Below, piece by piece: positions 1 to 64,000 of a stretch of DNA of 64,000 nucleotides. The stretch's first letter is position 1. Every line of letters begins with the position of its first letter. The notes under the pieces were generated by a model, which saw only the letters and a list, made by a program, of their open reading frames with translations, was not told where the DNA came from and did not search any database. The translations under genes were made by a program, and so were the position numbers. The DNA comes from an uncultured Acidobacteriota bacterium (GTDB taxonomy: Bacteria > Acidobacteriota > Vicinamibacteria > Vicinamibacterales > 2-12-FULL-66-21): positions 425,478-489,477 of the forward strand of contig CAVXUR010000004.1 of assembly GCA_963764925.1 (NCBI GenBank). Reading direction: 5' to 3'.

Positions 1-673
1 ACCCAGGGCTCGAACGAGGCGGCAACGGCGTCGAACACCTTCGACTACAACACGGAGTTCGGCACCAACCCGACCGACCTGCCGCACTCGTTCAACGGCT
101 CGCTGGTCTACATGCTGCCGTTCAACGGGCCAATCGACCGGCGGCTGGCGCGTCGGCGGCATCCTGAACGCCCGGTCCGGCGTGCCCATCAACGTCACGA
201 TTGCGCGACCCGACACGGTCCCGGTGGGCGGCGTCACCGTCACCAATATTCCCGGCGGCAACTCGCGCGGCACGCAGCGGCCGGATCTCGTCCCCGGCGT
301 GAACCCGTATCTGAAGGACGGCGTGCGCTGGTTGAACCCGGCGGCGTTCGCCGCGCCGATGCCCGGCACGTTCGGCAACCTGCCCGCGCAACTTCCTGCG
401 CGGGCCGAACTTCTGGCAGCTCGACCTGAACATCAGCAAGGACATCCGCTTCTCGCACGAACCAGGGTCTCCAGTTCCGCCTCGAGCTGTTCAACATCAC
501 CAACCGCCTGAACTACGAGAACCCGGCGGCGGGCCTGCCGGCCGGCACGGTTGGTCAGCCGTTCACGCGATGCGGTGGCCGGCACGTTCGGCTACATGCT
601 CGGGCCGCTCAACCGCACCGTCGGCCTCGGCGCCGCGCGCCAGACGCAGTTGTCGGTGCGCTTCCTCTTCTGA
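1..673 (+). CDS. TonB-dependent outer-membrane receptor, C-terminal part (5' end outside window; frame broken several times)
   Basis: Frame 1 from base 1 reads TQGSNEAATASNTFDYNTEFGTNPTDLPHSFNGSLVYMLPFNG. ORF 182..511 continues NIPGGNSRGTQRPDLVPGVNPYLKDGVRWLNPAAFAAPMPGTFGN. The last codons read RQTQLSVRFLF-TGA (671..673), an aromatic-terminal beta-barrel ending. Several frame changes are needed to join the pieces. Confidence 0.7.
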
Positions 674-681
674 GGTTGTCG

Positions 682-749
682 CCCGGGGTCTGAAGACCCC
701 GGGCCCACGATGAGAGAAATCGTGGCCCTGGGGTCTTCAGACCCCAGGG
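682..749 (+). terminator. Twin GC-rich hairpins after the receptor stop codon
   Basis: cccggggtct-ga-agaccccggg (682..703) and ccctggggtct-tc-agaccccaggg (726..749). The two hairpins are inverted copies of each other. No U-tract follows, so intrinsic-terminator function is only inferred from position. Confidence 0.4.
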
Positions 750-843
750 TTCTGGCCGCGGCGTTCGTCAGTTGTAGTTTCTTGCGGTCCCAACCTGCGC
801 CCCCCGCCGTCAGGTGCTGACCACCTGCTATACAGTGACTTCG

Positions 844-1923
844 ATGAGTGTTCTCGCCCGTTCTTTGACCCTGCTGCTCGTGCTCGCCGGCGCAGCCGCC
901 CAGGCTGGCTGCAGCTCGGGCGGTTCCAGCGCGCCGCCTGACGCCAGCGGCGGCAATGAAGGAGCGCGTGGCCAGATCAACGGCGCCGGCGCCACCTTCC
1001 CGAATCCGATCTACTCGAAGTGGTTCGCCGAGTACACCAAGCTCCACGCCGACGTTCGCATCAACTATCAATCGCTCGGTTCGGGAGCCGGCATCAGGCA
1101 GCTGACGAGCGGCACGGTCTTCTTCGGCGCGTCGGATCAGCCGGTGAGCGACGAGCTGATGTCCACGACTCCCGGAAAGATCCTCCACTTCCCCACCGTC
1201 CTGGGAGCGGTGGTGCCGATCTACAATCTCGACGGCGTCTCACAGCCGCTGCGGTTCACCGGTCCGGTTCTCGCCGACATCGTCCTCGGCAGGATCAGGA
1301 AATGGAACGACCCGGCCATCGTGCAGCACAATGCCGGCGTGACGCTGCCGGCGACCGACATCACCTTCGTGCATCGCTCTGATGGCTCGGGCACGACGTT
1401 CATCTTCGCGGACTATCTCGGGAAGGTCTCTCCGGACTTCAAGTCGACGATCGGCGTCGGCACATCGTTGAAGTGGCCCGCTGGACTGGGCGGCAAAGGC
1501 AACGATGGCGTGACCGCGCTAGTCCGGCAGATTCCGGGCGCGCTCGGCTACGTCGAGCTGGTATACGCGCTGCAGAACAAGATCGGCGTCGGCGCCGTAC
1601 AGAACAGCACTGGCGCCTTCGTCACGCCGTCGGTCGAAAGCGTAACGGCGGCGGCTGCCGGCGCCGCGAGCCAGATGCCGGCTGACTTCCGCATCTCGAT
1701 CACCAATGCCCCGGGCGCCGCTGCGTATCCGATCTCCTCGTTCACCTGGCTGCTCCTCTACGAGTCGCCGCAAGACAAGGCCCAGGGCCGCCAGATGCGG
1801 GATTTCCTGCGCTGGGCCCTCACCGACGGCCAGAAGCTCGCCCCGGCGCTCGGCTACGCGCGCCTGCCGCAGCCGGTGGTCGAGATGGAGCTGAAAGCGC
1901 TCGAACAGTTGAAAGTGGACTGA
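844..1923 (+). CDS. pstS: Phosphate ABC transporter substrate-binding lipoprotein PstS
   Basis: ORF 814..1923. The Met at 844 gives MSVLARSLTLLLVLAGAAAQAGCSSGG (lipobox Cys), followed by GAGATFPNPIYSKWF...INYQSLGSGAGI...FFGASD, which are PstS-type motifs. It lies directly upstream of pstC/pstA. The frame is intact. Confidence 0.95.
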   Translation: MSVLARSLTLLLVLAGAAAQAGCSSGGSSAPPDASGGNEGARGQINGAGATFPNPIYSKWFAEYTKLHADVRINYQSLGSGAGIRQLTSGTVFFGASDQPVSDELMSTTPGKILHFPTVLGAVVPIYNLDGVSQPLRFTGPVLADIVLGRIRKWNDPAIVQHNAGVTLPATDITFVHRSDGSGTTFIFADYLGKVSPDFKSTIGVGTSLKWPAGLGGKGNDGVTALVRQIPGALGYVELVYALQNKIGVGAVQNSTGAFVTPSVESVTAAAAGAASQMPADFRISITNAPGAAAYPISSFTWLLLYESPQDKAQGRQMRDFLRWALTDGQKLAPALGYARLPQPVVEMELKALEQLKVD

Positions 1924-2879
1924 TGCCGCGACGGTCCTCAGTCCGGTCCGACGAGATTCTCTTTCGCGGCGTCACCGGCGCCTTCGCTCTCATTCTCATC
2001 GCATCGTCGTCGCGATCGCCATCACGCTGTTTCGTGAGTCGCTGCTGTCGATCAAGGCAGTTCGGCTGGCAGTTCTGGCAGACGGACAGCTGGAATCCGG
2101 TGCTCGGCGAGTTCGGGGCGCGACCGTTCATCTGGGGCACGCTCTACTCGTCTGTCCTGGCACTGGTCATCTCGACGCCGATCGCCATCGGCATCGCGAT
2201 CTACACCGCGGAACTGGCTCCCGCCTGGCTGCGACGCCCGCTGGTCTTTCTCACCGAGCTGCTCGCGGCGATCCCGTCGATCGTGTATGGACTCTGGGGC
2301 ATCTTCGTCCTCGTACCGGCGGTACGCCAGTTCGAGGCGGCGACTCCGGAGTGGCTGAAGGGTGTGCCGCTTTTTTCCGGCCCACCGCTGGGCGTCGGCA
2401 TGCTGTCGGCCGCCCTCATCCTGGCCATCATGGTCATCCCCTTCACCTCCTCGGTCGCGCGCGAAGTGCTCAAGGCCGTGCCGCCGTCGCAGCGTGAAGG
2501 CGCCTATGCGCTCGGTGCGACGCGGTGGGAAGCGATCCGCATGGCGCTCTTTTTCGCCCGGACCGGGATCGTCGGCGCGGTCATGCTCGGCTTCGGGCGG
2601 GCGCTCGGCGAAACGATGGCTGTGACGATGGTGATTGGCAACAGCCCGCAGATCAGCCTGTCGCTGTTCGCGCCGCAATACACGATGGCCGCTGTTCTGG
2701 CGAATGAGTTCGCGGAGGCCACTGGCGAGCTCTACCTGAATGCGCTGGTGGAAATCGGACTGGTGCTGTTCGTCATCACGCTGATCATCAACATGATGTC
2801 GCGGCTCTTGATCTGGTCGATGGCCTCTGGACGCCGGCCGCGTCTCTGGCCGCTGGCGGCCCCGAAAGCGGCCGCATGA
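1923..2879 (+). CDS. pstC: Phosphate ABC transporter permease PstC
   Basis: ORF 1923..2879 (its ATG overlaps the pstS TGA). It is TM-rich and carries the EAA loop REGAYALGATRWEAIRMALFFARTGIVGAVMLGFGRALGETMAV. Residues about 25-45 look out of frame, suggesting two compensating indels near 2000-2065. Confidence 0.9.
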   Translation: MPRRSSVRSDEILFRGVTGAFALILIASSSRSPSRCFVSRCCRSRQFGWQFWQTDSWNPVLGEFGARPFIWGTLYSSVLALVISTPIAIGIAIYTAELAPAWLRRPLVFLTELLAAIPSIVYGLWGIFVLVPAVRQFEAATPEWLKGVPLFSGPPLGVGMLSAALILAIMVIPFTSSVAREVLKAVPPSQREGAYALGATRWEAIRMALFFARTGIVGAVMLGFGRALGETMAVTMVIGNSPQISLSLFAPQYTMAAVLANEFAEATGELYLNALVEIGLVLFVITLIINMMSRLLIWSMASGRRPRLWPLAAPKAAA

Positions 2880-3725
2880 CGCGCGACACACGGCGGCGGC
2901 TCCTGTCGCATGTCGTCATCGTCTTGTGCGGGCTCGCGGTGTTGATCGCCCTGGTGCCCCTGGCGCTGGTGCTCTTCCACGTCGTCGGGCAAGGGATCAG
3001 CTCGGTAAACGCCGCGTTCTTCACAGAGATGCCGCGTCCGGTCGGCGAAACGGGCGGCGGCATGGCGAATGCCATCGTCGGTTCGCTGATCGTGACGTTG
3101 GTCGGCGCCCTGTTCGCACTGCCGATCGGCATCATGAGCGGCGTCTACACCGCCGAGTACCCGGGACGCGGCTGGCGTCAGCGACGCGGTTCGCGGCCGA
3201 CACGCTCAACGGTGTGCCGTCGATTGTCATCGGCGTGTTCGTCTACAGCGTCGCCGTGCTGCCATACCGCCGCTTCTCGGCGCTGGCCGGCGGACTGGCG
3301 CTCGGCGTCATGATGATTCCGCTCATCATGCGAACGACCGAGGAGCTCCTGCGCCTGGTCCCGTCGACGCTGAAGGAAGGAGCCCTTGCACTCGGGGCAA
3401 CACGAGGCCGCGCCGTCTTCACGGTCGTGGTGCCGGCGGCGTTGCCGGGAATCCTGACCGGCATCCTGCTGGCGCTGGCGCGCATCGCCGGCGAAACCGC
3501 GCCGCTCCTGTTCACCGCGTTGAACAACAGCTTCTGGTCCACCGACGTCACACAGCCTGTCTCGACCCTCACGGTGCAAATCTTCACGTATGCGATTTCC
3601 CCGTACGCCGAGTGGCACCGCCTTGCGTGGGCTGGCGCGCTGGTGCTGTGTCGATGGTGCTGCTCTGCTCGTTGCTGGCGCGCTTCGCCACGGCCCGGAT
3701 GGAGCGGCTCCAGCGGGGCATCTGA
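2876..3725 (+). CDS. pstA: Phosphate ABC transporter permease PstA (two frame changes as given)
   Basis: Three pieces. Frame 2 from 2876 reads MTRDTRRRLLSHVVIVLCGLAVL...GVYTAEYPG. Frame 1 from about 3165 reads TRLASATRFAADTLNGVPSIVIGVF...KEGALALGATRGRAVFTVVVPAALPGILTGILLALARIAGETAPLLFT. Frame 3 from about 3650 reads ...LLCSLLARFATARMERLQRGI-TGA (3723..3725). Confidence 0.9.
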
Positions 3726-3747
3726 CGGCGGTGACCACCGCCGATCT

Positions 3748-3764
3748 CTTAACTCACACTTAAC
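3748..3764 (+). promoter_or_regulatory. Candidate Pho-box-like direct repeat (CTTAAC-N5-CTTAAC)
   Basis: cttaac occurs at 3748..3753 and again at 3759..3764 (exact 11-bp phasing). gtcacg follows one further turn downstream (3771..3776). The site lies 75-90 nt upstream of the response-regulator start. Confidence 0.4.
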
Positions 3765-3838
3765 CCAGACGTCACGAACAGAAACGTGCGCGGCGATAGG
3801 CTCGCGCTGGGGGTTTAAGTCATGGACCCCGGCAGTAG

Positions 3839-4573
3839 ATGACAGAGACAAGGCGCCGCACGGGCCAAACGGCAGCGGCCGGCGCCAATGAATCGGCGCC
3901 GCGCGTGCTCGTCGTCGAAGACGAGCAGGACATCGCCGGGCTCATCAAGCTGACGCTCGAAAGAACGGGAGATGCGACGTCGAGATCGTCGGCAGCGGCG
4001 ACGCCGCGCTGCGGGCGGTCGCCGAGCAGACGCCCGACCTGATCATCCTCGACCTCAACCTGCCGGTGCTCAGCGGCCTCGAGGTCTGCCGCATCCTGCG
4101 CGCCCGCCCGGATACGGCCGACGTGCCGATCATCATGCTGACGGCGCGGACGAGCGAAGCCGACCGGGTGACCGGTCTGGATGTCGGCGCCGACGACTAC
4201 GTGACCAAGCCGTTCAGCCTGCGCGAGCTGGCGGCGCGCGTGCGCGCCGTGCTGCGGCGCCGCGACGGGTCGGCGATCGGCGCCAACGTCTTCACCGGCA
4301 AACACCTGACGCCGACTTCGATGCCGTCGCCGTCTCGGTCGATGGCGCGCGGTGCGCCTTACGCGGCGCGAGTTCGAGCTGCTGCGAGTTCCTGGTGGAG
4401 AACCGCAACCGCGTGCTCTCGCGCGACCGGCTGCTGGAGCGCGTGTGGGGCTCGACCGCTTCGTCGAGACGCGCTCCGTCGACGTCCACGTCGGCCGTCT
4501 GCGGGGAAAGCTCGGGATCGCCGGCCGTCAAATTGAGACGGTCGTCGGCCTCGGTTATCGATTCGTCGAATAG
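3839..4573 (+). CDS. OmpR/PhoB-family response regulator (PhoB-like; at least 4 frame changes as given)
   Basis: Receiver domain pieces: [21 protein letters not shown] and [75 protein letters not shown]. Winged-helix pieces: [10 protein letters not shown] / [22 protein letters not shown] / [31 protein letters not shown]-stop (4573). It lies immediately downstream of pstA. No histidine kinase was recognised anywhere in the window. Confidence 0.85.
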
Positions 4574-4583
4574 CGAGTCGCAG

Positions 4584-4815
4584 TCACTCCTGCCGAACGA
4601 GTGACAGGCGCACTTGCCGCGTTTCGCCGTCGCCGAACGTGACCCGCGTTTGCGCGCACGGTCAATCCGCGCAGGACGTGTGGAGTTGCCTGCAGAAACC
4701 CAGCGGGAGTGGTCGCGAGGGCGACGACGTGGTAAGCCCCGGCCGGCAGGCTGATCGTACCGGTAGGCTGGGCTTGAAGGGCGACGAAAAGGATTACGAA
4801 GCGGATCGCGTGCAC
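4584..4815 (-). CDS. Hypothetical small protein, CarboxypepD_reg-like segment (one frame change)
   Basis: ORF 4555..4815 contains GTISLPAGAYHVVALATTPAGFLQATPHVLRGLTVRANAGHV. A -1 frame then continues TFGDGETRQVRLSLVRQE-TGA (4584..4586). The pattern resembles carboxypeptidase-regulatory-like beta-sandwich repeats. Support is weak. Confidence 0.3.
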
Positions 4816-4852
4816 GTGCTCGGTCGGCGTAGCCGACCCCGCGGACGCGTGT

Positions 4853-5080
4853 TCAGCTTGGCTGAGTCTCCAGCCAGCCGTTGTTTTCTAGCTCGGACAC
4901 CTGAAGGGACAGCATCAACACCGCGCGCTCGACCCTGTGCCAGTCCGTATAGTGGACCCGGCGCACGACTTCACTATCCTGCTCGACGCGCACCTCCCAG
5001 CCCTCGCTCCCGGCCTCCGAGATCGTGAACCGCTTGGTATGCCCCGCCTGTCTGAGTTCCTTCGCGAACATTTTTTCCAC
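4853..5080 (-). CDS. Hypothetical small protein (75 aa)
   Basis: Intact ORF, (M)EKMFAKELRQAGHTKRFTISEAGSEGWEVRVEQDSEVVRRVHYTDWHRVERAVLMLSLQVSELENNGW..., with non-antisense-like composition. The start is GTG at 5080 or ATG at 5071. It is preceded by conspicuous direct repeats (see 5087..5180). Confidence 0.5.
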   Translation of the reverse strand: MEKMFAKELRQAGHTKRFTISEAGSEGWEVRVEQDSEVVRRVHYTDWHRVERAVLMLSLQVSELENNGWLETQPS

Positions 5081-5163
5081 CTCTCCGCTTGCGAACCGCT
5101 CTGCTTGCGAACCGCGACTCGAATGTCCTGCACCGTTGTACCCCAGTTAGACGGTGAGCGGTC

Positions 5164-5180
5164 TGTAAATTCCATGTAAA
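5164..5180 (-). promoter_or_regulatory. Candidate Pho box TTTACA-N5-TTTACA (minus strand)
   Basis: The plus strand reads tgtaaa at 5164..5169 and again at 5175..5180, so the minus strand reads TTTACAtggaaTTTACA. The site lies about 85-100 nt upstream of the 4853..5080 ORF, and the same hexamer pair occurs at 31197..31214. Confidence 0.5.
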
Positions 5181-5385
5181 CAGATATTGGGCATTTGCAC
5201 TCCCTTATGAATCAATGACTTAGCGCCGTGCCAGGTATCCAGTTGAGCTCGAATTCCAGGGTTGGGTTCGCGGTTGCGACTGGCCAACGACGACCCTGCC
5301 AAGCGAGGATTCGTCACGCTTGGCGGGATCATTTTCGGCCTCCGGCTGCGCCGTGACGGTGCACGGGGCGAGCAGACTCGATACC

Positions 5386-6109
5386 CTAACGGAAGAGCTG
5401 GTTGTAGCGCACGAGCCGAGATTCAAACTCGCCGCCGTCGTTGTCCAGCACCACCCAGAGATAACCGCCCCGGGTCACGGCGAGGCCTTCGATCTTCTTC
5501 GGTCGCGCGATCGAGGTGTCGACGACAATGCCTTCGAGATCGAACAGGACCTGCTCGCCGCCCCGCGTGACAGGCGTGCGCTCACGGATCCGCGCGAAGC
5601 CGTCGCCCACGTGGATGCTGAAAATGCTCGACGGCAGCGCGTCGTCTGGAACCGAGTAGAGCACGTGCGGCCGGTACGGACTCGACGCGAGACCCGACAG
5701 CGCTCCCCACGGCTCATCCAGGCCGCTCGAGAAGATCCTCGGCTGATCTGCTGACGGTCCCAGCGGCCGGGCACGCCCTCGAAAATCGAGATGGTGCCGC
5801 CGGCACCTTCACCGATCGCCCTCGTTGGCGCTGACAAACAAATTGCGCGACGGGATCGTCAGCAGGCCTTCGGGCGCCTGCCCCGTGCATCCGGGTGCCA
5901 CGAGGATACTTGCCGTCGCGGGTCACCGAGACGATTTCCACGCTCGTGGCCATCTCGTCGTCTGGCGCGCGTGGCACGCTGAACGTCGCGACCGGCCGGA
6001 ACGAGCCGATCCCAAATCGGTCGTCACCACCGTGGCTACCGTGCGCCAGCGGGACCGCGGTCACGACGCTCACCGCCGCGGCGAGCGCACACAGTTTTCT
6101 CATCAGCAT
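5386..6109 (-). CDS. Secreted phytase-like / beta-propeller phosphoesterase-like protein (frame broken)
   Basis: ORF 5714..6109 starts MLMRKLCALAAAVSVVTAVPLAHG (signal peptide) and continues ...ATSVEIVSVTRDGKY. ORF 5386..5664 ends ...LYSVPDDALPSSIFSIHVGDGFARIRERTPVTRGGEQVLFDLEGIVVDTS...IEGLAVTRGGYLWVVLDNDGG. The DLEGI/EGLAV repeats resemble the 'esterase-like activity of phytase' and choice-of-anchor-I families, assigned from memory of family motifs. Confidence 0.45.
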
Positions 6110-6301
6110 CGATGTCCTCCGTCCGTCAACGACTCGCGCTGACGCATCGCGGCAGCGCCGACCGAACCGGAGGATTATCGAGACTCTACCGAGGAGGGGA
6201 CGTGTCGACGAGGTAACGAGAATATCAATTTTGAGTTCGTCCTCGCGAGGAGCAGGTACTCAGTCGGGAGCGCGCCACACCTGGATCGAGCTAAGACTCG
6301 A

Positions 6302-6523
6302 TCAGTCGCCGCCGCCTCCGCCACCCCCATCGCAACCTGCGTCGCCGGCCGCGCACCCGTCGCTCCCGTCCCCGCTCATGACGGCAGGCAGCCAGCTCGC
6401 GTCTCCGCCCGAACCGGCGCCAGCGTGCTGGCGAGATCCGCGTGCGCGGAATGCGACTGCGAGTACCCCGGCCAACAGGACTCCCGCGACGACCAGGACC
6501 AAGCCGAGCACTGTAAATGCCAT
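6302..6523 (-). CDS. Hypothetical small membrane protein with Gly/Asp/Cys-rich tail
   Basis: ORF MAFTVLGLVLVVAGVLLAGVLAVAFRARG... has one clear TM helix and ends ...GCAAGDAGCDGGGGGGGD. I recognise no homolog. Confidence 0.3.
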   Translation of the reverse strand: MAFTVLGLVLVVAGVLLAGVLAVAFRARGSRQHAGAGSGGDASWLPAVMSGDGSDGCAAGDAGCDGGGGGGGD

Positions 6524-6644
6524 GAGCCTATTGTCGCGCGTCAGTGTTTCCGCTTCGTAAACCCGTCCCCGCCAGTGCTACGCTCCCCTTTTGTGCGCTG
6601 GTCGTGCACCAGCTGACCTTGGTCTACGAGAGGGAGTTCGAATC

Positions 6645-8072
6645 ATGTCGGCCGGAGCTTCTCGCCAGGCGGTGGAGGGCCTGCGTGACGAGGTCATGCG
6701 TCTGCTGGACCGCCATCGGGTGCTGACCTCGCTCGCCAGCCGGCAGCAGACACCTCGTCACGACTTGCTCGAACAGATGCAGCATCGACAGAATCTCGTC
6801 GAGCTGCAGCGGCATCTCAAGGCGCAACATCCCGCCGACATCGCGGTCATCCTTGATTCGCTGCCCGCTGACGACCGCCTCCTGGTGTTTCGTCAGCTCG
6901 AATCCGAGCAGGCTGGCGCCGCGCTGGTCGAAGCGAGCGAGGCTGTTCGCGGATCGCTTGTTCAAGAACTGACTCGAGACGAGTTGGTCAAGGCCTGTCT
7001 GACGCTCGACGCCGACGATCTGGCGTTCCTCTCGGGCGAGGTTCCTGACGACGTGATTGAAGAAGTGTCGGAGGCGCTGGCCGCGCAGGATCGTTCCTGG
7101 TTGAAGGATGCTCGCCATCACGACGAGAATTCCGTCGGCCGCTTGATGACGCAGGACGTGGTGACCGTGCGTGAAACGCAAACCGTCGCTGAAGTGCTGG
7201 AGGACCTGCGGGCGCGGGAGATTCCCGATCAAACCGATCGACTGTTTGTCGTCGACACACGGCAGATCGTCAGGGGCGCGCTGCCGCTGCACATGCTGGT
7301 GCGAGGCGACCCAGCGGCCGCCGTGAGGGATCTGATGCTCGCCGACGTCGAGACGTTCACGCCTGACACGCCAGCGGCTCAAGCGGCCAAGGCGTTCGAG
7401 CGATACGATCTCGTGTCGGCACCGGTCGTCGACGATCGAGGGAAGCTCGTCGGGCGGATCACGATCGACCGGGTCATGGACTTCCTGCGCGACTCGGCAG
7501 AGCAGCTGGCGCTGACGCGCGCCGGTCTGCGCGGTGCTGAGGATTTGTTTGCCACCGTTCGGCAGTCCGTGCACAACCGGTGGCCGTGGCTGGCGCTCAA
7601 CCTCGTCACGGCGTTCGTCGCCTCGCGCGTCATCTCACAATTCGAAACCACCATCACCAGCATCGTCGCGCTCGCGGCGTTGATGCCGATTGTCGCCAGC
7701 ATCGGAGGCAACACCGGCAATCAGACGGTTGCGCTGGTGATTCGCGCGCTGGCACTCGATCAACTCCGCGATCAGCATCGTCAACTGGTGCGCAAGGAGC
7801 TCACCGTGAGCCTGGTCAACGGCTTGATGTGGGGCACCATCACCGGAATCCTGGCGTTCGCGCTCTATCACGACGCGGCGCTTGGGGCGGTCATGATGAC
7901 GGCCGTGCTCCTGAACCTCATCGTTGCGGCCGTGACCGGAATCGCAGTGCCCCTGATTCTGCATCGGGCCCGTAGGGATCCGGCCCAGGGCGCGAGCGTC
8001 ATGCTGACCTTCATCACCGATAGCATGGGGTTCTTCCTCTTCCTCGGCCTTGCGCACCTGTTGTTGCTGTAA
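6645..8072 (+). CDS. mgtE: Magnesium transporter MgtE
   Basis: ORF 6591..8072. The Met at 6645 is preceded by gagggag. The protein has an MgtE N-domain, two CBS modules (VTVRETQTVAEVLEDLR..., LVSAPVVDDRGKLVGRITIDRVMD) and a C-terminal TM domain with GGNTGNQTVALVIRALAL and ITDSMGFFLFLGLA. The frame is intact. Confidence 0.95.
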   Translation: MSAGASRQAVEGLRDEVMRLLDRHRVLTSLASRQQTPRHDLLEQMQHRQNLVELQRHLKAQHPADIAVILDSLPADDRLLVFRQLESEQAGAALVEASEAVRGSLVQELTRDELVKACLTLDADDLAFLSGEVPDDVIEEVSEALAAQDRSWLKDARHHDENSVGRLMTQDVVTVRETQTVAEVLEDLRAREIPDQTDRLFVVDTRQIVRGALPLHMLVRGDPAAAVRDLMLADVETFTPDTPAAQAAKAFERYDLVSAPVVDDRGKLVGRITIDRVMDFLRDSAEQLALTRAGLRGAEDLFATVRQSVHNRWPWLALNLVTAFVASRVISQFETTITSIVALAALMPIVASIGGNTGNQTVALVIRALALDQLRDQHRQLVRKELTVSLVNGLMWGTITGILAFALYHDAALGAVMMTAVLLNLIVAAVTGIAVPLILHRARRDPAQGASVMLTFITDSMGFFLFLGLAHLLLL

Positions 8073-8202
8073 ATGGCTGAGTTGGCTGGCTGAACCGGCG
8101 TCACGCCGTTGTTACGCTCAATTCATTCCGTGATTGCGCGCGTCGCCTAGCATGTTTGGGTATTGTCCCCAATTCGGACGATCGCTCTTCGCGAGGTGCC
8201 CA

Positions 8203-8460
8203 ATGGCTGAATTCCATGCTCCTGCTCCCGATCGTGACGGCGTGCGTCGAAACATCGGGACGTTGTGGACGTTGACGCGCGCGGAATCGTCGGCCCGCTG
8301 TTCGCTCGTGTCCGTCGCGACTGGCTTGGAGCTTCGCGTCATGCTGGACGGCGCGATTCTGCGGGCAGAAGGGTGCAAGCAGTACAGCGAGGCGTTCGAG
8401 CTGGCGGAGCGTTGGCGCGCTCGCATGATGGATCGGGGCTGGATACCACTGCGCTCGTAG
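8203..8460 (+). CDS. Hypothetical small protein (85 aa), possible distant paralog of 4853..5080
   Basis: Within ORF 8134..8460, the Met at 8203 gives MAEFHAPAPDRDG...LWTLTRAESSARCSLVSVATGLELRVMLDGAILRAEGCKQYSEAFELAERWRARMMDRGWIPLRS. Both small proteins share a beta-rich core followed by a helix ending in GW. Confidence 0.4.
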   Translation: MAEFHAPAPDRDGVRRNIGTLWTLTRAESSARCSLVSVATGLELRVMLDGAILRAEGCKQYSEAFELAERWRARMMDRGWIPLRS

Positions 8461-8612
8461 CTAGTCTTATCCGAGGGGCTTCGCCCCTCGGACTCCCCTG
8501 CACGCTCTCTCGCGCGCCGCTTCGTCGGCGCGCGCCGTTCGCGTGGCTCGCTCGCGATGCTCGCTCGCACCGTGGAACGAGCCAGGGTTATGAGATAGCT
8601 TCTAGCACTGGA
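8461..8612. repeat. Hairpin-rich REP/MITE-like element, copy 1 (short form)
   Basis: It starts CTAG immediately after the TAG stop at 8458..8460. Its modules are ccgaggggcttcgcccctcgg, gcgcgccgcttcgtcggcgcgc and gtggctcgctcgcgatgctcgctcgcac. The reverse complement of 26345..26530 carries the same modules in the same order. Confidence 0.7.
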
Positions 8613-8635
8613 CGAAACGCCACGATTGCGAGAAG

Positions 8636-10188
8636 ATGCCCGCCGAGCCACTCGGCAGCATGCCATACGCCTCACACCGTCTCGTTCGCCGCGACACCGT
8701 CTTCAGGGCGCTCGCCGGGTTCGCCGTCCTGGCGGCGCTCGCTGGATCGACGGCGCCCGCGGCCGATCAAGCAGTCGCGGCGCCCGACGATCCATTCATC
8801 GTCAAGCCGTACCTGCAGCTCGGTGACCTGCCCAGGCTGTCACCGATGGAGCCGGTGCGCGTGCTCTGGCAGGCGGCAAACGATGTCGACGCGAAATGGG
8901 TCGTTGAGCTGCGCCAGCGTGACAGCGAGCCGTGGCGGTCCGCAATCGCAAGCGGCGGCCGGCTGATCACCATGGCCGACAGTTCCTACAGGCTCTTTAG
9001 CGTGCCGTTGACGCGTCTCGAGCCTGGCCGCGAGTTCGAGTATCGCGTGACGCGCAATGCACAGGTCGTGTTCACTGCGAAGGGTAAGACGCGTGCGGCG
9101 GCAGACCAGCCGTACCGCTTCGCCGTCACCGGCGACACCGGCGCCCACACCGACCAGGAGAAACGCGTCGTCTTTCAGATGCACCGCGCCCAGCCGGACT
9201 TCGTGGCCATTGCCGGCGACATCGTCTATTCGACCGGCCGGATGGTCGAGTATCGCGAGAAATACTTTCCCATCTACAACGCCGACACCGCGGCTCCCGA
9301 TAGCGGCGCGCCGCTGATTCGCTCGCGGCTCTCGTTCGGCGTCCTATGGCAATCACGACGCCGGCACCGGCGACTACGACAGGGATCCCGACGGCCAGGC
9401 GTATTTCCTGACCTGGTCATTCCCCTTGAACGGCCCATATACGCAGCCCGGTCTGCCGAATACTCCGGCCTTCAAAGGGCCGCCCGATCGCCTCAAGGCC
9501 CATCTCGCGAACATTCGATCGACTTACCCGCGGATGGCCAACTATTCGTTCGACTATGGCAATTCGCACTGGACGTTTCTCGACTCGAACGTCTACGTCG
9601 ACTGGTCGGATGCGTACCTGCGCAACTGGCTGGCGCGGGATCTGGCGGCGGCGAAGGATGCCACCTGGAAGTTCGTGGTCTTTCACCACCCGCCGTTCAA
9701 CTCATCGCGGGCGCATTTTTCGGAACAGCAGATGCGCTTGATCAGCGACATCCTCGAGCATCGCGGCGTCGACATCGTCTTCAACGGTCACGTGCACAAT
9801 TATCAGCGCAGCCGCCCGCTCAAGTTTCTGGCAAAGCCCGCTCCGGATCGCACTTTCAAGGCGGCGAGCTCCTACGTGATCGACGGCGACTTCGAGATCG
9901 ACGAGACGCTTCGACGGGCTCGCCGACACGACACCCGACGGTGTCCTCTACATCGTGACCGGCGCCGGCGGCGCCGGCGCCTACGATCCCGATCAGACCG
10001 ACAACGTGCCGACGTGGCAGCCGTTCACCGTGAAGCTCGTGAGCGATGTGTATTCGTTCACCGTCGTCGACGTCGACGGCCCTCGGCTCACACTGAAGCA
10101 GATCTCCGAGCAGGGCGAGGAGCTCGATCGGATCGTCGTCACCAAGCCGGCGTCGCGCAACGAGACGAGCACAGGCCCAGGGCGCTGA
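8636..10188 (+). CDS. Secreted calcineurin-like metallophosphoesterase (purple-acid-phosphatase-like; at least 2 frame changes)
   Basis: Pieces are 8636..about 9350, the 9426 frame and 9955..10188. Motifs in order: YRFAVTGDTGAH, FVAIAGDIVYSTG, GNHDAGTGDY (shifted frame), FVVFHHPPFNSS, DIVFNGHVHNYQRS, LYIVTGAGGAG. These match the GD / GDxxY / GNHD / HH / GHxH metallophosphoesterase series. Confidence 0.8.
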
Positions 10189-10215
10189 ACATTCGCCCGG
10201 ATGGCAGGTTGAAGG

Positions 10216-10746
10216 TCAGTTCAAGCTTTCGTCGGGTGGGCAGTCGTCGCTCCGGCTGTCTTTGAGCCCAATCTCGTCGAGCTGGCGTTGCAGGGCCATC
10301 CGGTCGAGCATCTCGAGCCGCAGGCTGGTAAATATCTTGATTCGCGCGTCGAGCTCACGAAACGCCTTCGTGAACGCTCTGGCCTTGTCCTCGTCTGATC
10401 CGACGGCGGCCGCGGGATCTTCGATGCCCCAGTGCGCCGTCATCGGTTGACCCGGCCAGACCGGGCACACTTCCGCCGCAGCGTTGTCGCAGACGGTGAA
10501 GACGAACTGCATCGGCGGCGCATCCGGCGATGAGAATTCGTTCCAGCTCTTGCTGCGCAGCTGGTCGGTCGGCAGCTTGCTTCGTTGGAGCGTCTCGATC
10601 GCGAGGGGATGGACCTCTCCTTTCGGGAAGCTGCCGGCGCTGAACGCATGGAAGCGGCCCTTGCCCCAGTAATTCAACAGCGCTTCCGCCATGATGCTGC
10701 GCGCCGAGTTGCCGGTGCAGAGGAAGAGCACGTTGTACGAATCCAT
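10216..10746 (-). CDS. arsC: Arsenate reductase, LMW-PTP (thioredoxin-coupled) type
   Basis: Intact ORF. It has the VLFLCTGNSARSIMAEA P-loop (CX5R-S), plus FHAFSAGS...GEVHPLAIETL and FVFTVCDNAAAEVCPVWPG. It is divergent from arsR. Confidence 0.9.
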   Translation of the reverse strand: MDSYNVLFLCTGNSARSIMAEALLNYWGKGRFHAFSAGSFPKGEVHPLAIETLQRSKLPTDQLRSKSWNEFSSPDAPPMQFVFTVCDNAAAEVCPVWPGQPMTAHWGIEDPAAAVGSDEDKARAFTKAFRELDARIKIFTSLRLEMLDRMALQRQLDEIGLKDSRSDDCPPDESLN

Positions 10747-10786
10747 CTCGTCGTTCTCCTATCGAGCCAGCGACCCGCCCGCTACT

Positions 10787-10808
10787 TGTATTCGCATACG
10801 CGAATGCA
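10787..10808. promoter_or_regulatory. Near-perfect 22-bp palindrome in the arsC/arsR divergent spacer (candidate ArsR operator)
   Basis: tgtattcgcatacgcgaatgca pairs at 9 of 11 positions around its centre. A TATATT -10-like hexamer lies at about 10829..10834, only about 13 nt before the arsR ATG (10848). Confidence 0.4.
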
Positions 10809-10847
10809 CAAATCTAGGCCGGCCGTGCTATATTTGTCAACACACAT

Positions 10848-11339
10848 ATGAAGCAACCACTCGACCGGATGGCCGCGCTCTTCCAGGCGCTCGGCGATCC
10901 GACCCGGCTGCGCATCCTCGGCCTGCTGCTGACCGGCGAGGTCTGCGTCTGCCACATCCACGAGAGCCTGCGCATTCCCCAGCCAAAGGCATCGCGGCAT
11001 CTGGCGTACCTGCGCCGCTCCGGCCTGGTCGACACGCGCCGCGAGGGCTTGTGGGTGTACTACCGGCTCATCGAGCTCGCCGATCCCGTCGTCGGCACCA
11101 TCCGGCACGCGGTCACCGAGGCCCTCGGCCACCTCGAGAGCGTCCGCAAAGATACGACCCGTCTCCAGAAGAAGACCGGGTGCGCCCTTCCGAGTCCCGC
11201 CGCTCAGCTTCCTCCGGAAGTTGCGAGCCGGCTCTCGCGCCGCCGGAGAGGCCTGCCGCCGATTGACTACGCCGAACGCGCGAAAATCCATCCGAGCGTC
11301 GCACCTCCCGCAACGAGCCAGCCCGGATTGATCGAGTAG
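10848..11339 (+). CDS. arsR: ArsR/SmtB-family metalloregulator
   Basis: LFQALGDPTRLRILGLLLTGEVCVCHIHESLRIPQPKASRHLAYLRRSGLVDTRREGLWVYYRL matches an HTH with the CVC metalloid site. The last 50 or so codons overlap the convergent chrA 3' end, so the true stop may lie earlier. Confidence 0.85.
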   Translation: MKQPLDRMAALFQALGDPTRLRILGLLLTGEVCVCHIHESLRIPQPKASRHLAYLRRSGLVDTRREGLWVYYRLIELADPVVGTIRHAVTEALGHLESVRKDTTRLQKKTGCALPSPAAQLPPEVASRLSRRRRGLPPIDYAERAKIHPSVAPPATSQPGLIE

Positions 11340-12452
11340 CGCGTCAACAACAGCGCGCTGAGGCTCGCGAGCGCAAGTGGCACGGGCGCTCGGAGTGTCG
11401 CCGAGCCAAGCTGCCACGTCACCGCGGCCATCATCGCCAGCGACGCGACGTTCACGCCATCGAGCACCGCCCCCGCCACTCGAGAACGTCTCAGCCGCGG
11501 CACGAGCCGGCCGCTCAACGCCACAAACACGAACGCGGGTAGAAAGATGCCCACTGTCGCGACTGCGGCGCCAGCTGACGCCGCCGACGAGATACCCGAC
11601 AAACGTCGCCGTCGTGAAGAGTGGGCCTGGCGTGACCTGCCCGACGGCGACGGCGTCGAGCAGTTGCTGCTCGGTGAGCCAGCCGAGTCGCTCAACGACA
11701 TCGGCGCGCAGAAACGCGACGAGCACGTAGCCGCTGCCGAAGAGGAGCGCGCCAATCCTGGCGAAGACCAGAAACAGCGACCACAGCGTGAACGCTGCGG
11801 TCGGACCGGCCGCGCCGGCGATCGTGGCCGCCAGCACTCCAACCCGCCACGAAGTCCAGCCGCAGACAAGACTCAACAGCGCAGCGAATCGGCCGCGCCA
11901 CGTAACCGCGCCCACCGCAGCGCCGCTGGCCAGACCGGCGGCAAGCAGCACGACCATCTCGTGCACGCCCGACAGAAGCGCCACGAGCGCAGCCAGCCCC
12001 AGCACCGCGAGATACGAAGACTTCACGGCGGTTCGACCCAGTTGCCACAGGGCAGAGACGACGATGGCGATGACGACCGGTGCGATCCCGGCAAGGATGC
12101 CGGCGACTTGCGGAAGCGCGCCGTACCGCACGTACCCCCACGCGATCACGCCGACGATGAGCGCCGATGGAAGGATGAAGCACACGCCGCTGACGAACAG
12201 TCCCGGCCAGCCGTGCCGCGCCAGGCCGATGTGGATCGCCAACTCGGTCGAGTTCGGACCGGGAATGAGGTTCGTCGCGCCAACGTAGTCGAGGAATTGC
12301 TCGCGCGACAGCCATCGACGGCGGCGCACGACCTCGTCCTCCATCATCGCGACGTGCGCCGCCGGACCACCGAAGGCGGTCGTTCCGAGGCGCAGAAAGA
12401 GCAGGGCCATGTCGAGCAGCGCGGGCGTCGCCGTCCATCGGACCATGGCCAT
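11267..12452 (-). CDS. chrA: Chromate transporter ChrA (one frame change near 11560)
   Basis: ORF 10782..12452 N-terminal part: LFLRLGTTAFGGPAAHVAMMEDEVVRRRRWLSREQFLDYVGATNLIPGPNSTE...VGQVTPGPLFTTATFVGY (two CHR halves). The C-terminus continues in ORF 11267..11869: GIFLPAFVFVALS...AVTWQLG...NPGWLVAGGATLGWIF. Confidence 0.85.
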
Positions 12453-12617
12453 ACGTTACGACCAGATCGTATCGGGCGGGTAACGGCCTTCTGTCTGTCA
12501 GTCCGGTCGACACGCCAGCGTTGCCGACCTCCTGCAATCCTCGGTTCTGCGGTAGCCTCTAGTGCCACGGATCACACGGACAACACGGATCGGGTTCATG
12601 AGATAGGTTCTAGTGTC

Positions 12618-13739
12618 ATGCGTCAACGACGAGCTCTCGCCTCGTGTATTGCCTTCATGTTGGCTCTGGGTGCGATCTGGCAGCTTTCCCTCCTGGCTAC
12701 CGTCCAACCGGACCGTCAGTCGGTCATCCTGATCACGCTCGACGGCGCGCGGACCGAGGAGATCTTTGGCGGCCTCGATGTCGATGTCTTCAAGTCGACG
12801 CTGCGCGAGAAGCAGCGGATCGAGGACCAGCCGGCGTACCGGCGCTTCTGGGCCGAGACGCCGGCCGCGCGGCGCGAGAAGCTGATGCCGTTCTTCTGGG
12901 GCACGCTCATGCGCGAGCACGGATCGATTGCCGGCAACCGGACGCTCGGCAGCTCCGTCACGCTGACCAACACCCACCGCTTTTCCTACCCCGGCTACTC
13001 CGAGATCCTCCTCGGCGAGGCGCACGACGACATCATCAAGAGCAACGACCCGGTGCGCAACCCGTATGCGACGGTGCTCGAGGAGCTGCGGACGCGGCTG
13101 GAGCTGACGCCAGGCGCAGGTCGGCGTCTTTGCGTCGTGGAACGTGTTCGACGCGATCGTCGAGCACACGGAAGGGGCGCTGACGGTCAACGCCGGCTTC
13201 GAGCCGTTCGAGTCGCCGGACCCGGTGGTTCGCGATGCTCAGCCGCCTGCAGCTGGAGACGCCGACGCCGTGGGACTCGGTCAGGCACGACGTCTACACG
13301 TTCCGCTTTGCGATGGATCACCTCGCCGCGGCGCGGCCGCGCGCGCTCTACCTCGCGCTCGGCGAGACCGACGACTGGGCGCACGACGGCCGCTACGATC
13401 GCGTGCTCGAGACCTACGCGCGGACCGACGCGTACCTGCGCGAGCTCTGGACCTGGCTGCAGGCGGATCCGGAGTATCGCGACCGCACGCATCTCCTCAT
13501 CACGACCGATCACGGACGGGGACGCACGACCAAGGACTGGCGCAACCACGGCGCCAAGGTCGAGGGCGCCGCAGGACGTCTGGATCGCGCTCGTCTCGCC
13601 CTCGATGTCGAGGCGCGGCGAGTGGCGCGATCACCCGGCGCTGCACACGAATCAGGTCGCGGCGACGCTCGCCGGCTGGATGGGCGTCGACTGGCGCGCC
13701 CTACGGCCGGCGGCCGGTCTCCCGATTCCCCGGAACTGA
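12618..13739 (+). CDS. Secreted alkaline-phosphatase-superfamily hydrolase (NPP/sulfatase-like core; several frame changes)
   Basis: The Met at 12618 gives MRQRRALASCIAFMLALGAIWQL (signal peptide). Then SVILITLDGARTEEIFGG and THRFSYPGYSEILLG. Shifted frames give ALYLALGETDDWAHDGRYDRVLETYARTDAYLRELW and THLLITTDHGRG. The tail reads VWIALVSP...HTNQVAATLAGWMGV-stop (13739). Confidence 0.55.
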   Translation: MRQRRALASCIAFMLALGAIWQLSLLATVQPDRQSVILITLDGARTEEIFGGLDVDVFKSTLREKQRIEDQPAYRRFWAETPAARREKLMPFFWGTLMREHGSIAGNRTLGSSVTLTNTHRFSYPGYSEILLGEAHDDIIKSNDPVRNPYATVLEELRTRLELTPGAGRRLCVVERVRRDRRAHGRGADGQRRLRAVRVAGPGGSRCSAACSWRRRRRGTRSGTTSTRSALRWITSPRRGRARSTSRSARPTTGRTTAATIACSRPTRGPTRTCASSGPGCRRIRSIATARISSSRPITDGDARPRTGATTAPRSRAPQDVWIALVSPSMSRRGEWRDHPALHTNQVAATLAGWMGVDWRALRPAAGLPIPRN

Positions 13740-15781
13740 CGCCGGCGGCGCCGCGGCGGCGGCGCGTAGCTGCCGCGCGTCGCGCGCAGCATCTTCAGGA
13801 ACACGTCGCTGTTCTCGTAGACGCCGGTGAACTGCCACGCGCCGGGCCCTGAGGCCGACAGCGGCACGTCCGACGCCGTGTGGCCGGAGATGGTGTGGCC
13901 AAGCGACGCCGTGTCGCCGGGACATCCCGCCGGCGGACGGACACGGCGTCTCGCCGTTCTCGATCGTGCCCCGCACGAGAAACCCGGGAATCGGCCACGC
14001 CGCGCGTCGTCTTGTTGTCGCTCGCTCGCCGCGGCCGTCCCGCGCCGGGTTGGCCACGCTCACCGCCGGCTTCCCCTCCGCCGACCGCCGCCTCCAGCTG
14101 CAGCCGGTTCGAGATCCAGTTCTCGTAGTGATCGGGACCCGCCGCCCACCCGAGCAGGATCTTCCGCGACGGATCCGGATCGACGGGATAGCCCCGCTCG
14201 TCCACCTGGTAGTTGGGAAAGAAGTTCAGCTCCTGCTCCGGCACGAACCGGAACACGGCCGCGTAGTCGCGCACGGCCTTGCCGAGCGCGTCCGGCGCGT
14301 AGCGCTCGTTGCCGACGCCGATGATGCCCGAGGCCGCCGGTTTCGTGGTCGGCGGTCACGATGACCAGCGTGTCGTTGGCCGGATCGCGATCGCTGTTGG
14401 TGCGCCGCGCGAAGTCGAGCGCGACCTGCACGGCGCGATCGAACTCGATCACGTCCCAGATCGTGCGCTCGGCGTCGACGCGCGTGCGCGCGCTTGTCGA
14501 TCGACGCGCCCTCGACCATCAGGTAGAACCCGCGCGGCGAATGCGCCGAGAGGCTGCGCAAGCGCCAGCCGCGCCAGGTCTTCGAGCATCGGCGTGTCGC
14601 GGTAGGCGGCGTTCGCCGGCCGCGCCAGCTCGTCGCTGTAGCGGCCGGCGCCGACCTTGTCGAAGGCGACGGGCAGGTGCGTCGCGTGGAACAGGCCGAG
14701 AATCCTCGCCGGCGGCGTCGGCGCCGCCGACAGCCGCGCGACGTCGGTCGCGTTGGCAACCCTCGCGTATCCCGCCCGCTCGAACTCGTCGCGCAGCCGA
14801 CGGCCGTCGGTTCGCTCGCCCCCGGCGCCCTTCGGCATGAAGTATCGCGCGCCGCCGCCGAGCAGGACGCTGACGCCGTTGGCCTCGCGCTCGTCGAAGA
14901 ACCGAGCGGCGATGCCCGGCTCCCGCGTACCGATCCGACGTGTGCACGGCGTTGGCCGCCGGCGTCGAGTCGGTCACGTCGGCGGTCGTCACGATGCCGA
15001 CGTTGAAGCCGCGGCCGCGCGTGCGCGTCAGCAGCTCGCCGATGTACTCGATGCGCGGATTGTCGAACGCATCGGCGCGTGTTGTCGGGAAAGACGCCCT
15101 CCTGGTTGTTGTTGTTCTTCTGCCCGGTCGAGTACGCGGCCATCCCGGGCGACGAATCGGTGATCGCCGAGTTGAGCGACGCGGTCATCACCATGCCGGT
15201 GACGTCGAGCGTGTCCATCGCCAGGCGGCCGTTGGCCTTGCCGTTGTGCAGTCCGCGCGAGACGAGCCGCGCCGCCGTCCGGTGCGCGATGCCCATGCCG
15301 TCGCCGAGCAGCAGGATGACGTTCCGCGCCGACGCGGCCGTGCCGCCGGGCCTGCCAGCGCTCGACGGTCAGCCGCACCGTCGCGCGCGCGCCGTCGGCC
15401 GTGCGCGCCTCGATCACGAGCGGGCCCGGCACCGCTGACGCTGAAGTCGCGCAGCAGGAAGTTCGTCGTGTTCGGCGGCGCCGCGCCGGCCCGGTGCGCC
15501 GGCGGACACCGCTGCCGTCGGTGCCCGGTGCCGCCGGCGCCGCGCTCGCCGCCGGCACCGGCCGCGAGGATGTTGCGGCCGCGTGACGTCGCTGCCGTTG
15601 ACGAGCACCGTCAGACCTCGCGGCGGCTCGGTCCCGTCCGCCGTCGCCTCGACCCGGACGTCGACCCGCTGACCGGCCGCGAGCACGCCGCCGTCGGGCG
15701 GCATGATGCGAATCCGCGTCGCCGCCTGACGCCGGCACGACGCCCAGGCAGACGCACACGCACAGCCAGCGTGAATCTCAT
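13740..15781 (-). CDS. PhoA-family alkaline phosphatase with an N-terminal extra domain (many frame changes; 3' end uncertain)
   Basis: The ATG at 15781 gives the MRFTLAV... signal. Pieces on the minus strand: ARNVILLLGDGMGIAHRTAARL, ITDSSPGMAAYSTGQK (Ser nucleophile motif), GIVTTADVTDSTPAANAVHTSDR, GFYLMVEGASIDKRAH, LVIVTADHETGG, GHTASDVPLSASGPGAWQFTGVYENSDVF. The stop codon is not cleanly identifiable, and the last ORF piece runs on to 13652. Confidence 0.8.
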
Positions 15782-15806
15782 GGCCCGATGTCTCACCACT
15801 CGTCGG

Positions 15807-16335
15807 TCAGGACTCGTCCCAGGCGCCGTTGCGGAAGAGCGTCAGCGCGATGTCGACGTTGCTCCGCAGCGCCCGCTTGATGGCCGGCCAGGTCTTGTCG
15901 CATTTCAGCAGCGTCTTCCACGAGTACAGGTGCTTCGGCTTGTGAAAGTCGCTGTTGGCGACATAGGGATAGTGCTTGAGGCTCGTCACGGAAAACAAGT
16001 CGTCGCGATTGCCGCCTCCCAGACGTCGACGAGGTCCGACAGCTCCTTCCGATGGTCCCACAGGTAGCAGGTGCTGATCTCGATGCGTCGCGTCGTCCGG
16101 TGATGCGGGTGCCGCGATGCTCGATTGCGTCGATACCGCAGAGCAAACCCTGGAACCGGAGCGGGACAACCGGCGAGCGCAGCGTCAGGTATTCGGGCTC
16201 GTCCACTTCAAGGTCGGACAGCGAATAGATCCTGGGGCGCACATCCGGAGGCGCATGCCGCAAGAGCGCGGCGAGCGTCGTCGTGATGTTCGTCGCCCGA
16301 TCGAAGTCGGCATCCGTGAAGACGGCAACCCGCAT
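15807..16335 (-). CDS. Hypothetical protein (frame broken), C-terminal part PHP-associated-like
   Basis: N-terminal piece: MRVAVFTDADFDRATNITTTLAALLRHAPPDVRPRIYSLSDLEVDEPEYLTL. C-terminal piece: FSVTSLKHYPYVANSDFHKPKHLYSWKTLLKCDKTWPAIKRALRSNVDIALTLF. It lies 25 nt upstream of the phoA-like gene on the same strand. Confidence 0.4.
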
Positions 16336-16609
16336 CCCGCGACCTCCTCATGTCGAAACAGAGTTCGCACGGACTCTGGGCGAGACCGCGCGCGAGGTCG
16401 CCTGCTGGGGAGGGCGACGAGGCTGGATGGCGAAAGAACCGGCGGCCGCCCGGTGGGCGGCGAGGGCGTCCGGCGCCTGCAGCGTGAGACTATCCGCTCA
16501 CGGTCAGGCGCCCCCTCAGGACCGACCACCGGCCGACCGCCGTTGGTATCAGATTCCCACAGCCATGTGACGTTTCGACAACGCCGGGGTTTCTGTCTTG
16601 CAAGATAAG

Positions 16610-17875
<1,266 letters not shown>

Positions 17876-17877
17876 GC

Positions 17878-18066
17878 ATGCTCGCGTTCCTGGGATTTGC
17901 TTCGATCCTCGTGCTGCTGGCGCTCATCATGAGCCGCCGACTCTCACCGCTGGTCGCGCTGATCGTCGTCCCCACGGCGGCGGCCCTGGTCGGCGGCTTC
18001 GGCCTGCGAACCACGCAGTTCATCGCGAGTGGTCTGCAGCAGACCGCGCCGGTCGCGGCGAAGTGA
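17878..18066 (+). pseudogene. Remnant: first ~62 codons of a CitMHS-family (citrate-Mg/H+) transporter
   Basis: MLAFLGFASILVLLALIMSRRLSPLVALIVVPTAAALVGGFGLRTTQFIASGLQQTAPVAAK-stop. This is a typical CitM N-terminus, but the usual 430 or so residues are missing. Confidence 0.55.
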
Positions 18067-18212
18067 TCCGCTACGAATTGCCGGCGATTGGCGCGCTGAA
18101 CTTTGTGCTGCATGGCCGGGTCGGCGGTGGCGTCACCCAGACGCTCGCGCTCGACGCGCATGGCAAGTCGTTGAGCTCGGCGCTCCTCGAGATGGAGATT
18201 CCGACTCCATAA
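18063..18212 (+). pseudogene. Remnant: C-terminal ~48 codons resembling an AtuA/DUF4387-type protein
   Basis: The tail of ORF 17853..18212 reads [48 protein letters not shown]-stop. I remember it as similar to AtuA-like C-termini. Confidence is low. Confidence 0.3.
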
Positions 18213-19177
18213 ACCTTCGCGGCCACGTCAGGGAAATCCGTGAATACGCCGTCCACGGCAAGGCTTCGTAGCTGCTCGAACTCTGCTTCGGGTTTGCCGG
18301 CATAGCCAGCCGGTAAAAACTCCTTGTCTATCCGCACCGTCCAGACGTGAACAAGAAGACCCGCGGCGTGCGCGCGGGCCACCAGGTCCGTTGGCGTTCC
18401 GAGCGACCCGTCACGGTCGACTGGGACGACTAGCCGTTTCTCAGGACCGAGGCCGTCGGCGTACTCGGCGATGTTCTTCAAGCCGTTCCCGTCGACCATC
18501 GCCGCGGTGCTGACCAGCTGAACAAGCCGGACGTCCGTCTTCTTTCGCAGATCACGCAGGTTGCCCTGCTCGAACGATTGGATGAATACCGGCGCTTCAC
18601 GACTATTCCAGCCGCGCGTGCGCAGCGATTCGACGAGGGGCTCCTCGAGCGGCAGCTGGATACTTCGAAAGTACGCCGGATGTTTCGTCTCAGGATAGAC
18701 GCCGACGGGCCGCCCGCGGGCTGCGCGCCCTCTCCTGCGCGAGCGCCAGCACTTCGTCAAACGTCGGGATCTGAAACTGACCGTCGTAGGCGTGAGAGCG
18801 GAAAGGCAGCCGCTCGCGCGCGCGAAGCGTCTTGATTTCCGCGAGCGTCAAATCCTCGCTGAACCAACCGCTCACCGACTGGCCGTCGATCACCCTGGTG
18901 CGCTTGCGATCGGGAAATCGCTCGGCCACGTCGGTCGTACCGCTGAGCTCGTTCTCGTGGCGTGCGATCAGGACGCCGTCCTTCGTCGAAACCAGATCCG
19001 GCTCGATGAAATCCGCACCCATCTCGACCGCGAGTTGTACGCCTCGAGCGTGTGCTCGGGTCGATGGCCGCTCGCGCCTCGGTGAGCGATGATGATCGGC
19101 CGCGGTGGAACGATGGCCGTCAGGGGCGGCCCGATCGCCCCGACAGTCAGGAGCACGACGCTGACAGAACGGATCAC
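18071..19177 (-). CDS. glpQ: Periplasmic glycerophosphodiester phosphodiesterase (at least 2 frame changes; non-native C-terminal tail)
   Basis: GDPD pieces: [85 protein letters not shown]. The GTG start at 19177 overlaps the receptor stop (GTGA). The last 45 or so codons read through the antisense of the gene remnant at 18063..18212. Confidence 0.85.
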
Positions 19178-22100
19178 CACAGCAGCTTCAGCCCCAATTG
19201 CAGTTGGCGCGGATCGTAGGTCGCGGTGATCGTACCGAAGCCGGCGGCGCTCCGATTGCCGTTCGGCGCGCGGAAGTTGGTCCGGTTCAGCAGGTTGAAT
19301 GCCTCGAACCTGAACTCGAACTGTGTCGTGCCAACCAGGTCGAACCGCTTGGCCAGCGACATGTCGAACTGCCAGAACATCGGGCCGCGAACCGAATTGC
19401 GCTCCGCATTCCCGAATGGCTGGCTCGGATCCGTCGGGAGAGCCACACAGGCCCGGTTGAACCAGTTGGCAATCGTGCGATCGGCGCCCGACGCCATCGG
19501 GTCGCAGGTGACATTCGGACGATAGTTGTTCGCGCCGCGGAAGTCCTGGACGATGCCGGAGACGACAAACGTCGCGCCGGGCGTGTAGGTGAACGTGACA
19601 GGCTCGCCAGCAAACATCGAGTTGATCCCGGCGAGCTGCCAGCCGCCGATGAACGCCTCCATCAGCGGTGAGGCGTTCGAACCCCAGCGCCGCCCCACTC
19701 CGAATGGCAGCGACCACACGAAGCTCGTCGTGCTGTTGTACGGCTGATGGTAGTTCGACAGCCCGAAGTCCGCGTCCATGTTGCGGAAGTCCTGCGGCGC
19801 CGGAAAGTTACCGTTCGAGTTCTCGAGCGACTGCGCGCCATTGTCCTCCGTTCGCGACAACGTCAGCGAGCTCAGGAAGCTGAGGGAGTTGTGGAAGCGC
19901 CACTCGAACTTGGCCTGAAGCGCCTGGTAGCGGGACTTTCCGCCGTTGAACGCGTACGTGATGTCCGAATAGGTCGGATTCGGGCGGCGGTCCTGCAGCT
20001 GAATCGTGCCGGCCGCGTTATTTGGAAACGCCTGGTTGTAGTTGGCAAACAGCAGCAGATCGTCGGCCTTGTTACCGACGTAGGCGACGTCGATCACCAT
20101 GTTGTGCACAATCTCGTGCTGGGCGGAGATGTACCAACTCTGCACCGGGCTCGAATGGAAATCCGACGGCATGTAAGTGATGTTTGCCGTCAGCGGGTTG
20201 AACGTCGACGGATCGGCCAGGCCAACCGGGTAACCCTGCTCCGCCGGCACGAACGATGGTGCCGTCGGCACGGTCTGGTTTACGACAGCGTTGACGACCT
20301 GAGGACCGTTGATCGGCAGGATGTCCCCGCCGCCGGCGCGGCTGAAGTGCACGTAGCTGACGCCGTAGCCGCCCCTGATGACGGTGCCTGGCGTCACGGT
20401 GTAGGCAAAGCCGAGGCGTGGTCCGAAATTGTTCCTGTCGGGGTTGATGAGCGCGCGATCGTAGGTCGACCCGTCTCTCGCGATGATCATCGAATTGGTG
20501 GCAGGATCGAAATTGGACAGGATGTTGTTCTTCTCCCAGTACGGTGTCGAGTATTCGTAGCGCACGCCGAGGTTGAGCGTCAGGTCGCTCGAGACCCGCC
20601 AATCGTCCTGCAGATAGGCGAAGTGCATGTTGCGGCGAAGGTCGGCGACGAGCACGCTGCTGAGCGCATACTGCGCGCGCAGGCCGAGCATGAAGTCGGC
20701 AAGGTTGTAGAGGTTGCTCGACGCCGCGCCGGCGGGCCGGCTGAACTGACCGTTGTAGGTATCCCGGCCGTACAGCGGATTGACGTCCTGCACCTGCGTA
20801 TCGATCTTCTGGAACTCGTAGCCGCTCTTGAACGAATGCGCGTTCATCGTCCAGGTGTAGTTCACCTTCGGGTTGTAGACGGTCGGGTACTGCCATTGTG
20901 GGTTGGTCGCCTGGCGGCCCAGATCGGAGTACCCCGTGATCAACTGCGTCGGCAGCCCGCCGGCGATCCGATCGTCGGTCGGCAGGCCGGGCAGCCCGAA
21001 CTGGTCGAGCGCGCTGTCGGTGCCGAGCGCCGGTGGATCCTTGCCGGCCTCGGTCCATGAATAGCCGAACCGCACCTCGAGCACTGAATTGGGGTTGGGC
21101 ACCCAGGTGCTGCCGAGCACGAACTGCCGATTGTTCGCGTAGATGTGACCGTTGCCGGCGCCGCCCGACGGCAGTGGAATGTTCGGCTGATCGTCGGTAG
21201 TCAGATCGCGGAATCCGTAGCGTCCGAACATCGAGAGATTCGGGTTCACCTGGACGTCCACCTTGCCGCCGGCCTTGTTCGAGTTGGCGGTGAACGCCTG
21301 CAGCGTACTGTAGTTGTTCGTCGCGCTCGGAAGGTTCGCGTCGGGCAGCCCCGAGAGGACTTCGCGCGCGAAGTTCGTCATCGGCACGGCCGTCCCGGCC
21401 GGGTAGACGACGCCGCTGCGCGGATCGCGAATGTCGACCGAGAGGACACCCTGCCGCTGCGCCGGCGTGGCGATCGTCGAAAAGCCTGTCACCTTGCGCG
21501 TCTGCCGCAGGCCCTCGTAGTCGCCGAAAAAGAACGCCTTGTTCCTGACGATCGGGCCGCCAACGACGCCGCCGAACTGATTCCGGTCGAGCTCCGGCTT
21601 GCCGGTCGTCGGCTTGAAAAAGCCCGTCGCGTTCATGCTCGTGTTGCGGTTGAACTCCCAGAGACTGCCGTGCACGGCGTTGGTGCCGCTGCGATAGTTG
21701 ACGTTGATCGTCGCGCCGGCGGCCCGGCCGTACTCGGCGCTCATGTTGTTGGTGACGACCTTGAATTCGCCAATCGCATCCGGCGACGGCTGCATCACCT
21801 GGTTCGAGAAACCCTGGTTGCTGGTGCCGTAGGCGTTGTTGTCGACGCCGTCAATCAGGAAGTTGTTGAAGGGGCTGCGCAGCCCGTTGACGTTCAGCGC
21901 GCCTTCGCGCGGCGTGTTGCCGGTCGTCAGCGATGACCCGGCGATCTTCACGCCGGTCGTCAGCAGGGCCAGCGAGGAGTACTCGCGCGAAATGAGCGGC
22001 AGGGCTCGCGTCTGCTCGCCGGTGATCACCTGCCCGCGCTGGCTCGAGTCGGTCTCGATGAGTGGCGACGACGCGGTCACCTCGACTCTCTCCGAGACCT

Positions 22101-22428
22101 GTCCGACAGGCATTTGCAGGTCCACGCGGAGCCGGGCGCCAACCTGCACGAGCACGTTCTCGACAAGCGCGATCGCGAACCCGCTCTTCTCGGCGGTCAC
22201 GACATAGAGACCTGGCTTGACCGCCGGAAACTCGAAGCTCCCAGTGTCGCTCGACGTCCTGACGACGGAGATGCCGGTCTCGACACCGGTCAGCGTTACC
22301 TTCGCTCCTTCCACGATACCGAGCGACGCGTCGCGAACCGTACCGACAACGGTTGCCGAGTCGAACTGCGCCCGCGCCGGCGCGGCGGACAGGATCACGA
22401 GCAGCGTACAGGCAAGACTGAATCGCAT
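19174..22428 (-). CDS. TonB-dependent receptor with N-terminal carboxypeptidase-regulatory-like domain
   Basis: Within ORF 19174..22794, the Met at 22428 is preceded by GGAGGTG (22435..22441). The signal peptide is [21 protein letters not shown], followed by [56 protein letters not shown] and then plug and barrel domains ending [10 protein letters not shown]. The frame is intact over 3.25 kb. Confidence 0.9.
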
Positions 22429-22555
22429 TTGATACACCTCCACCCCCGCGAACACGCTAGCGGCACCATGCAACGGCTGTAACAAGCACGTGAAACAACC
22501 ACGCGACGCCGACATCACGCCTCTCCGTGCGACCATGGATGTAAGGAGGTACCCA

Positions 22556-23041
22556 ATGCCCGTCCGTCGGCAGCTGAACGTCGAACAGGAGATTGTCGAA
22601 GCCTTCGAACAAAGCGGCCAGATCACTGAGTACCTCGTGACGGTGCTGCCACGACGGCTCTGGCAGCAACCGTCGCCGACCGGCCACGGGCGGACAATAG
22701 CAGCGATGGTCGCGCACATCCACGGCGTCCGCAAGACATTTGCGAAGATGGGTGGCGCCGCGGTTCCGCCGTCGCTGGACCGCATGCGCGTCACTCAGAC
22801 GCAGGCCCGACGCGCCCTCAGCCAGACGAATGCGGCGCTGACGACGCTATTCCGCGACTCTCTCGGCCGCGGCGAGGCGCGTCTGAGAGGCCTGCCCCGT
22901 CGATCGATCAACATGATGGCCTACCTGATTCAGCACGACGCCCACCATCGCGGCCAGATCATGCTCCGCGCACGCGAGCTCGGCCATACGTTCACCGGGG
23001 CCGACGTGATGCGGATCTGGGGCTGGAAACGCCTCCCCTAG
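22556..23041 (+). CDS. DinB-family (DinB_2) metalloenzyme-like protein
   Basis: The Met at 22556 is preceded by AAGGAGG. Motifs include IAAMVAHIHGVRKTF and YLIQHDAHHRGQIMLRAREL, which form the DinB His triad. Confidence 0.85.
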   Translation: MPVRRQLNVEQEIVEAFEQSGQITEYLVTVLPRRLWQQPSPTGHGRTIAAMVAHIHGVRKTFAKMGGAAVPPSLDRMRVTQTQARRALSQTNAALTTLFRDSLGRGEARLRGLPRRSINMMAYLIQHDAHHRGQIMLRARELGHTFTGADVMRIWGWKRLP

Positions 23042-23049
23042 CCGGTCGT

Positions 23050-23430
23050 CGGGCAACGCGGATCGGATCACGGGACGCGGATCGCGCGGATCGGTCTCAT
23101 GGGACGAGGATCATGCGCGGATTCCTGCTGAGAAAATAGGACGCAGCGGAGGCTGCTGTCGCACAGCACTGCTTGCACGCCGGCCGAAGGCCGGCGTGGA
23201 GTTGAGGCGCGAGACCGGAATCGCAAGCCCATGGAGCGCGCTTGGACTTGCGATTCCGGTCGCTCGCCTCAACCCCGCCGCGCTACGCGCGGTGCAAGCA
23301 GTGTCGTTCAGTGTGAGGCTGAAACCTCTTGAATCCGCGTAATCCGCGTCCCGTTGCTCCAACGAGCGTGATCCGCGTCCCGTTGATTCACGCTGCGTCA
23401 TCCGGCTCCGATCCGCGCTCCATCACACCG
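23050..23430. repeat. Composite structured repeat, copy 1: nested-hairpin core flanked by inverted GCGGATC/GATCCGC arrays
   Basis: The core is 23167..23303. The outer stem is cactgcttgca/tgcaagcagtg. There is a hairpin cgccggcc-gaag-ggccggcg, a roughly 30-bp long stem (ggagttgaggcgcgagaccggaatcgcaag / cttgcgattccggtcgctcgcctcaacccc) and a hairpin ccgcgc-tac-gcgcgg. The flanks at 23055..23124 and 23330..23425 carry gcggatc and gatccgc(gtcccgt) units respectively. Confidence 0.7.
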
Positions 23431-23588
23431 CTCGTCCCGTTCCTCATCACACGCTCATCACAAACCGTGTCCGTTCGTTTCACACCCGCACACTTCCAAA
23501 CGAGATGCAGGGTGCTCACGTCTAAGCAGCCGACAACCACAACGTGGCGCGCGACGGCGAGTGGCGCGCGATCGAGAGGAGACGCGTC

Positions 23589-24134
23589 ATGCTCTCACTG
23601 CTGTCTGTCGGGCTCGTGAGCCTGGTGGCCCTCGCGGATCCTGTCGCACCGGCACCCTCGTCAACACGATCGCTCTCGCCGGCGCACGACCTGCTGCTCA
23701 CCGCGCCCGACCGTCGCGTCCGTGTGACCGACGCGCGACTGTTCTCGATTCTCGCCGAAGGCATGACGCGCTCGCGCACGTTCGCCTCGCTCGTCACCTC
23801 GCTCAATCGAAGCGACGTGATCGTCTACATCGAAACCACGATGACCTTGCCGAAGGACACGATGGGACGCCTGACGATGCTGCCGCTGGCTGGAGAGTAT
23901 CGCTACCTTCGCGTCCAGATTCGCAACGACCTGAATAGACGCGAAGCGATTGCGCTCATCGGTCACGAGCTCCAGCACGCATTGGAGATCGCCGATGCCA
24001 TCGATGTCCGCGACACGACGAGCCTGATCAAGCTGTACGAGCGAATCGGACACGCCACTAACGGCGACCACGCCTACGACACTGAGGCGGCGCAGAGTAT
24101 GGGTCGACTCGTCCGGCGCGAGCTGGCGGGCTGA
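23589..24134 (+). CDS. Hypothetical secreted protein with HExxH motif
   Basis: The Met at 23589 gives MLSLLSVGLVSLVALA (signal-like). Later, AIALIGHELQHALEIAD is a zincin-like HExxH. I recognise no family. Confidence 0.55.
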   Translation: MLSLLSVGLVSLVALADPVAPAPSSTRSLSPAHDLLLTAPDRRVRVTDARLFSILAEGMTRSRTFASLVTSLNRSDVIVYIETTMTLPKDTMGRLTMLPLAGEYRYLRVQIRNDLNRREAIALIGHELQHALEIADAIDVRDTTSLIKLYERIGHATNGDHAYDTEAAQSMGRLVRRELAG

Positions 24135-24202
24135 GCGAGCGTCTTTCGCAGCTCGCGGCTCGCCGGCAGCTGCCGACGCAAACGTGGCGAGCAGCGAGCC
24201 GC

Positions 24203-24243
24203 GTCACGTCTCCCGTTACGTTGTCGTTACGTGACAGTCACGG
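24203..24243 (+). promoter_or_regulatory. Four phased GT[TC]ACG boxes upstream of ppk1 (two exact CGTTACG 11 bp apart)
   Basis: gtcacgt at 24203, cgttacg at 24214..24220, cgttacg at 24225..24231 and gtcacgg at 24237..24243. They lie 25-65 nt before the ppk1 GTG (24268). Confidence 0.45.
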
Positions 24244-24267
24244 CCAGCCAGTACAAACTGGCCTACC

Positions 24268-26341
24268 GTGATCGCGACCGCTACGTCCCTCGACTCCCCT
24301 TCGCTTTACCTCAACCGCGAGCTCAGCTGGCTGGCCTTCAACGAGCGCGTCCTCGACCAGGCGCGGGATCGACGCCATCCCCTGCTCGAACGCGTCAAGT
24401 TCCTCGCCATCGTCGGGACCAACCTCGACGAGTTCTTCATGATTCGCGTTGCGGTCTTGCAGAAACAGATGCGGACCCAGCGCGAGCACGTCTCGCCCGA
24501 CGGCCTGACGACCGAGCAGCAGCTGTCGCTGGTTCGCGCGCGGGCGCGGCAGATGCTCGATCAGCAGGCCAGATGCTGGACCGATGCGCTTCGCCCCGAG
24601 CTCGCGGCCCACGGCATCAAGTTCCTCGAGCCGACTGAGTACTCGGAGGAGCTGTCGGCGTTCCTGGCCGGCTATTTTCAACGCGAGATCGCGCCGGTGC
24701 TGACACCGCTCGCGTTCGACCCCGGCCACCCCTTCCCGCACATCTCCAACCGGAGCAAGAACCTCGCGGTGGCGGTCAAGCATGAGGGGCGGACCAAGTT
24801 CGCGCGCATCAAGCTGCCACCGGTGCTGCCACGCTTTCTCCAGCTGCCGGCGAAGTTCACCGGCGGCGGCGTGGCGTTCGTGTTCATTGAGGACGTCGTG
24901 TGCGCCAACGTCGAAGCGCTCTTTCCCCGGCACGAGCATCAAGAGCGCGCACGTGTTCCGGGTGATTCGCGACACCGACATGGTGATCGAGGAGGACGAG
25001 GCCGACGATCTCCTGGAAACCATCGATCAGGGGTTGCGGCAACTCCGGCATGGAGCGCCGTCCCTGCTGCAGGTCGAAGAGCGGATGCCGCGTCGCGTGC
25101 TCGACATCCTCGTCGAGAATTTCGAAATCGACGATGACGTGCTCGTTCGCACGTCGCACCGGCTGGGATTCGGCGATTGGATGGAGCTCGTCGCGCTACA
25201 CCGGCCGGAGCTCAAGGATGCGGGATTCGCGCCGCGGATCGTCTGGGGACGCAATGACGTCGACGAGGTTTTCGAGCTCGTCCGGCACCGCGACTACATG
25301 CTGCATCACCCGTTCGATTCGTTCCTGTCGGTCGAAACGTTTCTGAGGGCCGCGGTCCGCGACCCCCACGTCGTGACGATCAAGCTGACGCTCTATCGCA
25401 TCGGCCACGATTCGCCGCTCATCGACCTGCTCGAGGAGGCGGCCGAGGCCGGCAAGCAGGTCGCGGTGCTCGTCGAGCTCAAGGCGCGCTTCGACGAGCG
25501 CAACAACATCACCTGGGCGACCCGGCTCGAAGCGGCGGGCGTGCACGTCGTCTACGGCCTCGTCAACCTGAAGACGCACTGCAAGTTGTGCCTGGTGATC
25601 CGGAAGGAACCGGATGGCATCCGGCGCTACGCGCACATCGGCACCGGCAACTACAACGCGTCGACGTCACGCGTCTACACGGATCTGGGCCTCGTCACGG
25701 CCCGGCCGACGATCGTCGACGACGTCACTAACGTCTTCAACTACCTGACCGGCTACTCCGGGATGACGGACTATCAGGAACTCCTGGTCGCACCGGTGAG
25801 CCTCCGGCGGCGCCTGACGGAGTTGATTGAGCGCGAGCGCGCGCATGCGTCGGAAGGCCGGCCGGCGAGGATCGTGATCAAGGTGAACAGCATCACCGAT
25901 CCCGGAATCATCCAGGAGCTCTACCGCGCCTCGCAGGCTGGCGTCCGCGTCGATCTGATCGTCCGCGGCATCTGCTGCCTGCGCCCGGGGATCGCGGGCG
26001 TGAGTGAGCGGATCACCGTGCGCTCGATCGTCGGCCGGTTCCTCGAGCACTCGCGCATCTACTCGTTCGAGAACGGCGGTGAGCCGCAGGCGTTCATCGG
26101 CAGCGCCGATCTGATGGAACGCAACCTGGATCGCCGTGTCGAGGTGCTCTGCCCGGTGATCGATGCCAGCTTGCTCGAGTACGTGCGGGACACGGTGCTT
26201 GGATCGTACCTGCGAGACACCGACCGCGCCGCCGTGCTCGGGCCGGATGGCGAATACAGGACGGCGGCTGCGGCCGACAACGTCGACCGGTTCAGCGCGC
26301 AGGATTTCCTGCTTACGCGGCACACGACCGACTACGCCTGA
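24268..26341 (+). CDS. ppk: Polyphosphate kinase 1 (one frame change at the C-run 24925..24928)
   Basis: YLNRELSWLAFNERVLDQARDRRHPLLERVKFLAIVGTNLDEFFMIRV runs to ...EALFP. The shifted frame then reads GTSIKSAHVFRVIRDTDM and continues through TIKLTLYRIG...VLVELKARFDE..N and HCKLCLV...Y.HIGTGNYN to GSADLMERNLDRRVE. This is a full-length PPK1 architecture. Confidence 0.95.
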
Positions 26342-26344
26342 GAA

Positions 26345-26530
26345 GTGGCAGCGGTGAGAGCCGTGCGAGCGAGCGCCGCGAGCGAGCCACGCGACCGGCC
26401 CACCTTCGCGCGGAAGGCGCTTCGGCGAGGTCCGCCGTAGCCTTGGCGGAGGCGGAAGCGCGCCGGCGAAGCGGCGCGCGAGAGAGCGTGTTGGGGAGTC
26501 CGAGGGGCAAAGCCCCTCGGGAAAGACTAG
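26345..26530. repeat. Hairpin-rich REP/MITE-like element, copy 2 (long form, inverted orientation)
   Basis: Its reverse complement reads ctagtctttcccgaggggctttgcccctcggactcccc..cacgctctctcgcgcgccgcttcgccggcgcgc, then a roughly 65-nt extra module, then gtcgcgtggctcgctcgcggcgctcgctcgcac. The terminal CTAG contains the sixA stop codon (26527..26529). Confidence 0.7.
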
Positions 26531-27027
26531 ACGAGTTTCCGCAGCATCTTGGGCGTGACGAACCAGCAAAGCTGGCCCTTGCCCTTCGGCGGGAAAACGG
26601 AGAAATCGATCCGGCAGATTGCGCCCTTTTTGAATGGCAGGGGCACTTTGGCGCCGATGAGGAAGGCGGCGAGCTCGCCCATGTTCGGCTCGTGGCCGAC
26701 AAGCGCGATGCGTGCCTTGCGCATGTGCTTGCCGAGCTCCTGAATCACCCCCGCGGGAGATCCCGCCGGCGTTAGCGCATCGGTGTTGGCGATCGGGGGC
26801 TTCGACTTCATCTCCTCCGCAAAGACGTCCGCCGTCTGTCGCGCGCGGACGAGCGGGCTCGACAGAATCTGATCGAAACCAATGTCGAGCGCGCTCAGGG
26901 CCTTGGCCTCCTTGCGCAGTCGGGCGATGCCATCGCTCGTCAGCGGGCGCTTGGAGTCATCGGGGTAATCTTCGCCGCGCTCGGCGGCCACGCCGTGTCG
27001 AATCAGATACAGCTCCAACGTCGCCAT
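26527..27027 (-). CDS. sixA: Phosphohistidine phosphatase SixA
   Basis: LYLIRHGVAAERG (RHG motif), SSPLVRARQTA and VGHEPNMGELAAFL. It is 166 aa with an intact frame. Confidence 0.9.
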   Translation of the reverse strand: MATLELYLIRHGVAAERGEDYPDDSKRPLTSDGIARLRKEAKALSALDIGFDQILSSPLVRARQTADVFAEEMKSKPPIANTDALTPAGSPAGVIQELGKHMRKARIALVGHEPNMGELAAFLIGAKVPLPFKKGAICRIDFSVFPPKGKGQLCWFVTPKMLRKLV

Positions 27028-27035
27028 TCGTGACT

Positions 27036-28010
27036 CTACCTCTGACCTGCGGCGCGGTCGAGCGGCCGCGCTGGTGCGCGCCGTACGGCGGGCCGCGCCT
27101 TGAGCGTCATCTTGAGCGCGCGCGCCCGGTGCGCCAGCTGCGGCACCACGACGGTGCGAATCGCGTCAACCACCTCGTTCAACCTGGGAATCGCGGCCAC
27201 GTAGCGGGCATGCAGGTGCCGGCATTCGTCTTCAAGCGCGCGGCTGATGACGTCGAGGCCACCGTCGGGCAGCGATCGGTTCGACGGCTGCTCCGCCTGG
27301 ACGGCGGCGACGTGCGACTGGAGCACCTGGAGATCGTGAAGGCGACCGAGCGTGTCCTGCGCGCGTTTGACGGCCCGAACCGGCGCGGACGCCGATTTCA
27401 CTCCGGCATCGTAGGCGAGCTCCGCCGCGTAGCGGAGCTTCTTGGCCGCAATCCGCACCTGATGCAGCTGCTCCGGCGCATACATGTGTCCGGCCGCCGC
27501 CAGTGCCGTCGCCAACGCCTTGGCGCGCTTCACGAGCCGCGCCCCGAGCGCGTCGCGCCAGGCTTCTGCGCCCGGCTCGGCCAGCGCCTGCCCTATTGCC
27601 TCCAGCCGCCGATCGAGCTTTGACACGTTCACATGATCGAGACGCTTGAGCATCGCGGCCCGGTGCGCGTCGCGTTCGACCACGACACGGCCGCGGACCG
27701 CTTCGAGCGCCGGACGCGGCAGCGTTTCGTTGGCCACGAGCTCGTCGAGGAGCTCGATCGTGACATCGAGCTCGCGAACGGCCCCGAGCGCCGACGTCAG
27801 TCGCCGGATCTTGCCACGCGCCTTGCGGCCTTTCGTGCCCTTGATGCCCGTGGTCAGCACCGGCACCGCTTCCCGCAGGCGCCGCGATGCGACCCGTGCC
27901 TGGTGCACACCGTGGGTGTCGCCGTCAACCGCATGCGGGAGATGGCGTTTGAGCGCCGCAGCGCGGCGCGCGAGCAAGCGGCTCGCGACAGAGGAGATTC
28001 GGCGGTTCAT
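27036..28010 (-). CDS. CHAD-domain protein
   Basis: Within ORF 27036..28106, the Met at 28010 gives MNRRISSVASRLL... The protein has repeated conserved-His helices: GVHQARVASRRLREAVPVL, LHQVRIAAKKLRYAAELA and LGRLHDLQVLQ. It lies 8 nt upstream of sixA. Confidence 0.85.
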   Translation of the reverse strand: MNRRISSVASRLLARRAAALKRHLPHAVDGDTHGVHQARVASRRLREAVPVLTTGIKGTKGRKARGKIRRLTSALGAVRELDVTIELLDELVANETLPRPALEAVRGRVVVERDAHRAAMLKRLDHVNVSKLDRRLEAIGQALAEPGAEAWRDALGARLVKRAKALATALAAAGHMYAPEQLHQVRIAAKKLRYAAELAYDAGVKSASAPVRAVKRAQDTLGRLHDLQVLQSHVAAVQAEQPSNRSLPDGGLDVISRALEDECRHLHARYVAAIPRLNEVVDAIRTVVVPQLAHRARALKMTLKARPAVRRAPARPLDRAAGQR

Positions 28011-28084
28011 GGTAGGATGACGGCTCAGATTTGGGAGAAAACGGCCAACAAAAGCGCAAAACTCGGGCCGGTTCCGCCAGTATA

Positions 28085-28101
28085 TAACGGCCATGTAACG
28101 G
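28085..28101. promoter_or_regulatory. Phased TAACGG-N5-TAACGG (= CCGTTA[CT] on minus strand) in the CHAD/ppx divergent spacer
   Basis: taacgg occurs at 28085..28090 and 28096..28101 (11-bp phasing). The minus strand reads CCGTTACatggCCGTTAT, the same core as the ppk1 boxes. Confidence 0.4.
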
Positions 28102-28147
28102 AACAAGCCCCTCGTTGATCACAGGGACCTCAGCCTAGCTGCCCCGC

Positions 28148-29846
28148 ATGCGCATCGCCGCCATCGATATCGGCACCAACTCGATCCACATGATCGTGGT
28201 CCAGGTGCGGCCCGGATTTGTCGTTCGAGGTCATCGATCGAGAAAAGGACATGGTCCGGCTCGGCGCCGGCGGTCTCGATGGCCGCAGCCTGACGCCGAC
28301 CGCCATCAGCGCCGCGCTGCAAACGCTGTCGAAGTTCAAACGGATCGCGGAATCGCACAAGGTCGACGAGATTGTCGCCTGCGCGACCAGCGCCACCCGC
28401 GAGGCCGATAACGGCGGCGACTTCATTGCCGAAGTCGACCGCCAGATCGGCATCCGCATCCGCGTCATTTCCGGCACCGAGGAAGCGCGTCTCATCCATC
28501 TCGCCGCAGGCTACGGCGTCGACATCGGTGCGACCACCGCCGTCGTCGTCGACATCGGCGGCGGCAGCGTCGAGATCACGCTCGGATCGGCGACACATCT
28601 GACGCTCGGCCGCAGCTTCAAGGTCGGTGTGATCCGACTCACCGAACGGTTCGTCAAGAGCGACCCGCTCAGCGGCGGCGACGAGCGCCGCCTGATCAAG
28701 CACCTCAACCGCGAAATGGGCAGCTATATCGACCAGATCGCCGGCAAGGGCTTCGATCGCGTGATCGGCACATCGGGTACGATCCTGAGCCTTGGCCTGA
28801 TGGCGGCGACCGACGACGGCGAGTCGCCCGAGGACGTACGCAACCTCAAGGTCAGCGCGAAGGCTCTCCATCGTCTTCGCAAGCACCTGGTCGAGTCGGA
28901 CATCAAGGAACGGCTCGCGACGCCCGGAATGGATCCCCGCCGCGCCGATCTGTCGGTCGCCGGATCGGTGCTCTTCGATACGATCATCCGCCGGCTCGGC
29001 ACCGACGCGTTCACGCTCTGCGACCTCGCCCTGCGCGAGGGCATCGTGCTCGACTACATCCGCCGCAACAGCGCCCGCATTCGCAAGGTCGAGCGCTACC
29101 CCGACGTCAGGCGTCGCAGCATCGTCGAGCTCGGCGAACGCTGCGGGTACTGGTCCGAGCATGCCCAGCAGGTGGCGAGGCTCGCACTGAACATCTTCGA
29201 TCAGACGCGGAGCGTCCACGGACTGTCGGACCGTGAGCGTGAATGGCTCGAGTACGGCGCGCTCCTGCACGACGTCGGCGTGCACATCAGCTACGAACGT
29301 CACCACCGGCATTCGTACTATCTGATCAAGAACGGCGATTTGCGCGGCTTCGATCCGCAGGAAATTGAAGTCATCGCCCTCATCGCGCGCTACCACCGCC
29401 AGGCGACGCCGAAAAAATCGCATGACGGCTACGGCGACTTGAAGGGGTCGGTGAGGAAGACCGTCAAGGTTCTCTCGGCAATGGTGCGGCTCGCCGAAGG
29501 CCTCGACCGCAGCCACGCCCAGGCGCTCGCCGGCATCGACTTGTACCCGCGCGGCGACGACTACCTGGCCCGCCTCCGCGCCACCGGCGACGCGGAGCTC
29601 GAGCTGTGGGCCGCGCACCGTCACGTCTCCCCCCTCGAAGGGATCCTCGGTAAACCGATCCGCTTCGAGGTCGCCAGCAACGACTACAAAGGACAGGTGG
29701 CCGACACGACCAGCCACTCTTCGGACAACGCTCATGCTCAACAACCTGACGACGCGCCACGAGTACCCGGGAAAGCTGTTCGTGGTCGAAGGCATCGACG
29801 GGTCCGGAAAGACAACGCAGCTGGCGCTGCTGGCGAAGTGGCTTAG
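28148..29846 (+). CDS. ppx: Exopolyphosphatase Ppx/GppA with HD domain (one frame change near 28211..28216)
   Basis: MRIAAIDIGTNSIHMIVVQVRP is followed, after the shift, by SFEVIDREKDMVRLGAGG. Later motifs are VVDIGGGSVEI, IGTSGT and the HD region LLHDVGVHISYERHHRHSYYLIKN. The last 35 or so codons overlap the next gene, so the true stop may be earlier. Confidence 0.9.
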
Positions 29847-30432
29847 CAACGCCGGGCACCCGGTGTTCGTCACCGAGTGGAACTCGTCCGCGCTCGTCAA
29901 GGCCGCGACCAAGTCGGGGAAGAAAAAGAACTCGCTGACGCCGATGACGTTCAGCCTGCTGCATGCCACCGACTTCGCCGACCGGCTGCTCTACAACATC
30001 ATCCCGCCGCTCAAGGCCGGGATGATCGTTCTGGCCGATCGCTACGCCTACACGGCGTTTTCGCGCGACGCCGCGCGCGGGGTCGATCGCCGCTGGGTGC
30101 GGGAGCTCTACAGCTTTGCCGTCAGGCCTGACCTGGCAGTGTACTTTCGGGTGCCGATTGAGGTGTCAGCCGATCGGCTCCTGGCGCGCCGGGTCAAGCT
30201 GAAGTTCTACGAGGCGGGCATGGACATGGGCTGGAGCAACAACGCCATCGAGAGCTTCAAGATGTTCCAGGGCAAGGTGCTCGAGGAATATGATCGGATC
30301 GTCGATGAGTTCGAGCTGAGCGTCATCGCTGCAAGCGGGAGCATCACGGAGCAGCAGCGAACCTTCCGCAAAATCGTCTCTCAACATCTCGCGATAGAGG
30401 ACACGAATGACGAGCTCGATGAGCTTGCCTGA
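29734..30432 (+). CDS. Thymidylate-kinase-like P-loop kinase, paralog 1
   Basis: KLFVVEGIDGSGKTTQLALLAKWL is a canonical Walker A. Other motifs are LLHATDFADRL and IVLADRYAYTAFSRDAARGVD (DRY). There is an unusual C-terminal FYEAGMDMGW segment. The frame is intact. Confidence 0.8.
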   Translation: MLNNLTTRHEYPGKLFVVEGIDGSGKTTQLALLAKWLSNAGHPVFVTEWNSSALVKAATKSGKKKNSLTPMTFSLLHATDFADRLLYNIIPPLKAGMIVLADRYAYTAFSRDAARGVDRRWVRELYSFAVRPDLAVYFRVPIEVSADRLLARRVKLKFYEAGMDMGWSNNAIESFKMFQGKVLEEYDRIVDEFELSVIAASGSITEQQRTFRKIVSQHLAIEDTNDELDELA

Positions 30433-31186
30433 GGCCGGCGCCAACGGCGGCGCCAAACCCGGCAGCTATTACGGCAACGCGATCCCGTATCTGCCGATCG
30501 AAGGCTATCCGGGGAAAATCATCGCGATCGAGGGGACCGACGGCGTCGGCCGATCCACTCAGATCACGCTCCTTCGCGAATGGCTCGAAGTGCAGGGGTA
30601 TGGCGTCATCGAAACCGGGTGGACGCGCTCGGAGCTGATGCAGCCGACCATCGAGCTCGCCAAGTCGAGCAACACGCTGAACAAACTGACCTTCGTCCTG
30701 CTCTACGCCACTGACTTCGCGGATCGGCTCGAGAAGGAAATCGTTCCGGCCCTCAAGGCCGGCTTCATCGTCCTGTCGGATCGCTACATCTACACGGCGA
30801 TGGCCCGCGCCGGCGTGCGCGGCGTCGATCGCACGTGGATCCGCAACCTGTACGGCTTTGCGATTGCGCCGCACCTCGTCTTCTACCTGAAAATTGACGA
30901 GAAGACGCTCATCCGCCGCGTCCTCAAGGCCCGCGGCATGGACTACTGGGAATCGGGCATGGACATGAAGCTCGGCGACGACATCTACGAGAGCTTCCGT
31001 GCCTATCAAAAGGCGCTCCTGAAGGAGTACGCCTCGATGTCCGACGAATTCGGCTTCCGGGTCCTCGATGCCCGGAGGAAAGTCGACGTCATCCAGGACG
31101 AGCTGCGACGCCAGATCGGTGCATTCCTGGCCGAAAACGATAGCAGCCGCGCAGAGGCGGCCGCTACCGCTCAAACCGCGCCATAG
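30407..31186 (+). CDS. Thymidylate-kinase-like P-loop kinase, paralog 2 (Walker-A Lys replaced by Arg)
   Basis: KIIAIEGTDGVGRSTQITLLREWL reads GxxGxGR-ST instead of GK-T. Other motifs are LLYATDFADRL, IVLSDRYIYTAMARAGVRGVD and YWESGMDMKLG. It overlaps paralog 1 by 26 nt. Confidence 0.75.
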   Translation: MTSSMSLPEAGANGGAKPGSYYGNAIPYLPIEGYPGKIIAIEGTDGVGRSTQITLLREWLEVQGYGVIETGWTRSELMQPTIELAKSSNTLNKLTFVLLYATDFADRLEKEIVPALKAGFIVLSDRYIYTAMARAGVRGVDRTWIRNLYGFAIAPHLVFYLKIDEKTLIRRVLKARGMDYWESGMDMKLGDDIYESFRAYQKALLKEYASMSDEFGFRVLDARRKVDVIQDELRRQIGAFLAENDSSRAEAAATAQTAP

Positions 31187-31196
31187 CGCAAGGCTG

Positions 31197-31214
31197 TTTA
31201 CACGAAATTTACAC
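31197..31214 (+). promoter_or_regulatory. Candidate Pho box TTTACAC-N4-TTTACAC upstream of pstB
   Basis: tttacac occurs at 31197..31203 and 31208..31214 (exact 11-bp phasing), 60-75 nt before the pstB start. Confidence 0.5.
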
Positions 31215-31274
31215 CGGTGAAATTGCGCGGAAACCGGGTCGGGATAGGCTGGTTTCGTTCGGACGTCCCCCAAC

Positions 31275-32117
31275 GTGACCCCCGGCATGACCTTGGCGCA
31301 GACAACTCCTCCACCCCTGACCGTCACCGTGAGGACGCCGTCCCAGCAGACGGTGGACCATCGTGTTTCGATCGACGTTCAGGCCCTGAACTTCTTTTAC
31401 GGGCCTAAACGAGCGCTGGAGGATATCAGCATCGCCATCCCGGCAAAGCTGGTCACCGCCTTCATCGGCCCATCGGGCTGCGGTAAGAGCACGTTTCTGA
31501 GAACGCTCAACCGGATGAACGACATCATCGCGGGGACGCGTGTCGAGGGACGCGTGCTCATCGACGGCGACGATGTCTACCGGCCCGGCACCGACGTCGT
31601 GGCGCTGCGTCGTCGGGTGGGGATGGTGTTTCAGAAGTCGAATCCGTTCCCGAAGTCCATCTTCGACAACGTGGCGTATGGCTTGCGGATCAATGGCCTG
31701 GCGGCCAATCGCTCCGACTTGCACGGGCGTGTTGAGGAGAGCCTGAGGCAGGCGGCGATCTGGGACGAGGTCAAGGATCGCCTTCACGACTCGGCTAACG
31801 CGCTCTCGGGCGGTCAGCAGCAGCGGCTGTGCATCGCGCGGGCGCTGGCCGTCAAACCCGACATCGTGCTGATGGACGAGCCGGCGTCGGCGCTCGACCC
31901 GATCGCCACCCAGCGTATCGAAGAGTTGATCTATCAGCTCAAAACGCAGTACACGATTGTGATCGTGACGCACAACATGCAGCAGGCGGCCCGCGTCTCG
32001 GACCGCACCGCGTTTTTCTGGCTGGGCCGCCTCATCGAGCACGGCCCGACCGACCGCATCTTTACCAACCCGGCCGAAAAGCTCACCGAAGACTACGTGA
32101 CCGGGAGATTTGGATAG
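31275..32117 (+). CDS. pstB: Phosphate ABC transporter ATP-binding protein PstB
   Basis: [79 protein letters not shown] and [17 protein letters not shown]. The start is GTG at 31275 or ATG at 31287. Confidence 0.95.
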
Positions 32118-32118
32118 A

Positions 32119-32218
32119 GCTCTCAGCTTTCAGCTGTCAGCTTTCAGCCAGAAGGAAAGGCTGACGGGCGACCGAGCAACACCTAGAGCTGAAAGCTGAT
32201 GGCTGATAGCTGAGAGCC
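32119..32218. repeat. Inverted pair of 4-unit heptamer arrays (GCTNTCA / GCTGANA)
   Basis: The left arm is gctctca gctttca gctgtca gctttca gcc (32119..32149). The right arm is gctgaaa gctgatg gctgata gctgaga gcc (32188..32218). The arms are complementary except at the variable unit positions. The element fills the pstB-phoU spacer. Confidence 0.75.
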
Positions 32219-32227
32219 TTTGAAATC

Positions 32228-32908
32228 ATGCCCGATCGCATCGTTCCGCACTTTCAGGAAGAGCTCGAGCAGCTCAAGACGCGCCTCCTCGAAATGGGGG
32301 GGCTCGCGGAGGACCGGGTGCGTTCCGCGGTCAAGGGTCTCGTCCAGCGTGACGCGCCGATTATCGACCGCGTGCTCGCCGGCGACGGCCCGATCAATCA
32401 GCTGCACATCGAGATCGACAGCCGGTGTTTCAAGCTGCTGGCCCTGCATCAACCGATGGCCGTCGACCTGCGGGCGATCGTCGCCGCCGTCAAGATCAAC
32501 ACCGACCTCGAGCGCGTCGGCGATTTGGCGATCAACATCGCCGAGGCAGTGCGGCGTTACATGCGGCACCCGCCCGTCAAGGAGCTCATCGACATCCCGC
32601 GCATGGCCGACATCGCCCAGCGGATGCTGCGCAACGCCCTCGATGCGTTCGTGCGCCGCGATCTCGACCTCGCCCAAAGCGTCCTCAACGAGGACGACAC
32701 GCTCGATGCGCTGAAGACGCAGGTCTTTCGCGAGCTCCTGACTTACATGCTCCAGGACACGCACACGATTGAGCCGTCGCTCGACTTGATCCTCATCTCC
32801 CGCCACCTCGAGCGGATCGGCGACCATGCCACCAACGTCGCCGAAGACGTCATCTTCATGGTGTCGGCCAGGGACGTGCGGCACCACGCAGGCGAAGTCG
32901 AGGCGTAG
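32228..32908 (+). CDS. phoU: Phosphate signalling complex protein PhoU
   Basis: Two PhoU repeats: [17 protein letters not shown] and [22 protein letters not shown]. It is 226 aa with an intact frame. Confidence 0.95.
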
Positions 32909-32910
32909 CA

Positions 32911-33001
32911 GGGCTCTCGGCTCTGGGCTCTGGGCTCAAGCAAAACCCTCGTTTGGGGGCTCCAAGCTCGTGCCAGAGCCCAGAGCCGAGAGCCCTGAGC
33001 C
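32911..33001. repeat. Inverted pair of heptamer arrays (GGCTCTN / NAGAGCC)
   Basis: The left arm is gggctct cggctct gggctct gggctca (from 32911, 3 nt after the phoU TAG). The right arm is cagagcc cagagcc gagagcc ctgagcc (to 33001). The arms are almost perfectly complementary. Confidence 0.75.
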
Positions 33002-33041
33002 TTTCTGCATTTCCCCCCGCCGATTGATACAATGGCCGCGT

Positions 33042-33230
33042 TTGGCGGAGTCCGAATCCCTCTGCGTGTACTGCCGTCGTCAGCGGATCGACCCGGCGTG
33101 GCGGCCCTTCTGCAGCGAACGGTGCCGGATGGCGGACTTGGGCCGCTGGCTCAACGAGGACTACCGGGTGCCGGACGAGCCCCTGATGGACCAACCAACA
33201 GATGACGAGCCCGAAGACGATCTCCAATAA
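33042..33230 (+). CDS. yacG: DNA gyrase inhibitor YacG (zinc finger)
   Basis: [36 protein letters not shown] is followed by an acidic tail. The start is assigned to TTG at 33042. A nearby out-of-frame ATG (33032) may be the true start if there is an indel. Confidence 0.7.
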
Positions 33231-33252
33231 CGCGACCGGACAGATATCCCGC

Positions 33253-34540
33253 ATGGCCGACACGCTGACCATTACCGACAACCGTACCGGCAAGCAGTAC
33301 CGAGATTCCTATTCAGGACGGCACGATTCGGGCCATGGACCTGCGTCAGATCAAGGTCGTCCCCGAAGAGTTCGGGATGATGACCTACGACCCGGCGCTC
33401 ATGAACACCGCCGCGTGCCGCAGCCGGATTACCTACATCGACGGCGACAAGGGAGTGCTCCTCTATCGAGGCTATCCGATCGAGCAGCTGGCCGAGCGCA
33501 GCGACTTTCTCGAGACCGCGTTTCTCATCCTGTTCGGCGAGCTGCCCACTGAAGCCGAGCACCGGCAGTGGACCCGCGACATCACGCAGCACACGATGCT
33601 GCACACCAACATCTCCAAGCTGATGGAGGGGTTCCAGTACGACGCGCACCCGATGGGGATGTTCATCAGCACGGTCGGTGCGCTGTCGACGTTCTACCCC
33701 GACGCCAAGAACATCTTTTCGAACGAGTCGCGGCGTCTGCAGACGATCCGGCTGATTGCCAAGGTCCCGACGATTGCCGCCTACGCCTACCGGCACTCGA
33801 TCGGCCGGCCCTACAACCTGCCCGACAACGATCTGACCTACGCCGGCAACTTCCTGAACATGTTGTTCAGGATGACCGAGACGAAATACCAGGTGAGCCC
33901 GGTGCTCGAGCGCGCGCTCGACGTCCTCTTCATCCTGCACGTCGATCACGAGCAGAATTGCAGCACCAGCACGATGCGAAACATCGGCAGCTCGCACGCC
34001 GACCCGTACTCCTCGCTCGCCGGCGCGGCGGCGGCTCTGTACGGCCCGCTGCACGGTGGCGCGAACGAGGCCGTCCTGCGGATGCTGACCGAGATCGGCT
34101 CGCTCAAGAACGTGCCGGCCTTCATCAAGCGGATCAAGGGCGGAGATGGCCGATTGATGGGTTTCGGACACCGCGTGTACAAGTCCTACGACCCGCGGGC
34201 GGCCATCATCAAGCGGATCGCCGATCTCGTGTTCGAGGTGACGGGCAAGAACCCGTTGCTCGAGATCGCGCTGGAACTCGAGCGCATCGCGCTCGAAGAC
34301 GAATACTTCGTGACCCGGAAGCTCTATCCGAACGTGGACTTCTACTCGGGGTTGATTTACCAGGCGATGGGCTTTCCCGTCGACATGTTCCCGGTGCTCT
34401 TCGCCATCCCGCGCACGGCAGGCTGGGTCGCACAGTGGGAGGAAATGCTCCTCGACCCGGACCAGAAGATCGCCCGGCCGCGTCAGATTTACATCGGGTC
34501 GGCCAAGCGGGACTACGTCCCGCGCGAAAAGCGGCGCTGA
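33253..34540 (+). CDS. gltA: Citrate synthase (one frame change near 33300)
   Basis: MADTLTITDNRTGKQY is followed, after the shift, by MDLRQIKVVPEEFGMMTYDPALMNTAACRSRITYIDGDKGVLLYRGYPIEQL. Later motifs are LFILHVDHEQNCSTS, GPLHGGANE and GFGHRVYK. Confidence 0.95.
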
Positions 34541-34567
34541 CCGGCCTCGCTGCGCGTCCAGACGCCC

Positions 34568-35511
34568 ATGCCAGGCATGACACGCGGAAGTCACTTCGCG
34601 GTTCCCGTCATCTCAGCGCTCGCCGTCGCGATCGCTCTCGTCGCCGGCCTCGGCTGCGTCCGGGCGCAGACGCCCTCGGCGGCCGCGCCGTCGTTTGACG
34701 GCGCGCGCGCCTTCGAGCACGTCCGGCGCCTGGTCGACATCGGCCCGCGCGTCGCCGGAACGGCCGGCGCCAGGCAGGCGCGCAACTACATCACGAGTCA
34801 GACTCAAGACGATCGGCGTCGCCGTCGAAGAACAGCGGTTCGAGGCCACGACGCCGGCTGGCCCGGTGGAGATGGTGAACCTCCGCGCCACCATTCCCGG
34901 CGCCACGCCCGGACCCGACCGCCTCATCATCGCCGGCCACTACGACACCAAACGGTTCCGGGAGTTCAAGTTCGTCGGCGCCAACGACGCCGGCTCGAGC
35001 ACCGCGTTCCTCATCGAGATGGCGCGCGTGCTCAAGCCGCGCGCCAATGCGCTGGCCGATCGAACTCCTCTTCCTCGACGGCGAGGAAGCCGTCGTGGAA
35101 TGGCAGGGCACCGATCACACCTATGGGAGCCGACACTACGTCGATGCCGCCCGCAAGGCCGGTGCGCTCGGACAGATCCGCGCGCTCGTCCTGGTCGACA
35201 TGATCGGCGATCGCGACCTCGGGATCTCCCGCGAGTCCAACTCCACAGCCTGGCTGACCGACCTCATCTGGGCGGCGGCGCAACGGCTCGGGCGGCGCGA
35301 GTTCCTGGACCGCGAGACGGCGATCGAAGATGACCACCTGCCGTTCCTTGAGGCGGGCGTGGCGGCCGTCGACATCATCGACCTCGACTACCCCGCCTGG
35401 CACACGGCGGCAGACACCCTCGACAAAGTCTCCGCGCAATCGCTACAGGCCGTCGGCGACGTGCTCCTGGCGGCGCTCCCGGAGATCGAGAAGCGGTTGC
35501 TCAAGCCGTAG
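34568..35511 (+). CDS. M28-family peptidase / glutaminyl-cyclase-like (at least 2 frame changes)
   Basis: A signal-like N-terminus is followed by AFEHVRRLVDIGPRVAGTAGARQARNYI, LIIAGHYDT, GANDAGSSTAFLIEMAR, LLFLDGEEAV, LVDMIGD and EDDHLPFLEAGVAAVDIID. Confidence 0.8.
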
Positions 35512-35580
35512 GCGCTCGAGTTTGAGAGCGCAGTTTGCTTGACGGGGCGCGAGCCACACCCCAAGGACAGCGGCGCGCCA

Positions 35581-35669
35581 AAGCCTTTTCACCGCCGAGA
35601 ACGCCGAGGCCGCAGAGAAGACAATAAGTGCGGGTCTGCGGGCTCTGCGGGCTCTGCGGTAGAAGGCTT
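35581..35669. repeat. Inverted pair of 9-nt-period arrays (CGCCGAGNN / TGCGGGCTC)
   Basis: The left arm is aagcctt..caccgccgag aacgccgag gccgcagag. The right arm is gtgcgggtc tgcgggctc tgcgggctc tgcgg..aaggctt. The outer stem is aagcctt/aaggctt. It lies between convergent genes. Confidence 0.65.
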
Positions 35670-35701
35670 TTGGCAGGGAGGAGCGCGGATGGGACTCAGG
35701 C

Positions 35702-36904
35702 CTAGAAACAGAGCGCGCGGATCTCGGCTTCCTCGAGCACCGCCGTCGACGCCTTGGCCTTCGCAAAAATCCGCTCGACGATTTCGTCGGTTACCGGCAG
35801 TCCGCGCTTCTCGAGCCAGAACACCACGTTCGACTTCCCGGACATCGGACCGATCTCGATTTCCTGCTCGCGGCCGACCATACTCGCCGGCACTCCGGAA
35901 TAGACGGCATCTACGAGCGCCCGATCCTTCTTCCGGAACGCCTTGATCACGGCCGCGGCGTGGACGCCGGTAGCCGTCCGGAAGGCGTCGCGTCCAACGA
36001 CGGGATAGTTCGGCGGAATCGCCACGCCGGTCGCAGCCGAGACGGCCTCGCAATACTCGACGAGGGCGGCGAGGTCGCGCTCGATGTAGCCCATCAGCAC
36101 GAGGTTGACGAGCAGCATGTCCATCGGCGTATTGCCGACGCGCTCGCCGATCCCGATGCCCGCGCCGTGGAGCCGTGTCGCGCCGGCGTCGAGCGCGGCA
36201 AGCGAGTTGATGACCGCGAGGTCCCGGTCGCGATGGCCGTGCCAGTCGATCCCGACGCCCCCGCCGCACTCCTCGACCACCGTCGCCACGAAGCGGACGA
36301 CCGCGGCGGCGCCCGCCGGCGTCGCGTGGCCGACGGTATCGGCAATGCACACCCGGGTCGCGCCCGCGCGAATCGCCGTCGAATAAAGCCGCCGCAGCGT
36401 CTCGGGATCCGCGCGCGTCGTGTCTTCGGTCACATAGAGAACAGGCAGGCCTTCGCGAACCGCGAAGCTGATCGCCTCTTCCGTCAGCTTGAGGAGCTGA
36501 TCGATTCCCCACCCTTCGGCGTACTGCCGAAGCGGGCTCGACCCGATGAACGCGCCGCATTCAATCGGGATGCCGACCCGCTGCGAGATCTCGACGATCG
36601 GCTTGATGTCGGCGACGAGCGTTCGCGCCGCGCAGTTGGCCGCCAGGCCCAGCCGCTGGTCGACGATCTCGCGCGCCAGACGCTCGACGTCGCGAACGAC
36701 GTGCGGACCTGCCCCGGGCAAGCCGAGGTCCGCCGTGTCGATCCCCAACGCGTCGATGAGGTGCAGAATCCGCAGCTTCTCCTCGATCGTCGGACATTTC
36801 ACGGACGGCGACTGCAGGCCATCCCTCAACGTCTCGTCGTCGAGGAGCACGGTCGCAGGCGCGCGATCGCCAGTCGCGTTCCAGTCGTAGATCAGGGGGT
36901 GCAT
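35702..36904 (-). CDS. LeuA/HMGL-like aldolase-family protein (2-isopropylmalate/homocitrate-synthase-like, no LeuA C-terminal regulatory domain)
   Basis: The Met at 36904 gives MHPLIYDW... Motifs include LLDDETLRDGLQSP, YVTEDTTRAD, IADTVGHATP and IDWHGHRDRDLAVINSLAALDAGA. It is about 400 aa with an intact frame. Confidence 0.8.
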   Translation of the reverse strand: MHPLIYDWNATGDRAPATVLLDDETLRDGLQSPSVKCPTIEEKLRILHLIDALGIDTADLGLPGAGPHVVRDVERLAREIVDQRLGLAANCAARTLVADIKPIVEISQRVGIPIECGAFIGSSPLRQYAEGWGIDQLLKLTEEAISFAVREGLPVLYVTEDTTRADPETLRRLYSTAIRAGATRVCIADTVGHATPAGAAAVVRFVATVVEECGGGVGIDWHGHRDRDLAVINSLAALDAGATRLHGAGIGIGERVGNTPMDMLLVNLVLMGYIERDLAALVEYCEAVSAATGVAIPPNYPVVGRDAFRTATGVHAAAVIKAFRKKDRALVDAVYSGVPASMVGREQEIEIGPMSGKSNVVFWLEKRGLPVTDEIVERIFAKAKASTAVLEEAEIRALCF

Positions 36905-37185
36905 GGCGGACGGCGGTTCCACATGAGACGGACCGTGATCATGCCGGCGAGGAGCAGGATGCTGGCCCAGAGCGTCGACACCCAGGCCGCATCGCGGACG
37001 GCCACGTCCATCGCCGTCGTCAGGTCGAGCCACGGTCCACGGCCGGCCTGGTGCAGCGCCTGCCTGAACAGGTAGGTCTGAGTGCTGCGCGCGAGCAGCA
37101 GGTCGTAGAGTCCGTTCCAGACGACGACGGCAACTGCGAGCCAGAGGCAGACGGCGATCCGTTCCCGCCGTCCGAGCCCGGTCAT
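36892..37185 (-). CDS. Hypothetical small membrane protein
   Basis: The ORF has two hydrophobic helices (IAVCLWLAVAVVVWNGLYDLLL; STLWASILLLAGMITV). Its start overlaps the PP2C stop (ATGA) and its 3' end overlaps the LeuA-like start by 13 nt. Confidence 0.4.
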   Translation of the reverse strand: MTGLGRRERIAVCLWLAVAVVVWNGLYDLLLARSTQTYLFRQALHQAGRGPWLDLTTAMDVAVRDAAWVSTLWASILLLAGMITVRLMWNRRPPCTP

Positions 37186-38789
37186 GATCCGTAGCGCAGC
37201 ACCATCGCGGTAATGTCGTCGTTCTGCGCAGCGCCTTTGGCGAACTCACGGACGTCGCTGAACACCGCTTCGAGGAGCTGCTGCGGCTCGCGCGCAAGGT
37301 TGCGCTGGACGACGGCAAGGATCCGGCCCTCGCCGTATTCTTCCCCGCTGGCCGACAAGGCCTCCGACACACCGTCGCTGAAGACGATCAGCCAGTCGCC
37401 GGGTGACAACGTCACCGTTTCCTCTTCGTAGTTCGCGCTCTCGAACAACCCGACGATCGGCCCGCCGCACTCCAGGCGGCGGAACCCGTTCTTGCCGACG
37501 ACGAGCGGCGGGTTGTGCCCGGCGTTGCAGTACAGCAGCTGGCCATTGGCGAAGAGCGAGCCGTACATCAGCGTCACGAATCGAGATTCGATGCCGCGGC
37601 GATAGAGCGCGAGGTTCACCTTGCGAATCGTGCGCGACGGAGAGTCGCTGCCGGCGGCTTGCGCGGCGAACATGCCCTGCATCATCGCGCTCAGCAGGGC
37701 CGCGGGCGGACCCTTGCCGGCGACATCGCCCAGCGCAAATCCGAATGAGCCGTCCGACAGGTCGACGTAGTCGTAGAAATCGCCGCCGATCGACCGGCAC
37801 GGAAGCGACGCGGCTGCGGCGCGGAAGTAGGCACCGGAGCGGCCGGCTTTCGGCAGCAGCGCCTGCTGGATCTCGGCCGCAATCCGCATTTCCTGTTCCA
37901 TCCGCGCCTTCTCCATCGTTTCGCGATAGAGCCGCGCGTTTTCGATGGCGACGGCAGCCTCCGTCGCGAGCGTTTCGAGGGCGGCGCGCGTGGAGTTGGA
38001 CAAGAGCGAGCCCTTCTCGCGGCTGTCGAGATAGAGGACGCCGATGCGGCGTTCCTCGCCGACGGCCTCGGCGCGATCGAGATACCGGACCAGCCGCAGC
38101 GGGACGCAGAGCACGTTGCGGATGCCGAGCGCGACGGTGCCCATGTGGACGTTCGCCAGATCGCCGTCGAGGAGGTCGGCGACGATCCGCGGCTCACCAG
38201 TGCGGAAGACTTCCTCCGGGATCTTGCGGCTCGTGGCAAAGCTGCCACCGGGAATCGAGCTACGGCCGCGCGAACGTGCCATTTTGAACTCGAGCTCGTC
38301 GGTCGACGCGGCCAGCATGATGAAGCCGCGCTCGGCCCCGCTCACCTCGATCGCCGAGTCGAGCACCAGCGCCAGCACGTCGTCGAGGACGCGGCCAGAG
38401 CCGAGCGCGCGCAGGCCCTCGAGGAGCGCGGCAATCTGGCGGAGGTCGCCAATCGCCGTCGTCGTGGCCTTGTCTTGTGCGGGCGCGCTGTCGGCGAGCA
38501 GGAAGACCATCTCGGCGCCGCCGCTGCGGCCGAGCCGAATGCGGTCGCCGTGGACGAGCGGACGCTCGCTGACCTGCTCGCCATTGACGTAGGTCCCGTA
38601 ACGGGAGTTCTTGTCGCGAATCAGGAACTGGTTGTCCTGAGAGTCGATTTCGGCGTGGTCGCGTGACACTTCGCTGCCGGCAAGCCGGAGATCGTTGGTT
38701 TCGCGTCGCCCGATTTCGAAATGTCCTTTCGAGATCGGGACGATGCGCCGGCCCAACGCGTCTGTCACCTCGAGGCGGGCATCGGACAT
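37182..38789 (-). CDS. FHA-GAF-PP2C(SpoIIE) serine/threonine phosphatase
   Basis: The Met at 38789 opens the protein. The FHA domain reads FEIGRRETNDLRLAGSEVSRDHAEI...FLIRDKNSRYGTYVNGE. It is followed by a GAF region and a SpoIIE region: IGGDFYDYVDLSDGSFGFALGDVAGKGPPAALLSAMM, YCNAGHNPP and NDDITAMVL. The frame is intact. Confidence 0.9.
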   Translation of the reverse strand: MSDARLEVTDALGRRIVPISKGHFEIGRRETNDLRLAGSEVSRDHAEIDSQDNQFLIRDKNSRYGTYVNGEQVSERPLVHGDRIRLGRSGGAEMVFLLADSAPAQDKATTTAIGDLRQIAALLEGLRALGSGRVLDDVLALVLDSAIEVSGAERGFIMLAASTDELEFKMARSRGRSSIPGGSFATSRKIPEEVFRTGEPRIVADLLDGDLANVHMGTVALGIRNVLCVPLRLVRYLDRAEAVGEERRIGVLYLDSREKGSLLSNSTRAALETLATEAAVAIENARLYRETMEKARMEQEMRIAAEIQQALLPKAGRSGAYFRAAAASLPCRSIGGDFYDYVDLSDGSFGFALGDVAGKGPPAALLSAMMQGMFAAQAAGSDSPSRTIRKVNLALYRRGIESRFVTLMYGSLFANGQLLYCNAGHNPPLVVGKNGFRRLECGGPIVGLFESANYEEETVTLSPGDWLIVFSDGVSEALSASGEEYGEGRILAVVQRNLAREPQQLLEAVFSDVREFAKGAAQNDDITAMVLRYGS

Positions 38790-38854
38790 GGGATCAGAAA
38801 TTATTGCACTTTTTGCGGTTTCGCAACGGGAGTCGGCGAATCTGGCCCAAAACC

Positions 38855-39136
38855 TCAGCGCCGGCGAAGAATGCGGAGCAACAGAATGACAATGGCCGCG
38901 CCGAGCGCCAGGCCGGCGGCAAGTTGCGGCAGTTCGGGGTTTGCGGCTGTCCGCGCCGCCTGCCCCATGTAGAGCGCCAGCAGCACGAGGACGATGAGGA
39001 CACCCGCCGAGAGGAGCGGATTCCCTCGCGCCTTGACCGGGACAGCCTTCCGAACCGGATCGGTCGTCCCGGCTCCACATCGAAAGCAGACGATCGCTTT
39101 GTCGGCAATCTCGGTGCCGCACTGCTTGCACTGCAT
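38855..39136 (-). CDS. Zinc-ribbon membrane protein
   Basis: MQCKQCGTEIADKAIVCFRCG (CxxC...CxxC) is followed by two TM helices. It lies upstream of the PP2C gene on the same strand. Confidence 0.55.
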   Translation of the reverse strand: MQCKQCGTEIADKAIVCFRCGAGTTDPVRKAVPVKARGNPLLSAGVLIVLVLLALYMGQAARTAANPELPQLAAGLALGAAIVILLLRILRRR

Positions 39137-39309
39137 TCCCTTTACTCTACCCCGGTTTTTGCGTTGTCATTGGCGGTAGGACGTCCTCGCGGACCTCTTA
39201 ACAGGAGCTCAGGAGATCAAAAGGCTTCATCAAAAACCAAACGTCCCCAGAACTCCTAATCTCCTGTAATCGTGTGCCTGCGAGTCAATTCGTGCGATGC
39301 AGACTCTGT

Positions 39310-40164
39310 TTAGTTTCGCGGTCGCGGCCGTAAGATCGGTCGTGCCGCGGCCATCAGCATCAGCACCAGCCCGAACGTACAGACGATCGTCGCCCCGGTC
39401 GGCAGATCGAGAACGAGCGACAGATACACGCCGAGCGCCGACACAATCGTGCCCATCGTCCAGCCGATTGCGAGACGCCGGCCGATGCTCTCCGCGTAGA
39501 GCATCGCGGCCACGGACGGAACAATCAGGTAGCAGAACACCAGCAGCACGCCTGCGATCGAGACCGATGAGGTCACGACGAATCCGAACGACGCGTAGAA
39601 CAGGAAGTCCCAGAGCCGGACGTTGAGGCCCGTGGCCTCGGCGTGCTCGTGGCTCATGGAGATCGCCAGGAAGGGCTTGCGATAGACGTAGTGAAAGAGG
39701 CCCACGGCGCCGTACAGCCCGGCGGTCTTGAACACGTCGTGCCAGGACACCGCGATGATGTTGCCGACCAGCATGTCCTTGAGGTGCTCGGCCTGCGATG
39801 TCGACTTGCTCATCGCGAGAATTGCCGCGGCCGATGCGACCGCGTACGAGATGCCGATGATCGCTTCCTGGGGGATGCGTGCGTGCTTGGTCCGGACGAA
39901 CGAGAAGATCGCGGCGCCGATGAACGTGAAGGCGAGGCTGACCCAGTAGACCGACCGCGAGTGCGGATCGCCGTCGGAAAACGGCATCAGCATGGCGATC
40001 GTCGCGCCGAGCGCGGCGATCTGCGCGAGCGACAGATCCACGAAAATGACGCCCCGCTCGACGACGTGAACGCCCAGATAGGCGTGGATGCCGGTCAGGA
40101 TGAGACTGGCGGCGAACGGCGCCGCCAGGAACTCGGCGATCTGCAGAGCGGTCAGATCGCCCAT
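39310..40164 (-). CDS. Metal (Zn/Mn) ABC transporter permease, ABC-3 family
   Basis: This is an intact 284-aa polytopic protein with LILTGIHAYLGVHVVERGVIFVDLSLAQIAALG and IVPSVAAMLY, typical of ZnuB/MntB-type permeases. Confidence 0.9.
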   Translation of the reverse strand: MGDLTALQIAEFLAAPFAASLILTGIHAYLGVHVVERGVIFVDLSLAQIAALGATIAMLMPFSDGDPHSRSVYWVSLAFTFIGAAIFSFVRTKHARIPQEAIIGISYAVASAAAILAMSKSTSQAEHLKDMLVGNIIAVSWHDVFKTAGLYGAVGLFHYVYRKPFLAISMSHEHAEATGLNVRLWDFLFYASFGFVVTSSVSIAGVLLVFCYLIVPSVAAMLYAESIGRRLAIGWTMGTIVSALGVYLSLVLDLPTGATIVCTFGLVLMLMAAARPILRPRPRN

Positions 40165-41076
40165 TACCGTGTCGCGCCCGTCTCTTTGATGGCCGTCACC
40201 AGCAGGTTGACGTCATAGTCGAACAGCTGCAGGTAGGTCTGCGACCTCCCTGACACCGCCGACTGAAGGCGGCATCACGAGCACTTTCGCGCCGGTGTCG
40301 CGCGCGATCTTGTTTGGCGTCTGAAGGTCGAAGTACGGCTCGACCAGGATGATCTTGATCCCCTGGCGCTTCATCTCCTGCGTGAGCTCGAGCTGGTGCG
40401 CTGGCGACGGAGGAATGCCCGGGCTTGGGCTCGACGTAGCCGATCACGTCGAGACCGAATACCTCGGCAAAGTTCGGCCACGAGCGGTGATAGGTCACGA
40501 TCTTCAGGCCTTTGTACGGAGCCATCGCAGCCTGCCAGCGCTTCTCCGCTTCGGCCAGGCGCCGATCGAAGTCGGCATACCGGCTGCGCGAAGTAGGCCG
40601 AGTCGGCGGCGCTCAGCGACGTCAGCTTGTCCTGAATCGCCTTGGCCATGAGCCGGCCGTTGCGAGGGTCGAGCCAGTAGTGCGGGTTGCCGAGCGGGTG
40701 GACATCGCCCATCGCGCGCGTCACCTGTCCGGTAGGCACGTCGAGGATCCGGGCCGTCGACGAGGCGTCGAGATACGCCTGCCCCCCGGGCTGGATCTTC
40801 GGGTTGCGGCTCTGCGTGATGAGCGGCGGCAGCCATCCCACTTCGAGCTCCCGACCGACCACGACGAGGAGGTCGGCATTGTGGAGCTTGATGACGAAGC
40901 TGGGCTTCGCCTCGACGAAGTGCGGATCCTGGTAGCCCTTCGCCAGCGCCTCGACCGACACCTTGTCGCCGCCGATCTCCCTGACGAGCGCGGCCAGATC
41001 CTCGGTGGACGTGATGATGTTGATGCCCGCGCGGGCGTGGACGCAGGATGGCGGGCGCGAGCAATCAGCTTCTCAT
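40164..41076 (-). CDS. Metal ABC transporter substrate-binding protein, ZnuA/TroA-like (several frame changes; start approximate)
   Basis: Pieces: INIITSTEDLAALVREIGGDKVSVEALAKGYQDPHFVEAKPSFVIKLHNADLLVVVG, GDVHPLGNPHYWLDPRNG, LKIVTYHRSWPNFAEVFGLDVIGYVEPKPG, QEMKRQGIKIILVEPYFD and the tail QTYLQLFDYDVNLLVTAIKETGATR-TAA. The stop overlaps the permease ATG (TAATG). Confidence 0.8.
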
Positions 41077-41220
41077 GATGCCGTTAGCTGCCGCCGGTCG
41101 ACTCTGCTGATTCGCGCGGGGCCCCGCCCACGAGCTGCGCAGCGCTCGCTTCAGCTCGGCCGCTGGTAGCGCTCATACCGACTTGTGGCCCTCAGTCCGG
41201 TCGAGCACTGCTTCGCTCAG

Positions 41221-41307
41221 ACTCCCGACTCGGACTCCGACTCGGACTCCGACTCGACTGACTGACGACTGTGACTGACGACTGACGACTGTCGACTGTC
41301 GACTGTC
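41221..41307. repeat. Direct tandem array that switches unit: gactc[gc] x5 (6-nt) then tg[at][cg]gac x7 (7-nt)
   Basis: actccc gactcg gactcc gactcg gactcc gactc gactgac tgacgac tgtgac tgacgac tgacgac tgtcgac tgtcgac tgtcc. It lies immediately 3' of the OMP stop (41308..41310). I saw no inverted partner nearby. Confidence 0.7.
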
Positions 41308-42648
41308 CTAAAACACATGCGCCCCGTGGGCGCCGATCGAGAAAAGAAACTGGAACAGGACCTCGTTTGCCGTGACACCCTCGGCGTACCGGGTTCGCCG
41401 GTACTGGCCGCGGATCTGGCTGAACTCGCTCGGCCAGAACGTCAGCGTCAGCGATGGCCCCTTGTCGACGAGCGCGGCGTCGTAGGCGCGTTCGGACCAG
41501 TCGTAGCGGGCGCCGCCGAACCACCGGCTCGCGAACTGATACTCGCCGCTCGCATACATGCCGAAGGCGTTGACGTTGCCGCCCTCCTGACCGCGGCGGC
41601 TCCAGAAGAGTTCCGTGCGTCCCTGGAACCGGCGATAGATGGCGCGACGCAGCGGACGATACCGAACCGTCGCGTCGATCCCGACCAGCCGCGTGGTGAA
41701 ATCCGGGCCCGCGTCGTTGTGGCCGTACGCTACCGACCCGCCCACGTCGACGTTGGTCGATTCGGTCACGTCGCGATAACCGCGAAGCGCGCCCGGCCCA
41801 GCTCACGTCGCTCGGTTTGTACAGACGTGAACAGGGCCGAGTTGCCCTGATACACCTCACCGGTGGCCTCGAGGAACATGAAGGGGTTGAGGATCAACTT
41901 CGACACCGAGATGCCCGCGTCCGCCAGTCCTTCATCTCCACCGAACAGGTTTTGAATCATCAAGGGCTCGTCGACCCATGGCAGCGAATGCGCATGGAGC
42001 GTGTTCACCTTGCCGACCTGCTCCTTGAGGATGCCGACCTTGGCGAGCAGCCCACCGGGAAGCGAGGTGAGGGTCAGGAACCCTTCCTCGATCTCCACGC
42101 CCTCGGGTGAGAACGCGAGAAAGAAGTCGGCGCGCGCATAGGGATCGACGACCGCCTGAAACGTGGCCTCCGCTTCATCCAGCGCCAGCGCGGGGCTCGG
42201 GTTGACGGAGTTCTCCCCCACCGCTCCGACGAAGTTCCCGATCACGGCGATGTCGGGGTTGAAGATTTTCGAGAGCGCGCTCGTGCTGCCGTAGACCGGA
42301 AGCGAGCCCGTCGGGCCACCGGCCCCTCCCGCGCCGGACGGGACCGGAACTTCGGCCGGGACAGTCGGCGGTGCGGGCGGAGCGGGTACGGGCGGGGCCT
42401 GGCGGCGGGCTGCGGCCGGTGCCGACGGCGCCCCTATCGTCGCCAACTTCGCTTCGAGCGCCGCGAGCCTCGCGGCATAGTCGTCGCGCACCGCCTCGAA
42501 TTCTTTCCTGAGCTTGTCGAGCTCCGCCCGGACTCTCCTGCGCCTGCGGCGCCGGCGACTGCGCGGCGGCCGGAATCGACACCGCTCCTACACCCCCAGC
42601 GCACATCACGATGCGCACGGCCCTGACGAATGAAGACGTCAATGCCAC
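41308..42648 (-). CDS. Putative outer-membrane beta-barrel protein with N-terminal coiled coil (frame broken)
   Basis: The N-terminus MALTSSFVRAVRIVMCAGGVGAVSIPAAAQ is a signal peptide, followed by the coiled coil RDDYAARLAALEAKLATIG and a Pro/Ala linker. Alternating-residue barrel segments follow (ADFFLAFSPEGVEIEEGFLTL; GMYASGEYQFASRWFGGARYDW). The protein ends EVLFQFLFSIGAHGAHVF-stop. Confidence 0.55.
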
Positions 42649-42741
42649 CTGTACCTCCTGAGATCGGAAACAGGACTCCCGTCTGAACTGCGAACGGATT
42701 TACCCGGACGCGTGGCCCGGATCGTTTTGTGAAACGGCGAG

Positions 42742-43029
42742 TCAGCCGAAGACGGGTGGCGATCGTCCCGACGATGCCCGGAGGGGAGCGGAGGGGCGGC
42801 GGTCGGCCGAGAGGAGGAAGGCACGGCCGGCATCTCGCATGCCGACGCCGTCGAGCCCTGCTGCCCAGCCGGCAGTTTCTCCTGTCGAGGCGACGACACA
42901 GGTCGTGCAGTGGGTCGAGGATTTGAGATGGCAGAGAACGTCGTGGTGCGCCAGAGGCAGGAGCGCAGACGCCAGGACGTACGCCGCGAGCAGCACTCGC
43001 GCGAACACGCCGCACCTGGACGGACTCAT
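42742..43029 (-). CDS. Hypothetical signal-anchored His/Cys-rich protein (DUF2946-like?)
   Basis: MSPSRCGVFARVLLAAYVLASALLPLAHHDVLCHLKSSTHCTTCV has a cluster of His and Cys residues directly after a hydrophobic helix. It lies upstream of the OMP gene on the same strand. The family assignment is tentative. Confidence 0.35.
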   Translation of the reverse strand: MSPSRCGVFARVLLAAYVLASALLPLAHHDVLCHLKSSTHCTTCVVASTGETAGWAAGLDGVGMRDAGRAFLLSADRRPSAPLRASSGRSPPVFG

Positions 43030-43054
43030 CTCACTTTCCAGTATACAAGGAACT

Positions 43055-43230
43055 GGTTCAGGGTTCAGGGTTCAGGGTTCAGGGTTCAGGGTTCAGGGTT
43101 CACGGGTTCACGGCCGGGTTCAGGGTGCACAGTTCCTCACAATGCTGCACTAGCCCTCTCGAAACCTTGAACACTGAACGTATGAACCCTGAACCGTGAA
43201 CCTTGAACCATGAACCGTGAACCATGAACC
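43055..43230. repeat. Inverted pair of GGTTCAG / NNTGAAC heptamer arrays (GGTTCAG family, locus 1)
   Basis: The left arm has six perfect ggttcag units (43055..43096) followed by degenerate units to about 43135. The right arm (43161..43230) has about 9 units: cttgaac actgaac ..cctgaac cgtgaac cttgaac catgaac cgtgaac catgaac. The rhomboid ATG (43224) lies in the last unit. Confidence 0.85.
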
Positions 43231-43910
43231 GGCGTGAAAGCTATACTCCGAAGAAAGTGTTTCCGGTCAGCGACGTCATCCCGTCCCGCACCACTCCCGT
43301 CGTCACCATCACCCTCATCGCGACCAACGCCCTCGTGTTCCTCTACGAGCTCACGCTGGACGATCGCCAACTGCAGACGCTGGTGCAGAGCTACGGCGTC
43401 GTCCCGGCGCACTTTTCGCTGGTGACGCTCGTGACCAGCCTGTTTCTGCATGGCGGCTGGCTGCATTTTCTGGGCAACATGTTGTATCTCTGGATTTTTG
43501 GCGACAACGTGGAGGACCGTCTGGGCCACGGGCGGTTCGCGATCTTCTATATCGGCTGCGGGGCCGCGGCGGCCCTCGGCCAGATGGCGACGAGCCCCAT
43601 GTCTTCCCTCCCGATGGTTGGCGCCAGCGGCGCGATCGCGGGCGTCATGGGCGCCTACTTCGTGTTCTTTCCACAGTCGCGCGTGTTGACGGCCGTGTTC
43701 ATCGTGTTTTTCATGGACCTCATCGAGATTCCCGCGATCTTCTTTCTGGGCATCTGGTTTCTGATGCAGTTCTTCAGCGGCGTCGGCTCGCTTGGCGCCG
43801 ATGCCGCCCAAGGCGGGGTCGCGTTCTGGGCCCACATCGTCGGATTCGCGGTCGGAGGGTTCGTGGGAGCGCTGTGGCGAGGGGTGGAACGGAGGGGGTG
43901 GGAGTACTGA
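43224..43910 (+). CDS. Rhomboid-family intramembrane serine protease
   Basis: LFLHGGWLHFLGNMLYLWIFGDNVEDRLGH, GASGAIAGVMGAYF (GxSG) and a later His in WAHIVGFAVG. The frame is intact. Confidence 0.9.
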   Translation: MNRRESYTPKKVFPVSDVIPSRTTPVVTITLIATNALVFLYELTLDDRQLQTLVQSYGVVPAHFSLVTLVTSLFLHGGWLHFLGNMLYLWIFGDNVEDRLGHGRFAIFYIGCGAAAALGQMATSPMSSLPMVGASGAIAGVMGAYFVFFPQSRVLTAVFIVFFMDLIEIPAIFFLGIWFLMQFFSGVGSLGADAAQGGVAFWAHIVGFAVGGFVGALWRGVERRGWEY

Positions 43911-43911
43911 T

Positions 43912-44028
43912 GGTTCACGGTTCAGGGTTCACGGTTCATGGTTCAGGTTCAGGGTTCAGGGTTCAAGGGAACTCTGAACCTTGAACGTTGAACCATGAAC
44001 CTTGAACCCTGAACCGTGAACCGTGAAC
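43912..44028. repeat. Inverted pair of GGTTCAN / NTGAACC heptamer arrays (GGTTCAG family, locus 2)
   Basis: There are eight units per arm around the centre gggaact. The left arm is ggttcac ggttcag ggttcac ggttcat ggttca ggttcag ggttcag ggttcaa. The right arm is ctgaac cttgaac gttgaac catgaac cttgaac cctgaac cgtgaac cgtgaac. It fills exactly the gap between the convergent stops at 43908..43910 and 44029..44031. Confidence 0.85.
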
Positions 44029-45038
44029 CTAGGATTTAACCCGTTTCCGAATGTCCTGATTGACCCTGGCGAGCTCGATCATCAGGCGTTCGAACTCCTG
44101 TTGATACTCTGCCGGCTGGAGAAAGCTGCGGCGGACCTTGAGCTCATCGAGATCAGCCTCGAGCGCCGCGCGCTTCTGCAGCAGCTTCAGCAGCACCTCG
44201 TCAGTCGGACGCGCGCCGGGGAGTGGCTCATCGAGATAGACGTGGCTCGAGAGCGATCCATCCTCGCCGTTGCCGCCGGCGTCCCGGCCGACCCCGTCGC
44301 CATTGTCGTCGAGTAGCGCCCGCTCCGTGGAGAGCTGCCCGCGGCGCTGGTAGTGCCGCCGCACTTCGCCGGTCGCCGCGGTGAACGCCTCCCAGATGGA
44401 AATTCGATCGTTCTTGTCGATGTCGGACGCGTCGCTCCTCAGAGCTTTGATGAAGTAGTCGGGAAACACCGTGTCAAACCGTTGCGCCACCGAGTCGGTT
44501 GCGGTGATGACCACCCGGCGCTCGCCAGTCAGCCGCTCGATGAACGGAAAGCTTGCCGACGATGTGTTGACGACCACGACCCGGCCGGGCAGTCCCGCCA
44601 CGAGCTCTGCCCACTGCGCCGATTCCAGATCGGCTCCGACCAGATTGAACTTGGCGTCGACGCCATCGTAGGTGCCGTGGCCGATGAGGACGATGAACAG
44701 GAGGTCGTCGCGCGTCATCGCGCGCCGGATGGTGCTGAGATGTTGGCGGACGTTAGCGGCGGTGGACGCGGTCGACGGGTCGGGCGTATCGGTCAGCACT
44801 TTCAGGTGCGCGCGATCGATCTTCATCCGCTCGACGAGCACGGCCGCGAGATCCCGGGTCCAGCGCGGCGTACTGCGTGGCGTACTCCTGCGCCGCCGCT
44901 CGCGCCCGACGACGATGAGCGCGTAGCGCTCGCCGGCCGCAGGCTGCGTCGCGCGGCAGCGTGACGGAGCACGGCCGCTGCGCGGCTGCGCAGACGCCAG
45001 CCGACCTTCCGCTGAAGCCGGAAGCCACGGTTGGTCAT
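44029..45038 (-). CDS. Legumain/C13-like protein with C-terminal coiled coil (frame broken near the 5' end; start approximate)
   Basis: ERYALIVVG..., LFIVLIGHGTYDGVDAKFNLVGADL, VVVVNTSSASFPFIERL, RVVITATDSVAQRF and ISIWEAFTAATGEVRRHY are followed by LLDDNGDGVG and the coiled coil LLKLLQKRAALEADLDELK. The His-Gly motif is present, but the position where I expect the catalytic Cys reads Ser. Confidence 0.5.
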
Positions 45039-45045
45039 ATCTTGT

Positions 45046-45072
45046 CTTGAACCTGAACCCTGAACCCTGAAC
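45046..45072. repeat. Single-arm CTGAACC-type array (GGTTCAG family, locus 3)
   Basis: cttgaac ctgaac cctgaac cctgaac lies in the 40-nt gap between the VWA gene stop (45078) and the legumain-like start. Confidence 0.7.
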
Positions 45073-45077
45073 GCCTC

Positions 45078-47329
45078 TCACCGGAGCCCCCACGTCCGTC
45101 TCAGACATCCATTCCGCTCCGAGCAGCACCAGTATCGCCGCAAACGACCATCCCGTGTGCCAGAGATCGCGCCGAACGACCATCGCGGCATCCGGCACGG
45201 CCGCCTTTCAGCAGGTCCGCCAGCTCCGGCACCTGATCCTCGGCCAGCACGCGGCCGCCGGACCGTGCGGCAAGCCGCTCGAGGAACGCTCGGTTCACGC
45301 GCGGGTCGGTCATCTCGAGATCGGCCCCGCCGACCAGCACCGACGCGCTGGCCGTTCCGACGAGCGTCGCTCCCCGCCGCACCTCCGCCGACACCTTGAA
45401 AACGCCGGCGTGCTCGGGCCGTGCGTGTGCGACGTAGCTGCCCGTCGTTTCCCCGGGCGGTGTCGGGCGCCGGCCGCGGAGCGACTCGACGCGACCATCG
45501 GGCGACGTGACGCGGACGTCGACGGCGACATTCTTCAGCGGCTCGAACGCGGCGTTCCGGGCGACCACTCGGAGCGGCAGCGTGTCGCCTGGCGCGGCAC
45601 CCGGCTCGACGCTCAGCTGAATCGGATCGCCGGCCGGAAGCGCGAGCCAGCGCAGCGCCTGCTTCCAGAACGTGTCGTACGCGCGATCGGTCGCGGGCGG
45701 CAGCATGCGCCACCGCCACGACGCTTCGCCGGCGAAGACCATCGACCGGCCTTCGCCGAATCGTTGCACCGCGACGAGCGCGCGGGGCGTGCCGCCGGGT
45801 CCGCTCGTCACCGCCAGCACGCTGGCGCCGGGGCGAGGACCGCCGAGCGGCGCGATCGAGGCGAGCGCCGGCACGGCCTCCCATCGCTTCCGCGTGTCGT
45901 CTGCGCCCGCGGCGAGCTGCATGACGGGGTGCGCTTCGCCCGCCGGCGGTGAGCGACACGCGATTCGCCCGCGTGCCACCGACGCGGGCACGACATCGCC
46001 GCCGGCGCACGAGCTCGACCGCGGCGCCGCCGCGATCGTTGAGATCGAGGGCAAGCACGTCCTCGAGCGCAGTGCCTGCGAGCCCCTGGCGCAGGAACGA
46101 CCGCGCGCCGAGCACGAGCAGGCCGCCGCCGCGCTCGCCGACAAAGCTTCGCGTCGCGTCGAGCTGCGCCCTTCGTGAACTGGTGTGCCTCGACGTTGGC
46201 GAGCACCACCGCGTCGTAGCGGAACAGCGCCTCGCGCGTGGCCGGATATCCAGCGGCGAGGCTGTCGCTCCGCGACTGCGCGGCCTGGATGTAGAACGTG
46301 TCGGCGCCCTGCTCGTTCCTGCCCTTGCGCACGACCGAGTCGATCTCGAGGCCGGGATCGGACGCCCAGGCGCGCTTGAGAAAGCTGTGCTCGAACCCGG
46401 GCGCGCCCTCGACGAGCAGGACGCGGCGGGTTCTCGAGGGCGGCTGAACGAGGGTGCTGCGCGCGTTGTTCTCCGGCACGAGCTCGCCTGCCGCGACGGG
46501 CGTCTCGACGGTGTAGACCGTCGGCGCGCCGCGGCCCGGCGACACCTGAAAGACCTCGCGCACGGGCGAGCCCTCCGCCGCCGGCGTCACGCGCCTGACG
46601 TCGATCGGCCGGCCGTTCTCGAGCAGCCGCAGCTCGATCGGCGCGTTCCCCAGCCCATGGCTCACCGCAGACACCGCCAGGTCGACGCGCGAATCGTCCA
46701 GGATCGCTTCGGCGGCCGTCACGCCGAGGATCTCGCGATCCTTGCCGGCGGTGGGCGATCCCGACAGCCAAGCGTGTAGATCGGCGGCCCGCCCTCCGCC
46801 GCGCGCTCGCCCGCGCCGCTCGTGTCCCCGCCGTCCGACAGCAGGACGACGCCCGCGACGCGCCGGCCCCGATAGCGGTCGCGAACCGCGGCGAGCGCCC
46901 CCGCGACGTCGCTTCGCCGCGCCGCGGCGGACAGCTGCGCCGGCGCCACCGGCGCAAGCGCCGTCGCCGAAGCCGAGCACCTCGACGTGAAACTGCGATC
47001 CGAGCGCCGGCAGCAGCCGATCGACGACGATCCGCCGCGCCCGATCGATCCGCCGTCCGCCGCCGGCGGCATCCTCGATGCTCATGCTCCGCGACGTGTC
47101 GACGAGAATCGCGACGATGGCGTCGCGGGCGTCGGCGTCGGTGCCGCGGGCGACCGGGCCGGAGCAGAAAGACGACGAGCGCGAGAAGGGTGACGAAGCG
47201 GAGCGTCACGAGGACCCGGCGCCGCGATGGCGACAGCGTGCGGCGGTTGTAGGCGAGCCACGCGACGAGACCGGCCGCGGCGACGATGAGGGCGAGCGCC
47301 CACCAGGGAAGAGGGTTCGCGAAGGACAC
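45078..47329 (-). CDS. Membrane-anchored VWA-domain protein with GATase1-like middle domain and C-terminal TM (many frame changes)
   Basis: The GTG at 47329 opens (M)SFANPLPWWALALIVAAAGLVAWLAY...LRFVTLLALVVFLLRP (double-TM N-terminus). Then come AIVAILVDTSRSMSIEDA (VWA MIDAS-like), RVLLVEGAPGFEHSFLKRAW...YDAVVLANVEAHQFT, VAVQRFGEGRSMVFAGEASWRWRM, TFWKQALRWLA and the tail DLWHTGWSFAAILVLLGAEWM. Confidence 0.75.
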
Positions 47330-47335
47330 GCCGGC

Positions 47336-50300
47336 CTACTTCTTCCTGGCCAGCGATTCGTAGTATCGGGCGATCAGTTCGTCGATAGTCGTCTGGCACG
47401 CGATCGCTTCCGCCGGCGCTCAGACGATCCTGGAGGCTCTTCCGCGCCGCGCGCGCGATGACCGACGCCTCGTAGCGGTCGAGGGCGGAGTCAACGTCCT
47501 TGCGCAGCGATTCCCACTTCGAGAAAGTCCTGCTTGAAGGCTTCCGTGCCCTTGTCGACGGCACTCCACTCGTGCTGCTCGGGGCGTCGTCCCGCCGAGA
47601 CCGGAGCCGGGCGAGCCGCGCTCGAGGCGGGAGAGCGATTCGCGCGCGCGCCTGCAGCTCCTTCGCGTACTGCTCGCGCAGCCGCTGCGCGTCGTCGCTG
47701 GCGCGCGTTGCCGCCGCGCCGGTCGCCCTCGCGCCTGCGCCCTGCCCTGCCCTGGCGGCCGGCGGCGCTGCTCTGGCGTCGGCCTTCGCGCACCTGGCGT
47801 TCGAGCGCGATCGAGGCGCTCGCGCATCGCGCGCGCCTGATCGAGCTCGCGCGACAAGTCCTCGGCACCGGCAGCGGCGCCGCCCAGCTGATCGACGATC
47901 TGGTCGAGGGCCCGCGCAATCTGCTGTTCGGCCTCGGCCGCTCCCTGGCCGCGGCGCCGGCCTGGCCGCACGTCCGCCGCGCTATCGGCGCCGCTCGCGT
48001 CGCGCATCTTCCTGGCGGTCTCGCGCATGCGGCCGGCGATCTGCTGGCGCGCGAGCTCTCGCGCCGCTGCGGCCGGCTGCGACTCTGCGCGCGAGGCCTG
48101 GCCGACGTCCCGGCGCCGGTGGCTTGTCGGCCGCCCGCGAGCTGCTCGGCCGTCCGCTGCAGCGCATCGACGCGATCGGCGAGCTTGTCTTTCTCGCCCG
48201 GAGAGCCGCCGCCACGCATCGGCGTTCGCCGCGATCGGTGCCCTTCGCGAGCCGCGCCGCCTCGCCGGCGATGCGCCGCTGCTCGTCGGCAATCTGCTGC
48301 GCCTCGAGGCGCACCTCGCCCGGCGGCGCGCTGCTGCGCCTCGGGATGTCGCGGCGCATCTGCTGTTCGAGCCGGCGGAGGCCGGCCGCGGCGCGCTCGC
48401 CGCGGTCGGCCGCGGTCGCCGGCGACTGTCGCTGCAGTTCGCCCGCCGCGCCTCGCATCTGCTCGGCCGCGTCGCGCATCGCCCGCTGCCAGCAGGATTC
48501 TGCTGGGGCCCGGCGCCGCGCTGCGCTTGGCGGCCTTGCCGGCCCATCTGACGCGCCAGCTCCTCGGCCTGCTGACGGAGCGCCTCCTGCTCCCGCGTCA
48601 GCTTCTCGAGCTGACGCTTCAGCTCGTCCGCCGACGGCGTCGGGCGTCGGCGAGCTCGCGTTGCCGCCGGCTCAGCTCTTCCTGCCGCCGGGCAAGGTCG
48701 CGAATCCGGTCGAGCGCGCTCTCGCCGGCTCCTGCTGGTCGGCGCGCGTCTCGGTCTGCGACCGCGTCTCGTAGTTGGTGCGCTGCTGCCGCTGCAGCTC
48801 CTTGTCGAAGAGCGCCGAGAGATCCTGCCCCTGCCGGCCGAGCCCACCCATCGAGGCTCCGGCCTGCTGCGCCACCTCGCGCCTGCGCACTTCGGCCTGC
48901 GCCTGCAGCAAACCCTGGAGCGCCGCCATCTCGTGCGGCAGCGCCTCGCCGGTCCGCTGGCCCTCCAGCTGATCGATGGCCCGCGTCATCGCCGAGATCG
49001 CCGCGCCCACCGGATCCGGACGCGTCCCGACGCCACCACGAAGCTGACGCGGAGGCGTCACCTGCTGCGGAAAGCGGATCGGCCCGCGGCCCCGTCCGGT
49101 GCGCGACGCAATCTGCTCCGCGCGACCGCTGCAGCTCGGCCTGCGCCGCCGCAATGGCCGTGATGTCGCCGCCGATCGGCCCGCGCCAGACGCGGCGCGC
49201 CGCTCGATGTTCCACGTGGCGTTGATGATCTCTTTCTGCGCGGCGACGAGGGTTTCGATCTGCTCGCTCGCCATGCCGGACATCGCCTGGCTCTGCGCCA
49301 GCACGAACTCTTCGGAGAACGGCCGGACCTCGAGGAAGAACATGTCGCTTCTCGTCTCGGTCGACCGCTTGCCGCGCCCGACGTCGCGCGCGCGAGCGTA
49401 GTAGGTGATCACGTCACCCGGCTGAACGCCAAGATCCTCGGCCGCGAGCGTGTGCGTCGCCGGACCTCGCGAGGTCGCTGCCGCTGGCGCGCGGCGAACG
49501 GAACGACCTTCGGTGCCCGCCCTGCCACGGCGTAGACCAGCTCGAAGCGCGAAATGCCGTGATCGTCTTCGGCCCGCGCCTCGATGGCGACCTCCTCGAG
49601 CGGCGTGATCTGCTGGTCGCCCGCGGGCCGGAGGATGCGGACATCCGGCGGCCGGTCGTCCATCACGCGCAGAAAGTACTCCGTGTCGTCCGGCCGTCCG
49701 GAGACCATCGCGATCAGTGAGTCCGATGCGATACGAGTCGTCTCGCGCGAGGACGAGGTCGCCTTCGAGCACGCGATCGCCAGTCCGGCCGCAGAACCAC
49801 GTGCCGGTCGGCCGCCGCCAGCGGCGGCCATCCGCGAACACCATCTGGCCGGATGCGATCGGCTTGTCGGTGTGGACGCGCACGTGAACCTTCGTGCCCG
49901 CCGGCGCGTAGATGTCGCCGCCGTCGCGTTCCTCACGCGGCGGCAGGTTGGCGAAGGCCGGATACTCGTAGCGCAGATCGATCCGCGTCGACCCGTGCGC
50001 CGACGAGCGCGGTCACGGTGTAGTCCGCCGAGCGCCTCGAGCCGGCCGTGACGCGATACTGGAACGTTCGGTCGATCGATTCGAACGACGAACTGAAAGC
50101 CCTCGCCGTCGGGCGTCATCGCGACGGTGCGCGCTCTCGGTCCGGCCTCGACGGTCAGGCGCGGCGTGAAACGCGTCAGGAACCTGCTGCCCGCGCGCAC
50201 CGATGCCCGGATCGTCAGCGGCTGGCCCAGCGGGCACACGGGCATCGCCGGGAAGGACCTCGACGAGAATCGATTGAGGAAAGATCGTGATCCACGCCGT

Positions 50301-50840
50301 CTCCGATGCCCTGGTCAGCATCGGCCACGCGAGCGCGACGGACAGCGGCGAGGACGATGACGCCGGCCGCCGCCGACACCGCAGCGCGTCGCAGCGCACG
50401 CGGCCGTCACGATGCTCGCGGCACTGACAGCCTCGAGGCGGCGTACCGCCGATTCCATGACGAGGCCGCGAAAATCCCCGGCCTCGCCTGATGCCCCGGC
50501 GTCCACGGCGCTCACGAGCACGTCGTCGAGCGGCGGAACATCGGCGCGTGTCGCCACGCGCTCTTCGATGAAGCGGGCGATCTGCCGATCGCTCGGCCTG
50601 TCCCGGCAGTGCCACGCGGTCACGACGATCGCCGCCAGCCCCAGCCAGCGCAGGCGGCGACCGCCAGGAGGGTCAGCGCTCCATCGTCTGGCGCCAGCCA
50701 CATCGACGAGGCCGGCAGCAGCCAGGATCGGCGCCGCCGCGAAGGCGGTGGACGCGGCCGATGGCGCGCAGGACGACCTCGGCGCGCCATCGGCGGCGAA
50801 CGCTCAGGAGCAGCGAGCGGAGCTGGTCGTGGACTGTCAC
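47336..50840 (-). CDS. DUF4175-like large membrane / coiled-coil protein (very many frame changes)
   Basis: The GTG at 50840 overlaps the upstream stop (GTGA). The N-terminus reads TVHDQLRSLLLSVRRRWRAEVVLRAIG...LRWLGLAAIVVTAW (TM). The middle reads LAAEDLGVQPGDVITYYARARDVGRGKRSTETRSDMFFLEVRPFSEEFVLAQSQAMSG...LVAAQKEIINATWNIERR. Long Arg/Gln/Ala/Glu coiled-coil segments follow (EELKRQLEKLTREQEALRQQAEELARQMG). The tail reads PDDYRR.IARYYESLARKK-TAG (47336..47338). Confidence 0.7.
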
Positions 50841-52743
50841 GCGCGTCCTACTACCGATTCTGCAACCAGTGTAGCAATCAACAGGACCAGGCCGTACTGC
50901 CAATAACTCTGGCGCGACTCGGTCTGCTGGGCCTGGATCTCGGCCGCTTGCGAGGCCTTCGCTGCGATCGGGGCACCATGGCCGTCGAAGTCCGCGGCGT
51001 CGCATCCGGTCGAGCGCGCTTTCGCGCGTGTCGACATTGACCGCAAACGGTCGATTGTCCGCGACTTCGATAGACACCTGGGACGGGTGGCGTTCCCGGC
51101 GGGCGCCTGGGCGACGGTGTAGTCACGCGTCTGCCGGCGATCGCCTCCCACCTGTCCCACATGGGCCACGTAGCGCAGGGCTTCGATCGCGAACGGGACA
51201 AACGCCGGGTGCAGTGGAAAGTCGTTCCATCGCCGGTCGACGATCGGAGGCAAAGAGCACGACGCGCCCCTGTCCAAGCGCACGCTCGAGTAAGCGCAGG
51301 CGAGCCATTCGAGAAGCGCGCGACGATGGACCAGCCGTCTGGCGACGACGCGCCACGCGCGGTCGAACCGCACCTGGCCAAGGTTCGCGGCCAGGGCGCC
51401 AAATGGACGGAAGATCGGATGGCGCAGGTCGGTCGCGGCAAGCGTCAATGGTCCGCTCTGCTCGACGGCGCTGCAACGCCGGCTGCCATCCCGTCATCTC
51501 GGCGAGCACCGCGGGCTCGAGATCGGACGCCGCGGCGACGAACAAGCCTCCACCGTCCCTCACGTACGTCATCAGCCGTTCCCGCGTCGCACGCTCGAGG
51601 CCGCGGGTCGACAGCAGCGCCACCCCGCGATGAGTTCGACAGCTGGTCCGCCGTGACCCGGCGAAGCGAGCGCCTGACACGACCTCGACGTCTTCGCCCG
51701 ACGAGGTGCTGAGCGCCCGCGACACATAGAGCGCCGCCGGCCTGCCCGCTGGCCTTGTATACCGTCGGCTCGTCGGCGCCGACGATCGAGCACCTTCGCG
51801 GCGAGGCGCCGCCGAGCGCGACGAACCAGGCATTGTCGGCCGGCAACCCCTCGGTGTCGTCGATCACGACCTGAGCGTCCCGGCTTCAGGGGCGCGCCAT
51901 GCGATCGACGCTTCGATCGTCGCGCCGGGCGGTGCCGCATAGTCCGTCGCCGCCACCTCACGCCCGTCAAGGAGCGCCCGGACAGGGCCGGTCCGCGCGC
52001 TGGCGCCTCGATTTCGGATTGCTGCCACGATCCGGTCGCCATCGACCCTTGCGGCAGTCACCGCGACGTTACTGAGAACGCCGTCGTTCACGACGCCTTT
52101 GGCGTCTCGGTTCTGAACGTCCACGACGGTCAGGTCCCACCCTGCCGGAAGCGCCGACGACGACTCCCCTTCCCAGCCTGCACGCTGCAGATCGGTGACG
52201 ATCACGAGCCGGCCAGGCGCGCCGGCTGCAAGCTCGACCGCCTGCTGGAAGACCGGCGCGTAGCGCGTCGCGCCGAATCCCGGCGTCAAGCCCGTCGAGC
52301 GCGGCGCGCGCGTCGCCGGCCCCGCCCGGCGCGACGAGCACGTCGGCGCGATCGTCGAACGCCACGACAGCGCAACGCGCTCGCCACTCGCCGCCTGGTC
52401 GATCGCCTCGACGCGCCAGCGCCAGTGCCCGCGGAAAAACACCGGGCGCGCCCATGCTGTACGACCGGTCAATCGCGACGACCCGCACTGGCGCAGGCGC
52501 GACGCCCTGCACGTACGGCCTGGCAAAGGCAGCGGCGAGGAGCAGGAGCGCGGCGACGCGCGCGGCGAGCAGGAGCAGATCCCGAAGTCGCCGTCGCTCG
52601 GCACGCTCGACCGGCGCGCGGCGCAGCAGGCGAACGGCCGTGAACGGCACCTCCGGGGCCACGTCGCGCCGCAGGAGGTGCAGCACGACGGGAATCGCGA
52701 TGGCCAGGGCGCCGATGAGAAAGGCTGGATAGAGAAACGACAT
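50837..52743 (-). CDS. BatA-type (TIGR02226 N-terminal double-TM) VWA protein with GATase1-like C-terminal domain (many frame changes)
   Basis: MSFLYPAFLIGALAIAIPVVLHLLRR..., VRVVAIDRSYSMG, VVAFDDRADVL, LVIVTDLQRAGW, YVRDGGGLFVAAASD, RWNDFPLHPAFVPFAIEALRYV and the C-terminal TM WQYGLVLLIATLVAESVVGRA-stop. Confidence 0.8.
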
Positions 52744-53656
52744 TCACTTGCGCCGGGCGCGCGCCGCGAGGTACCCGAGCAACGCGAAATCGAGCGGCTT
52801 CGAGGTGTCGAGCAGCCGGTAGTCGATGCCGGCACTCCGCAGCTCCCGCTCGTATCGCCCTCGCAACCCGTCGAGCGCCTGCAGGTATGCGGAGCGGATG
52901 CTCGTCGGTTCCGCCGTCACTTCGTCCGCGCTCTCGACGTCCTTGAAACGCGATGAGCCGTGGAACGGGAACGTCAGCTCGTTCGGATCGAGCACCTGAA
53001 ACACGATGACGTCGTTGCCGCGGGACTTGAGGTGCCTGAGCCCCTTGATGATCGGCTCAGGATCGTCGAGCAGGTCCGAGATGAGCACCACGAGGCTGCG
53101 CCTGACGAGCGCCTCGGCCAACTGCTGTAGCGGCCGCGGGACATCCGATCGCCGTCCGGGCTCCAGCTGTTCGAGGCCGATGAGCAGGCTATGCAGGTGT
53201 CCCCGACGCGCGCGTGGCCGGCAGCCTGAGCCGGATCACGTCGTCGAACGCCATCAGACCGGTCGCGTCCCGCTGGCGGTTCATCAGAAACGCCAGCGAG
53301 CCGGCGAGCACCGAGCCGTAGGCGAGCTTGCTCATCGCCGCCGCGCCGCGGTAGGCCATCGACGCGCTGATGTCGAGCAGCAGGTGGCATTCGAGGTTGG
53401 TCTCCTCCTGGAACTGCTTGACGTAGTGCCGATCGCTGCGCGCGTAGACTTTCCAGTCGAGCGTGGACAGATCGTCGCCTGGGAGGTACTCGCGGTACTC
53501 GGCGAACTCGACGCTGAAGCCTTTGTAGGGACTCCGATGCAGTCCGGACAGGAATCCTTCGACGACCGTCCGCGCCTTCAGCTCCATCGTCCCCAGCCGC
53601 GCGATGACGGCCGGATCGAGAAACCGCAGCTCGCGCGCCCCGGGAGTCGTGGGCAT
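52744..53656 (-). CDS. DUF58-family protein (frame change near 53120..53190)
   Basis: [59 protein letters not shown]. The C-terminal piece reads [37 protein letters not shown]. Its stop abuts the BatA-type ATG (TGAATG). Confidence 0.9.
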
Positions 53657-53660
53657 CGGG

Positions 53661-54709
53661 CTACAACCCGCTCTGCGGCAGGGGCACGGCCTCGAGCAGG
53701 CGCTCGACTATCGTGTCCGGCGTGACGCGCTCGGACTCGGCGTAGAAGTTGGGAATGACGCGGTGCCTGAGCACGGGCAGCGCCAGCGCCTGAATGTCGG
53801 CGACCGACACGTGGTAGCGCCCGTGGATGAGCGCGCGAGCCTTTCCCGCCAGGATCAGAGCCTGTGATGCGCGCAAACCGGCGCCCCACTTGACCCATTC
53901 GGTCACAAACGCATGACCGCCCTGCCGGCCAGGGCGCGATGCGTCGACGAGCCGGACCGCATAGCGCGCGATCTCCTCGGCGACGATGACCTGCCGCACC
54001 AGCTGCTGGATCTCGAGAATCTCGGCACCGCTCAACACACGCTCCGGCGTATGCGTCGTCACGCCCGTCGTTTGCGTGACGACCCGGACCTCTTCGTCTT
54101 CGGCGAGGTAGGTCATGACGATGTTGAACATGAAGCGATCGAGCTGCGCCTCTGGCAGCGGGTAGGTGCCCTCGAGCTCGATGGGATTCTGCGTCGCGAG
54201 CACGAAGAACGGACGCTCGAGCGGATACGTCCGGCCCGGCCGCCGTGACGTGGTACTCCTGCATCGCTTCGAGGAGCGCCGCCTGCGTTTTCGGCGGCGT
54301 CCGGTTGATCTCGTCGGCGAGGATGATCTGCGCGAAGATCGGCCCGGTCACGAACCGGAGAGCGCGGTGTCCGTTGGCCTCGTCGAGCACCTCGGTGCCG
54401 GTGATGTCGGCGGGCATGAGGTCGGGCGTGAACTGGATCCGCTTGAACGACAGGTCGAGAATCTGCGCGACTGTCTTGATGAGCAGCGTCTTGGCGAGTC
54501 CCGGCACGCCGGTGATCAGGCAGTGCCCGCCGGTGAAGAGCGCGATGAGGACCTGATCGATGACCGCATCCTGCCCGACGATGACCTTGCGGATCTCGGA
54601 CAGGATCCGCTCGCGGCCGAGCGCGACGCGTTGGGCGACCGCCGCAATGTCTCCGGAAGTGCGTCTCTGTCGTCGCGGTCGATGGCCGGGTGGTGGTCTG
54701 CGGATTCAT
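53661..54709 (-). CDS. MoxR-family AAA+ ATPase (at least 2 frame changes)
   Basis: The Met at 54709 opens the protein. It has [18 protein letters not shown] (Walker A), [40 protein letters not shown] (Walker B) and [25 protein letters not shown]. Confidence 0.95.
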
Positions 54710-54735
54710 CTCGTTTGTGAGCGGGGTCAGCGGCA

Positions 54736-55524
54736 TCAGTGGGTCAGCGAATAGACGATTTCGTTGATCTGCATCCGATAGGCCTGGGCGGTGAACCGGA
54801 CGTAGCCCGGGTAGTCGGCCGCGTTCGACCATTCCCAGCCATCACCCATGTCGGTGTTCCAGTTGATGAGGACCATCGCGCGCCCGTCGTCGTCTTCGAT
54901 CGCGCGCAGGCGAGCCACAAAGCCGCCCTTCTCCCACGTGCGGCCAGCCAGGAACGACCCGAGCCCCGGGGTCTGCGGATACTCGTCGATCTTGTAGAAG
55001 CAGTTGAAAATCGGATGCTGCGGCGGCAGATCGACAATGGTCCGATCCGGGAAGATCCGCTTCATCTGGCGCTCGAGGTTCGCCCATTCAATCGGCCCGT
55101 GGAAATCGTCGAAGGTCAGGGTGCCGCCGCGCAGCAGGAACTCGCGCAGAATGGCGACCTCGTTGTCCTTGGGAATCCAGGTGCCCGGTTCGACCAGATA
55201 GATCCACGGATACGTGAAGAGCGCCGGGTCGTCGAGCGCGACGACGACGGGCTCGTTGACCTGAATCGAGGTGACCGTCTTGACGCGTCTCGAGAGATTC
55301 TGCTCGGCTGCCGGGTAGTCGATCGTCCAGCATTCGTCGTAAGTGTCGCAGCCGGAGAGGCCCGGCAACTTGGAGCCGTCGTAGCGAATGCGCGCGAAAG
55401 TCCACTGCAGTCCGGCGAACTGCGCGTTCGGCCGCGTCGCGTCCTGGGCCGCGGCATCGCCTGGCGTGACCGCTCCCGCCGTCGCCCAGAGGAGCGCGGC
55501 GCCTGCCCCGAGCAGGACCGCCAT
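54736..55524 (-). CDS. DUF4159-domain secreted protein
   Basis: LQWTFARIRYD, WTIDYPAAEQNLSRRVKTVTSI, LFTYPWIYLVEPGTWIPKDNEVAILREFLLRGGTLTFDDFHG and HPIFNCFYKI. The frame is intact. The start may lie about 30 nt further upstream if an indel is present. Confidence 0.85.
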   Translation of the reverse strand: MAVLLGAGAALLWATAGAVTPGDAAAQDATRPNAQFAGLQWTFARIRYDGSKLPGLSGCDTYDECWTIDYPAAEQNLSRRVKTVTSIQVNEPVVVALDDPALFTYPWIYLVEPGTWIPKDNEVAILREFLLRGGTLTFDDFHGPIEWANLERQMKRIFPDRTIVDLPPQHPIFNCFYKIDEYPQTPGLGSFLAGRTWEKGGFVARLRAIEDDDGRAMVLINWNTDMGDGWEWSNAADYPGYVRFTAQAYRMQINEIVYSLTH

Positions 55525-55551
55525 TCGCCTCGAGACTCGGCCGACGCGTCG

Positions 55552-58178
55552 TCATCGCAACCCGGGCCTGACTTTGGCCGGCGGCGGCTGGCCACCGTCG
55601 ATGGCCTTCAGCAGAAGCTCCTGCGCCCGCTCGAAGCTCGGCGCAATCTCGAGCGCCGCGAGCGCCTCACGCTTCGCGTCAGCGGCCCGGTTCGCGAGCA
55701 GGTAGCTTTCGGCGAGGTCGCAGTGGGCAGTGGCGCGATCGGGCGGACCGGTCGCGAGCGCCATCTTGAACTCGCGGATCGCCACGGTGGCGTCGCGCGA
55801 TCGCATCGCCACGCTGGCCCAGTCCCGTGTGGCCGGGCGCGTCGAACGGATCGACCTCGACAATCCGATCGTAGGCAAAAGCGAGGTTGGGTTCGTCGTT
55901 GGCCGTCGCGGCGAGCTCGGCCAGCCGGCGCGCCGCGTCGATGGCGTTGTGATCGCTTGCGAGCAGGGCCCGGTACTCCTTGAGGGCACGCGCCTTGTCG
56001 CCCACCTGCTCGGCAAGGCGACCCATGATGGCGTGCGGGCTCTCGGCGCCGGTCGCCATCGGCACGAGCGCCGCTGCCTTCTCGAGCGGTTCGAAAGCGG
56101 CCTTGTCGCCCTGCTTGGCGAGCGCCGCGCCGAGCGTCAGCTGGGCGCGATAGCTGCCTGGCCGTTCCCCAGCCGCCGTCTTCAGGGCGGCAATGTCGCC
56201 GGTCTGCCGTTCGTCAGCAGGGCCGCCCGGTTTGGCCGGCTTCGCGACGTCGCGCAGCGCCGCCCGGACAGCGCTGAAGCGCGCGTCGAGCATCTTGTCG
56301 AACGTCGCCTGCAACTCGTCGAGCGAGATGCCAAGTCCCTTGCTGATCGCAGCGTCCCCCTCGGCACCCTCCCCATAGACGCGTACCAGCGTGTTGAGCG
56401 CCGCCTGTCCGCGCGTGGCGACGATGTGTTCGACGAGCAGCGACGCCTGGTAGTACGAGAGCGCGATGGTGTCCGGCTTGGTGAAGCCGGAATTCAGATC
56501 GCGGAGCTTGAGCACCTGATCGCGCTCGAGCGCCAGGGCGAATGGAACTTCCATCTCGCTGCCGCCACGAAGGCTTCTCGCGGCCCTCTTCGTAGACTGA
56601 AACACCTTCGGTCAGCCACCGCGGCACTCGCTGGTTCGACATCTGCAGCGTGATGACGTGGGCCAGTTCGTGCCAGAGCGTCGCCTGCCACGAGAACGTG
56701 CCGGGCGGCTTGGCTCTGGGCGAGTCCATGCTCACGACGCGGCCGAAGCAGGCGCCGAGCGCGCCGACAAGTCCAGGCAGACCGAGGTTGCGGACCGCGA
56801 AGTCATCGTGGATCGGGAAAATCTCGATGAGGATCGGCCCCTTCGGCGTGAACTGGTAGGTGGCCGACATTTTCTTCAGCGCTTCCTGAGCCAGCGGAAC
56901 CGCGTACTCGCGCAACACTCTCGTTTCGTTTGGATCGAACTTGAGCACGAGATCGCCGTCGCGGACGACGTCGAACTTCTCCAGCTTATCGAGCAGATCG
57001 AGCAGGTTGACGGTGACGCGGTCGAACGGGAAGACCTTGAACACTCGGTCGAGCACACGGCGGGCGTCGGCCTCGTCGCCGGTCCTCATCAGGTGCAGCC
57101 CCAGATCGCTTTGCGCGGGGACATTCGACGGAGAGAGTTCGATGGCGCGCCGTGTCAGCGCGACGGCCTCGTCGAAACGGTAGAGGCGCGCCGCGAGATC
57201 GCCGGCGACGCGATACACCTCGCCGAAGTTTGGGTTGATGGCGAGCACGCGCGCCGTCTCGGCGTCGAACGTCGCCTTGTCGTCGCGGACGTAGGCGATC
57301 GCGCCCAGAAGCGCCCTCGCGTCGAGATGCGACGGATTGGTCTTGAGGACGCGCTCGATCCGTTCGCGCGCCGCGTCGTAGCGGGTGTTGTCGAGGTCCA
57401 GCCCGGCGAGGAAGAGGTGCGCGTCCGCAAGGTCCGGGTCGATCTTGAGGGCTTCTTCGGCCGCAGCCGCGGCCATCGGAGGATTCTCGCCGGCAATCGT
57501 TTTTGCGACGCCAAGATGCGCCGGGGCCCAGTCTGCGGCGGCCTTGATGACGATCTGAAATGACTTCAGCGCTTCGGGCAGATTGTCGGTCTCGAGGAAC
57601 AACTCACCAAAGGCGGTCTCAGCCGCAGGATCACCGCTCCGCACGGCCGCCTTGTAGAGCGCCTCCGCGTCGCGAATCTGGTCGAGCGCCCGCGCCGCGC
57701 GGGCAGCACGAAAGAGCGATTCGGCGTCGCCGGTCTTCAGACCGCTCCCGAACACCCGGTTGAGATGCTCGGCCGCTGCGGTCTGGCGTCCGAAGTGGCT
57801 CTGCAGCAACAGTCCAAGCTCGAGCGCCGCCTCGCCCGTCGGGTTCGTCGTCGCACCGGCCTCGAGCAGCTTCAACGCCTCGTCGTAATTGCCGCGAGAC
57901 GCCTCAAGACTCGCCAGCACAGCCGCGCGGTCGGGATCGCCGGCCGGCCGCGCTTTGGCCAGCGCCTCGGCCTCCGTTCGCCGGCCTCTGGCCGACAACC
58001 GCCGCGCCTGCTGGATGAACGTCTCTGGCGCCTGAATGGCCGCAAGAGACGTTTCTGCGCCAAAAACAGCGCCGAGCGATAACGATACGCTCTCCCGCAC
58101 CGCGGGCACTGCCGCAAGTCCACAGACGAGCAGCACTGCCACCACCGACATCCGCCTCACACTTCGGAGGTGTCGCAT
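55552..58178 (-). CDS. TPR-repeat protein with central MA-clan (HExxH) peptidase-like domain (several frame changes)
   Basis: The N-terminus MRHLRSVRRMSVVAVLLVCGLAAV is followed by about 400 aa of TPR-like repeats. Then come ...IFPIHDDFAVRNLGLPGLVGALGACFGRVVSMDSP...TLWHELAHVITLQMSNQRVPRWLTEGVSVYEE (HExxH plus a downstream Glu). More TPR follows to the stop at 55552 (DATVAIREFKMALATGPPDRATAHCDLAESYLL). Confidence 0.75.
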
Positions 58179-58249
58179 CACACTGTTCGGATTATAGAAC
58201 ACGAGGCTTGATGGATCAGACGCGCTTCGCTCGACGATAGTCGGGCGGG

Positions 58250-58625
58250 CGAAACGGAGAGGACGGAGGTAACGGCACGATCTTCACCACGGAGCAACGG
58301 AGCTGAAATGAGCGGGAGACGCACGGAGGCTGTCACGCTGCATTCACGCTCAACCAGTTTTTCGCGCGAAGTCGCGTCGCTGAGAGGCAGTACATAGAGA
58401 CTGCTTGGACCGCGCGAAGCGCGGTTGGGATGATGCGAGGGACCGGGATCGCAAGCACCCGTGGTGCTTCAGAGGGTGTTTGCGATCCCGGTCCCTCGCA
58501 TCATCCCCACGCCGGCCAAAGGCCGGCGTCCAAGCGGTCTGCAGCTCGACAGCCTCCGTGCGTCTCCGTGCGCCCCGTGCCTCCGTGGTGAAAACCGTGA
58601 ACTCCGTCCGCTTCGTCAGCAGCTA
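58250..58625. repeat. Composite structured repeat, copy 2: nested-hairpin core flanked by inverted CACGGAG/CTCCGTG arrays
   Basis: The core is 58399..58539. The outer stem is gactgcttgga/tccaagcggtc. The hairpins are ccgcgc-gaa-gcgcgg and cgccggcc-aaa-ggccggcg, and there is a roughly 35-bp long stem gggatgatgcgagggaccgggatcgcaag.../...ttgcgatcccggtccctcgcatcatccc. The flanks gagacgcacggaggctgtc (58314..58334) and gacagcctccgtgcgtctc (58549..58567) are inverted. The orientation is opposite to copy 1. Confidence 0.7.
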
Positions 58626-58644
58626 TCGTCGCGAACGACAATCA

Positions 58645-60459
58645 CTAGCGTCTCAACTCGTACAGCCGAACCGGCGCACCCTGCCATCGCCCTGAGGCGA
58701 CGGCCCGAAATACCGGCAACGCGTCGACGGCCTTGAGAAGCTCGTCACACCCTCCTCGATAGAGCGCGCAGTTGATGCTCACGTGTGTTGCGCCGCGCGA
58801 GCGCAGCAGATCGACTGCTGACTGATCCGGAAAACTCTTCAGCGCGGTTTCGAACTCGACCTGCCCCGGCGGAGAGTGTCCACTGTAGCCGTTGAGCATC
58901 TGCCCCCAGTGCCAGAGCGAGAAGTACATGTAGGGCACGTTCGGCGTGAAACGGGTCGGGTTGCCGCCGAACGGAAACTCGGCGAGGACGACGTCGGGGG
59001 CGCCAGCGACGAGGCCGTAGATCGGCGGAGGCTCGAGCCACACGGGCTCGAGTCGAAGCAGCGGACGAAGGTCGAGCGCGATGACGACGATCAACGCCGC
59101 CAGGGCTCCGCGCTGCAGCCACGCCGATCGTCCCTGCAGAAGGCGACGGACGCCGAACCCCGCAAGCAGTGCCAACGAGAGCCCGACGAGAATGCTGGCT
59201 CGCGCCGGGACGCGCAGTCCACGAATGAACGGGAGAATCTCGTAGAGGTACGGATAGAGCAGGCCGTTGAACCCGCGCGACAGCTCGAACGCGACGAGGA
59301 GCGCGACGGCATAGGCTGCGCGGGTCACGCCGAGAGGCGGGACGAGCGCGACCGCCGCCAGCACGAGAATCATCACACCGGGAAAGAGTGCGCGCTCGGG
59401 CATCCGGCCAGGCAGCGTGCGCTCTCCCCACGTGGCGCTCCGCGGATGGGCACGAAGGTAGTCCGCGGCCGTCGCGCTGTAGTACGCGACGGTCGACGCG
59501 TCGCGATCGCCAAGCTTCGCGGAGCTGTAGGTGCGGACGAGCGGCAGCGCGAGCACGAGCGCGAGACAGCCGGCGAGCGCGGCCGGGCCGAGCATGCGCG
59601 CGAGCGGCGCTCGCATCAGGACGCAGAGGACCGCAAAAAGCGCGGCAACATAGATCGTAAAAAAGACCGCGTAATACATCGAGCAGTAGAGCTGCGCGGC
59701 GGCAAGTACGCCAAACAGCACCGCGTCCCTGGTCCGCGCGTTCGTGGCAAACCGGTGGAGCGCAAGTAGCGCCAGCGGCATGCAGTACGTCATCTGCAGC
59801 TCGAAGTGGCTGTAGTGCTCGAAGCGATACGGATAGAAGCCAAAGAGAAGCCCACCCACGAACGCGCCCGCGCGCGATCCGGTCAGTCGCTCGACCAGGA
59901 GATACATCGCGAAGGCGGAAGCGATGAAGCTCAGCACCATGACCAGGTTGTAGGCCGTCACCGGATGCATCCCGACGAGCAGAAAGGGAGCGGTCGTCAG
60001 CGCCGGCAGGAGCATGGAATCCGAGTAGGTCAGCGTCAGCTGGTGCGGATGGAAGATGTTGGGGCTGAAGAGCGGCCGCGGATCGCCGCCAAGCTTGTGA
60101 TACACCCACCCGAATCGCCAGATGGAAAACAGCGGATCGCCGAGGTCCGGCACCGAGTCCATGTGGCGCAGCTGCGGCAACAGCAGGACGACGGCAAAGG
60201 CGCTGAAGCCGATGGCCGCGGCCAATCGGGGCCGCCATCGTGAACGTGACACGGGTGGCGTGACGTCGGCGGCGACGGCATCCCGAACCGGGTCGTAGAC
60301 CCAGTCGCGGAGTTGGCGGTAGAGGCGCGGCGCGTTCGCAAGCGGCCGGGTCCGCCGATCGATCGCGACGCGGAGACGACGACGGCGAGCGCGGCGAGCG
60401 CGGCGCGGTCCGGGCTGCGCGCCGTCAGCCGGCTGCCGCCGACCGGACGGAGATGCCAC
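58645..60459 (-). CDS. Polytopic membrane protein, GT-C-fold glycosyltransferase-like (PMT_2/YfhO-like)
   Basis: This is an intact 604-aa ORF with more than 10 predicted TM helices. It has an early DPLFSIWRFGWVYHKL loop and FGFYPYRFEHYSHFELQ, with a soluble C-terminal domain of about 130 aa. The family call comes from overall architecture only. Confidence 0.6.
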   Translation of the reverse strand: MASPSGRRQPADGAQPGPRRARRARRRRLRVAIDRRTRPLANAPRLYRQLRDWVYDPVRDAVAADVTPPVSRSRWRPRLAAAIGFSAFAVVLLLPQLRHMDSVPDLGDPLFSIWRFGWVYHKLGGDPRPLFSPNIFHPHQLTLTYSDSMLLPALTTAPFLLVGMHPVTAYNLVMVLSFIASAFAMYLLVERLTGSRAGAFVGGLLFGFYPYRFEHYSHFELQMTYCMPLALLALHRFATNARTRDAVLFGVLAAAQLYCSMYYAVFFTIYVAALFAVLCVLMRAPLARMLGPAALAGCLALVLALPLVRTYSSAKLGDRDASTVAYYSATAADYLRAHPRSATWGERTLPGRMPERALFPGVMILVLAAVALVPPLGVTRAAYAVALLVAFELSRGFNGLLYPYLYEILPFIRGLRVPARASILVGLSLALLAGFGVRRLLQGRSAWLQRGALAALIVVIALDLRPLLRLEPVWLEPPPIYGLVAGAPDVVLAEFPFGGNPTRFTPNVPYMYFSLWHWGQMLNGYSGHSPPGQVEFETALKSFPDQSAVDLLRSRGATHVSINCALYRGGCDELLKAVDALPVFRAVASGRWQGAPVRLYELRR

Positions 60460-60609
60460 CGGTCCAGGCGATCGCCACGGCCAGGATGACGAGCGCCAGC
60501 GTCAGCCAGTCGAGAGCGGTCGTCGCGCGGGATCGCTGCACTTTGATATGCGCTGGGATATGAGCTGGGATTAAGCCGGAATCAAAACAGGATTGAACCG
60601 ACCGAGATT

Positions 60610-61131
60610 CTATCGTGATCGCAGACCGAGCGCCCGCTCCTCGACGCGCACGCGCGCGACGAGCAGCGCGCCAAACGCGGCGAGCGACAGCGCGCCAGCC
60701 ACCGGCGCTCGCGCGAGCAGCGCAAACCCGACGAGCTCGCCAACGACGGCGACGTAGTTGGGATGCCGCAGGAGGCGGTAGGGCCCGCGCAGCGTCCGCG
60801 CCGATCCAGGCGGCACGAGCACGCGAAACGTCCACCGGTCGCCGAGCGTCCCGATCGCCCAGTACTTCAGCGCTTTGGCGCTGATGAAGACCAGACCGCC
60901 GGCGAGAGCCGTCCAGCCGAAGCCGCGCCACGCACCCAGCGCCTCCACCACCATCGCCAGAAAGCAGAGCGGATAGGCGACCTGCATGAGCGCATAGACG
61001 TCGTCGGCCGGCTCGACCGCACCAGCGGCGCGCAACGCGCGCTCATTGGCCGCCGAGCGGCGAGCCTCAAGGAGCATCGGGACAAACCCGACGGCCAACA
61101 GGACTGCGATCGAAATTGGTTCAGGGTTCAT
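60610..61131 (-). CDS. Isoprenylcysteine carboxyl methyltransferase (ICMT/PEMT)-family membrane methyltransferase
   Basis: GLVFISAKALKYWAIGTLGDRWTFRVLVPPGSARTLRGPYRLLRHPNYVAVVGELVGFALL carries the RHPNY motif. The frame is intact. The first codons, ATG AAC CCT GAA CC, are repeat units. Confidence 0.85.
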   Translation of the reverse strand: MNPEPISIAVLLAVGFVPMLLEARRSAANERALRAAGAVEPADDVYALMQVAYPLCFLAMVVEALGAWRGFGWTALAGGLVFISAKALKYWAIGTLGDRWTFRVLVPPGSARTLRGPYRLLRHPNYVAVVGELVGFALLARAPVAGALSLAAFGALLVARVRVEERALGLRSR

Positions 61132-61281
61132 GGTTCAGGGTTCAGGGTTCAGGGTTCAAGCAGGTTCAAGGTTCAAGGTTCAGAGTTCACGGTCCAACGT
61201 TCTGAGAACCGCGACTCGGAACCTCCTGAACCCTGAACCTTGAACCTGAACCGTGAACCCTGAACCCTGAACCCTGAACCC
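61118..61281. repeat. Inverted pair of GGTTCAN / CCTGAAC arrays (GGTTCAG family, locus 4)
   Basis: The left arm is ggttcag ggttcat ggttcag ggttcag ggttcag ggttcaa ..ggttcaa ggttcaa ggttcag agttcac (61118..about 61202). The right arm is cctgaac cctgaac cttgaac ctgaac cgtgaac cctgaac cctgaac cctgaac (about 61225..61281). It fills the gap between the flavoprotein stop (61284) and the ICMT start (61131). Confidence 0.85.
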
Positions 61282-61283
61282 CG

Positions 61284-62409
61284 TTAAGCATCCCCCGCAT
61301 ACCGTATCGTCCGCTCGACCCACGCCGGCGCCCAGTCGGCGCCGCGCGACGCGACTCGCATCGCGAGCGGCGACCCGGCGAGTGCCCGCAGCGCGCGGTT
61401 GAAACGCCACTTCGATCGGAACGCCTGGCGACGCATGCGTTCGAGCTGGACGTGCGCATCCGCCCGGCCGTCCTCGAGTGCTGAGAGCGCGGCGTGCGCG
61501 GCCAGCTCGCCGCCACGAAGCGCGAAGTGCAACCCGTCGCCGGTCATCGGATCGATGAAGCCTGCGGCGTCGCCGGCGAGGAGCAGTCCCGGCGCCGCCG
61601 GAAGCGGCGGCCTCGACGGCGAGCGGGCCGAGGCAGACTGGCCGCGTGATCATTCTGGCCCCAGCGAAACGCTCGGCCAGCTGAGGGTCGGCGCGAAGCG
61701 TCTCGCACAACAACCGGGCAGGTGCGCGGAGCGCCGCGCGATCGGCGGTGACGACGCAGGCGTTGGTCACTCCGCCCGGCAGCGGCGCGATGCCGATGTA
61801 GCGCCCGTCTCGCAGATGCATCTCGCCAAAGCGGCAGGCGCTCTCGACGAAGGCGACGTCGTGAAAGTACGCCCCGACGGCCCATCGTCGCGGACGCCGC
61901 GCGTGCCGCGCGAGGCGGCGGGCACGGGCGAGGCGGGAAGCGGCGCCGTCCGCGGCAATCACCAGAGACGCGCGCAGCACCGTGGGGCGCGCAGCTCCGA
62001 CTGTCACTCCGGTCACGACTCCGCCCTCGACTGTGGGCGCCTGAACGAGGACGCCCTCGTCGACGGTGGCGCCCGCCGCGCGAGCGGAGGTCAAGAGCGT
62101 GTGATCGAGCGCGTGCCGCGAGATCATGCGACCTTGCCGGCCGCCGCCGTATCGACCCTCCAGGCGTGTCCCGGACTGGCTCGTCACGATCATTCCATCC
62201 ACAGGCAGTCCGCCATCGACGGCGTCCGCGAGGCCCAGACGAGCCAACAGATCGAGCGCGCCCGGGTTCACGGAGTCGCCACAGAGCTTGAAACGCGGAA
62301 ACCGCGCCCGATCGAGCACGCGCACTCGCGCCCCGGCGCGCGCCAGGACCAGCGCCGCAACAGCGCCGGCCGGACCGGCGCCAACGATGATGACATCGTG
62401 CTTGGACAC
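61284..62409 (-). CDS. Geranylgeranyl-reductase-family FAD-dependent oxidoreductase (one or more frame changes near 61550..61620)
   Basis: The GTG at 62409 opens (M)SKHDVIIVGAGPAGAVAALVLARAGARVRVLDR (Rossmann GxGxxG). Later motifs are FKLCGDSVNP, LVIAADGAASRLAR and HLRDGRYIGIAPLPGG. The C-terminal piece is MTGDGLHFALRGGELAA...-TAA (61284). Confidence 0.85.
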
Positions 62410-62579
62410 TACTCGTGGCTCGCGGCTCGCTGCTAGGGAGCTCCTGTCAGCATTAATCAGTACTCGCGGGGCCCCACCCCCGCTCGCTCTCGCGCGGCGA
62501 CTTCGCGCCGCGCTCAGACCGCAGGCGCTGCCGATAGCAATTCCGGAGACCATTCACCGCAATCTCGGCTCGCACACGC

Positions 62580-62648
<69 letters not shown>

Positions 62649-62658
<10 letters not shown>

Positions 62659-63917
62659 ACTCCCCCCAGCACGATCGCGCTGTTCTTTGATCCGAACCCG
62701 AGGCAGTTGCAAAGCGCGGCCGCCACGTCGCTCTTGCGGCCCACGTTGGGAATGACGTCGAGGTCACAGGCCGGGTCGGCCTCGGTCTGATTGATGGTCG
62801 GCGGCAGGTATCCGTGCCGCAAGGCGAGCGAGGCGGTCACGATCCCAGCCGCGCCGCTCGCACCCTGCGGGTGGCCGATCATCGACTTGGTCGACGAACC
62901 GGGTACGCGATCCGCGAGCGAGCCGAACACCTGGCGCACGCAGCGCGACTCGACCGCGTCATTGAGGACGGTCGAGGTTCCGTGGTAGTTCACGTAGCCG
63001 ATCTCTTCAAGCGGGCGGCCGGAACGCTCGATGGCGAGCCGCATGGCGCGGACGATCTGCGTACCGTCGGGATCCATCTGGACGCGGTGGTACGCATCGC
63101 AGGTGGAACCATAGCCGTCCACCGTCGCGTAGATCGAGGCGCCGCGCGCGCGGGCGCGGTCTTCGCGTTCCAGCACGATCATCCAGGCGCCCTCGCCAAG
63201 CACGAAGCCGTCACGCCCGGCGTCGAACGGGCGCGATGCGGCGGCCGGCATGTCGTTATACCGCGTCGACACGGCTCGCATCTTCGCAAACCCGAACATC
63301 ATGCCGGGAGTGACGCACGCATCGGCACCGCCCGAGAGGATCACGTCGGCCTCGCCGCTGCGGATGACCGCCGCCGCGTACGAAATCGCATCTGTGGAGC
63401 TCGTGCAGCCGGTCGACAGCACGTGGCTCATGCCATGCAGTTCAAGCGCAATGGAGATTTCGCTCGACAGCATGCCGACGATCGACACGGGAATGGCGTA
63501 GGGGGTGACGCGTTTCCAGCCGTCGGTAAAGAACTCGTAGTATTGCCGCTCGGCCACGTCGATTCCGCCGGCGCCGCTTCCGACAATCACTCCCGCATCC
63601 GGCTCGCCGGCGCGCAGCCCGGCGTCCGCCCAGGCCTCGGTCGCAGCGATCACGCCGATGAGCGACGCGCGCGAATATCGCCGCGGATCCGGCCGGCCGT
63701 TCCGTTCGGCGCGAGGCCCCTGGAACGCCAGCGCATCGTCCATCGACACCGGGGGCACCGGCGCGGCAACGGTGCAGCCGTAGAGTGACCCGTCGAAGTC
63801 GGTGATCGTTCGCGTCGCGCTGCAGCCATTCCTGACGTGCTGCCAGAACCGCTCGCGGCCCACCCCGTAGGGTGAGACCACTCCGATGCCCGTGATCGCA
63901 ACGGAAGGCGGTTTCAT
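62649..63917 (-). CDS. Beta-ketoacyl-ACP synthase II-like condensing enzyme (FabF/KS family)
   Basis: This is an intact 422-aa ORF. It has VAITGIGVVSPYGVGRERFW, the active-site Cys in VLSTGCTSSTDAI, the His pair in CDAYHRV and NYHGTSTVLND, and C-terminal CNCLGFGSKNSAIVL. Confidence 0.9.
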
Positions 63918-64000
63918 AATCGTGGCCGGCCCGGCCGTATTGGCCAGGCCCTCACTCCACTAGGCGTACGTGACATCTGGGTAGGTGTCATTCCTGTCCG

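Follow-up and report, generated by a model that had tools for sequence, protein, structure and literature searches.

The two overlapping genes analysed here, from a soil bacterium of the Vicinamibacterales (Acidobacteriota), very probably specify a two-subunit polyphosphate kinase of family 3 (PPK3), one gene for each subunit, a reading to which we assign a probability of about 0.8. PPK3 is a polyphosphate kinase derived from dTMP kinase (dTMPK) and made up of cPPK3 and rPPK3 (here also c and r), and it was described from Sulfolobus acidocaldarius as Saci_2019/Saci_2020 (Höfmann et al., JBC 2026; bioRxiv 2024; PMC12995831). In that archaeon cPPK3 is catalytic, and rPPK3 is inactive alone, yet boosts the activity about 10-fold (PMC12995831). 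The complex, SaPPK3, is an α2β2 tetramer, its reaction strongly favours the formation of ATP from polyphosphate (polyP) and ADP, with no other acceptor used, and its genes share an operon with those for ppx, SixA and CHAD (PMC12995831).

Evidence that the bacterial pair is orthologous to SaPPK3 comes from sequence, tree, motifs and synteny. As PPK3 has already been described from an archaeon, the pair adds an ordinary new bacterial member to an established enzyme family and does not amount to a new system. The original prediction was of a kinase pair linked to polyP or the Pho system, forming a heteromer, translationally coupled, and with one member as a regulatory pseudo-kinase. This gains support, by homology, from the experiments on Saci_2019/Saci_2020 (PMC12995831), and the accompanying statement that such a pair had never been characterised has been overtaken by these publications (bioRxiv 2024, JBC 2026).

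The gene pair and its neighbourhood

The genes lie in a 64-kb stretch of DNA, which is the whole of the sequence analysed and is called the window below. The features discussed are collected in Table 1.

Table 1. Positions in the window of the proposed PPK3 genes, of elements within them and of the neighbouring polyP and phosphate genes.
Feature	Position	Strand	Details
ppk1, polyphosphate kinase 1, in two frames	24268..26341	+	TIGR03705 578 bits vs cut-off 466
sixA-like phosphohistidine phosphatase	26527..27027	-	His_Phos_1; TIGR00249 85 bits vs cut-off 74.5
CHAD-domain protein (polyP-granule associated family)	27036..28106	-	PF05235 E 7.7e-36
ppx exopolyphosphatase (Ppx/GppA + domain III/HD)	28218..29846	+	PF02541 E 8.7e-54, PF21447 E 1.7e-30
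cPPK3 (paralog 1), predicted catalytic subunit	29734..30432	+	232 aa, P-loop GSGKTT
cPPK3 P-loop	29788..29817	+	EGIDGSGKTT, Lys26 codon AAG at 29809-29811
c/r junction	30398..30432	+	GAGGA Shine-Dalgarno-like element 30398-30402, r start 30407, overlap up to c stop
rPPK3 (paralog 2), predicted regulatory/oligomerisation subunit	30407..31186	+	259 aa, P-loop GVGRST
rPPK3 P-loop	30530..30559	+	EGTDGVGRST, Arg49 codon at 30551-30553
pstB, phosphate ABC transporter ATPase	31275..32117	+	TIGR00972 401 bits vs cut-off 343
phoU, phosphate signalling complex protein	32228..32908	+	TIGR02135 222 bits vs cut-off 130; two PhoU domains

The c and r ORFs overlap by 26 nt (30407-30432), out of frame, the overlap ending at the c stop codon, and the cPPK3 ORF itself overlaps the 3' end of the ppx ORF by 113 nt. 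The GAGGA element at the junction is located inside the c gene, 5 nt 5' of the r ATG. The start codon of c is backed by homologs of equal N-terminal length, such as the one at locus L088 (MHHFLEPHKYPGKLFIVEG). The two products are Tmk-fold paralogs: in BLASTP they share 42% identity over 215 aa (E 9e-62), and the Pfam family PF02223 (Thymidylate_kin) matches both, with E 1.7e-22 for c and 6.2e-23 for r. These ORFs and matches bear out the predicted tandem of Tmk-like paralogs, with a 26-nt overlap between them and a further overlap of the first with ppx. The motifs that had been quoted as shared (EGxDGxG[KR][ST]T, LL(H/Y)ATDFADRL, DRY.YTA and a GMDM segment) were likewise all found in both paralogs, the last three reading LLHATDFADRL, DRYAYTA and YEAGMDM in c and LLYATDFADRL, DRYIYTA and WESGMDM in r.

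Metatranscriptome contigs from related soil populations, at about 95% identity, cross both the c-r junction and the ppx/c boundary. A scan of positions 26300-33400 detected nothing resembling a sigma-70 promoter and, in the gap between r and pstB, no terminator, a result that is uninformative for an acidobacterium.

The surrounding genes form a polyP/Pho cluster. PstB, PhoU, SixA and PPK1 all pass curated NCBIfam cut-offs, and PPX and CHAD were confirmed using Pfam. The sixA-like and CHAD genes are on the minus strand, divergent from the series ppx-c-r-pstB-phoU, and ppk1 lies just upstream.

The ppk1 gene is divided between two ORFs, with the PP_kinase_N and middle domains in ORF 24268-25137 and the middle, C1 and C2 domains in ORF 24782-26341. 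The cause is a 1-base frameshift near 24922-24927, within a TTTCCCC run. It is probably an assembly error, because Illumina soil contigs are one base shorter at 24922 or 24927, and the relatives L032 and L002 have no indel at this site. Several other genes in the window are also split, namely pstA, a phoB-like gene, DUF58 and MoxR. The idea that ppk1 is a decaying pseudogene, replaced in situ by PPK3, was rejected as the default on these grounds: the TTTCCCC run, the relatives and short reads without the extra base, and the other split genes. A separate observation that favours decay is that locus L001 (96.7% identical) is without about 1.8 kb of ppk1.

Relationship to cPPK3 and to thymidylate kinase

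The closest solved structure to both paralogs is STK_15430 of Sulfurisphaera tokodaii (PDB 2plr, 4nzy, 4rzx, 5h70), a single archaeal subunit that was crystallised alone. It was deposited as a 'probable thymidylate kinase' and is now regarded as a cPPK3 homolog. The alignments to this crystal structure are full-length, and it is from them that both paralogs are predicted to have the Tmk fold. The best match of c is to 2plr/5h70, over residues 13-217, with about 50% identity and E 8.4e-53, and r has its best match to the same structure (E 1e-45). The canonical Tmks in the PDB match only at 2e-14 or weaker, which places STK_15430 ahead by about 38 orders of magnitude. STK_15430 and c have in common the motifs TEWNSS, KKK..LTP, HATDF.DR, DRY.YTA.ARD and EAG.D, whereas r differs from STK_15430 in the P-loop (Lys to Arg), in having TGWTRS for TEWNSS, and in the lid.

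In a neighbour-joining tree with E. coli Tmk as outgroup, the c sequences, those of the window and the Sulfolobales among them, are monophyletic in 100 of 100 bootstraps. Reciprocal best matches pair the window c with the first gene of the Sulfolobales PPK3 operons and the window r with the second. The residues expected of a catalytic subunit are present in c, which keeps K26, D102-R103-Y104 and the lid residues R148/R153/K155/K157, plus K63-K64. Each of these basic residues (K26, R103, R148, R153, K155, K157 and K63-K64) is conserved in 74-100% of the orthologs, and Lys is found at the P-loop in about 99% of first-gene products. With an intact Walker-A Lys, the DRX Arg and a basic lid and cleft, cPPK3 would be a catalytic P-loop kinase and, by analogy with the archaeal enzyme, would move phosphate reversibly between ATP/ADP and polyphosphate.

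Public annotations call homologs of these proteins 'dTMP kinase', and the match to PF02223 is consistent with that name. It is nevertheless very improbable that one or both genes are true thymidylate kinases, duplicated beside the phosphate genes by chance. Such a reading could appeal to the scores of 82.0 and 82.2 bits against TIGR00041, which come close to the equivalog cut-off of 83.25; both are still below it. It could also appeal to the search for a third Tmk-like ORF, which found none in the 64-kb window. A canonical tmk was likewise not found in 3.2 Mb of collected loci.

The residues of the base-binding site argue the other way. F74 of E. coli Tmk, the thymine-stacking Phe, and R78, the base-contacting Arg four residues on, align with H77 and F81 in c and with Y100 and F104 in r, and are thus replaced in both paralogs. 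Canonical Tmk (TIGR00041; in E. coli b1098, beside holB) and the window pair are alike in fold, P-loop, DRX motif and lid architecture and are about 23% identical, but Tmk differs at these thymine-recognition positions and in its genomic context: the pair has no holB nearby, and its linkage to ppx, SixA and CHAD is kept across about 10 phyla and in archaea. Moreover, the archaeal c and r orthologs had no dTMPK activity and a third, canonical paralog did, and genomes that bear PPK3 carry extra dTMPK paralogs (PMC12995831). Judged from their sequences, neither paralog is a housekeeping Tmk.

The predicted regulatory subunit and its bacterial form

The second protein, rPPK3, would be a diverged, co-translated partner of cPPK3 that on its own probably transfers little phosphate or none. 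The predicted change of the Walker-A Lys to Arg in this paralog is real and is conserved. Residues were counted in the second-gene products of 148 bacterial and 7 archaeal loci, and the P-loop Arg is present in 100% of the former and 86% of the latter. The whole motif EGTDGVGR[ST]T is near-invariant in r, both across clusters at 50% identity and across phyla. The basic residues that line the cleft and lid of c are mostly missing from r: it has R49 in the P-loop and keeps R126 and R171, but the other lid positions are a gap, G177 and D179, and S87 occupies the position of K64 in c. By analogy with the archaeal α2β2 tetramer, rPPK3 would assemble with cPPK3 and activate it.

The tree is less clear for r than for c. 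The bacterial r sequences cluster, with the window r among them, but monophyly of all r sequences was recovered in only 2 of 100 bootstraps, because the archaeal r sequences form long branches beside a single distant outgroup. An AlphaFold2 monomer of r, run on a shallow alignment of 25 close homologs, was unusable (pLDDT 38, pTM 0.24).

The inactivity of archaeal rPPK3 has been ascribed to the missing DRX Arg (PMC12995831). This Arg is not lost in the window r, which reads D125-R126-Y127, and it is present in about 100% of bacterial r; the sequence DGY is limited to the r of Sulfolobales. The published reason for the inactivity of r therefore cannot be general. Retention of the DRX Arg marks a bacterial variant of r, and the pair stays within the PPK3 family.

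Bacterial r is also strongly conserved. Mean pairwise identity across bacterial phyla is 55% for r vs 60% for c, so that r evolves almost as slowly as c, while in Sulfolobales, where the figures are 57% and 74%, r is much more relaxed. Residues that are near-invariant across phyla are D125-R126-Y127, R134, R138, R171 and the segment W181-E182-x-G184-x-D186. In addition, bacterial r has a conserved N-terminal motif, YGxGLPY, which is absent from c and from archaeal r; in the window r it belongs to an N-terminal extension of 20-30 aa. Since bacterial r is nearly as conserved as c, its inactivity is less certain than that of the archaeal protein.

All of these features of r, from the invariant P-loop to the N-terminal extension, would suit a bacterial r that is not a dead scaffold but binds nucleotide or the phosphate chain, serving as a sensor of energy charge that gates c or as a second, slower catalytic site with a substrate of its own, for example AMP, GDP or chain priming. 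The trace formation of ADP by Saci_2020 (PMC12995831) points in the same direction. We consider this unlikely. No r retains the Walker-A Lys; the basic residues of the lid, which are conserved in c and used by type II Tmks for catalysis, are absent; for the archaeal homolog, neither PPK nor dTMPK activity could be measured (PMC12995831); and constraints at the tetramer interface could equally explain the high conservation. The fuller form of the idea is similarly doubtful, namely that bacterial r is a functional ligand-binding module that senses adenylate or polyP, or a second catalytic site, and that, with PPK1 encoded in the cluster, PPK3 is a dedicated, regulated valve for the discharge of polyP to ATP, tied to PstB-PhoU phosphate signalling. 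If true, such a system would differ in mechanism from the archaeal paradigm, in which r is inactive without the DRX Arg.

Distribution, proposed role and comparison with known enzymes

A set of 157 c-r pairs was collected, from about 10 bacterial phyla and the Sulfolobales. The sources are Acidobacteriota, Nitrospirota, Myxococcota/delta, Binatia, Planctomycetota, Bacteroidota/Ignavibacteriota, Chloroflexota, Armatimonadota, Eisenbacteria and Sulfolobales. In every one of the 157 pairs, Sulfolobales included, the order is c then r, and as a rule the two genes overlap or abut. SixA is found near the pair in most loci, and CHAD is kept in the Vicinamibacterales loci and in many other phyla. The original prediction had proposed the neighbourhood of homologs as a check, and the linkage does recur elsewhere: ppx adjoins the pair in nearly all of the 157 loci, and pstB follows it on the 3' side in most Vicinamibacterales, being 5' of ppx in some Nitrospirota. 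A Metallosphaera locus (L084) has the order SixA-PPX-c(GSGKSS, DRY)-r(GSGRTL, DGY)-CHAD, which is the published order of saci_2017-2021. Natural fusions were also found, of c with r and of c, r and PPX domain III, and these point to physical association.

The conserved neighbourhood with SixA and PstB-PhoU, together with an acceptor site unlike that of Tmk, might suggest that the pair uses polyP or ATP to phosphorylate something other than ADP/polyP, such as a protein histidine or a different phospho-acceptor with a link to SixA or PhoU signalling. We regard this as highly unlikely, given that the orthologous enzyme runs on ADP/ATP and polyP and uses no other acceptor, and that SixA and CHAD typically lie beside PPK1 and PPK2 as well (PMC12995831).

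On the PPK3 reading, what the window pair catalyses, its assembly as a heteromer and the regulatory part played by r are inferred from the homologous enzyme. Following the archaeal example, the window PPK3 would work mainly in the direction ADP + polyP -> ATP, when the energy charge drops. Since PPK1 is present in the cluster, it would probably be PPK1 that builds polyP, with PPK3 as the polyP-to-ATP arm. In at least 6 Vicinamibacterales genomes PPK1 shares its contig or its MAG with PPK3, and this co-occurrence argues for a division of labour rather than simple replacement.

PPK3 has been portrayed as chiefly archaeal, with just "a few" members in bacteria (PMC12995831). It is far commoner in bacteria than that. 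PPK3-like sequences form about 314 clusters at 50% identity (E <= 1e-30) and at least 7,987 at 90% identity (E <= 1e-5). In soil Acidobacteriota, Nitrospirota, Binatia, Planctomycetota and others, thousands of these genes are annotated as 'dTMP kinase', probably wrongly, and should be named as c and r subunits of PPK3. Carriers include the environmentally important Nitrospira and Vicinamibacterales, so PPK3, spread across about 10 bacterial phyla, may be important for how phosphorus and energy are buffered in soils and wastewater nitrifiers.

The system most like the window pair is SaPPK3. This is the only characterised enzyme and comes from a thermoacidophilic archaeon, with 45-50% identity to the window c and 30-36% to the window r. 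Both have adjacent dTMPK-fold paralogs, c then r, beside ppx, SixA and CHAD; both have a c with an intact P-loop Lys, the DRX Arg and a basic lid; and in both the dTMP-binding residues are unconserved. Like the Sulfolobales orthologs, the window r has Arg for the P-loop Lys and has lost basic residues. Unlike archaeal r, which has Gly in place of the DRX Arg, it keeps this Arg, has the YGxGLPY extension, and is much more conserved. The host differs as well, being a mesophilic soil bacterium whose cluster also includes PPK1 and in which pstB-phoU come after the pair. The retained DRX Arg and the co-occurrence with PPK1 leave the classification unchanged, and the enzyme is of a known kind.

A second parallel is with the two-domain class II PPK2 (P. 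aeruginosa PA3455), in which an inactive P-loop kinase module also pairs with an active one for oligomerisation and activation, and the reaction favours polyP-driven nucleotide phosphorylation (PMC12995831). Class II PPK2 differs in belonging to the family PF03976, in having its modules fused in one chain and in acting on AMP, and, compared with PPK3, its sites for ADP and polyP have changed places (PMC12995831). The PF03976 profile has no match to either paralog at E <= 0.01. The comparison with PPK2 that had been drawn for the pair is a parallel and not a matter of ancestry, as PPK3 derives from dTMPK and is only a distant relative of PPK2.

The overlapping gene pair and its probable identity as PPK3

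The ORFs of the predicted catalytic subunit (cPPK3, or c; paralog 1) and the predicted regulatory subunit (rPPK3, or r; paralog 2) overlap by 26 nt, and a GAGGA element lies within gene c, 5 nt upstream of the r start codon. The two proteins are 42% identical across 215 residues (pairwise comparison, E 9e-62), with the P-loop sequences EGIDGSGKTT (paralog 1) and EGTDGVGRST (paralog 2). The 3' end of ppx overlaps c by 113 nt (29734-29846), in another frame. These two same-strand ORFs agree with the original prediction in their coordinates and in both overlaps, and every motif quoted there is found in both proteins. In public loci L001-L080 a ppx/c overlap of 113-248 nt is typical of Vicinamibacterales; in other phyla 4 nt is usual. 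The PPX tail within c may be functional, a by-product of high GC, or the trace of a frameshifted PPX-c fusion.

Features of the polyphosphate region and matching metatranscriptome contigs (X26, X27, X30), in window coordinates
Feature	Position	Strand	Description
LMW phosphatase	10216-10746		between pstSCA and pstB-phoU
Type I phosphodiesterase	13235-13852		between pstSCA and pstB-phoU
glgC	16598-17875		between pstSCA and pstB-phoU
GDPD	18071-18760		between pstSCA and pstB-phoU
TonB-dependent-like outer-membrane protein	19174-22794		between pstSCA and pstB-phoU
ppk1	24268-26341		NCBIfam; split by frameshift near 24922-24927
ppx	28218-29846	+	Pfam-confirmed
cPPK3 (paralog 1)	29734-30432	+	232 aa; Pfam Thymidylate_kin match
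rPPK3 (paralog 2)	30407-31186	+	259 aa; Pfam Thymidylate_kin match
X26	29638-29796		spans ppx/c boundary
X26	30163-30664		spans c-r junction
X27	30292-30532		spans c-r junction
X30	30368-30518		spans c-r junction

For both paralogs the best match to a solved structure is STK_15430 of Sulfurisphaera tokodaii (2plr/4nzy/4rzx/5h70), deposited as a "probable thymidylate kinase", which matches over the full length with E 8.4e-53 (paralog 1) and 1e-45 (paralog 2); canonical Tmk structures all match both paralogs at E 2e-14 or weaker. STK_15430 is a homolog of cPPK3 (Höfmann et al., PMC12995831). These authors described two dTMPK-fold proteins of Sulfolobus acidocaldarius as a heteromeric polyphosphate kinase, PPK3, an alpha2beta2 tetramer. 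Its catalytic subunit is Saci_2019 (cPPK3), while Saci_2020 (rPPK3) has no activity alone, yet boosts PPK3 activity about 10-fold. The archaeal enzyme works in both directions, with about 50-fold higher activity for polyP + ADP -> ATP, and is encoded in the operon order SixA-PPX-c-r-CHAD. Neither subunit has dTMPK activity, which belongs to a third, canonical paralog (PMC12995831).

It is likely (probability about 0.8) that the window pair is a PPK3 working as in the archaeal enzyme. The proposal of a polyP-linked heteromeric kinase pair is upheld by this homology; the accompanying remark that no such pair had been characterised is overtaken by the published description of PPK3 (PMC12995831).

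The active-site residues (window numbering of c and r) are distributed unequally. The c protein retains the Walker-A Lys K26, the DRX motif D102-R103-Y104, the basic lid residues R148, R153, K155 and K157, and the K63-K64 pair, all of which are also conserved in archaeal c. In r the Walker-A Lys is replaced by R49, bearing out the Lys-to-Arg change first noticed in paralog 2. All 148 bacterial r sequences (100%) have Arg at this position, as do 86% of the 7 archaeal ones; being near-universal, the change is ancient and fixed in r and did not arise locally. The lid basics of r are gone except R171 (the others being a gap, G177 and D179) and K64 is also lost, which fits the published statement of a basic cleft that c conserves and r does not (PMC12995831).

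Both proteins score slightly below the 83.25-bit cut-off of the dTMP-kinase equivalog TIGR00041 (82.0 and 82.2 bits). In place of the Phe/Arg pair by which canonical Tmks recognise thymine (F74/R78 in E. coli), c has H77/F81 and r has Y100/F104, and judged by sequence neither paralog looks like a dTMP kinase. No canonical tmk was located in the 64-kb window or in 3.2 Mb of fetched loci. Despite the Pfam family to which both proteins belong, a genuine Tmk is very improbable, and a kinase for another acceptor is equally so.

Homologs P0005-P0120 are called "dTMP kinase" in JGI and NCBI. Given the PPK3 work, thousands of entries have probably been systematically misannotated in this way. In the biocatalysis literature, moreover, "PPK3" denotes a PPK2-type enzyme, and the two usages clash.

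Orthology, distribution and association of the subunits

Sulfolobales loci were fetched using the STK_15430 sequence as query, and bacterial loci (80 + 80) using window paralog 2 and a diverse alignment. The Metallosphaera yellowstonensis locus L084 has the order SixA-PPX-c(GSGKSS...DRY)-r(GSGRTL...DGY)-CHAD. The first archaeal gene of the pair matches window paralog 1 best (43-49% identity), and the second matches paralog 2 best (30-36%). In every one of the 157 extracted pairs c precedes r, the genes mostly overlapping or abutting, with SixA and CHAD as frequent neighbours; the linkage to ppx, which the original prediction proposed to look for among homologs, recurs almost everywhere. Pairs occur in Acidobacteriota (Vicinamibacterales, Terriglobia, Polarisedimenticolia), Nitrospirota including Nitrospira lenta, Myxococcota/"delta", Binatia, Planctomycetota, Bacteroidota/Ignavibacteriota/Chlorobi-like bacteria, Chloroflexota, Armatimonadota, Eisenbacteria and Thermodesulfobacteriota. 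An exhaustive HMMER search gave 314 clusters at 50% identity (E <= 1e-30), and a word-index search at least 7,987 clusters at 90% identity (E <= 1e-5), so that the published range of "a few bacteria" (PMC12995831) understates the bacterial spread of PPK3.

Phylogenetic placement against Tmk was also suggested at the outset. In a neighbour-joining tree rooted on E. coli Tmk, the c subunits, archaeal and window sequences included, form one clade in 100/100 bootstraps. The window r falls within the bacterial r cluster; r is monophyletic in only 2/100 bootstraps, the archaeal r sequences being long branches beside a single outgroup.

Natural fusions of c and r into a single chain (P0124), and of c, r and a Ppx/GppA domain III (P0141, P0174, P0192), support a c-r complex. 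Metatranscriptome contigs from soil and rhizosphere, about 95% identical to the window, span the c-r junction, DNA carry-over being possible in such libraries. The orthology, motif states, synteny, junction transcription in related populations and co-occurrence with PPK1 are results of this analysis.

Tmk domains resembling c are also found inside large multidomain proteins (P0201, P0210, P0221, P0244). One architecture combines an MFS transporter, a Tmk-like domain and APH/DUF2252; a second, found in a "polyvalent" protein of 2575 aa, includes ART-PolyVal and inorganic pyrophosphatase domains.

The phosphate neighbourhood and ppk1

PPK1, SixA, PstB and PhoU were confirmed by NCBIfam, and CHAD and PPX by Pfam. 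The ppk1 gene lies in the same cluster as the PPK3 genes, 1.9 kb upstream of ppx. Its frameshift is a single 1-base insertion inside a TTTCCCC run. Neither the relatives L032 and L002 nor Illumina soil contigs have the extra base, and other genes are similarly split; ppk1 is therefore probably intact and the frameshift an assembly error. Also split between frames are pstA, a phoB-like response regulator, a DUF58 gene and a MoxR-type AAA gene (2876-3891, 3972-4604, 52744-53656, 53661-54203). With so many indel errors in the assembly, ORF lengths elsewhere in the window need caution.

At least six Vicinamibacterales genomes carry PPK1 and PPK3 on the same contig or MAG (paired loci L214/L036, L215/L068, L228/L067, L229/L047, L226/L055, L244/L002), unlike most PPK3 genomes, which lack PPK1 and PPK2 (PMC12995831). 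Among public loci, L001 (contig CAWCQI010000032.1) comes closest, with 96.7% DNA identity. At its positions 3920-4076 it lacks window 24651-26476, i.e. most of ppk1, in what looks like a real deletion in this close relative. Some MAGs in which PPK3 or PPK1 loci are Vicinamibacterales-like (L063, L169, L172, L231) go under the names Bifidobacterium or Bifidobacteriaceae, probably a taxonomic mislabelling of bins.

The genes pstS, pstC and pstA (814-3891) lie about 27 kb from pstB-phoU (31275-32908), which come after the PPK3 genes. The interval holds further genes related to phosphate, as listed in the table, together with glgC. The stretch from pstS to phoU looks like a Pho-type island. Further on, 45000-50800 has a GC content of 70-73% and long overlapping ORFs on both strands, with no ORF there passing a simple GC3 filter.

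Proposed mechanism and comparison with the archaeal enzyme

The archaeal enzyme serves as the model for the proposed chemistry, stoichiometry and role of r. We hypothesise that cPPK3, with the P-loop as its ATP/ADP site and the basic cleft as its polyP site, would transfer the terminal phosphate reversibly. Translation of rPPK3 would be coupled to that of c on one mRNA, and the protein would join c and stabilise its active form. A falling ATP/ADP ratio would then discharge polyP, mostly made by PPK1, into ATP, and PPX, SixA, CHAD and PstB-PhoU would connect PPK3 to polyP turnover and phosphate signalling.

The inactivity of archaeal rPPK3 has been ascribed to loss of the DRX arginine (PMC12995831). 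In the window r, however, this motif is D125-R126-Y127, the Arg being likewise present in essentially all bacterial r, and DGY occurs only in Sulfolobales r. Mean pairwise identity across bacterial phyla is nearly equal for r (55%) and c (60%), whereas in Sulfolobales r is much more relaxed (57% vs 74%). The main alternative, that r is a functional ligand-binding module, either a sensor or a second site, is nevertheless unlikely; r, having lost the Walker-A Lys and most of the lid basics, is probably catalytically silent, a point held with less confidence than the PPK3 assignment itself.

Bacterial r is also extended at the N-terminus, where it bears a conserved YGxGLPY motif that neither c nor archaeal r has. 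In alignment A1 the motif takes the form (Y/F)(Y/F)GxGLPY, at r residues 21-29 (window 30467-30493). The type of system is already known as PPK3, and the window pair, from an uncultured Vicinamibacterales soil bacterium, is a bacterial member with some informative differences from the archaeal enzyme.

Follow-up and report, generated by a model that had tools for sequence, protein, structure and literature searches.

Head-to-head inverted heptanucleotide arrays around a rhomboid protease gene of a Vicinamibacterales bacterium: probably a local by-product of intergenic repeats

The rhomboid gene, its neighbours and the repeats between them

The window analysed here, a stretch of 64,000 nucleotides from an uncultured Acidobacteriota bacterium of the order Vicinamibacterales, carries on its plus strand a gene for a rhomboid intramembrane protease (43257-43910; 217 aa from the revised GTG start discussed below). 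The identity of this gene, already proposed from the bare sequence, is borne out by Pfam (PF01694, E 5.6e-33, residues 65-218 of the 228-aa open reading frame) and by NCBIfam rhomboid models; to the GlpG and rhombosortase models of NCBIfam its product gives sub-threshold matches only. On its left, and divergently, lies a small conserved open reading frame of 95 aa (42742-43029, minus strand) with the motif HHD-x2-CHLKS-x-THCTTC, which has a homologue at the same position in the related locus L002 and for which Pfam and NCBIfam return nothing. A -10-like hexamer, TATACT (43040-43045, minus strand), stands 10 nt upstream of its ATG at 43029, and both L002 and L200 have TATAAT in its place. On the right lies a convergent conserved gene (44029-44841, minus strand), syntenic in L001, L002, L005 and L200, whose open reading frame continues to 45198 through a stop-free repeat, its true start being uncertain. 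The label ‘legumain-like’ earlier given to this gene is not confirmed: a weak metacaspase match (E 0.014) is all that speaks for it, and Pfam and NCBIfam give none; weakly metacaspase/clan-CD-like is as far as the description can go.

Both spacers flanking the rhomboid gene are occupied by palindromic arrays of the heptanucleotide GGTTCAG, as the sequence-only reading had described, and far above chance: the 13-mer GGTTCAGGGTTCA, with at most 2 mismatches, has 44 occurrences in the window where 0.84 would be expected, the largest count in shuffled sequence being 4. The left, G-rich arm of the upstream palindrome (43055-43126) opens with six perfect GGTTCAG units followed by GGTTCAC and degenerate units, and a non-repetitive or degenerate centre, or loop (43127-43162), separates it from the C-rich right arm of NTGAACC units (43163-43230), in which the variable base N is mostly non-complementary to the G of the left arm. 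Six identical units on one side, that is, face heterogeneous units on the other, which is a signature of slippage. Written as GGGTTCA, the consensus unit is present in six to seven perfect copies at 43055-43103, and the left arm holds a run of seven G3 tracts spaced by 4-nt loops. The GGTTCAG unit also matches a Plasmodium and plant telomere variant; literature searches found no publication on bacterial GGTTCAG arrays.

The downstream palindrome, again as described earlier, fills exactly the 118 nt between the stop codons of the rhomboid and convergent genes, its arms facing each other around GGGAACT. Its left, G-rich arm (43912-43965) begins 1 nt past the rhomboid stop codon (43908-43910), its centre is AAGGGAACT (43966-43974), and the final bases of its right, C-rich arm (43975-44030) overlap the stop codon of the convergent gene (44029-44031). 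Folded in silico as RNA, both palindromes give very stable predicted hairpins of about -108 and -98 kcal/mol (upstream, -107.9, z -8.2; downstream, -97.7, z -13.4, on the plus strand and -84.8, z -12.9, on the minus strand).

Because of this predicted stability, the earlier suggestion that the downstream palindrome works as a bidirectional terminator is possible. Like intrinsic bidirectional terminators, it is a GC-containing stem-loop between convergent stop codons; unlike them, it has a stem of about 55 bp rather than 5-15 bp, lacks a U-tract on either strand, both by sequence and by terminator consensus scan (the tails past the stem are UAGGAUUUAAC on the plus strand and AUCAGUACUCCC on the minus strand), and is not conserved in orthologous loci. 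The consensus scan likewise found no short GC-rich stem-loop followed by a U-tract in the other arrays. Among relatives, the spacer between the two convergent stops measures 2-63 nt, many having no more than 2-50 nt, and it is plain in some and taken up by direct repeats of unrelated sequence in others; L200 carries a direct array of (GGCTCAG)n there, and L001, L002 and L005 carry 9-mer or unrelated 7-mer arrays. A hairpin comparable to that of the window was not found at this site. The terminator idea is therefore weakened by the missing U-tract, by the lack of a comparable hairpin in relatives and by the lack of enrichment of palindromes at convergent sites (see below). The downstream hairpin is not a conserved requirement of the locus.

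Start codon and promoter of the rhomboid gene

The last unit of the upstream right arm, CATGAAC, does contain an ATG in frame with the rhomboid gene (43224-43226, plus strand), as the sequence-only reading had pointed out, but it is not the start codon that it was taken for. In 113 of 116 homologous loci the start lies at the position of GTG 43257, directly before the conserved motif [FI]P-x-x-D-V-I-P and, in the window, 27 nt past the end of the array. The 11 extra codons gained by starting at ATG 43224 have no counterpart in orthologues, no Shine-Dalgarno sequence precedes this ATG, and it lies upstream of a -10-like hexamer, TATACT (43242-43247, plus strand), which stands 9 nt upstream of GTG 43257 in a leaderless-type arrangement. 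By orthologue alignment, then, the start codon is GTG 43257. A TAnnnT hexamer precedes the start by 4-11 nt (mostly 6-7) in 48 of these 116 loci, whereas control offsets give 1-14; in most of the rhomboid orthologues from Acidobacteriota it is conserved at a distance of 6-9 nt from the start.

Since the -10-like box stands past the array and ahead of the start, the transcript should begin at or beside the start codon, without a ribosome-binding region and without the array; in other words, the rhomboid mRNA is probably leaderless and would not include the upstream hairpin. A palindrome situated outside the mRNA and upstream of the -10 box could not gate translation. The proposed translational gating by the two upstream arms, which by its own terms depended on a start codon within the array, thus fails with the true start downstream of it: start codon and ribosome-binding site would not be enclosed in a transcribed hairpin. 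As for other promoter elements, a sigma-70 consensus scan found nothing at the arrays, and TGAACC units, considered as a -35-like element, match at only 2-3 of 6 positions at the right spacing, and no such element is claimed. Rfam gave no family match within the window. Metatranscriptome contigs that align to the rhomboid gene derive from many related genes and yield no usable 5′ or 3′ ends; neither the 228-aa nor the 217-aa product has a record in the contig index, and an exact 28-mer from the 3′ end of the gene is absent from the metagenome collection.

Comparison with the orthologous locus of the nearest relative, L200 (78% amino acid identity), does not speak for a conserved upstream element either, its divergent spacer being 55 nt long, with two -10 boxes and no array. 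The upstream palindrome of the window may accordingly be pictured as an insertion of about 176 bp between two back-to-back leaderless-type promoters. Many relatives have repeats of one sort or another in the two spacers that flank the rhomboid gene; of 42 arrays in 37 loci, 17 flank it, where about 12 would be expected, a possible weak locus-specific preference. Taken as a whole, the earlier model (i.e., an upstream hairpin gating ATG 43224 and a downstream bidirectional terminator, which together insulate the gene as a cassette) can call on the very stable predicted hairpins, on the exact fit of the downstream one between convergent stop codons and on the in-frame ATG in the last unit. It is nonetheless very improbable, in view of the GTG start with a conserved -10-like box between it and the array, the lack of a Shine-Dalgarno sequence before the ATG, the array-free nearest relative, and, downstream, the missing U-tract on both strands, the lack of a comparable hairpin in relatives and the absence of palindrome enrichment at convergent sites.

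Arrays in the rest of the window and across phyla

The rhomboid gene is, moreover, not alone in being bracketed. The next spacer holds an unpaired half array of the GGTTCAG family (CTGAACC x3.7; 45048-45072), and a third full GGTTCAG palindrome lies between divergent genes (61118-61281, arms 61118-61193 and 61225-61281). Palindromes of two other units bracket phoU in the same manner, one of AGCTTTC/GCTGAAA filling the pstB-phoU spacer (32118-32217) and one of GGGCTCT/AGAGCCC directly past the phoU stop codon (32911-33001). Direct arrays of CTCGGA/CTCCGA and CGACTGA (41216-41307) abut the stop codon of the minus-strand gene 41308-41769, and direct arrays of GTCTTCT and CTAGCTC (62580-62657) lie between convergent genes. 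The window thus has eight array loci, built of several different units and all intergenic, and period 7 is specific to them, with 11 arrays against 0 for periods 5, 6, 8 and 9. Array-bearing spacers (8 of 54) form four adjacent pairs (permutation p 0.006), and the GGTTCAG family occurs in three consecutive spacers (p 0.012). With arrays clustering locally, and with pstB/phoU bracketed likewise by other units, a regulatory cassette dedicated to a single gene is unsupported.

Insertion of a MITE- or REP-like mobile element to the left and right of the rhomboid gene, with terminal inverted repeats that are themselves made of the heptamers, could be argued from the several copies in the window and from the fixed order of arms in all 25 of the GGTTCAG palindromes found in many phyla. 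However, the centres of the three GGTTCAG palindromes of the window are non-homologous and differ in length (36, 9 and 31 nt), arm lengths and unit variants also differ from copy to copy, and other units show the same architecture. Target-site duplications or flanking direct repeats are not visible, neither identical full-length copies with such duplications nor precise empty sites were seen, and the make-up expected of a MITE (conserved interior, defined ends, target-site duplication) is not what they show, all of which makes this reading highly unlikely.

A census of 199-279 loci from many phyla, in which gene calls were crude (open reading frame length and GC3) and arrays were masked, gave 464 arrays and 178 unit classes, the latter counted among 411 arrays. 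Masking was applied for the orientation counts because stop-free G-rich units let open reading frames run through arrays and bias the counts. Adjacent pairs of the same unit are inverted in 50 cases and direct in 4, and the G-rich arm comes first in the inverted pairs, 25:0 for GGTTCAG and 26:8 for other units (up to 279 loci), which makes 51 of the 59 palindromes with a skew. As for single arrays, it is the G-rich strand that points out of the neighbouring gene, by 50:3 near starts and 70:13 near stops, or 120:16 in total (about 88% of 136). Of 46 evaluable palindromes in other loci 45 are intergenic, often within 0-20 nt of the flanking open reading frames; their contexts (30 tandem, 8 divergent, 7 convergent) match the background (491/167/175), without convergent enrichment. 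Where a single array takes up the whole of a tandem spacer, the sense strand is the C-rich one by 22:9. Because the orientation rule is so strong (120:16), array placement is not neutral, and the arrays are likely to interact in some way with transcription, or with the structure of the DNA, where genes begin and end.

Two ideas on how such arrays come to be placed and grow found no support. Avoidance of C-rich RNA as an escape from Rho is contradicted by the GGTTCAG unit itself, whose single arrays, when they stand between genes of the same direction, have a C-rich sense strand by 36:15; polar growth is not supported, unit-like heptamer remnants being equally frequent past the 5′ end and past the 3′ end of the G-rich strand (0.024 and 0.026, p 0.84, 258 single arrays). 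Unit remnants are denser in palindrome centres than in outer flanks (0.064 vs 0.016, p 3e-6), and an order of variant units common to both arms is significant in 10 of 41 pairs, by a test that is sensitive to indels.

The orientation rule is what would be expected if arrays of arbitrary sequence acted as insulators at gene borders, stopping read-through and antisense transcription in terminator-poor genomes, with inbound RNA C-rich and G-poor (i.e., suited to Rho loading), outbound RNA G-rich and possibly forming a hairpin or G-rich structure, and palindromes as the double-sided form. Rho is known to favour unstructured RNA that is rich in C and poor in G, and in E. coli it keeps antisense transcription down. 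The counts at starts and stops, the G-first order of skewed palindromes, the C-rich sense strand in tandem spacers and the matching placement published for Xanthomonas and Nostoc all agree with this correlative picture; yet in a palindrome, base pairing between the two arms would make the C-rich one inaccessible to Rho, and many units have little G/C skew. On balance we consider it unlikely. Binding of the heptads by a protein, as in the operator-centromere of pSM19035 omega/ParB or the heptameric direct repeats of SARPs, is hardly credible by comparison with the diversity of the arrays: the 7-bp period and the conserved 6-bp core GGTTCA with one variable base do resemble iterated sites, and regulator-bound heptad arrays are already known, but 178 unit classes, with several unrelated units in the window itself, would need many cognate proteins, and arrays occur in all types of spacer, operon-internal ones included.

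Relation to known repeat classes and significance

The closest match among known repeats is found in the G3N4 heptamers of Xanthomonas (GGGAATC) and Nostoc (GGGGAYT), which form head-to-tail arrays of 2-26 units with a strong intergenic bias and frequent inverted pairs in convergent (i.e., G-rich-first) order (Rehm et al. 2015; PMC4692102). Their G-rich strand is antisense within 50 bp upstream of open reading frames and sense within 50 bp past stop codons, often overlapping the stop, and related species use the same spacers with widely varying array length and sequence (PMC4692102). The arrays of the window are likewise head-to-tail tandems of 7-nt units with a G3 tract, confined to non-coding spacers, and both arms of both palindromes obey the published placement rule. 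They differ in their unit, GGGTTCA, the highly variable seventh base of which often breaks the G tract, in their longer arms (8-10 units, with predicted hairpins of about -100 kcal/mol), in their Acidobacteriota host, and in sharing the genome with many unrelated units without G runs that follow the same rule. The two palindromes are thus an ordinary addition to a known class of heptameric intergenic repeats and not a switch for the rhomboid gene.

For the Xanthomonas and Nostoc units, and the related class does form such structures in vitro (PMC4692102), G-quadruplexes have been proposed, and (GGGTTCA)n might similarly form G4 DNA or RNA that modulates a promoter or untranslated region. The seven G3 tracts of the upstream left arm do supply the sequence motif at 43055-43103. 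It is, however, absent from the right arms and from most of the downstream palindrome, where the G3 tract is interrupted in most units, and the complementary arm would compete by forming a hairpin. Most other array units have no G run and obey the same orientation rule, and therefore G4 capacity is not the common denominator; we regard this explanation as quite improbable.

Other systems resemble the arrays in part. Heptamer repeats of cyanobacteria, the STRRs, were reportedly described by Mazel in 1990. These, and the TAACTGA repeats of Beggiatoaceae, share with the arrays studied here the heptanucleotide tandem structure, the location in spacers (often a few nt from start codons) and the scattering of one unit over distant phyla; unlike them, they consist for the most part of a single dominant, AT-rich unit in short direct arrays, proposed as translational regulator sites, whereas many units and common long inverted pairs are seen here. 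The TAACTGA direct repeats form arrays in spacers, often a few nt from start codons, and the paper that reports them cites Mrazek 2007 for heptamers being the commonest long simple sequence repeat in bacteria (PMC4679880). Phase-variable promoter repeats of contingency loci also place a slippage-prone repeat beside a promoter; unlike them, the upstream array lies upstream of the -10 box and the functions concerned are housekeeping ones (rhomboid, phoU). Because the array is periodic, gain or loss of a unit leaves the sequence at the -35 position and its spacing unchanged.

Enterobacterial REP/BIME elements shield upstream mRNA from 3′ exonucleases and attenuate read-through. Like them, the arrays are intergenic, often operon-internal or between convergent genes, come in inverted pairs and would form stable stem-loops in mRNA, and by analogy they offer the best functional comparison for the downstream palindrome. 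REP/BIME units, in contrast, are imperfect palindromes of 20-40 nt whose sequence is conserved within the family and which RAYT transposases propagate; they neither consist of tandem 7-mers nor vary through slippage of units, whereas the arrays are tandem 7-mers of arbitrary unit classes.

In our judgement the whole is probably best explained as pairs of heptanucleotide simple sequence repeats inverted head-to-head, a local by-product around the rhomboid gene rather than a dedicated cassette. On this explanation both structures are such paired arrays, the G-rich arm coming first when either strand is read 5′ to 3′, and belong to a repeat class that populates the spacers of this Vicinamibacterales genome and of many other bacteria. 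Replication slippage, together with occasional inverted duplication or conversion, may create and alter the arrays, which would expand until they reach selected sequence (e.g., stop codons or -10 boxes) and would tend to arise in neighbouring spacers, so that the bracketing of the rhomboid gene could follow from local clustering. The downstream palindrome would form the 3′ end of the transcripts of both convergent genes and fold into a hairpin of about 55 bp, which, in the manner of a REP element, could plausibly hold back 3′ exonucleases and block read-through. Of the possibilities raised by the sequence-only reading, its alternative (i.e., a footprint of how the arrays arise and spread) comes closest to the evidence.

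Several points follow. A start codon seen inside a repeat can mislead annotators, and stop-free repeat units draw open reading frame calls into arrays, as with ATG 43224 and with the convergent frame that runs through 45048-45072. The alignments also give evidence that the rhomboid family may commonly be expressed from leaderless-type promoters. The heptameric class of intergenic repeats, published for Xanthomonas and cyanobacteria, now takes in Acidobacteriota and many other phyla, and the published placement rule holds also for units incapable of forming G-quadruplexes, and therefore points away from these structures and to an effect of strand composition at gene borders. The rule is cheaply testable in culturable array-rich bacteria. 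Should the arrays turn out to insulate gene borders after all, they would amount to a general system, independent of sequence, by which bacteria with few terminators guard against antisense transcription and read-through.

The rhomboid gene and its two palindromes

The gene flanked by the arrays encodes a rhomboid (PF01694, E 5.6e-33) of a Vicinamibacterales acidobacterium, with best relatives 73% (a genome) and 78% (a metagenome) identical to it. GGTTCAG arrays lie on both sides of its reading frame, as the sequence-only reading had described them. Upstream, a left arm (43055-43126) that has degenerate units besides six perfect GGTTCAG ones faces a right arm of NTGAACC units (43163-43230); downstream, two arms (43912-43965 and 43975-44030) around the centre AAGGGAACT fill exactly the 118 nt separating the convergent stop codons. 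With up to two mismatches allowed, the window contains 44 copies of the two-unit 13-mer, versus 0.84 expected from shuffles. In silico folding predicts strongly stable structures for both regions (RNA z -8.2 to -13.4), with RNA energies of -107.9 kcal/mol upstream (z -8.2) and, downstream, of -97.7 kcal/mol on the plus strand (z -13.4) and -84.8 on the minus strand (z -12.9); the DNA values are about -60 and -56 kcal/mol, respectively. An assembly artefact is an unlikely source of the palindromes, since relatives share the synteny on both sides and the architecture recurs in megabase long-read contigs.

The proposal that the start codon (ATG 43224) sits inside a repeat, so that the upstream hairpin gates translation, does not survive comparison with orthologues. 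In 33 Acidobacteriota orthologues the start codon immediately precedes a conserved M-[F/I]-P-x-x-D-V-I-P N-terminus, and the start stands directly before this motif in 113 of the 116 homologous loci where the motif is unique. The equivalent codon in the window is GTG 43257, 27 nt past the array. A start at ATG 43224 would give 11 extra residues with no counterpart elsewhere, and no Shine-Dalgarno sequence precedes that codon. Between array and GTG lies a -10-like TATACT (43242-43247), 9 nt from the start. Across the 116 loci (from L001-L080 and L200-L279, the homologous rhomboid loci), a TAnnnT hexamer (TATACT, TAGAAT, TACAAT or TAAAAT) stands 4-11 nt, mostly 6-7 nt, ahead of the start in 48, against 1-14 at shifted control positions. 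Judged from sequence, this spacing is characteristic of leaderless or near-leaderless promoters, and suggests leaderless expression of this rhomboid family across Acidobacteriota and beyond. The rhomboid mRNA would then begin at or next to the start codon, with no ribosome-binding region to hide and without the upstream palindrome.

The upstream palindrome is located precisely between two back-to-back -10 boxes, that of the rhomboid gene and that of a divergent small gene (42742-43029, minus strand; conserved at 2633-2932 of the homologous locus L002), whose TATACT (43040-43045, minus strand) lies 10 nt before its ATG. The palindrome would be spacer DNA between two leaderless promoters, with no translational role. 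The boxes, AGTATAC (43040-43047) and GCTATACT (43240-43247), continue the palindromic symmetry and are predicted to pair at the hairpin base, simply as a result of each promoter having TATACT on its own strand. The divergent gene's product, to which no family could be assigned, is small and conserved, has a hydrophobic segment at its N-terminus and carries the motif HHD-x2-CHLKS-x-THCTTC; three homologous loci (L001, L005 and L200) have a zinc-ribbon-like gene (MQCRxCG...) in its place.

The downstream palindrome was read earlier as a bidirectional terminator. It has no U-tract and is not a canonical one; probably part of the transcripts of both convergent genes, at their ends, it may protect 3′ ends and impede read-through in the manner of a REP element. 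Because the convergent ORF (44029-45198) crosses a stop-free array (45048-45072) and reaches into the end of the upstream gene, its start is called too far upstream. Further on (45100-47330), there are overlapping long ORFs in different frames (45101-47329 and 45808-47085), suggesting a frameshift, a fault in the assembly or ORFs that are spurious because of high GC.

The same spacers in relatives

In the closest relative (L200), the divergent spacer is 55 nt long, with two -10 boxes and no array, and a direct (GGCTCAG)n array (1821-1870 of that locus), one base off GGTTCAG, fills the convergent spacer. This array may be homologous to that at 43912-44030, its unit turned over by concerted evolution, in which case the window lineage may have added an inverted arm to a shared array. 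Elsewhere the convergent spacer holds 9-mer repeats (L001, 3657-3770), GAAGCTG/GAAACTG units (L002) or TTGGGAG units (L005); palindromic arrays of other units lie upstream of the gene in L005 and L028 (GGTCTCT; ATTGAGG), and different-unit arrays adjoin the -10 box in L016. The 9-mers of L001 are related to repeats of CGCGGATC/GATCCGCG type at 23057-23122 and 23332-23349 of the window. In many relatives the convergent stop codons are only 2-50 nt apart, without a strong hairpin. No large hairpin is therefore conserved on either flank, the relatives' spacers being plain or differently filled; what recurs is that these spacers, as others do, tend to contain short tandem repeats.

Arrays in the window and across bacteria

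By a strict criterion the window has 11 arrays of period 7 and none of period 5, 6, 8 or 9. GGTTCAG accounts for three palindromes and one half array; an AGCTTTC/GCTGAAA palindrome fills the spacer between pstB (31275-32117) and phoU (32228-32908), a GGGCTCT/AGAGCCC palindrome directly follows phoU (within 31275-33001), and two further loci hold direct arrays of yet other units. phoU, within a pst operon or at its end, is thus another gene with repeat hairpins on both sides. Array-bearing spacers (8 of 54) are clustered, with four adjacent pairs (permutation p 0.006), and the GGTTCAG family occupies three consecutive spacers (p 0.012). Such clustering explains the bracketing of the rhomboid gene without invoking the gene, and a regulatory reading specific to it is not supported. 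The window also has two copies (58424-58510 and 23198-23276) of a REP- or MITE-like palindromic element of about 85 nt with the common core GCGnGnGACCGGnATCGCAAG...CTTGCGATnCCGGTCnCTCGC, unrelated to the heptamer arrays, and a different 67-nt palindrome (682-748).

At least 119 stretches contain four exact GGTTCAG units; they come from Acidobacteriota, Planctomycetota, Lentisphaerota, Verrucomicrobiota, Gemmatimonadota, Proteobacteria and others. The unit, as GGGTTCA/TTCAGGG, exactly matches a telomere variant of Plasmodium and plants, so that isolated matches in gut Firmicutes bins could be contamination. Several arrays lie at contig ends (e.g., L098, L115, L118 and L125), where assemblies break. 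The bystander arrays of these loci fall into 178 unit classes among 411 arrays, a diversity so extreme that the unit sequence seems arbitrary, and too many classes for heptads recognized by a binding protein.

Since the gene calls behind them are crude, the following architecture counts are approximate. Adjacent arrays form 50 same-unit inverted, four same-unit direct and 106 different-unit pairs. Palindromes are distributed over tandem, divergent and convergent spacers (30/8/7) just as spacers in general are (491/167/175), commonly 0-20 nt from both flanking ORFs; they take up the room there is and show no specificity for 3′ ends. A mobile element was considered as their source, but their centres are not homologous. 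Decayed units are more frequent at the centres than in the outer flanks (0.064 vs 0.016, p 3e-6), and decay in single arrays is not polar from one end to the other. The order is 5′-(GGTTCAG)n...(CTGAACC)n-3′ in all 25 GGTTCAG palindromes, and the G-rich arm comes first in 26 of 34 skewed palindromes of other units. With arrays masked to keep ORFs from crossing them, single arrays that have just one gene border within 40 nt carry the G-rich sequence on the strand leaving the gene at 50 of 53 start and 70 of 83 stop borders; in single arrays filling tandem spacers the sense strand is C-rich (22:9).

A known repeat class and its orientation rule

Among the long simple-sequence repeats of bacteria, heptanucleotides are the most frequent (Mrazek 2007, as cited in PMC4679880). 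Rehm et al. (PMC4692102) described intergenic arrays of 2-26 units, GGGAATC in Xanthomonas and GGGGAYT in Nostoc, with 70-75 inverted pairs in convergent orientation per Xanthomonas genome; the G-rich strand is the antisense strand in the 50 bp ahead of an ORF and the sense strand in the 50 bp following a stop codon. Related species carry them in the same spacers with much variation in length and sequence; they are transcribed, and no function was found. The window arrays match every structural feature of this class, which is why the palindromes at the rhomboid gene are an instance of it. Unit, host phylum and arm length set the window arrays apart, as does their occurrence alongside many units that lack G runs and follow the same rule. 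Our literature search found no paper on heptamer arrays of Acidobacteria, and none on bacterial GGTTCAG arrays. The published arrays form G-quadruplexes in vitro, and regulation through such structures could be envisaged here, but an intact motif is present only in the upstream left arm.

The arrays are slippage-type repeats, with one arm of perfect runs and the other of heterogeneous units; stop codons and -10 boxes mark their limits, and they are missing or different in relatives and locally clustered. The orientation rule shows some constraint on their placement. Its most economical functional interpretation is that inbound RNA, being C-rich, may load Rho, while outbound RNA would be G-rich and structured; in palindromes, however, pairing would mask the C-rich arm. 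The arrays would be of higher interest only if the border-orientation rule reflects a general transcription-insulating mechanism.

Follow-up and report, generated by a model that had tools for sequence, protein, structure and literature searches.

The eight minus-strand genes between positions 44029 and 58178 of the window (the whole 64,000-nucleotide stretch of DNA analysed here) constitute an intact operon of soil Acidobacteria that is universal in Vicinamibacteria, in which a core cassette (genes 2-7, module B) lies between two accessory genes (genes 1 and 8, module A). We put at roughly 60% the probability of the full reading, namely an intact, probably co-transcribed two-module operon whose frame breaks are assembly errors and whose products form an envelope machine. 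The features on which this reading is based are as follows.

58254..58616, no strand: nested inverted repeat of ~360 nt in the 466-nt upstream spacer (inverted-repeat search)
58214..58223, minus strand: GCGTCTGATC, candidate -35 region upstream of gene 1, 17 nt upstream of TATAAT
58191..58196, minus strand: TATAAT, -10-like hexamer 12 nt ahead of the gene 1 ATG
55552..58178, minus strand: gene 1, secreted TPR-repeat gluzincin, ~875 aa (Peptidase_MA_2 and TPR; Pfam on the L004 orthologue)
54736..55555, minus strand: gene 2, secreted DUF4159 protein, 272 aa, highly conserved (PF13709, 151-155 bits)
53661..54709, minus strand: gene 3, cytoplasmic MoxR AAA+ ATPase (AAA_3, AAA_lid_2), 348 aa (Pfam)
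52744..53656, minus strand: gene 4, cytoplasmic VWA-like DUF58 protein, 303 aa (Pfam, motif)
50837..52743, minus strand: gene 5, BatA-type protein with N-terminal double-TM hairpin and VWA domain, 628 aa (BatA/TIGR02226 and VWA_2)
47336..50840, minus strand: gene 6, DUF4175 protein, ~1156 aa (Pfam DUF4175, AF2 model)
45078..47329, minus strand: gene 7, paralogue of gene 5 with double-TM hairpin, VWA and GATase1_like domains, 737 aa (hhalign, Pfam)
44029..45038, minus strand: gene 8, secreted clan-CD (caspase/legumain-fold) protein, ~335 aa (AF2 model, Foldseek)
43912..44029, no strand: heptamer-unit palindrome, (GGTTCAN)n followed by its inverse (inverted repeats, RNA fold)

Operon organisation and transcription signals

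Junctions were read from the sequence, in which the gene order, the strand and the four junctions quoted in the initial annotation were found exactly as given. Gene 1 starts with the ATG at 58178 (-) and overlaps gene 2 by an ATGA at 55555-55552 (-); 26 nt separate the DUF4159 stop at 54736 from the MoxR ATG at 54709, and the MoxR TAG at 53661 is followed by a 4-nt gap (53657-53660) and the DUF58 ATG at 53656. The DUF58 and BatA-type genes meet in TGAATG (52746-52741), the BatA-type and DUF4175 genes in GTGA (50840-50837), and a 6-nt gap (47330-47335) lies between the DUF4175 TAG (47336-47338) and the GTG of gene 7 at 47329. Gene 7 ends with the TGA at 45078 and gene 8 with the TAG at 44029-44031. 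Across the operon the intergenic distances are thus 0-39 nt, or overlaps of 4 nt.

A promoter-like arrangement, GCGTCTGATC-N17-TATAAT, is kept ahead of gene 1. The upstream element GCGTCTGATC is retained in the window and in loci L001-3, L011, L006, L007 and L009, and nearly so in L005, whilst GTGTTCTATAATC holds a constant spacing to the ATG in species with gene 1 proteins 64-97% identical to that of the window. The 12 nt between TATAAT and the ATG would imply a very short leader. The candidate was not called by a simple sigma-70 scan of the region, and when the window sequence was sought in sequencing runs no run contained it, the best holding 7% of its words. The spacing of the genes and the conserved promoter-like motif suggest that all eight are probably co-transcribed. 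At the other end the palindrome, which adjoins the gene 8 stop in the space between convergent genes, folds as RNA at -84.8 kcal/mol (z = -13.3) and is probably a transcript-end hairpin; it belongs to a repeat family with at least three occurrences in the window. The 28-nt core arm of the upstream nested repeat has no second copy within the window. In L001 the spacer equivalent to the window's 466-nt one carries an IS110-type transposase.

Integrity of the reading frames

The initial annotation had described the block as frameshift-ridden, and it is: genes 1-7 contain 71 frame-changing indels (2, 1, 2, 1, 18, 36 and 11 respectively) and gene 8 ~5 more, giving ~76 frame breaks over the block. 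Those of genes 1-4 are all +1 changes, at 56563 and 55815 (gene 1), 55532 (gene 2), 54661 and 54239 (gene 3) and 53217 (gene 4). Taken at face value, this number of breaks is what a decaying operon of pseudogenes would present, and the source's own gene 8 call (P0123) includes a scrambled N-terminus, but such decay is extremely improbable. Once the indels are taken out, genes 1-7 are open, with no internal stop over ~4,300 codons, and their products are 88-99% identical in amino acids to those of a close relative; substitutions are concentrated at codon position 3, and dN/dS across these genes is 0.03-0.21 (0.029 for MoxR). Compared with three 92%-identical loci, the window has ~65 unique frame-changing insertions and 14 deletions; the indels are mostly single G/C bases (only 21 of 86 in homopolymers), and an excess of single-base insertions is what read errors typically produce. 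Sister assemblies of the same ENA series have the same GC-rich genes broken, at other positions. Judged by these comparisons the frame breaks do not reflect gene decay but are indel errors made in a noisy long-read metagenome assembly, and the frames, whose integrity had been a caveat of the initial annotation, are not genuinely broken.

Two gene calls were also revised. The ORF 44029-45198 (GTG start) was rejected as gene 8, the true start being the ATG at 45038 and the first ~60 codons being scrambled by the ~5 indels. The 742-aa ORF 45101-47329, though seemingly intact, holds 11 frame-changing indels and is partly open by chance, via an out-of-frame Arg-rich stretch.

The core cassette

Domains were assigned with Pfam and NCBIfam on the intact orthologues of locus L004, and every Pfam-level label of the initial annotation proved right. 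The DUF4159 protein has homologues at 69-96% identity and a solved relative in 4I66 (Hoch_4089). MoxR carries a Walker A motif at residue 67, and a MIDAS motif DxSxS is present in all three VWA-type proteins: at residue 95 of DUF58, 92 of the BatA-type protein and 77 of the GATase1-like protein. The last two aligned by hhalign over ~510 columns (99% probability, E 7.8e-18), and DUF58 matched BatA with a probability of 93.6%; DUF58 is thus VWA-related to both. The BatA-type protein also contains a ThuA/DUF4350-like region and the GATase1-like protein an Ig-like region; read by eye, each has a hydrophobic C-terminal segment that is a possible TM anchor. The GATase1_like match in the gene 7 orthologue lies close to its cut-off of 27 (26.4 bits for the whole protein, 27.8 bits for the C-terminal fragment).

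The DUF4175 assignment is weak (33 bits, cut-off 27.3), with the orthologue matching profile positions 182-323 only. The gene 6 protein contains three TM helices and a helical insert of predicted cytoplasmic location, and its AF2 model (pLDDT 76) consists of three tandem Ig/FnIII-like domains and ~630 aa of long R/Q/E-rich helices, for which the only Foldseek matches were generic Ig/FnIII arrays. No targeting signal was found in MoxR or DUF58, whilst N-terminal TM helices are predicted in the BatA-type, DUF4175 and GATase1-like proteins; together with the signal-like N-termini of genes 1, 2 and 8 these bear out the membrane or envelope location that had first been suggested.

The accessory pair

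Gene 1 encodes a signal-like N-terminus and the motif HELAH-x16-E, and HExxH..E is kept in essentially all loci. The gene 8 product, which also has a signal-like N-terminus, gave no Pfam match at E<=1; its AF2 model (pLDDT 72) ends in a C-terminal helical hairpin and best matched metacaspases (E 2e-6), GPI8/PIGK, caspases and C11 peptidases in Foldseek. As in these clan CD peptidases (C14 metacaspases, C13 legumain/GPI8, C11), the GHG histidine is kept, His138 being invariant, but the hairpin, the lack of a Pfam match and the lack of the expected Cys nucleophile set it apart: the catalytic-loop Cys is absent from every close homologue examined (VNTSSAS), and Ser180 is 98% conserved among 103 diverse full-length representatives of the family. 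P0323, a more remote member of the family, does carry a Cys in the loop and scores above the Pfam cut-off for Peptidase_C13. The 'two putative proteases' first proposed are thus reduced to one, since without a catalytic Cys in gene 8 the HExxH zincin is the sole credible protease of the operon; the caspase/legumain fold of gene 8 stands, but a protease activity is hardly credible.

Genes 1 and 8 are, from their genomic arrangement, a module of their own: a sister lineage has them side by side or fused, at the same syntenic site. In P0254 and P0251 a complete gene 1 orthologue, 40% identical over 850 aa, is joined to a gene 8 domain, the two genes are fused in L090 too, and in L092 they adjoin but are separate. 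L091 has an intact 1156-aa fusion between the same flanks as in Vicinamibacteria (upstream a ketoacyl synthase, FAD_binding_3 and ICMT; downstream FHA-GAF-SpoIIE and HMGL-like), and no cassette gene was found within 10 kb of it. Since no cassette neighbours the pair here, module A can occur without module B. The single eight-part machine of the initial annotation is therefore too simple, the more so as the core also occurs without genes 1 and 8 in Azospirillum.

Conservation and relation to known operons

The seven-gene order is identical in 85 of 85 related loci, whose DUF4159 proteins are 56% to 99% identical to that of the close relative P0001 and which all belong to Vicinamibacteria (Acidobacteriota) except for a few MAGs with doubtful labels. 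Where at least 300 nt beyond gene 7 were available, gene 8 followed gene 7 (41 of 41 loci), so that wherever a Vicinamibacteria locus could be tested genes 1 and 8 are conserved together with the core, and the syntenic position of the operon is the same in all species sampled.

The closest counterpart of the cassette is found on the Azospirillum brasilense chromid (L087), where MoxR (49% identity), DUF58, a 911-aa BatA_N...DUF4159 fusion and a GATase1_like TM protein share their domains with the window in the same relative order. There the BatA-type protein ends in the DUF4159 domain, whereas the window encodes DUF4159 as a secreted protein of its own ahead of moxR, and has in addition the 1156-aa DUF4175 protein, the TPR-zincin and the caspase-fold protein. 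By domain content, genes 2-7 are an expanded form of this alphaproteobacterial four-gene MoxR operon, of which the Rhizobium leguminosarum RL3499-RL3502 (cmdA-D) operon is presumably another example. The MoxR protein RL3499 is given a role in membrane integrity or the envelope and in cell morphology in work cited in PMC3893208, which fits the predicted localisation of the window products, and RL3499 and RL3500 mutants showed impaired growth on TY medium in Tn-seq (PMC5118466).

More distant kin are the aerotolerance (BatI) operon of Bacteroides fragilis and the homologous operons of spirochaetes, Francisella and Riemerella, in which an MRP-type MoxR comes first and is followed by DUF58, by membrane proteins with BatA_N and VWA domains, and by a TPR protein; the initial assignment of the core to the Bat/MRP kind thus stands. 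In the Pfam/NCBIfam domain search no equivalent of BatD or of the SH3-containing BatE was detected among the operon proteins, the window TPR protein carries a zincin domain unlike that of Bat, and DUF4159, DUF4175 and GATase1-like proteins lie outside the Bat domain sets as published. A periplasmic VWA topology was demonstrated experimentally for the Borrelia BatA-like protein BB0173 (PMC5700661), and bat deletion in L. biflexa gave no oxidative-stress or morphology phenotype (PMC3557215); phenotypes of Bat-type operons are inconsistent. The cassette is a six-gene membrane ATPase system of a known kind.

Proposed function and alternatives

The operon most likely serves to remodel envelope proteins at the expense of ATP. 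The MoxR AAA+ ring would work in the cytoplasm with the soluble VWA-like DUF58 protein, and the inner membrane would contain the two paralogous double-TM VWA proteins and the three-TM DUF4175 protein. Applying the positive-inside rule by eye, the arginine-rich loops of both VWA proteins are predicted to be cytoplasmic and their VWA/GATase1-like ectodomains periplasmic; the DUF4175 protein would extend its three Ig-like domains and long helical stalk into the periplasm, with the secreted DUF4159 protein as a putative partner of the BatA-type protein there. ATP hydrolysis by MoxR may pull or twist the DUF58 adaptor, as in NorQ/NorD, with the force reaching the membrane proteins through their cytoplasmic loops and altering the assembly of the periplasmic MIDAS ectodomains, which might then bind, release or position envelope proteins. 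In module A, the secreted TPR-gluzincin would act together with the Cys-less caspase-fold protein, which may hold or regulate it, and could process client proteins or the ectodomains themselves. The contacts, the substrates and the expected phenotype, envelope maintenance, are inferred from these folds, motifs and predicted membrane segments.

The only mechanistic template for MoxR/VWA pairing is provided by the NorQD structures, in which a VWA finger occupies the pore and a linker is twisted and stretched by the ring (PMC13036017). NorQ-NorD, RavA-ViaA, CoxD-CoxE and CbbQ-CbbO all combine an AAA+ MoxR ring with a MIDAS-bearing VWA partner, and this defining pairing would equally suit a dedicated chaperone for cofactor insertion or maturation of one specific enzyme. 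Such pairs, however, have one VWA partner and a defined soluble or membrane enzyme as target, whereas the operon has three VWA-fold proteins, two with predicted periplasmic ectodomains, no candidate client enzyme gene in or beside it in any locus, and most of its protein mass membrane-anchored or periplasmic rather than cytoplasmic, which makes a dedicated chaperone quite improbable. Still less probable is that the operon is a MoxR-vWA 'ternary' system for anti-phage defence or conflict, with a caspase-like protein as effector. The bpMoxR model, derived from ternary conflict systems, gave MoxR a score of 35.8 bits, and the operon does encode a caspase-fold protein and a metallopeptidase, but PADLOC matched none of the eight proteins, the caspase-fold protein is predicted to be secreted and has no Cys, and the fixed position and strong purifying selection are housekeeping-like and not those of a patchy defence island.

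It may also be that modules A and B are functionally independent and merely co-transcribed, the MoxR/VWA cassette having been inserted by chance into a self-contained periplasmic peptidase module of unrelated function. The adjoining or fused pairs at the same site with no cassette within 10 kb, and the cassette-type core without the pair in Azospirillum, are what this would predict. Against it, genes 1 and 8 bracket the cassette in all 85 Vicinamibacteria loci even as gene 1 identity drops to ~44%, the ATGA overlap of genes 1 and 2 is kept behind a single conserved promoter-like motif, and all products but MoxR and DUF58 appear targeted to the membrane or periplasm. We regard two unrelated functions as possible, if rather unlikely, and favour the envelope-remodelling reading.

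A DUF4175 label and an N-terminal TM region are shared with AdvA, a cell-division protein of Acinetobacter baumannii; AdvA has two TM helices, and the window protein is far larger, with its Ig-like domains and helical stalk.

The frame breaks of the operon are assembly artefacts

The operon at 44029–58178 (minus strand) has a G+C content of 66–73%, and chance ORFs are abundant on both strands. When the minus strand was read in three frames, recognisable protein segments were seen with the frame repeatedly jumping, the DUF4159 gene (ORF 54739–55524) being the sole gene with a nearly clean frame. Homologues of DUF4159 number about 2,000 (69–96% identity among the 120 matches listed, the named ones belonging to Vicinamibacterales), and the contigs encoding them served as reference loci. 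Three of these (L001–L003, from ENA long-contig assemblies) have ~92% DNA identity to the window, whilst a more distant relative, represented by L004 (a 4.7-Mb contig) and L005, carries the operon fully intact.

Gene order and products of the intact reference operon
Gene 1: TPR + Peptidase_MA_2 (TPR-zincin), 866 aa
Gene 2: DUF4159, 268 aa
Gene 3: MoxR, 346 aa
Gene 4: DUF58, 303 aa
Gene 5: BatA + VWA, 622 aa
Gene 6: DUF4175, 1160 aa
Gene 7: GATase1_like (GAT), 737 aa
Gene 8: caspase/legumain-fold protein, ~310–360 aa

Pfam and NCBIfam labels were assigned from intact orthologues, not from the broken frames of the window, and each of the domain labels proposed in the initial annotation was recovered, two of them marginally (DUF4175 with 33 bits, cut-off 27.3, and GATase1_like with 26.4–27.8 bits, cut-off 27). 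The four junctions it had quoted (TGAATG at 52743/52744, GTGA at 50837–50840, a 6-nt gap at 47330–47335 and a 4-nt gap at 53657–53660, the last between moxR and the DUF58 gene) are all exact in the sequence. Elsewhere, genes 1 and 2 overlap in ATGA, genes 2/3 are separated by 26 nt and genes 7/8 by 39 nt.

A GC3 frame plot proved too noisy to locate frame shifts and was replaced by alignment to close relatives. In a four-way alignment of the window with L001–L003, ~65 insertions and 14 deletions that change the frame were unique to the window, and L001, L002 and L003 had few such indels each. Single inserted G or C bases make up the overwhelming majority of the window indels, which lie in homopolymers in 21 of 86 cases and are densest at 47.3–52.4 kb, the most GC-rich part. 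Projection of the window onto intact reference frames removed 71 frame-changing indels from genes 1–7 and gave seven open frames with no internal stops and 88–99% amino acid identity to relatives. Relative to L001, substitutions in the window fall mainly at codon position 3 (positions 1/2/3: 4/0/21 in MoxR and 61/36/201 in GAT), and Nei–Gojobori dN/dS values are 0.03–0.21 across all seven genes. A lineage truly carrying ~76 frameshifts would show neither such purifying selection nor an absence of stops, and the frame breaks are thus best read as assembly errors and the apparent decay as an artefact. The warning that this block is frameshift-ridden was justified, given the ~76 frame-changing indels in the operon, but the decaying operon that the initial annotation had considered is contradicted by frames that are open once the indels are removed and by the low dN/dS.

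In sister assemblies of the same ENA series (ERZ250394xx–395xx; L001–L003 and L088) the DUF4175, BatA, GAT and TPR-peptidase genes are split at other positions, which suggests that these long-read metagenome assemblies are systematically prone to indels in GC-rich regions. Among the public sequencing runs searched for the window, the best matched at most 7% of sampled words. The 742-aa ORF at 45101–47329 is open partly out of frame, via an Arg-rich stretch, and the N-terminus of the 389-aa ORF at 44029–45198 is spurious; the true start of gene 8 is the ATG at 45038, and the public gene 8 call of the source (P0123, 359 aa, in the frame of ORF 44029–45198) has ~80 scrambled N-terminal residues. 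In GC-rich stretches of long-read MAGs heavy frameshifting can mimic pseudogenisation, and in DNA of 70% GC long ORFs can stay open out of frame.

Conservation and synteny

A DUF4159 profile search of genomes returned 80 species-representative loci, mostly labelled Vicinamibacteria or Acidobacteriota, and none beyond Vicinamibacteria or doubtfully labelled MAGs. Loci L046, L075, L064, L052 and L080 carry a Vicinamibacteria-type operon with a 61–65% identical DUF4159 under titles that include Bifidobacteriaceae, Betaproteobacteria, Candidatus Sulfopaludibacter and Acidobacteriaceae, and are probably mis-binned or mislabelled MAG contigs. The order of genes 1 to 7 is identical in 85 of 85 loci, as far as each contig reaches. 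Across these loci DUF4159 is 56–99% identical to the protein of a close relative (P0001), and the lowest identity of gene 1 to its window counterpart is ~44%. Gene 8 directly follows gene 7 in all 41 loci with at least 300 nt beyond gene 7, and also in two loci centred on gene 8, where the next gene is a convergent one for a rhomboid or an amidohydrolase. The initial annotation had allowed that genes 1 and 8 might not be co-conserved with the core; this fixed order speaks for their co-conservation within Vicinamibacteria. The flanks are likewise stable in L001–L005, L088, L089 and L091:

Upstream flank: Lon, ICMT, ketoacyl synthase, FAD_binding_3 and PEMT/ICMT, in some loci with a DUF6311 glycosyltransferase-like gene
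Downstream flank: rhomboid, FHA-GAF-SpoIIE phosphatase, HMGL-like and citrate synthase

The operon is a composite of two modules

In P0254 (1156 aa) and P0251, both representatives of the gene 8 family, an Ala/Thr/Ser linker joins a full-length gene 1 orthologue to a gene 8 domain; the gene 1 part of the fusion (TPR, zincin, TPR) is 40% identical to that of L004 over 850 residues. A metagenome scan found an intact gene 1–gene 8 fusion ORF in L091, a 29.5-kb contig, with ketoacyl synthase, FAD_binding_3 and ICMT/PEMT genes upstream and FHA-GAF-SpoIIE and HMGL-like genes downstream, as around the eight-gene operon of Vicinamibacteria, and with none of genes 2–7 within 10 kb of the fusion. On L092, a more divergent contig, the two genes are neighbours but not fused. 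In the plasmid collection, the Azospirillum brasilense chromid encodes MoxR, DUF58, a 911-aa BatA_N...DUF4159 fusion and a GATase1_like double-TM protein, with no TPR-zincin, DUF4175 or gene 8 homologue at that locus. Since the pair occurs fused or adjacent without the cassette, and the Azospirillum core without the pair, the operon is, judged by gene content, a composite in which genes 2–7 are an expanded version of the widespread MoxR cassette and genes 1 and 8 a separate, mutually linked module. Two histories would account for this: insertion of the cassette between genes 1 and 8 in the ancestor of Vicinamibacteria, or its deletion in the sister lineage, accompanied by in-frame fusion of the pair. 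The single eight-part system of the initial annotation is too simple a picture: the eight genes are conserved together in Vicinamibacteria, but form two modules; as a whole, what that annotation observed was confirmed and its interpretation supported in part.

The plasmid collection also contains a stand-alone DUF4159 homologue (35% identity) on Gemmatirosa kalamazoonensis plasmid 1 (L086, NZ_CP007129.1, 182577–183212). No MoxR, DUF58 or BatA homologue lies within 14 kb of it, so that DUF4159 is not always tied to a MoxR cassette.

Proteins of the cassette and the zincin

MoxR (Pfam AAA_3, 212.7 bits; AAA_lid_2, 51 bits) has its Walker A motif, GxPGxAKT, at residue 67, and the DUF58 gene (163 bits in Pfam) lies directly downstream of moxR. 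The BatA-type protein matches BatA (PF07584, 61 bits) and VWA_2 in Pfam and TIGR02226 (65.5 bits) in NCBIfam, and a DxSxS (MIDAS) motif is present in BatA, GAT and DUF58. By hydropathy, the products of genes 1, 2 and 8 have signal-like N-termini, BatA and GAT two N-terminal TM helices each and DUF4175 three, DUF58 has no membrane segment, and MoxR has just a borderline hydrophobic stretch over the Walker A region. The inter-helix loop of BatA is arginine-rich and for this reason should be cytoplasmic, which would place the VWA ectodomain in the periplasm (orientation read by eye); a periplasmic VWA topology has been shown experimentally for Borrelia BB0173 (PMC5700661). The C-terminal segments of BatA and GAT, also read by eye, are hydrophobic. 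An acidic docking residue in the BatA loop was considered, and the conservation pattern was uninformative.

Profile–profile comparison identified BatA and GAT as paralogues over ~510 columns (99% probability), with DUF58 related to both through the VWA fold, and hhalign found DUF4159 unrelated to the GATase1-like region of gene 7 or to any other component. The Pfam clan of DUF4159 is presumably that of the GATase1-like fold; given the lack of an hhalign relation, we do not claim this fold for DUF4159, for which there is one solved relative (4I66). The AlphaFold model of the DUF4175 protein (pLDDT 76) has three TM helices with a ~60-residue helical insert, three Ig/FnIII-like domains (residues 189–501) and ~630 residues of long helices, and in Foldseek it matched generic Ig/FnIII arrays alone. 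In the gene 1 protein (PF13485, Peptidase_MA_2, 56 bits) the gluzincin HExxH and the downstream Glu ligand are present, and the motif HExxH-x16-E (WHELAHV...WLTEG) is kept in essentially all loci.

Gene 8 encodes a caspase-fold protein without the catalytic cysteine

Gene 8 matched no Pfam family at E ≤ 1, and gave a 16-bit hint to a caspase NCBIfam model (cut-off 140) and weak sequence hints to metacaspases. Its AlphaFold model (pLDDT 72) matched metacaspases, SAVED-CHAT, GPI8/PIGK, caspases and C11 peptidases in Foldseek, with a probability of 1.0 for metacaspases, GPI8 and caspases and modest TM-scores of 0.4–0.55; a clan-CD (caspase–hemoglobinase) fold is supported for the predicted structure. 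The family comprises 2,898 clusters at 50% identity (E ≤ 1e-3). Its GHG histidine is invariant, none of the close homologues examined has a Cys in the catalytic loop (VNTSSAS), which comes after the following strand, and Ser180 shows 98% conservation among 103 diverse full-length representatives. With the histidine kept and the loop lacking Cys, gene 8 would be either a pseudoprotease or a Ser/His variant, not a cysteine protease. The term ‘legumain-like’ is accordingly apt for the fold shared with the clan CD cysteine peptidases (C13/C14) and fails for the catalytic His–Cys dyad and the Pfam Peptidase_C13/C14 profile match, both of which are missing; nor, having no catalytic Cys, can gene 8 be counted as a cysteine protease among the ‘two putative proteases’ initially proposed. 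A distant family member, P0323, does have a loop Cys and passes the Pfam Peptidase_C13 cut-off. This large Cys-less legumain/caspase-fold family, which has no Pfam model, is flagged here.

P0266 (613 aa) combines a gene 8-type domain (residues 14–261) with a MacB-like periplasmic core domain (PF12704) C-terminal to it, and is either truly fused to an ABC-type permease or the product of two genes merged in the call.

Comparison with known systems and a proposed mechanism

The operon is of a kind already known, the MoxR/DUF58/BatA type, and the most useful new facts are its two-module structure and the two fusions. With MRP-type MoxR/DUF58/VWA operons it shares a MoxR AAA+ protein with Walker A, an adjacent DUF58 gene and membrane DxSxS VWA proteins. 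With the Bacteroides Bat operon (BatA–E) it shares the BatA N-terminal double-TM domain, but BatD-type and TPR+SH3 BatE proteins are absent by Pfam from the seven proteins and gene 8. All four domain types of the alphaproteobacterial MoxR/DUF58/BatA_N–DUF4159/GATase1-like operon (the Azospirillum locus) occur in the window in the same relative order; here, however, DUF4159 is a separate gene upstream of moxR, not fused to the BatA-type protein, and in the window and all 85 related loci it is stand-alone, secreted and ~270 aa long. Our literature search found no paper linking DUF4159 or DUF4175 with MoxR. To our knowledge, MoxR–DUF58–BatA operons are widespread and have been assigned no molecular function in the time since the first description of the Bat operon, in 1999, and NorQ/NorD is the sole structural template for MoxR/VWA pairs.

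In NorQ/NorD a VWA finger reaches into the pore of the AAA+ ring, which twists a linker to remodel the client (PMC13036017). By analogy, MoxR would act on the cytoplasmic DUF58, which may contact the three membrane proteins (BatA, GAT and DUF4175) at their cytoplasmic loops, a contact that would alter the state of the periplasmic MIDAS ectodomains and of the DUF4175 stalk; DUF4159 would be a periplasmic partner, and the zincin and caspase-fold pair would process clients. An envelope-maintenance role might be borrowed from R. leguminosarum RL3499, which is reported, as cited in PMC3893208, to matter for membrane integrity and morphology, and whose disruption impairs growth on TY medium (PMC5118466). 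This suggestion is tempered by the lack of phenotype of the L. biflexa bat genes (PMC3557215) and the stress phenotypes of Riemerella Bat-type genes; an aerotolerance or oxidative-stress phenotype is inconsistent among accepted members of the Bat operon type. A more specific reading, to which we give roughly one chance in eight, is that of an energy-coupled periplasmic proteolysis or quality-control system, in which the MoxR/DUF58 motor would gate two VWA ectodomain proteins and the DUF4175 stalk across the membrane, and clients would be presented to the TPR-zincin with the Cys-less legumain/caspase-clan protein as its obligatory partner. Were the proteolysis reading true, that partner would be a new Ser/His clan-CD variant or a pseudoprotease regulator, drawn from a large un-annotated Cys-less branch (~2,900 clusters at 50% identity) with invariant His and Ser. 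We give little weight to a defence system, since no PADLOC model matched any of the eight proteins and the locus behaves as a housekeeping gene set.

For MoxR–DUF58–BatA operons at large, two constraints follow: there are two paralogous VWA/GATase1-like ectodomain proteins, and the accessory pair is cleanly separable from the core, its two genes being fused in a sister lineage. A further link concerns DUF4159, which the BatA_N...DUF4159 fusion in Azospirillum ties to the BatA-type ectodomain and which is a separate secreted protein here. The DUF4159 link, the paralogous pair and the separable module lead to concrete hypotheses on protein–protein contacts.

Promoter and repeats around the operon

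The sequence GCGTCTGATC-N17-TATAAT at window 58191–58223, 12–13 nt before the gene 1 ATG, is conserved across species, which suggests a single promoter for the operon and a very short leader, possibly a nearly leaderless mRNA; a simple sigma-70 scan of the window did not report it. Directly 3′ of the gene 8 stop lies a 118-nt palindrome (fold −84.8 kcal/mol, z = −13), and Rfam had no match in the operon region. Intergenic palindromes of one family recur in the window, built of 7-nt units as (GGTTCAN)n and then the inverse (NTGAACC)n, the pattern having 31 matches against 0 expected by chance:

43055–43230: palindrome
43912–44029: palindrome, forming the hairpin 3′ of gene 8
45054–45073: half-copy, in the gene 7/8 spacer and present in L001 too
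61118–61280: palindrome

In L004 and L005 the unit that occurs upstream of gene 1 is another one, (TTACCAG)n. In the window ~360 nt of nested inverted repeats (58254–58616; arms of 37, 28, 28 and 22 nt, the 28-nt core arm with no other copy in the window) take up most of the spacer that precedes the operon; in L001 the equivalent spacer is interrupted by an IS110-family transposase gene.
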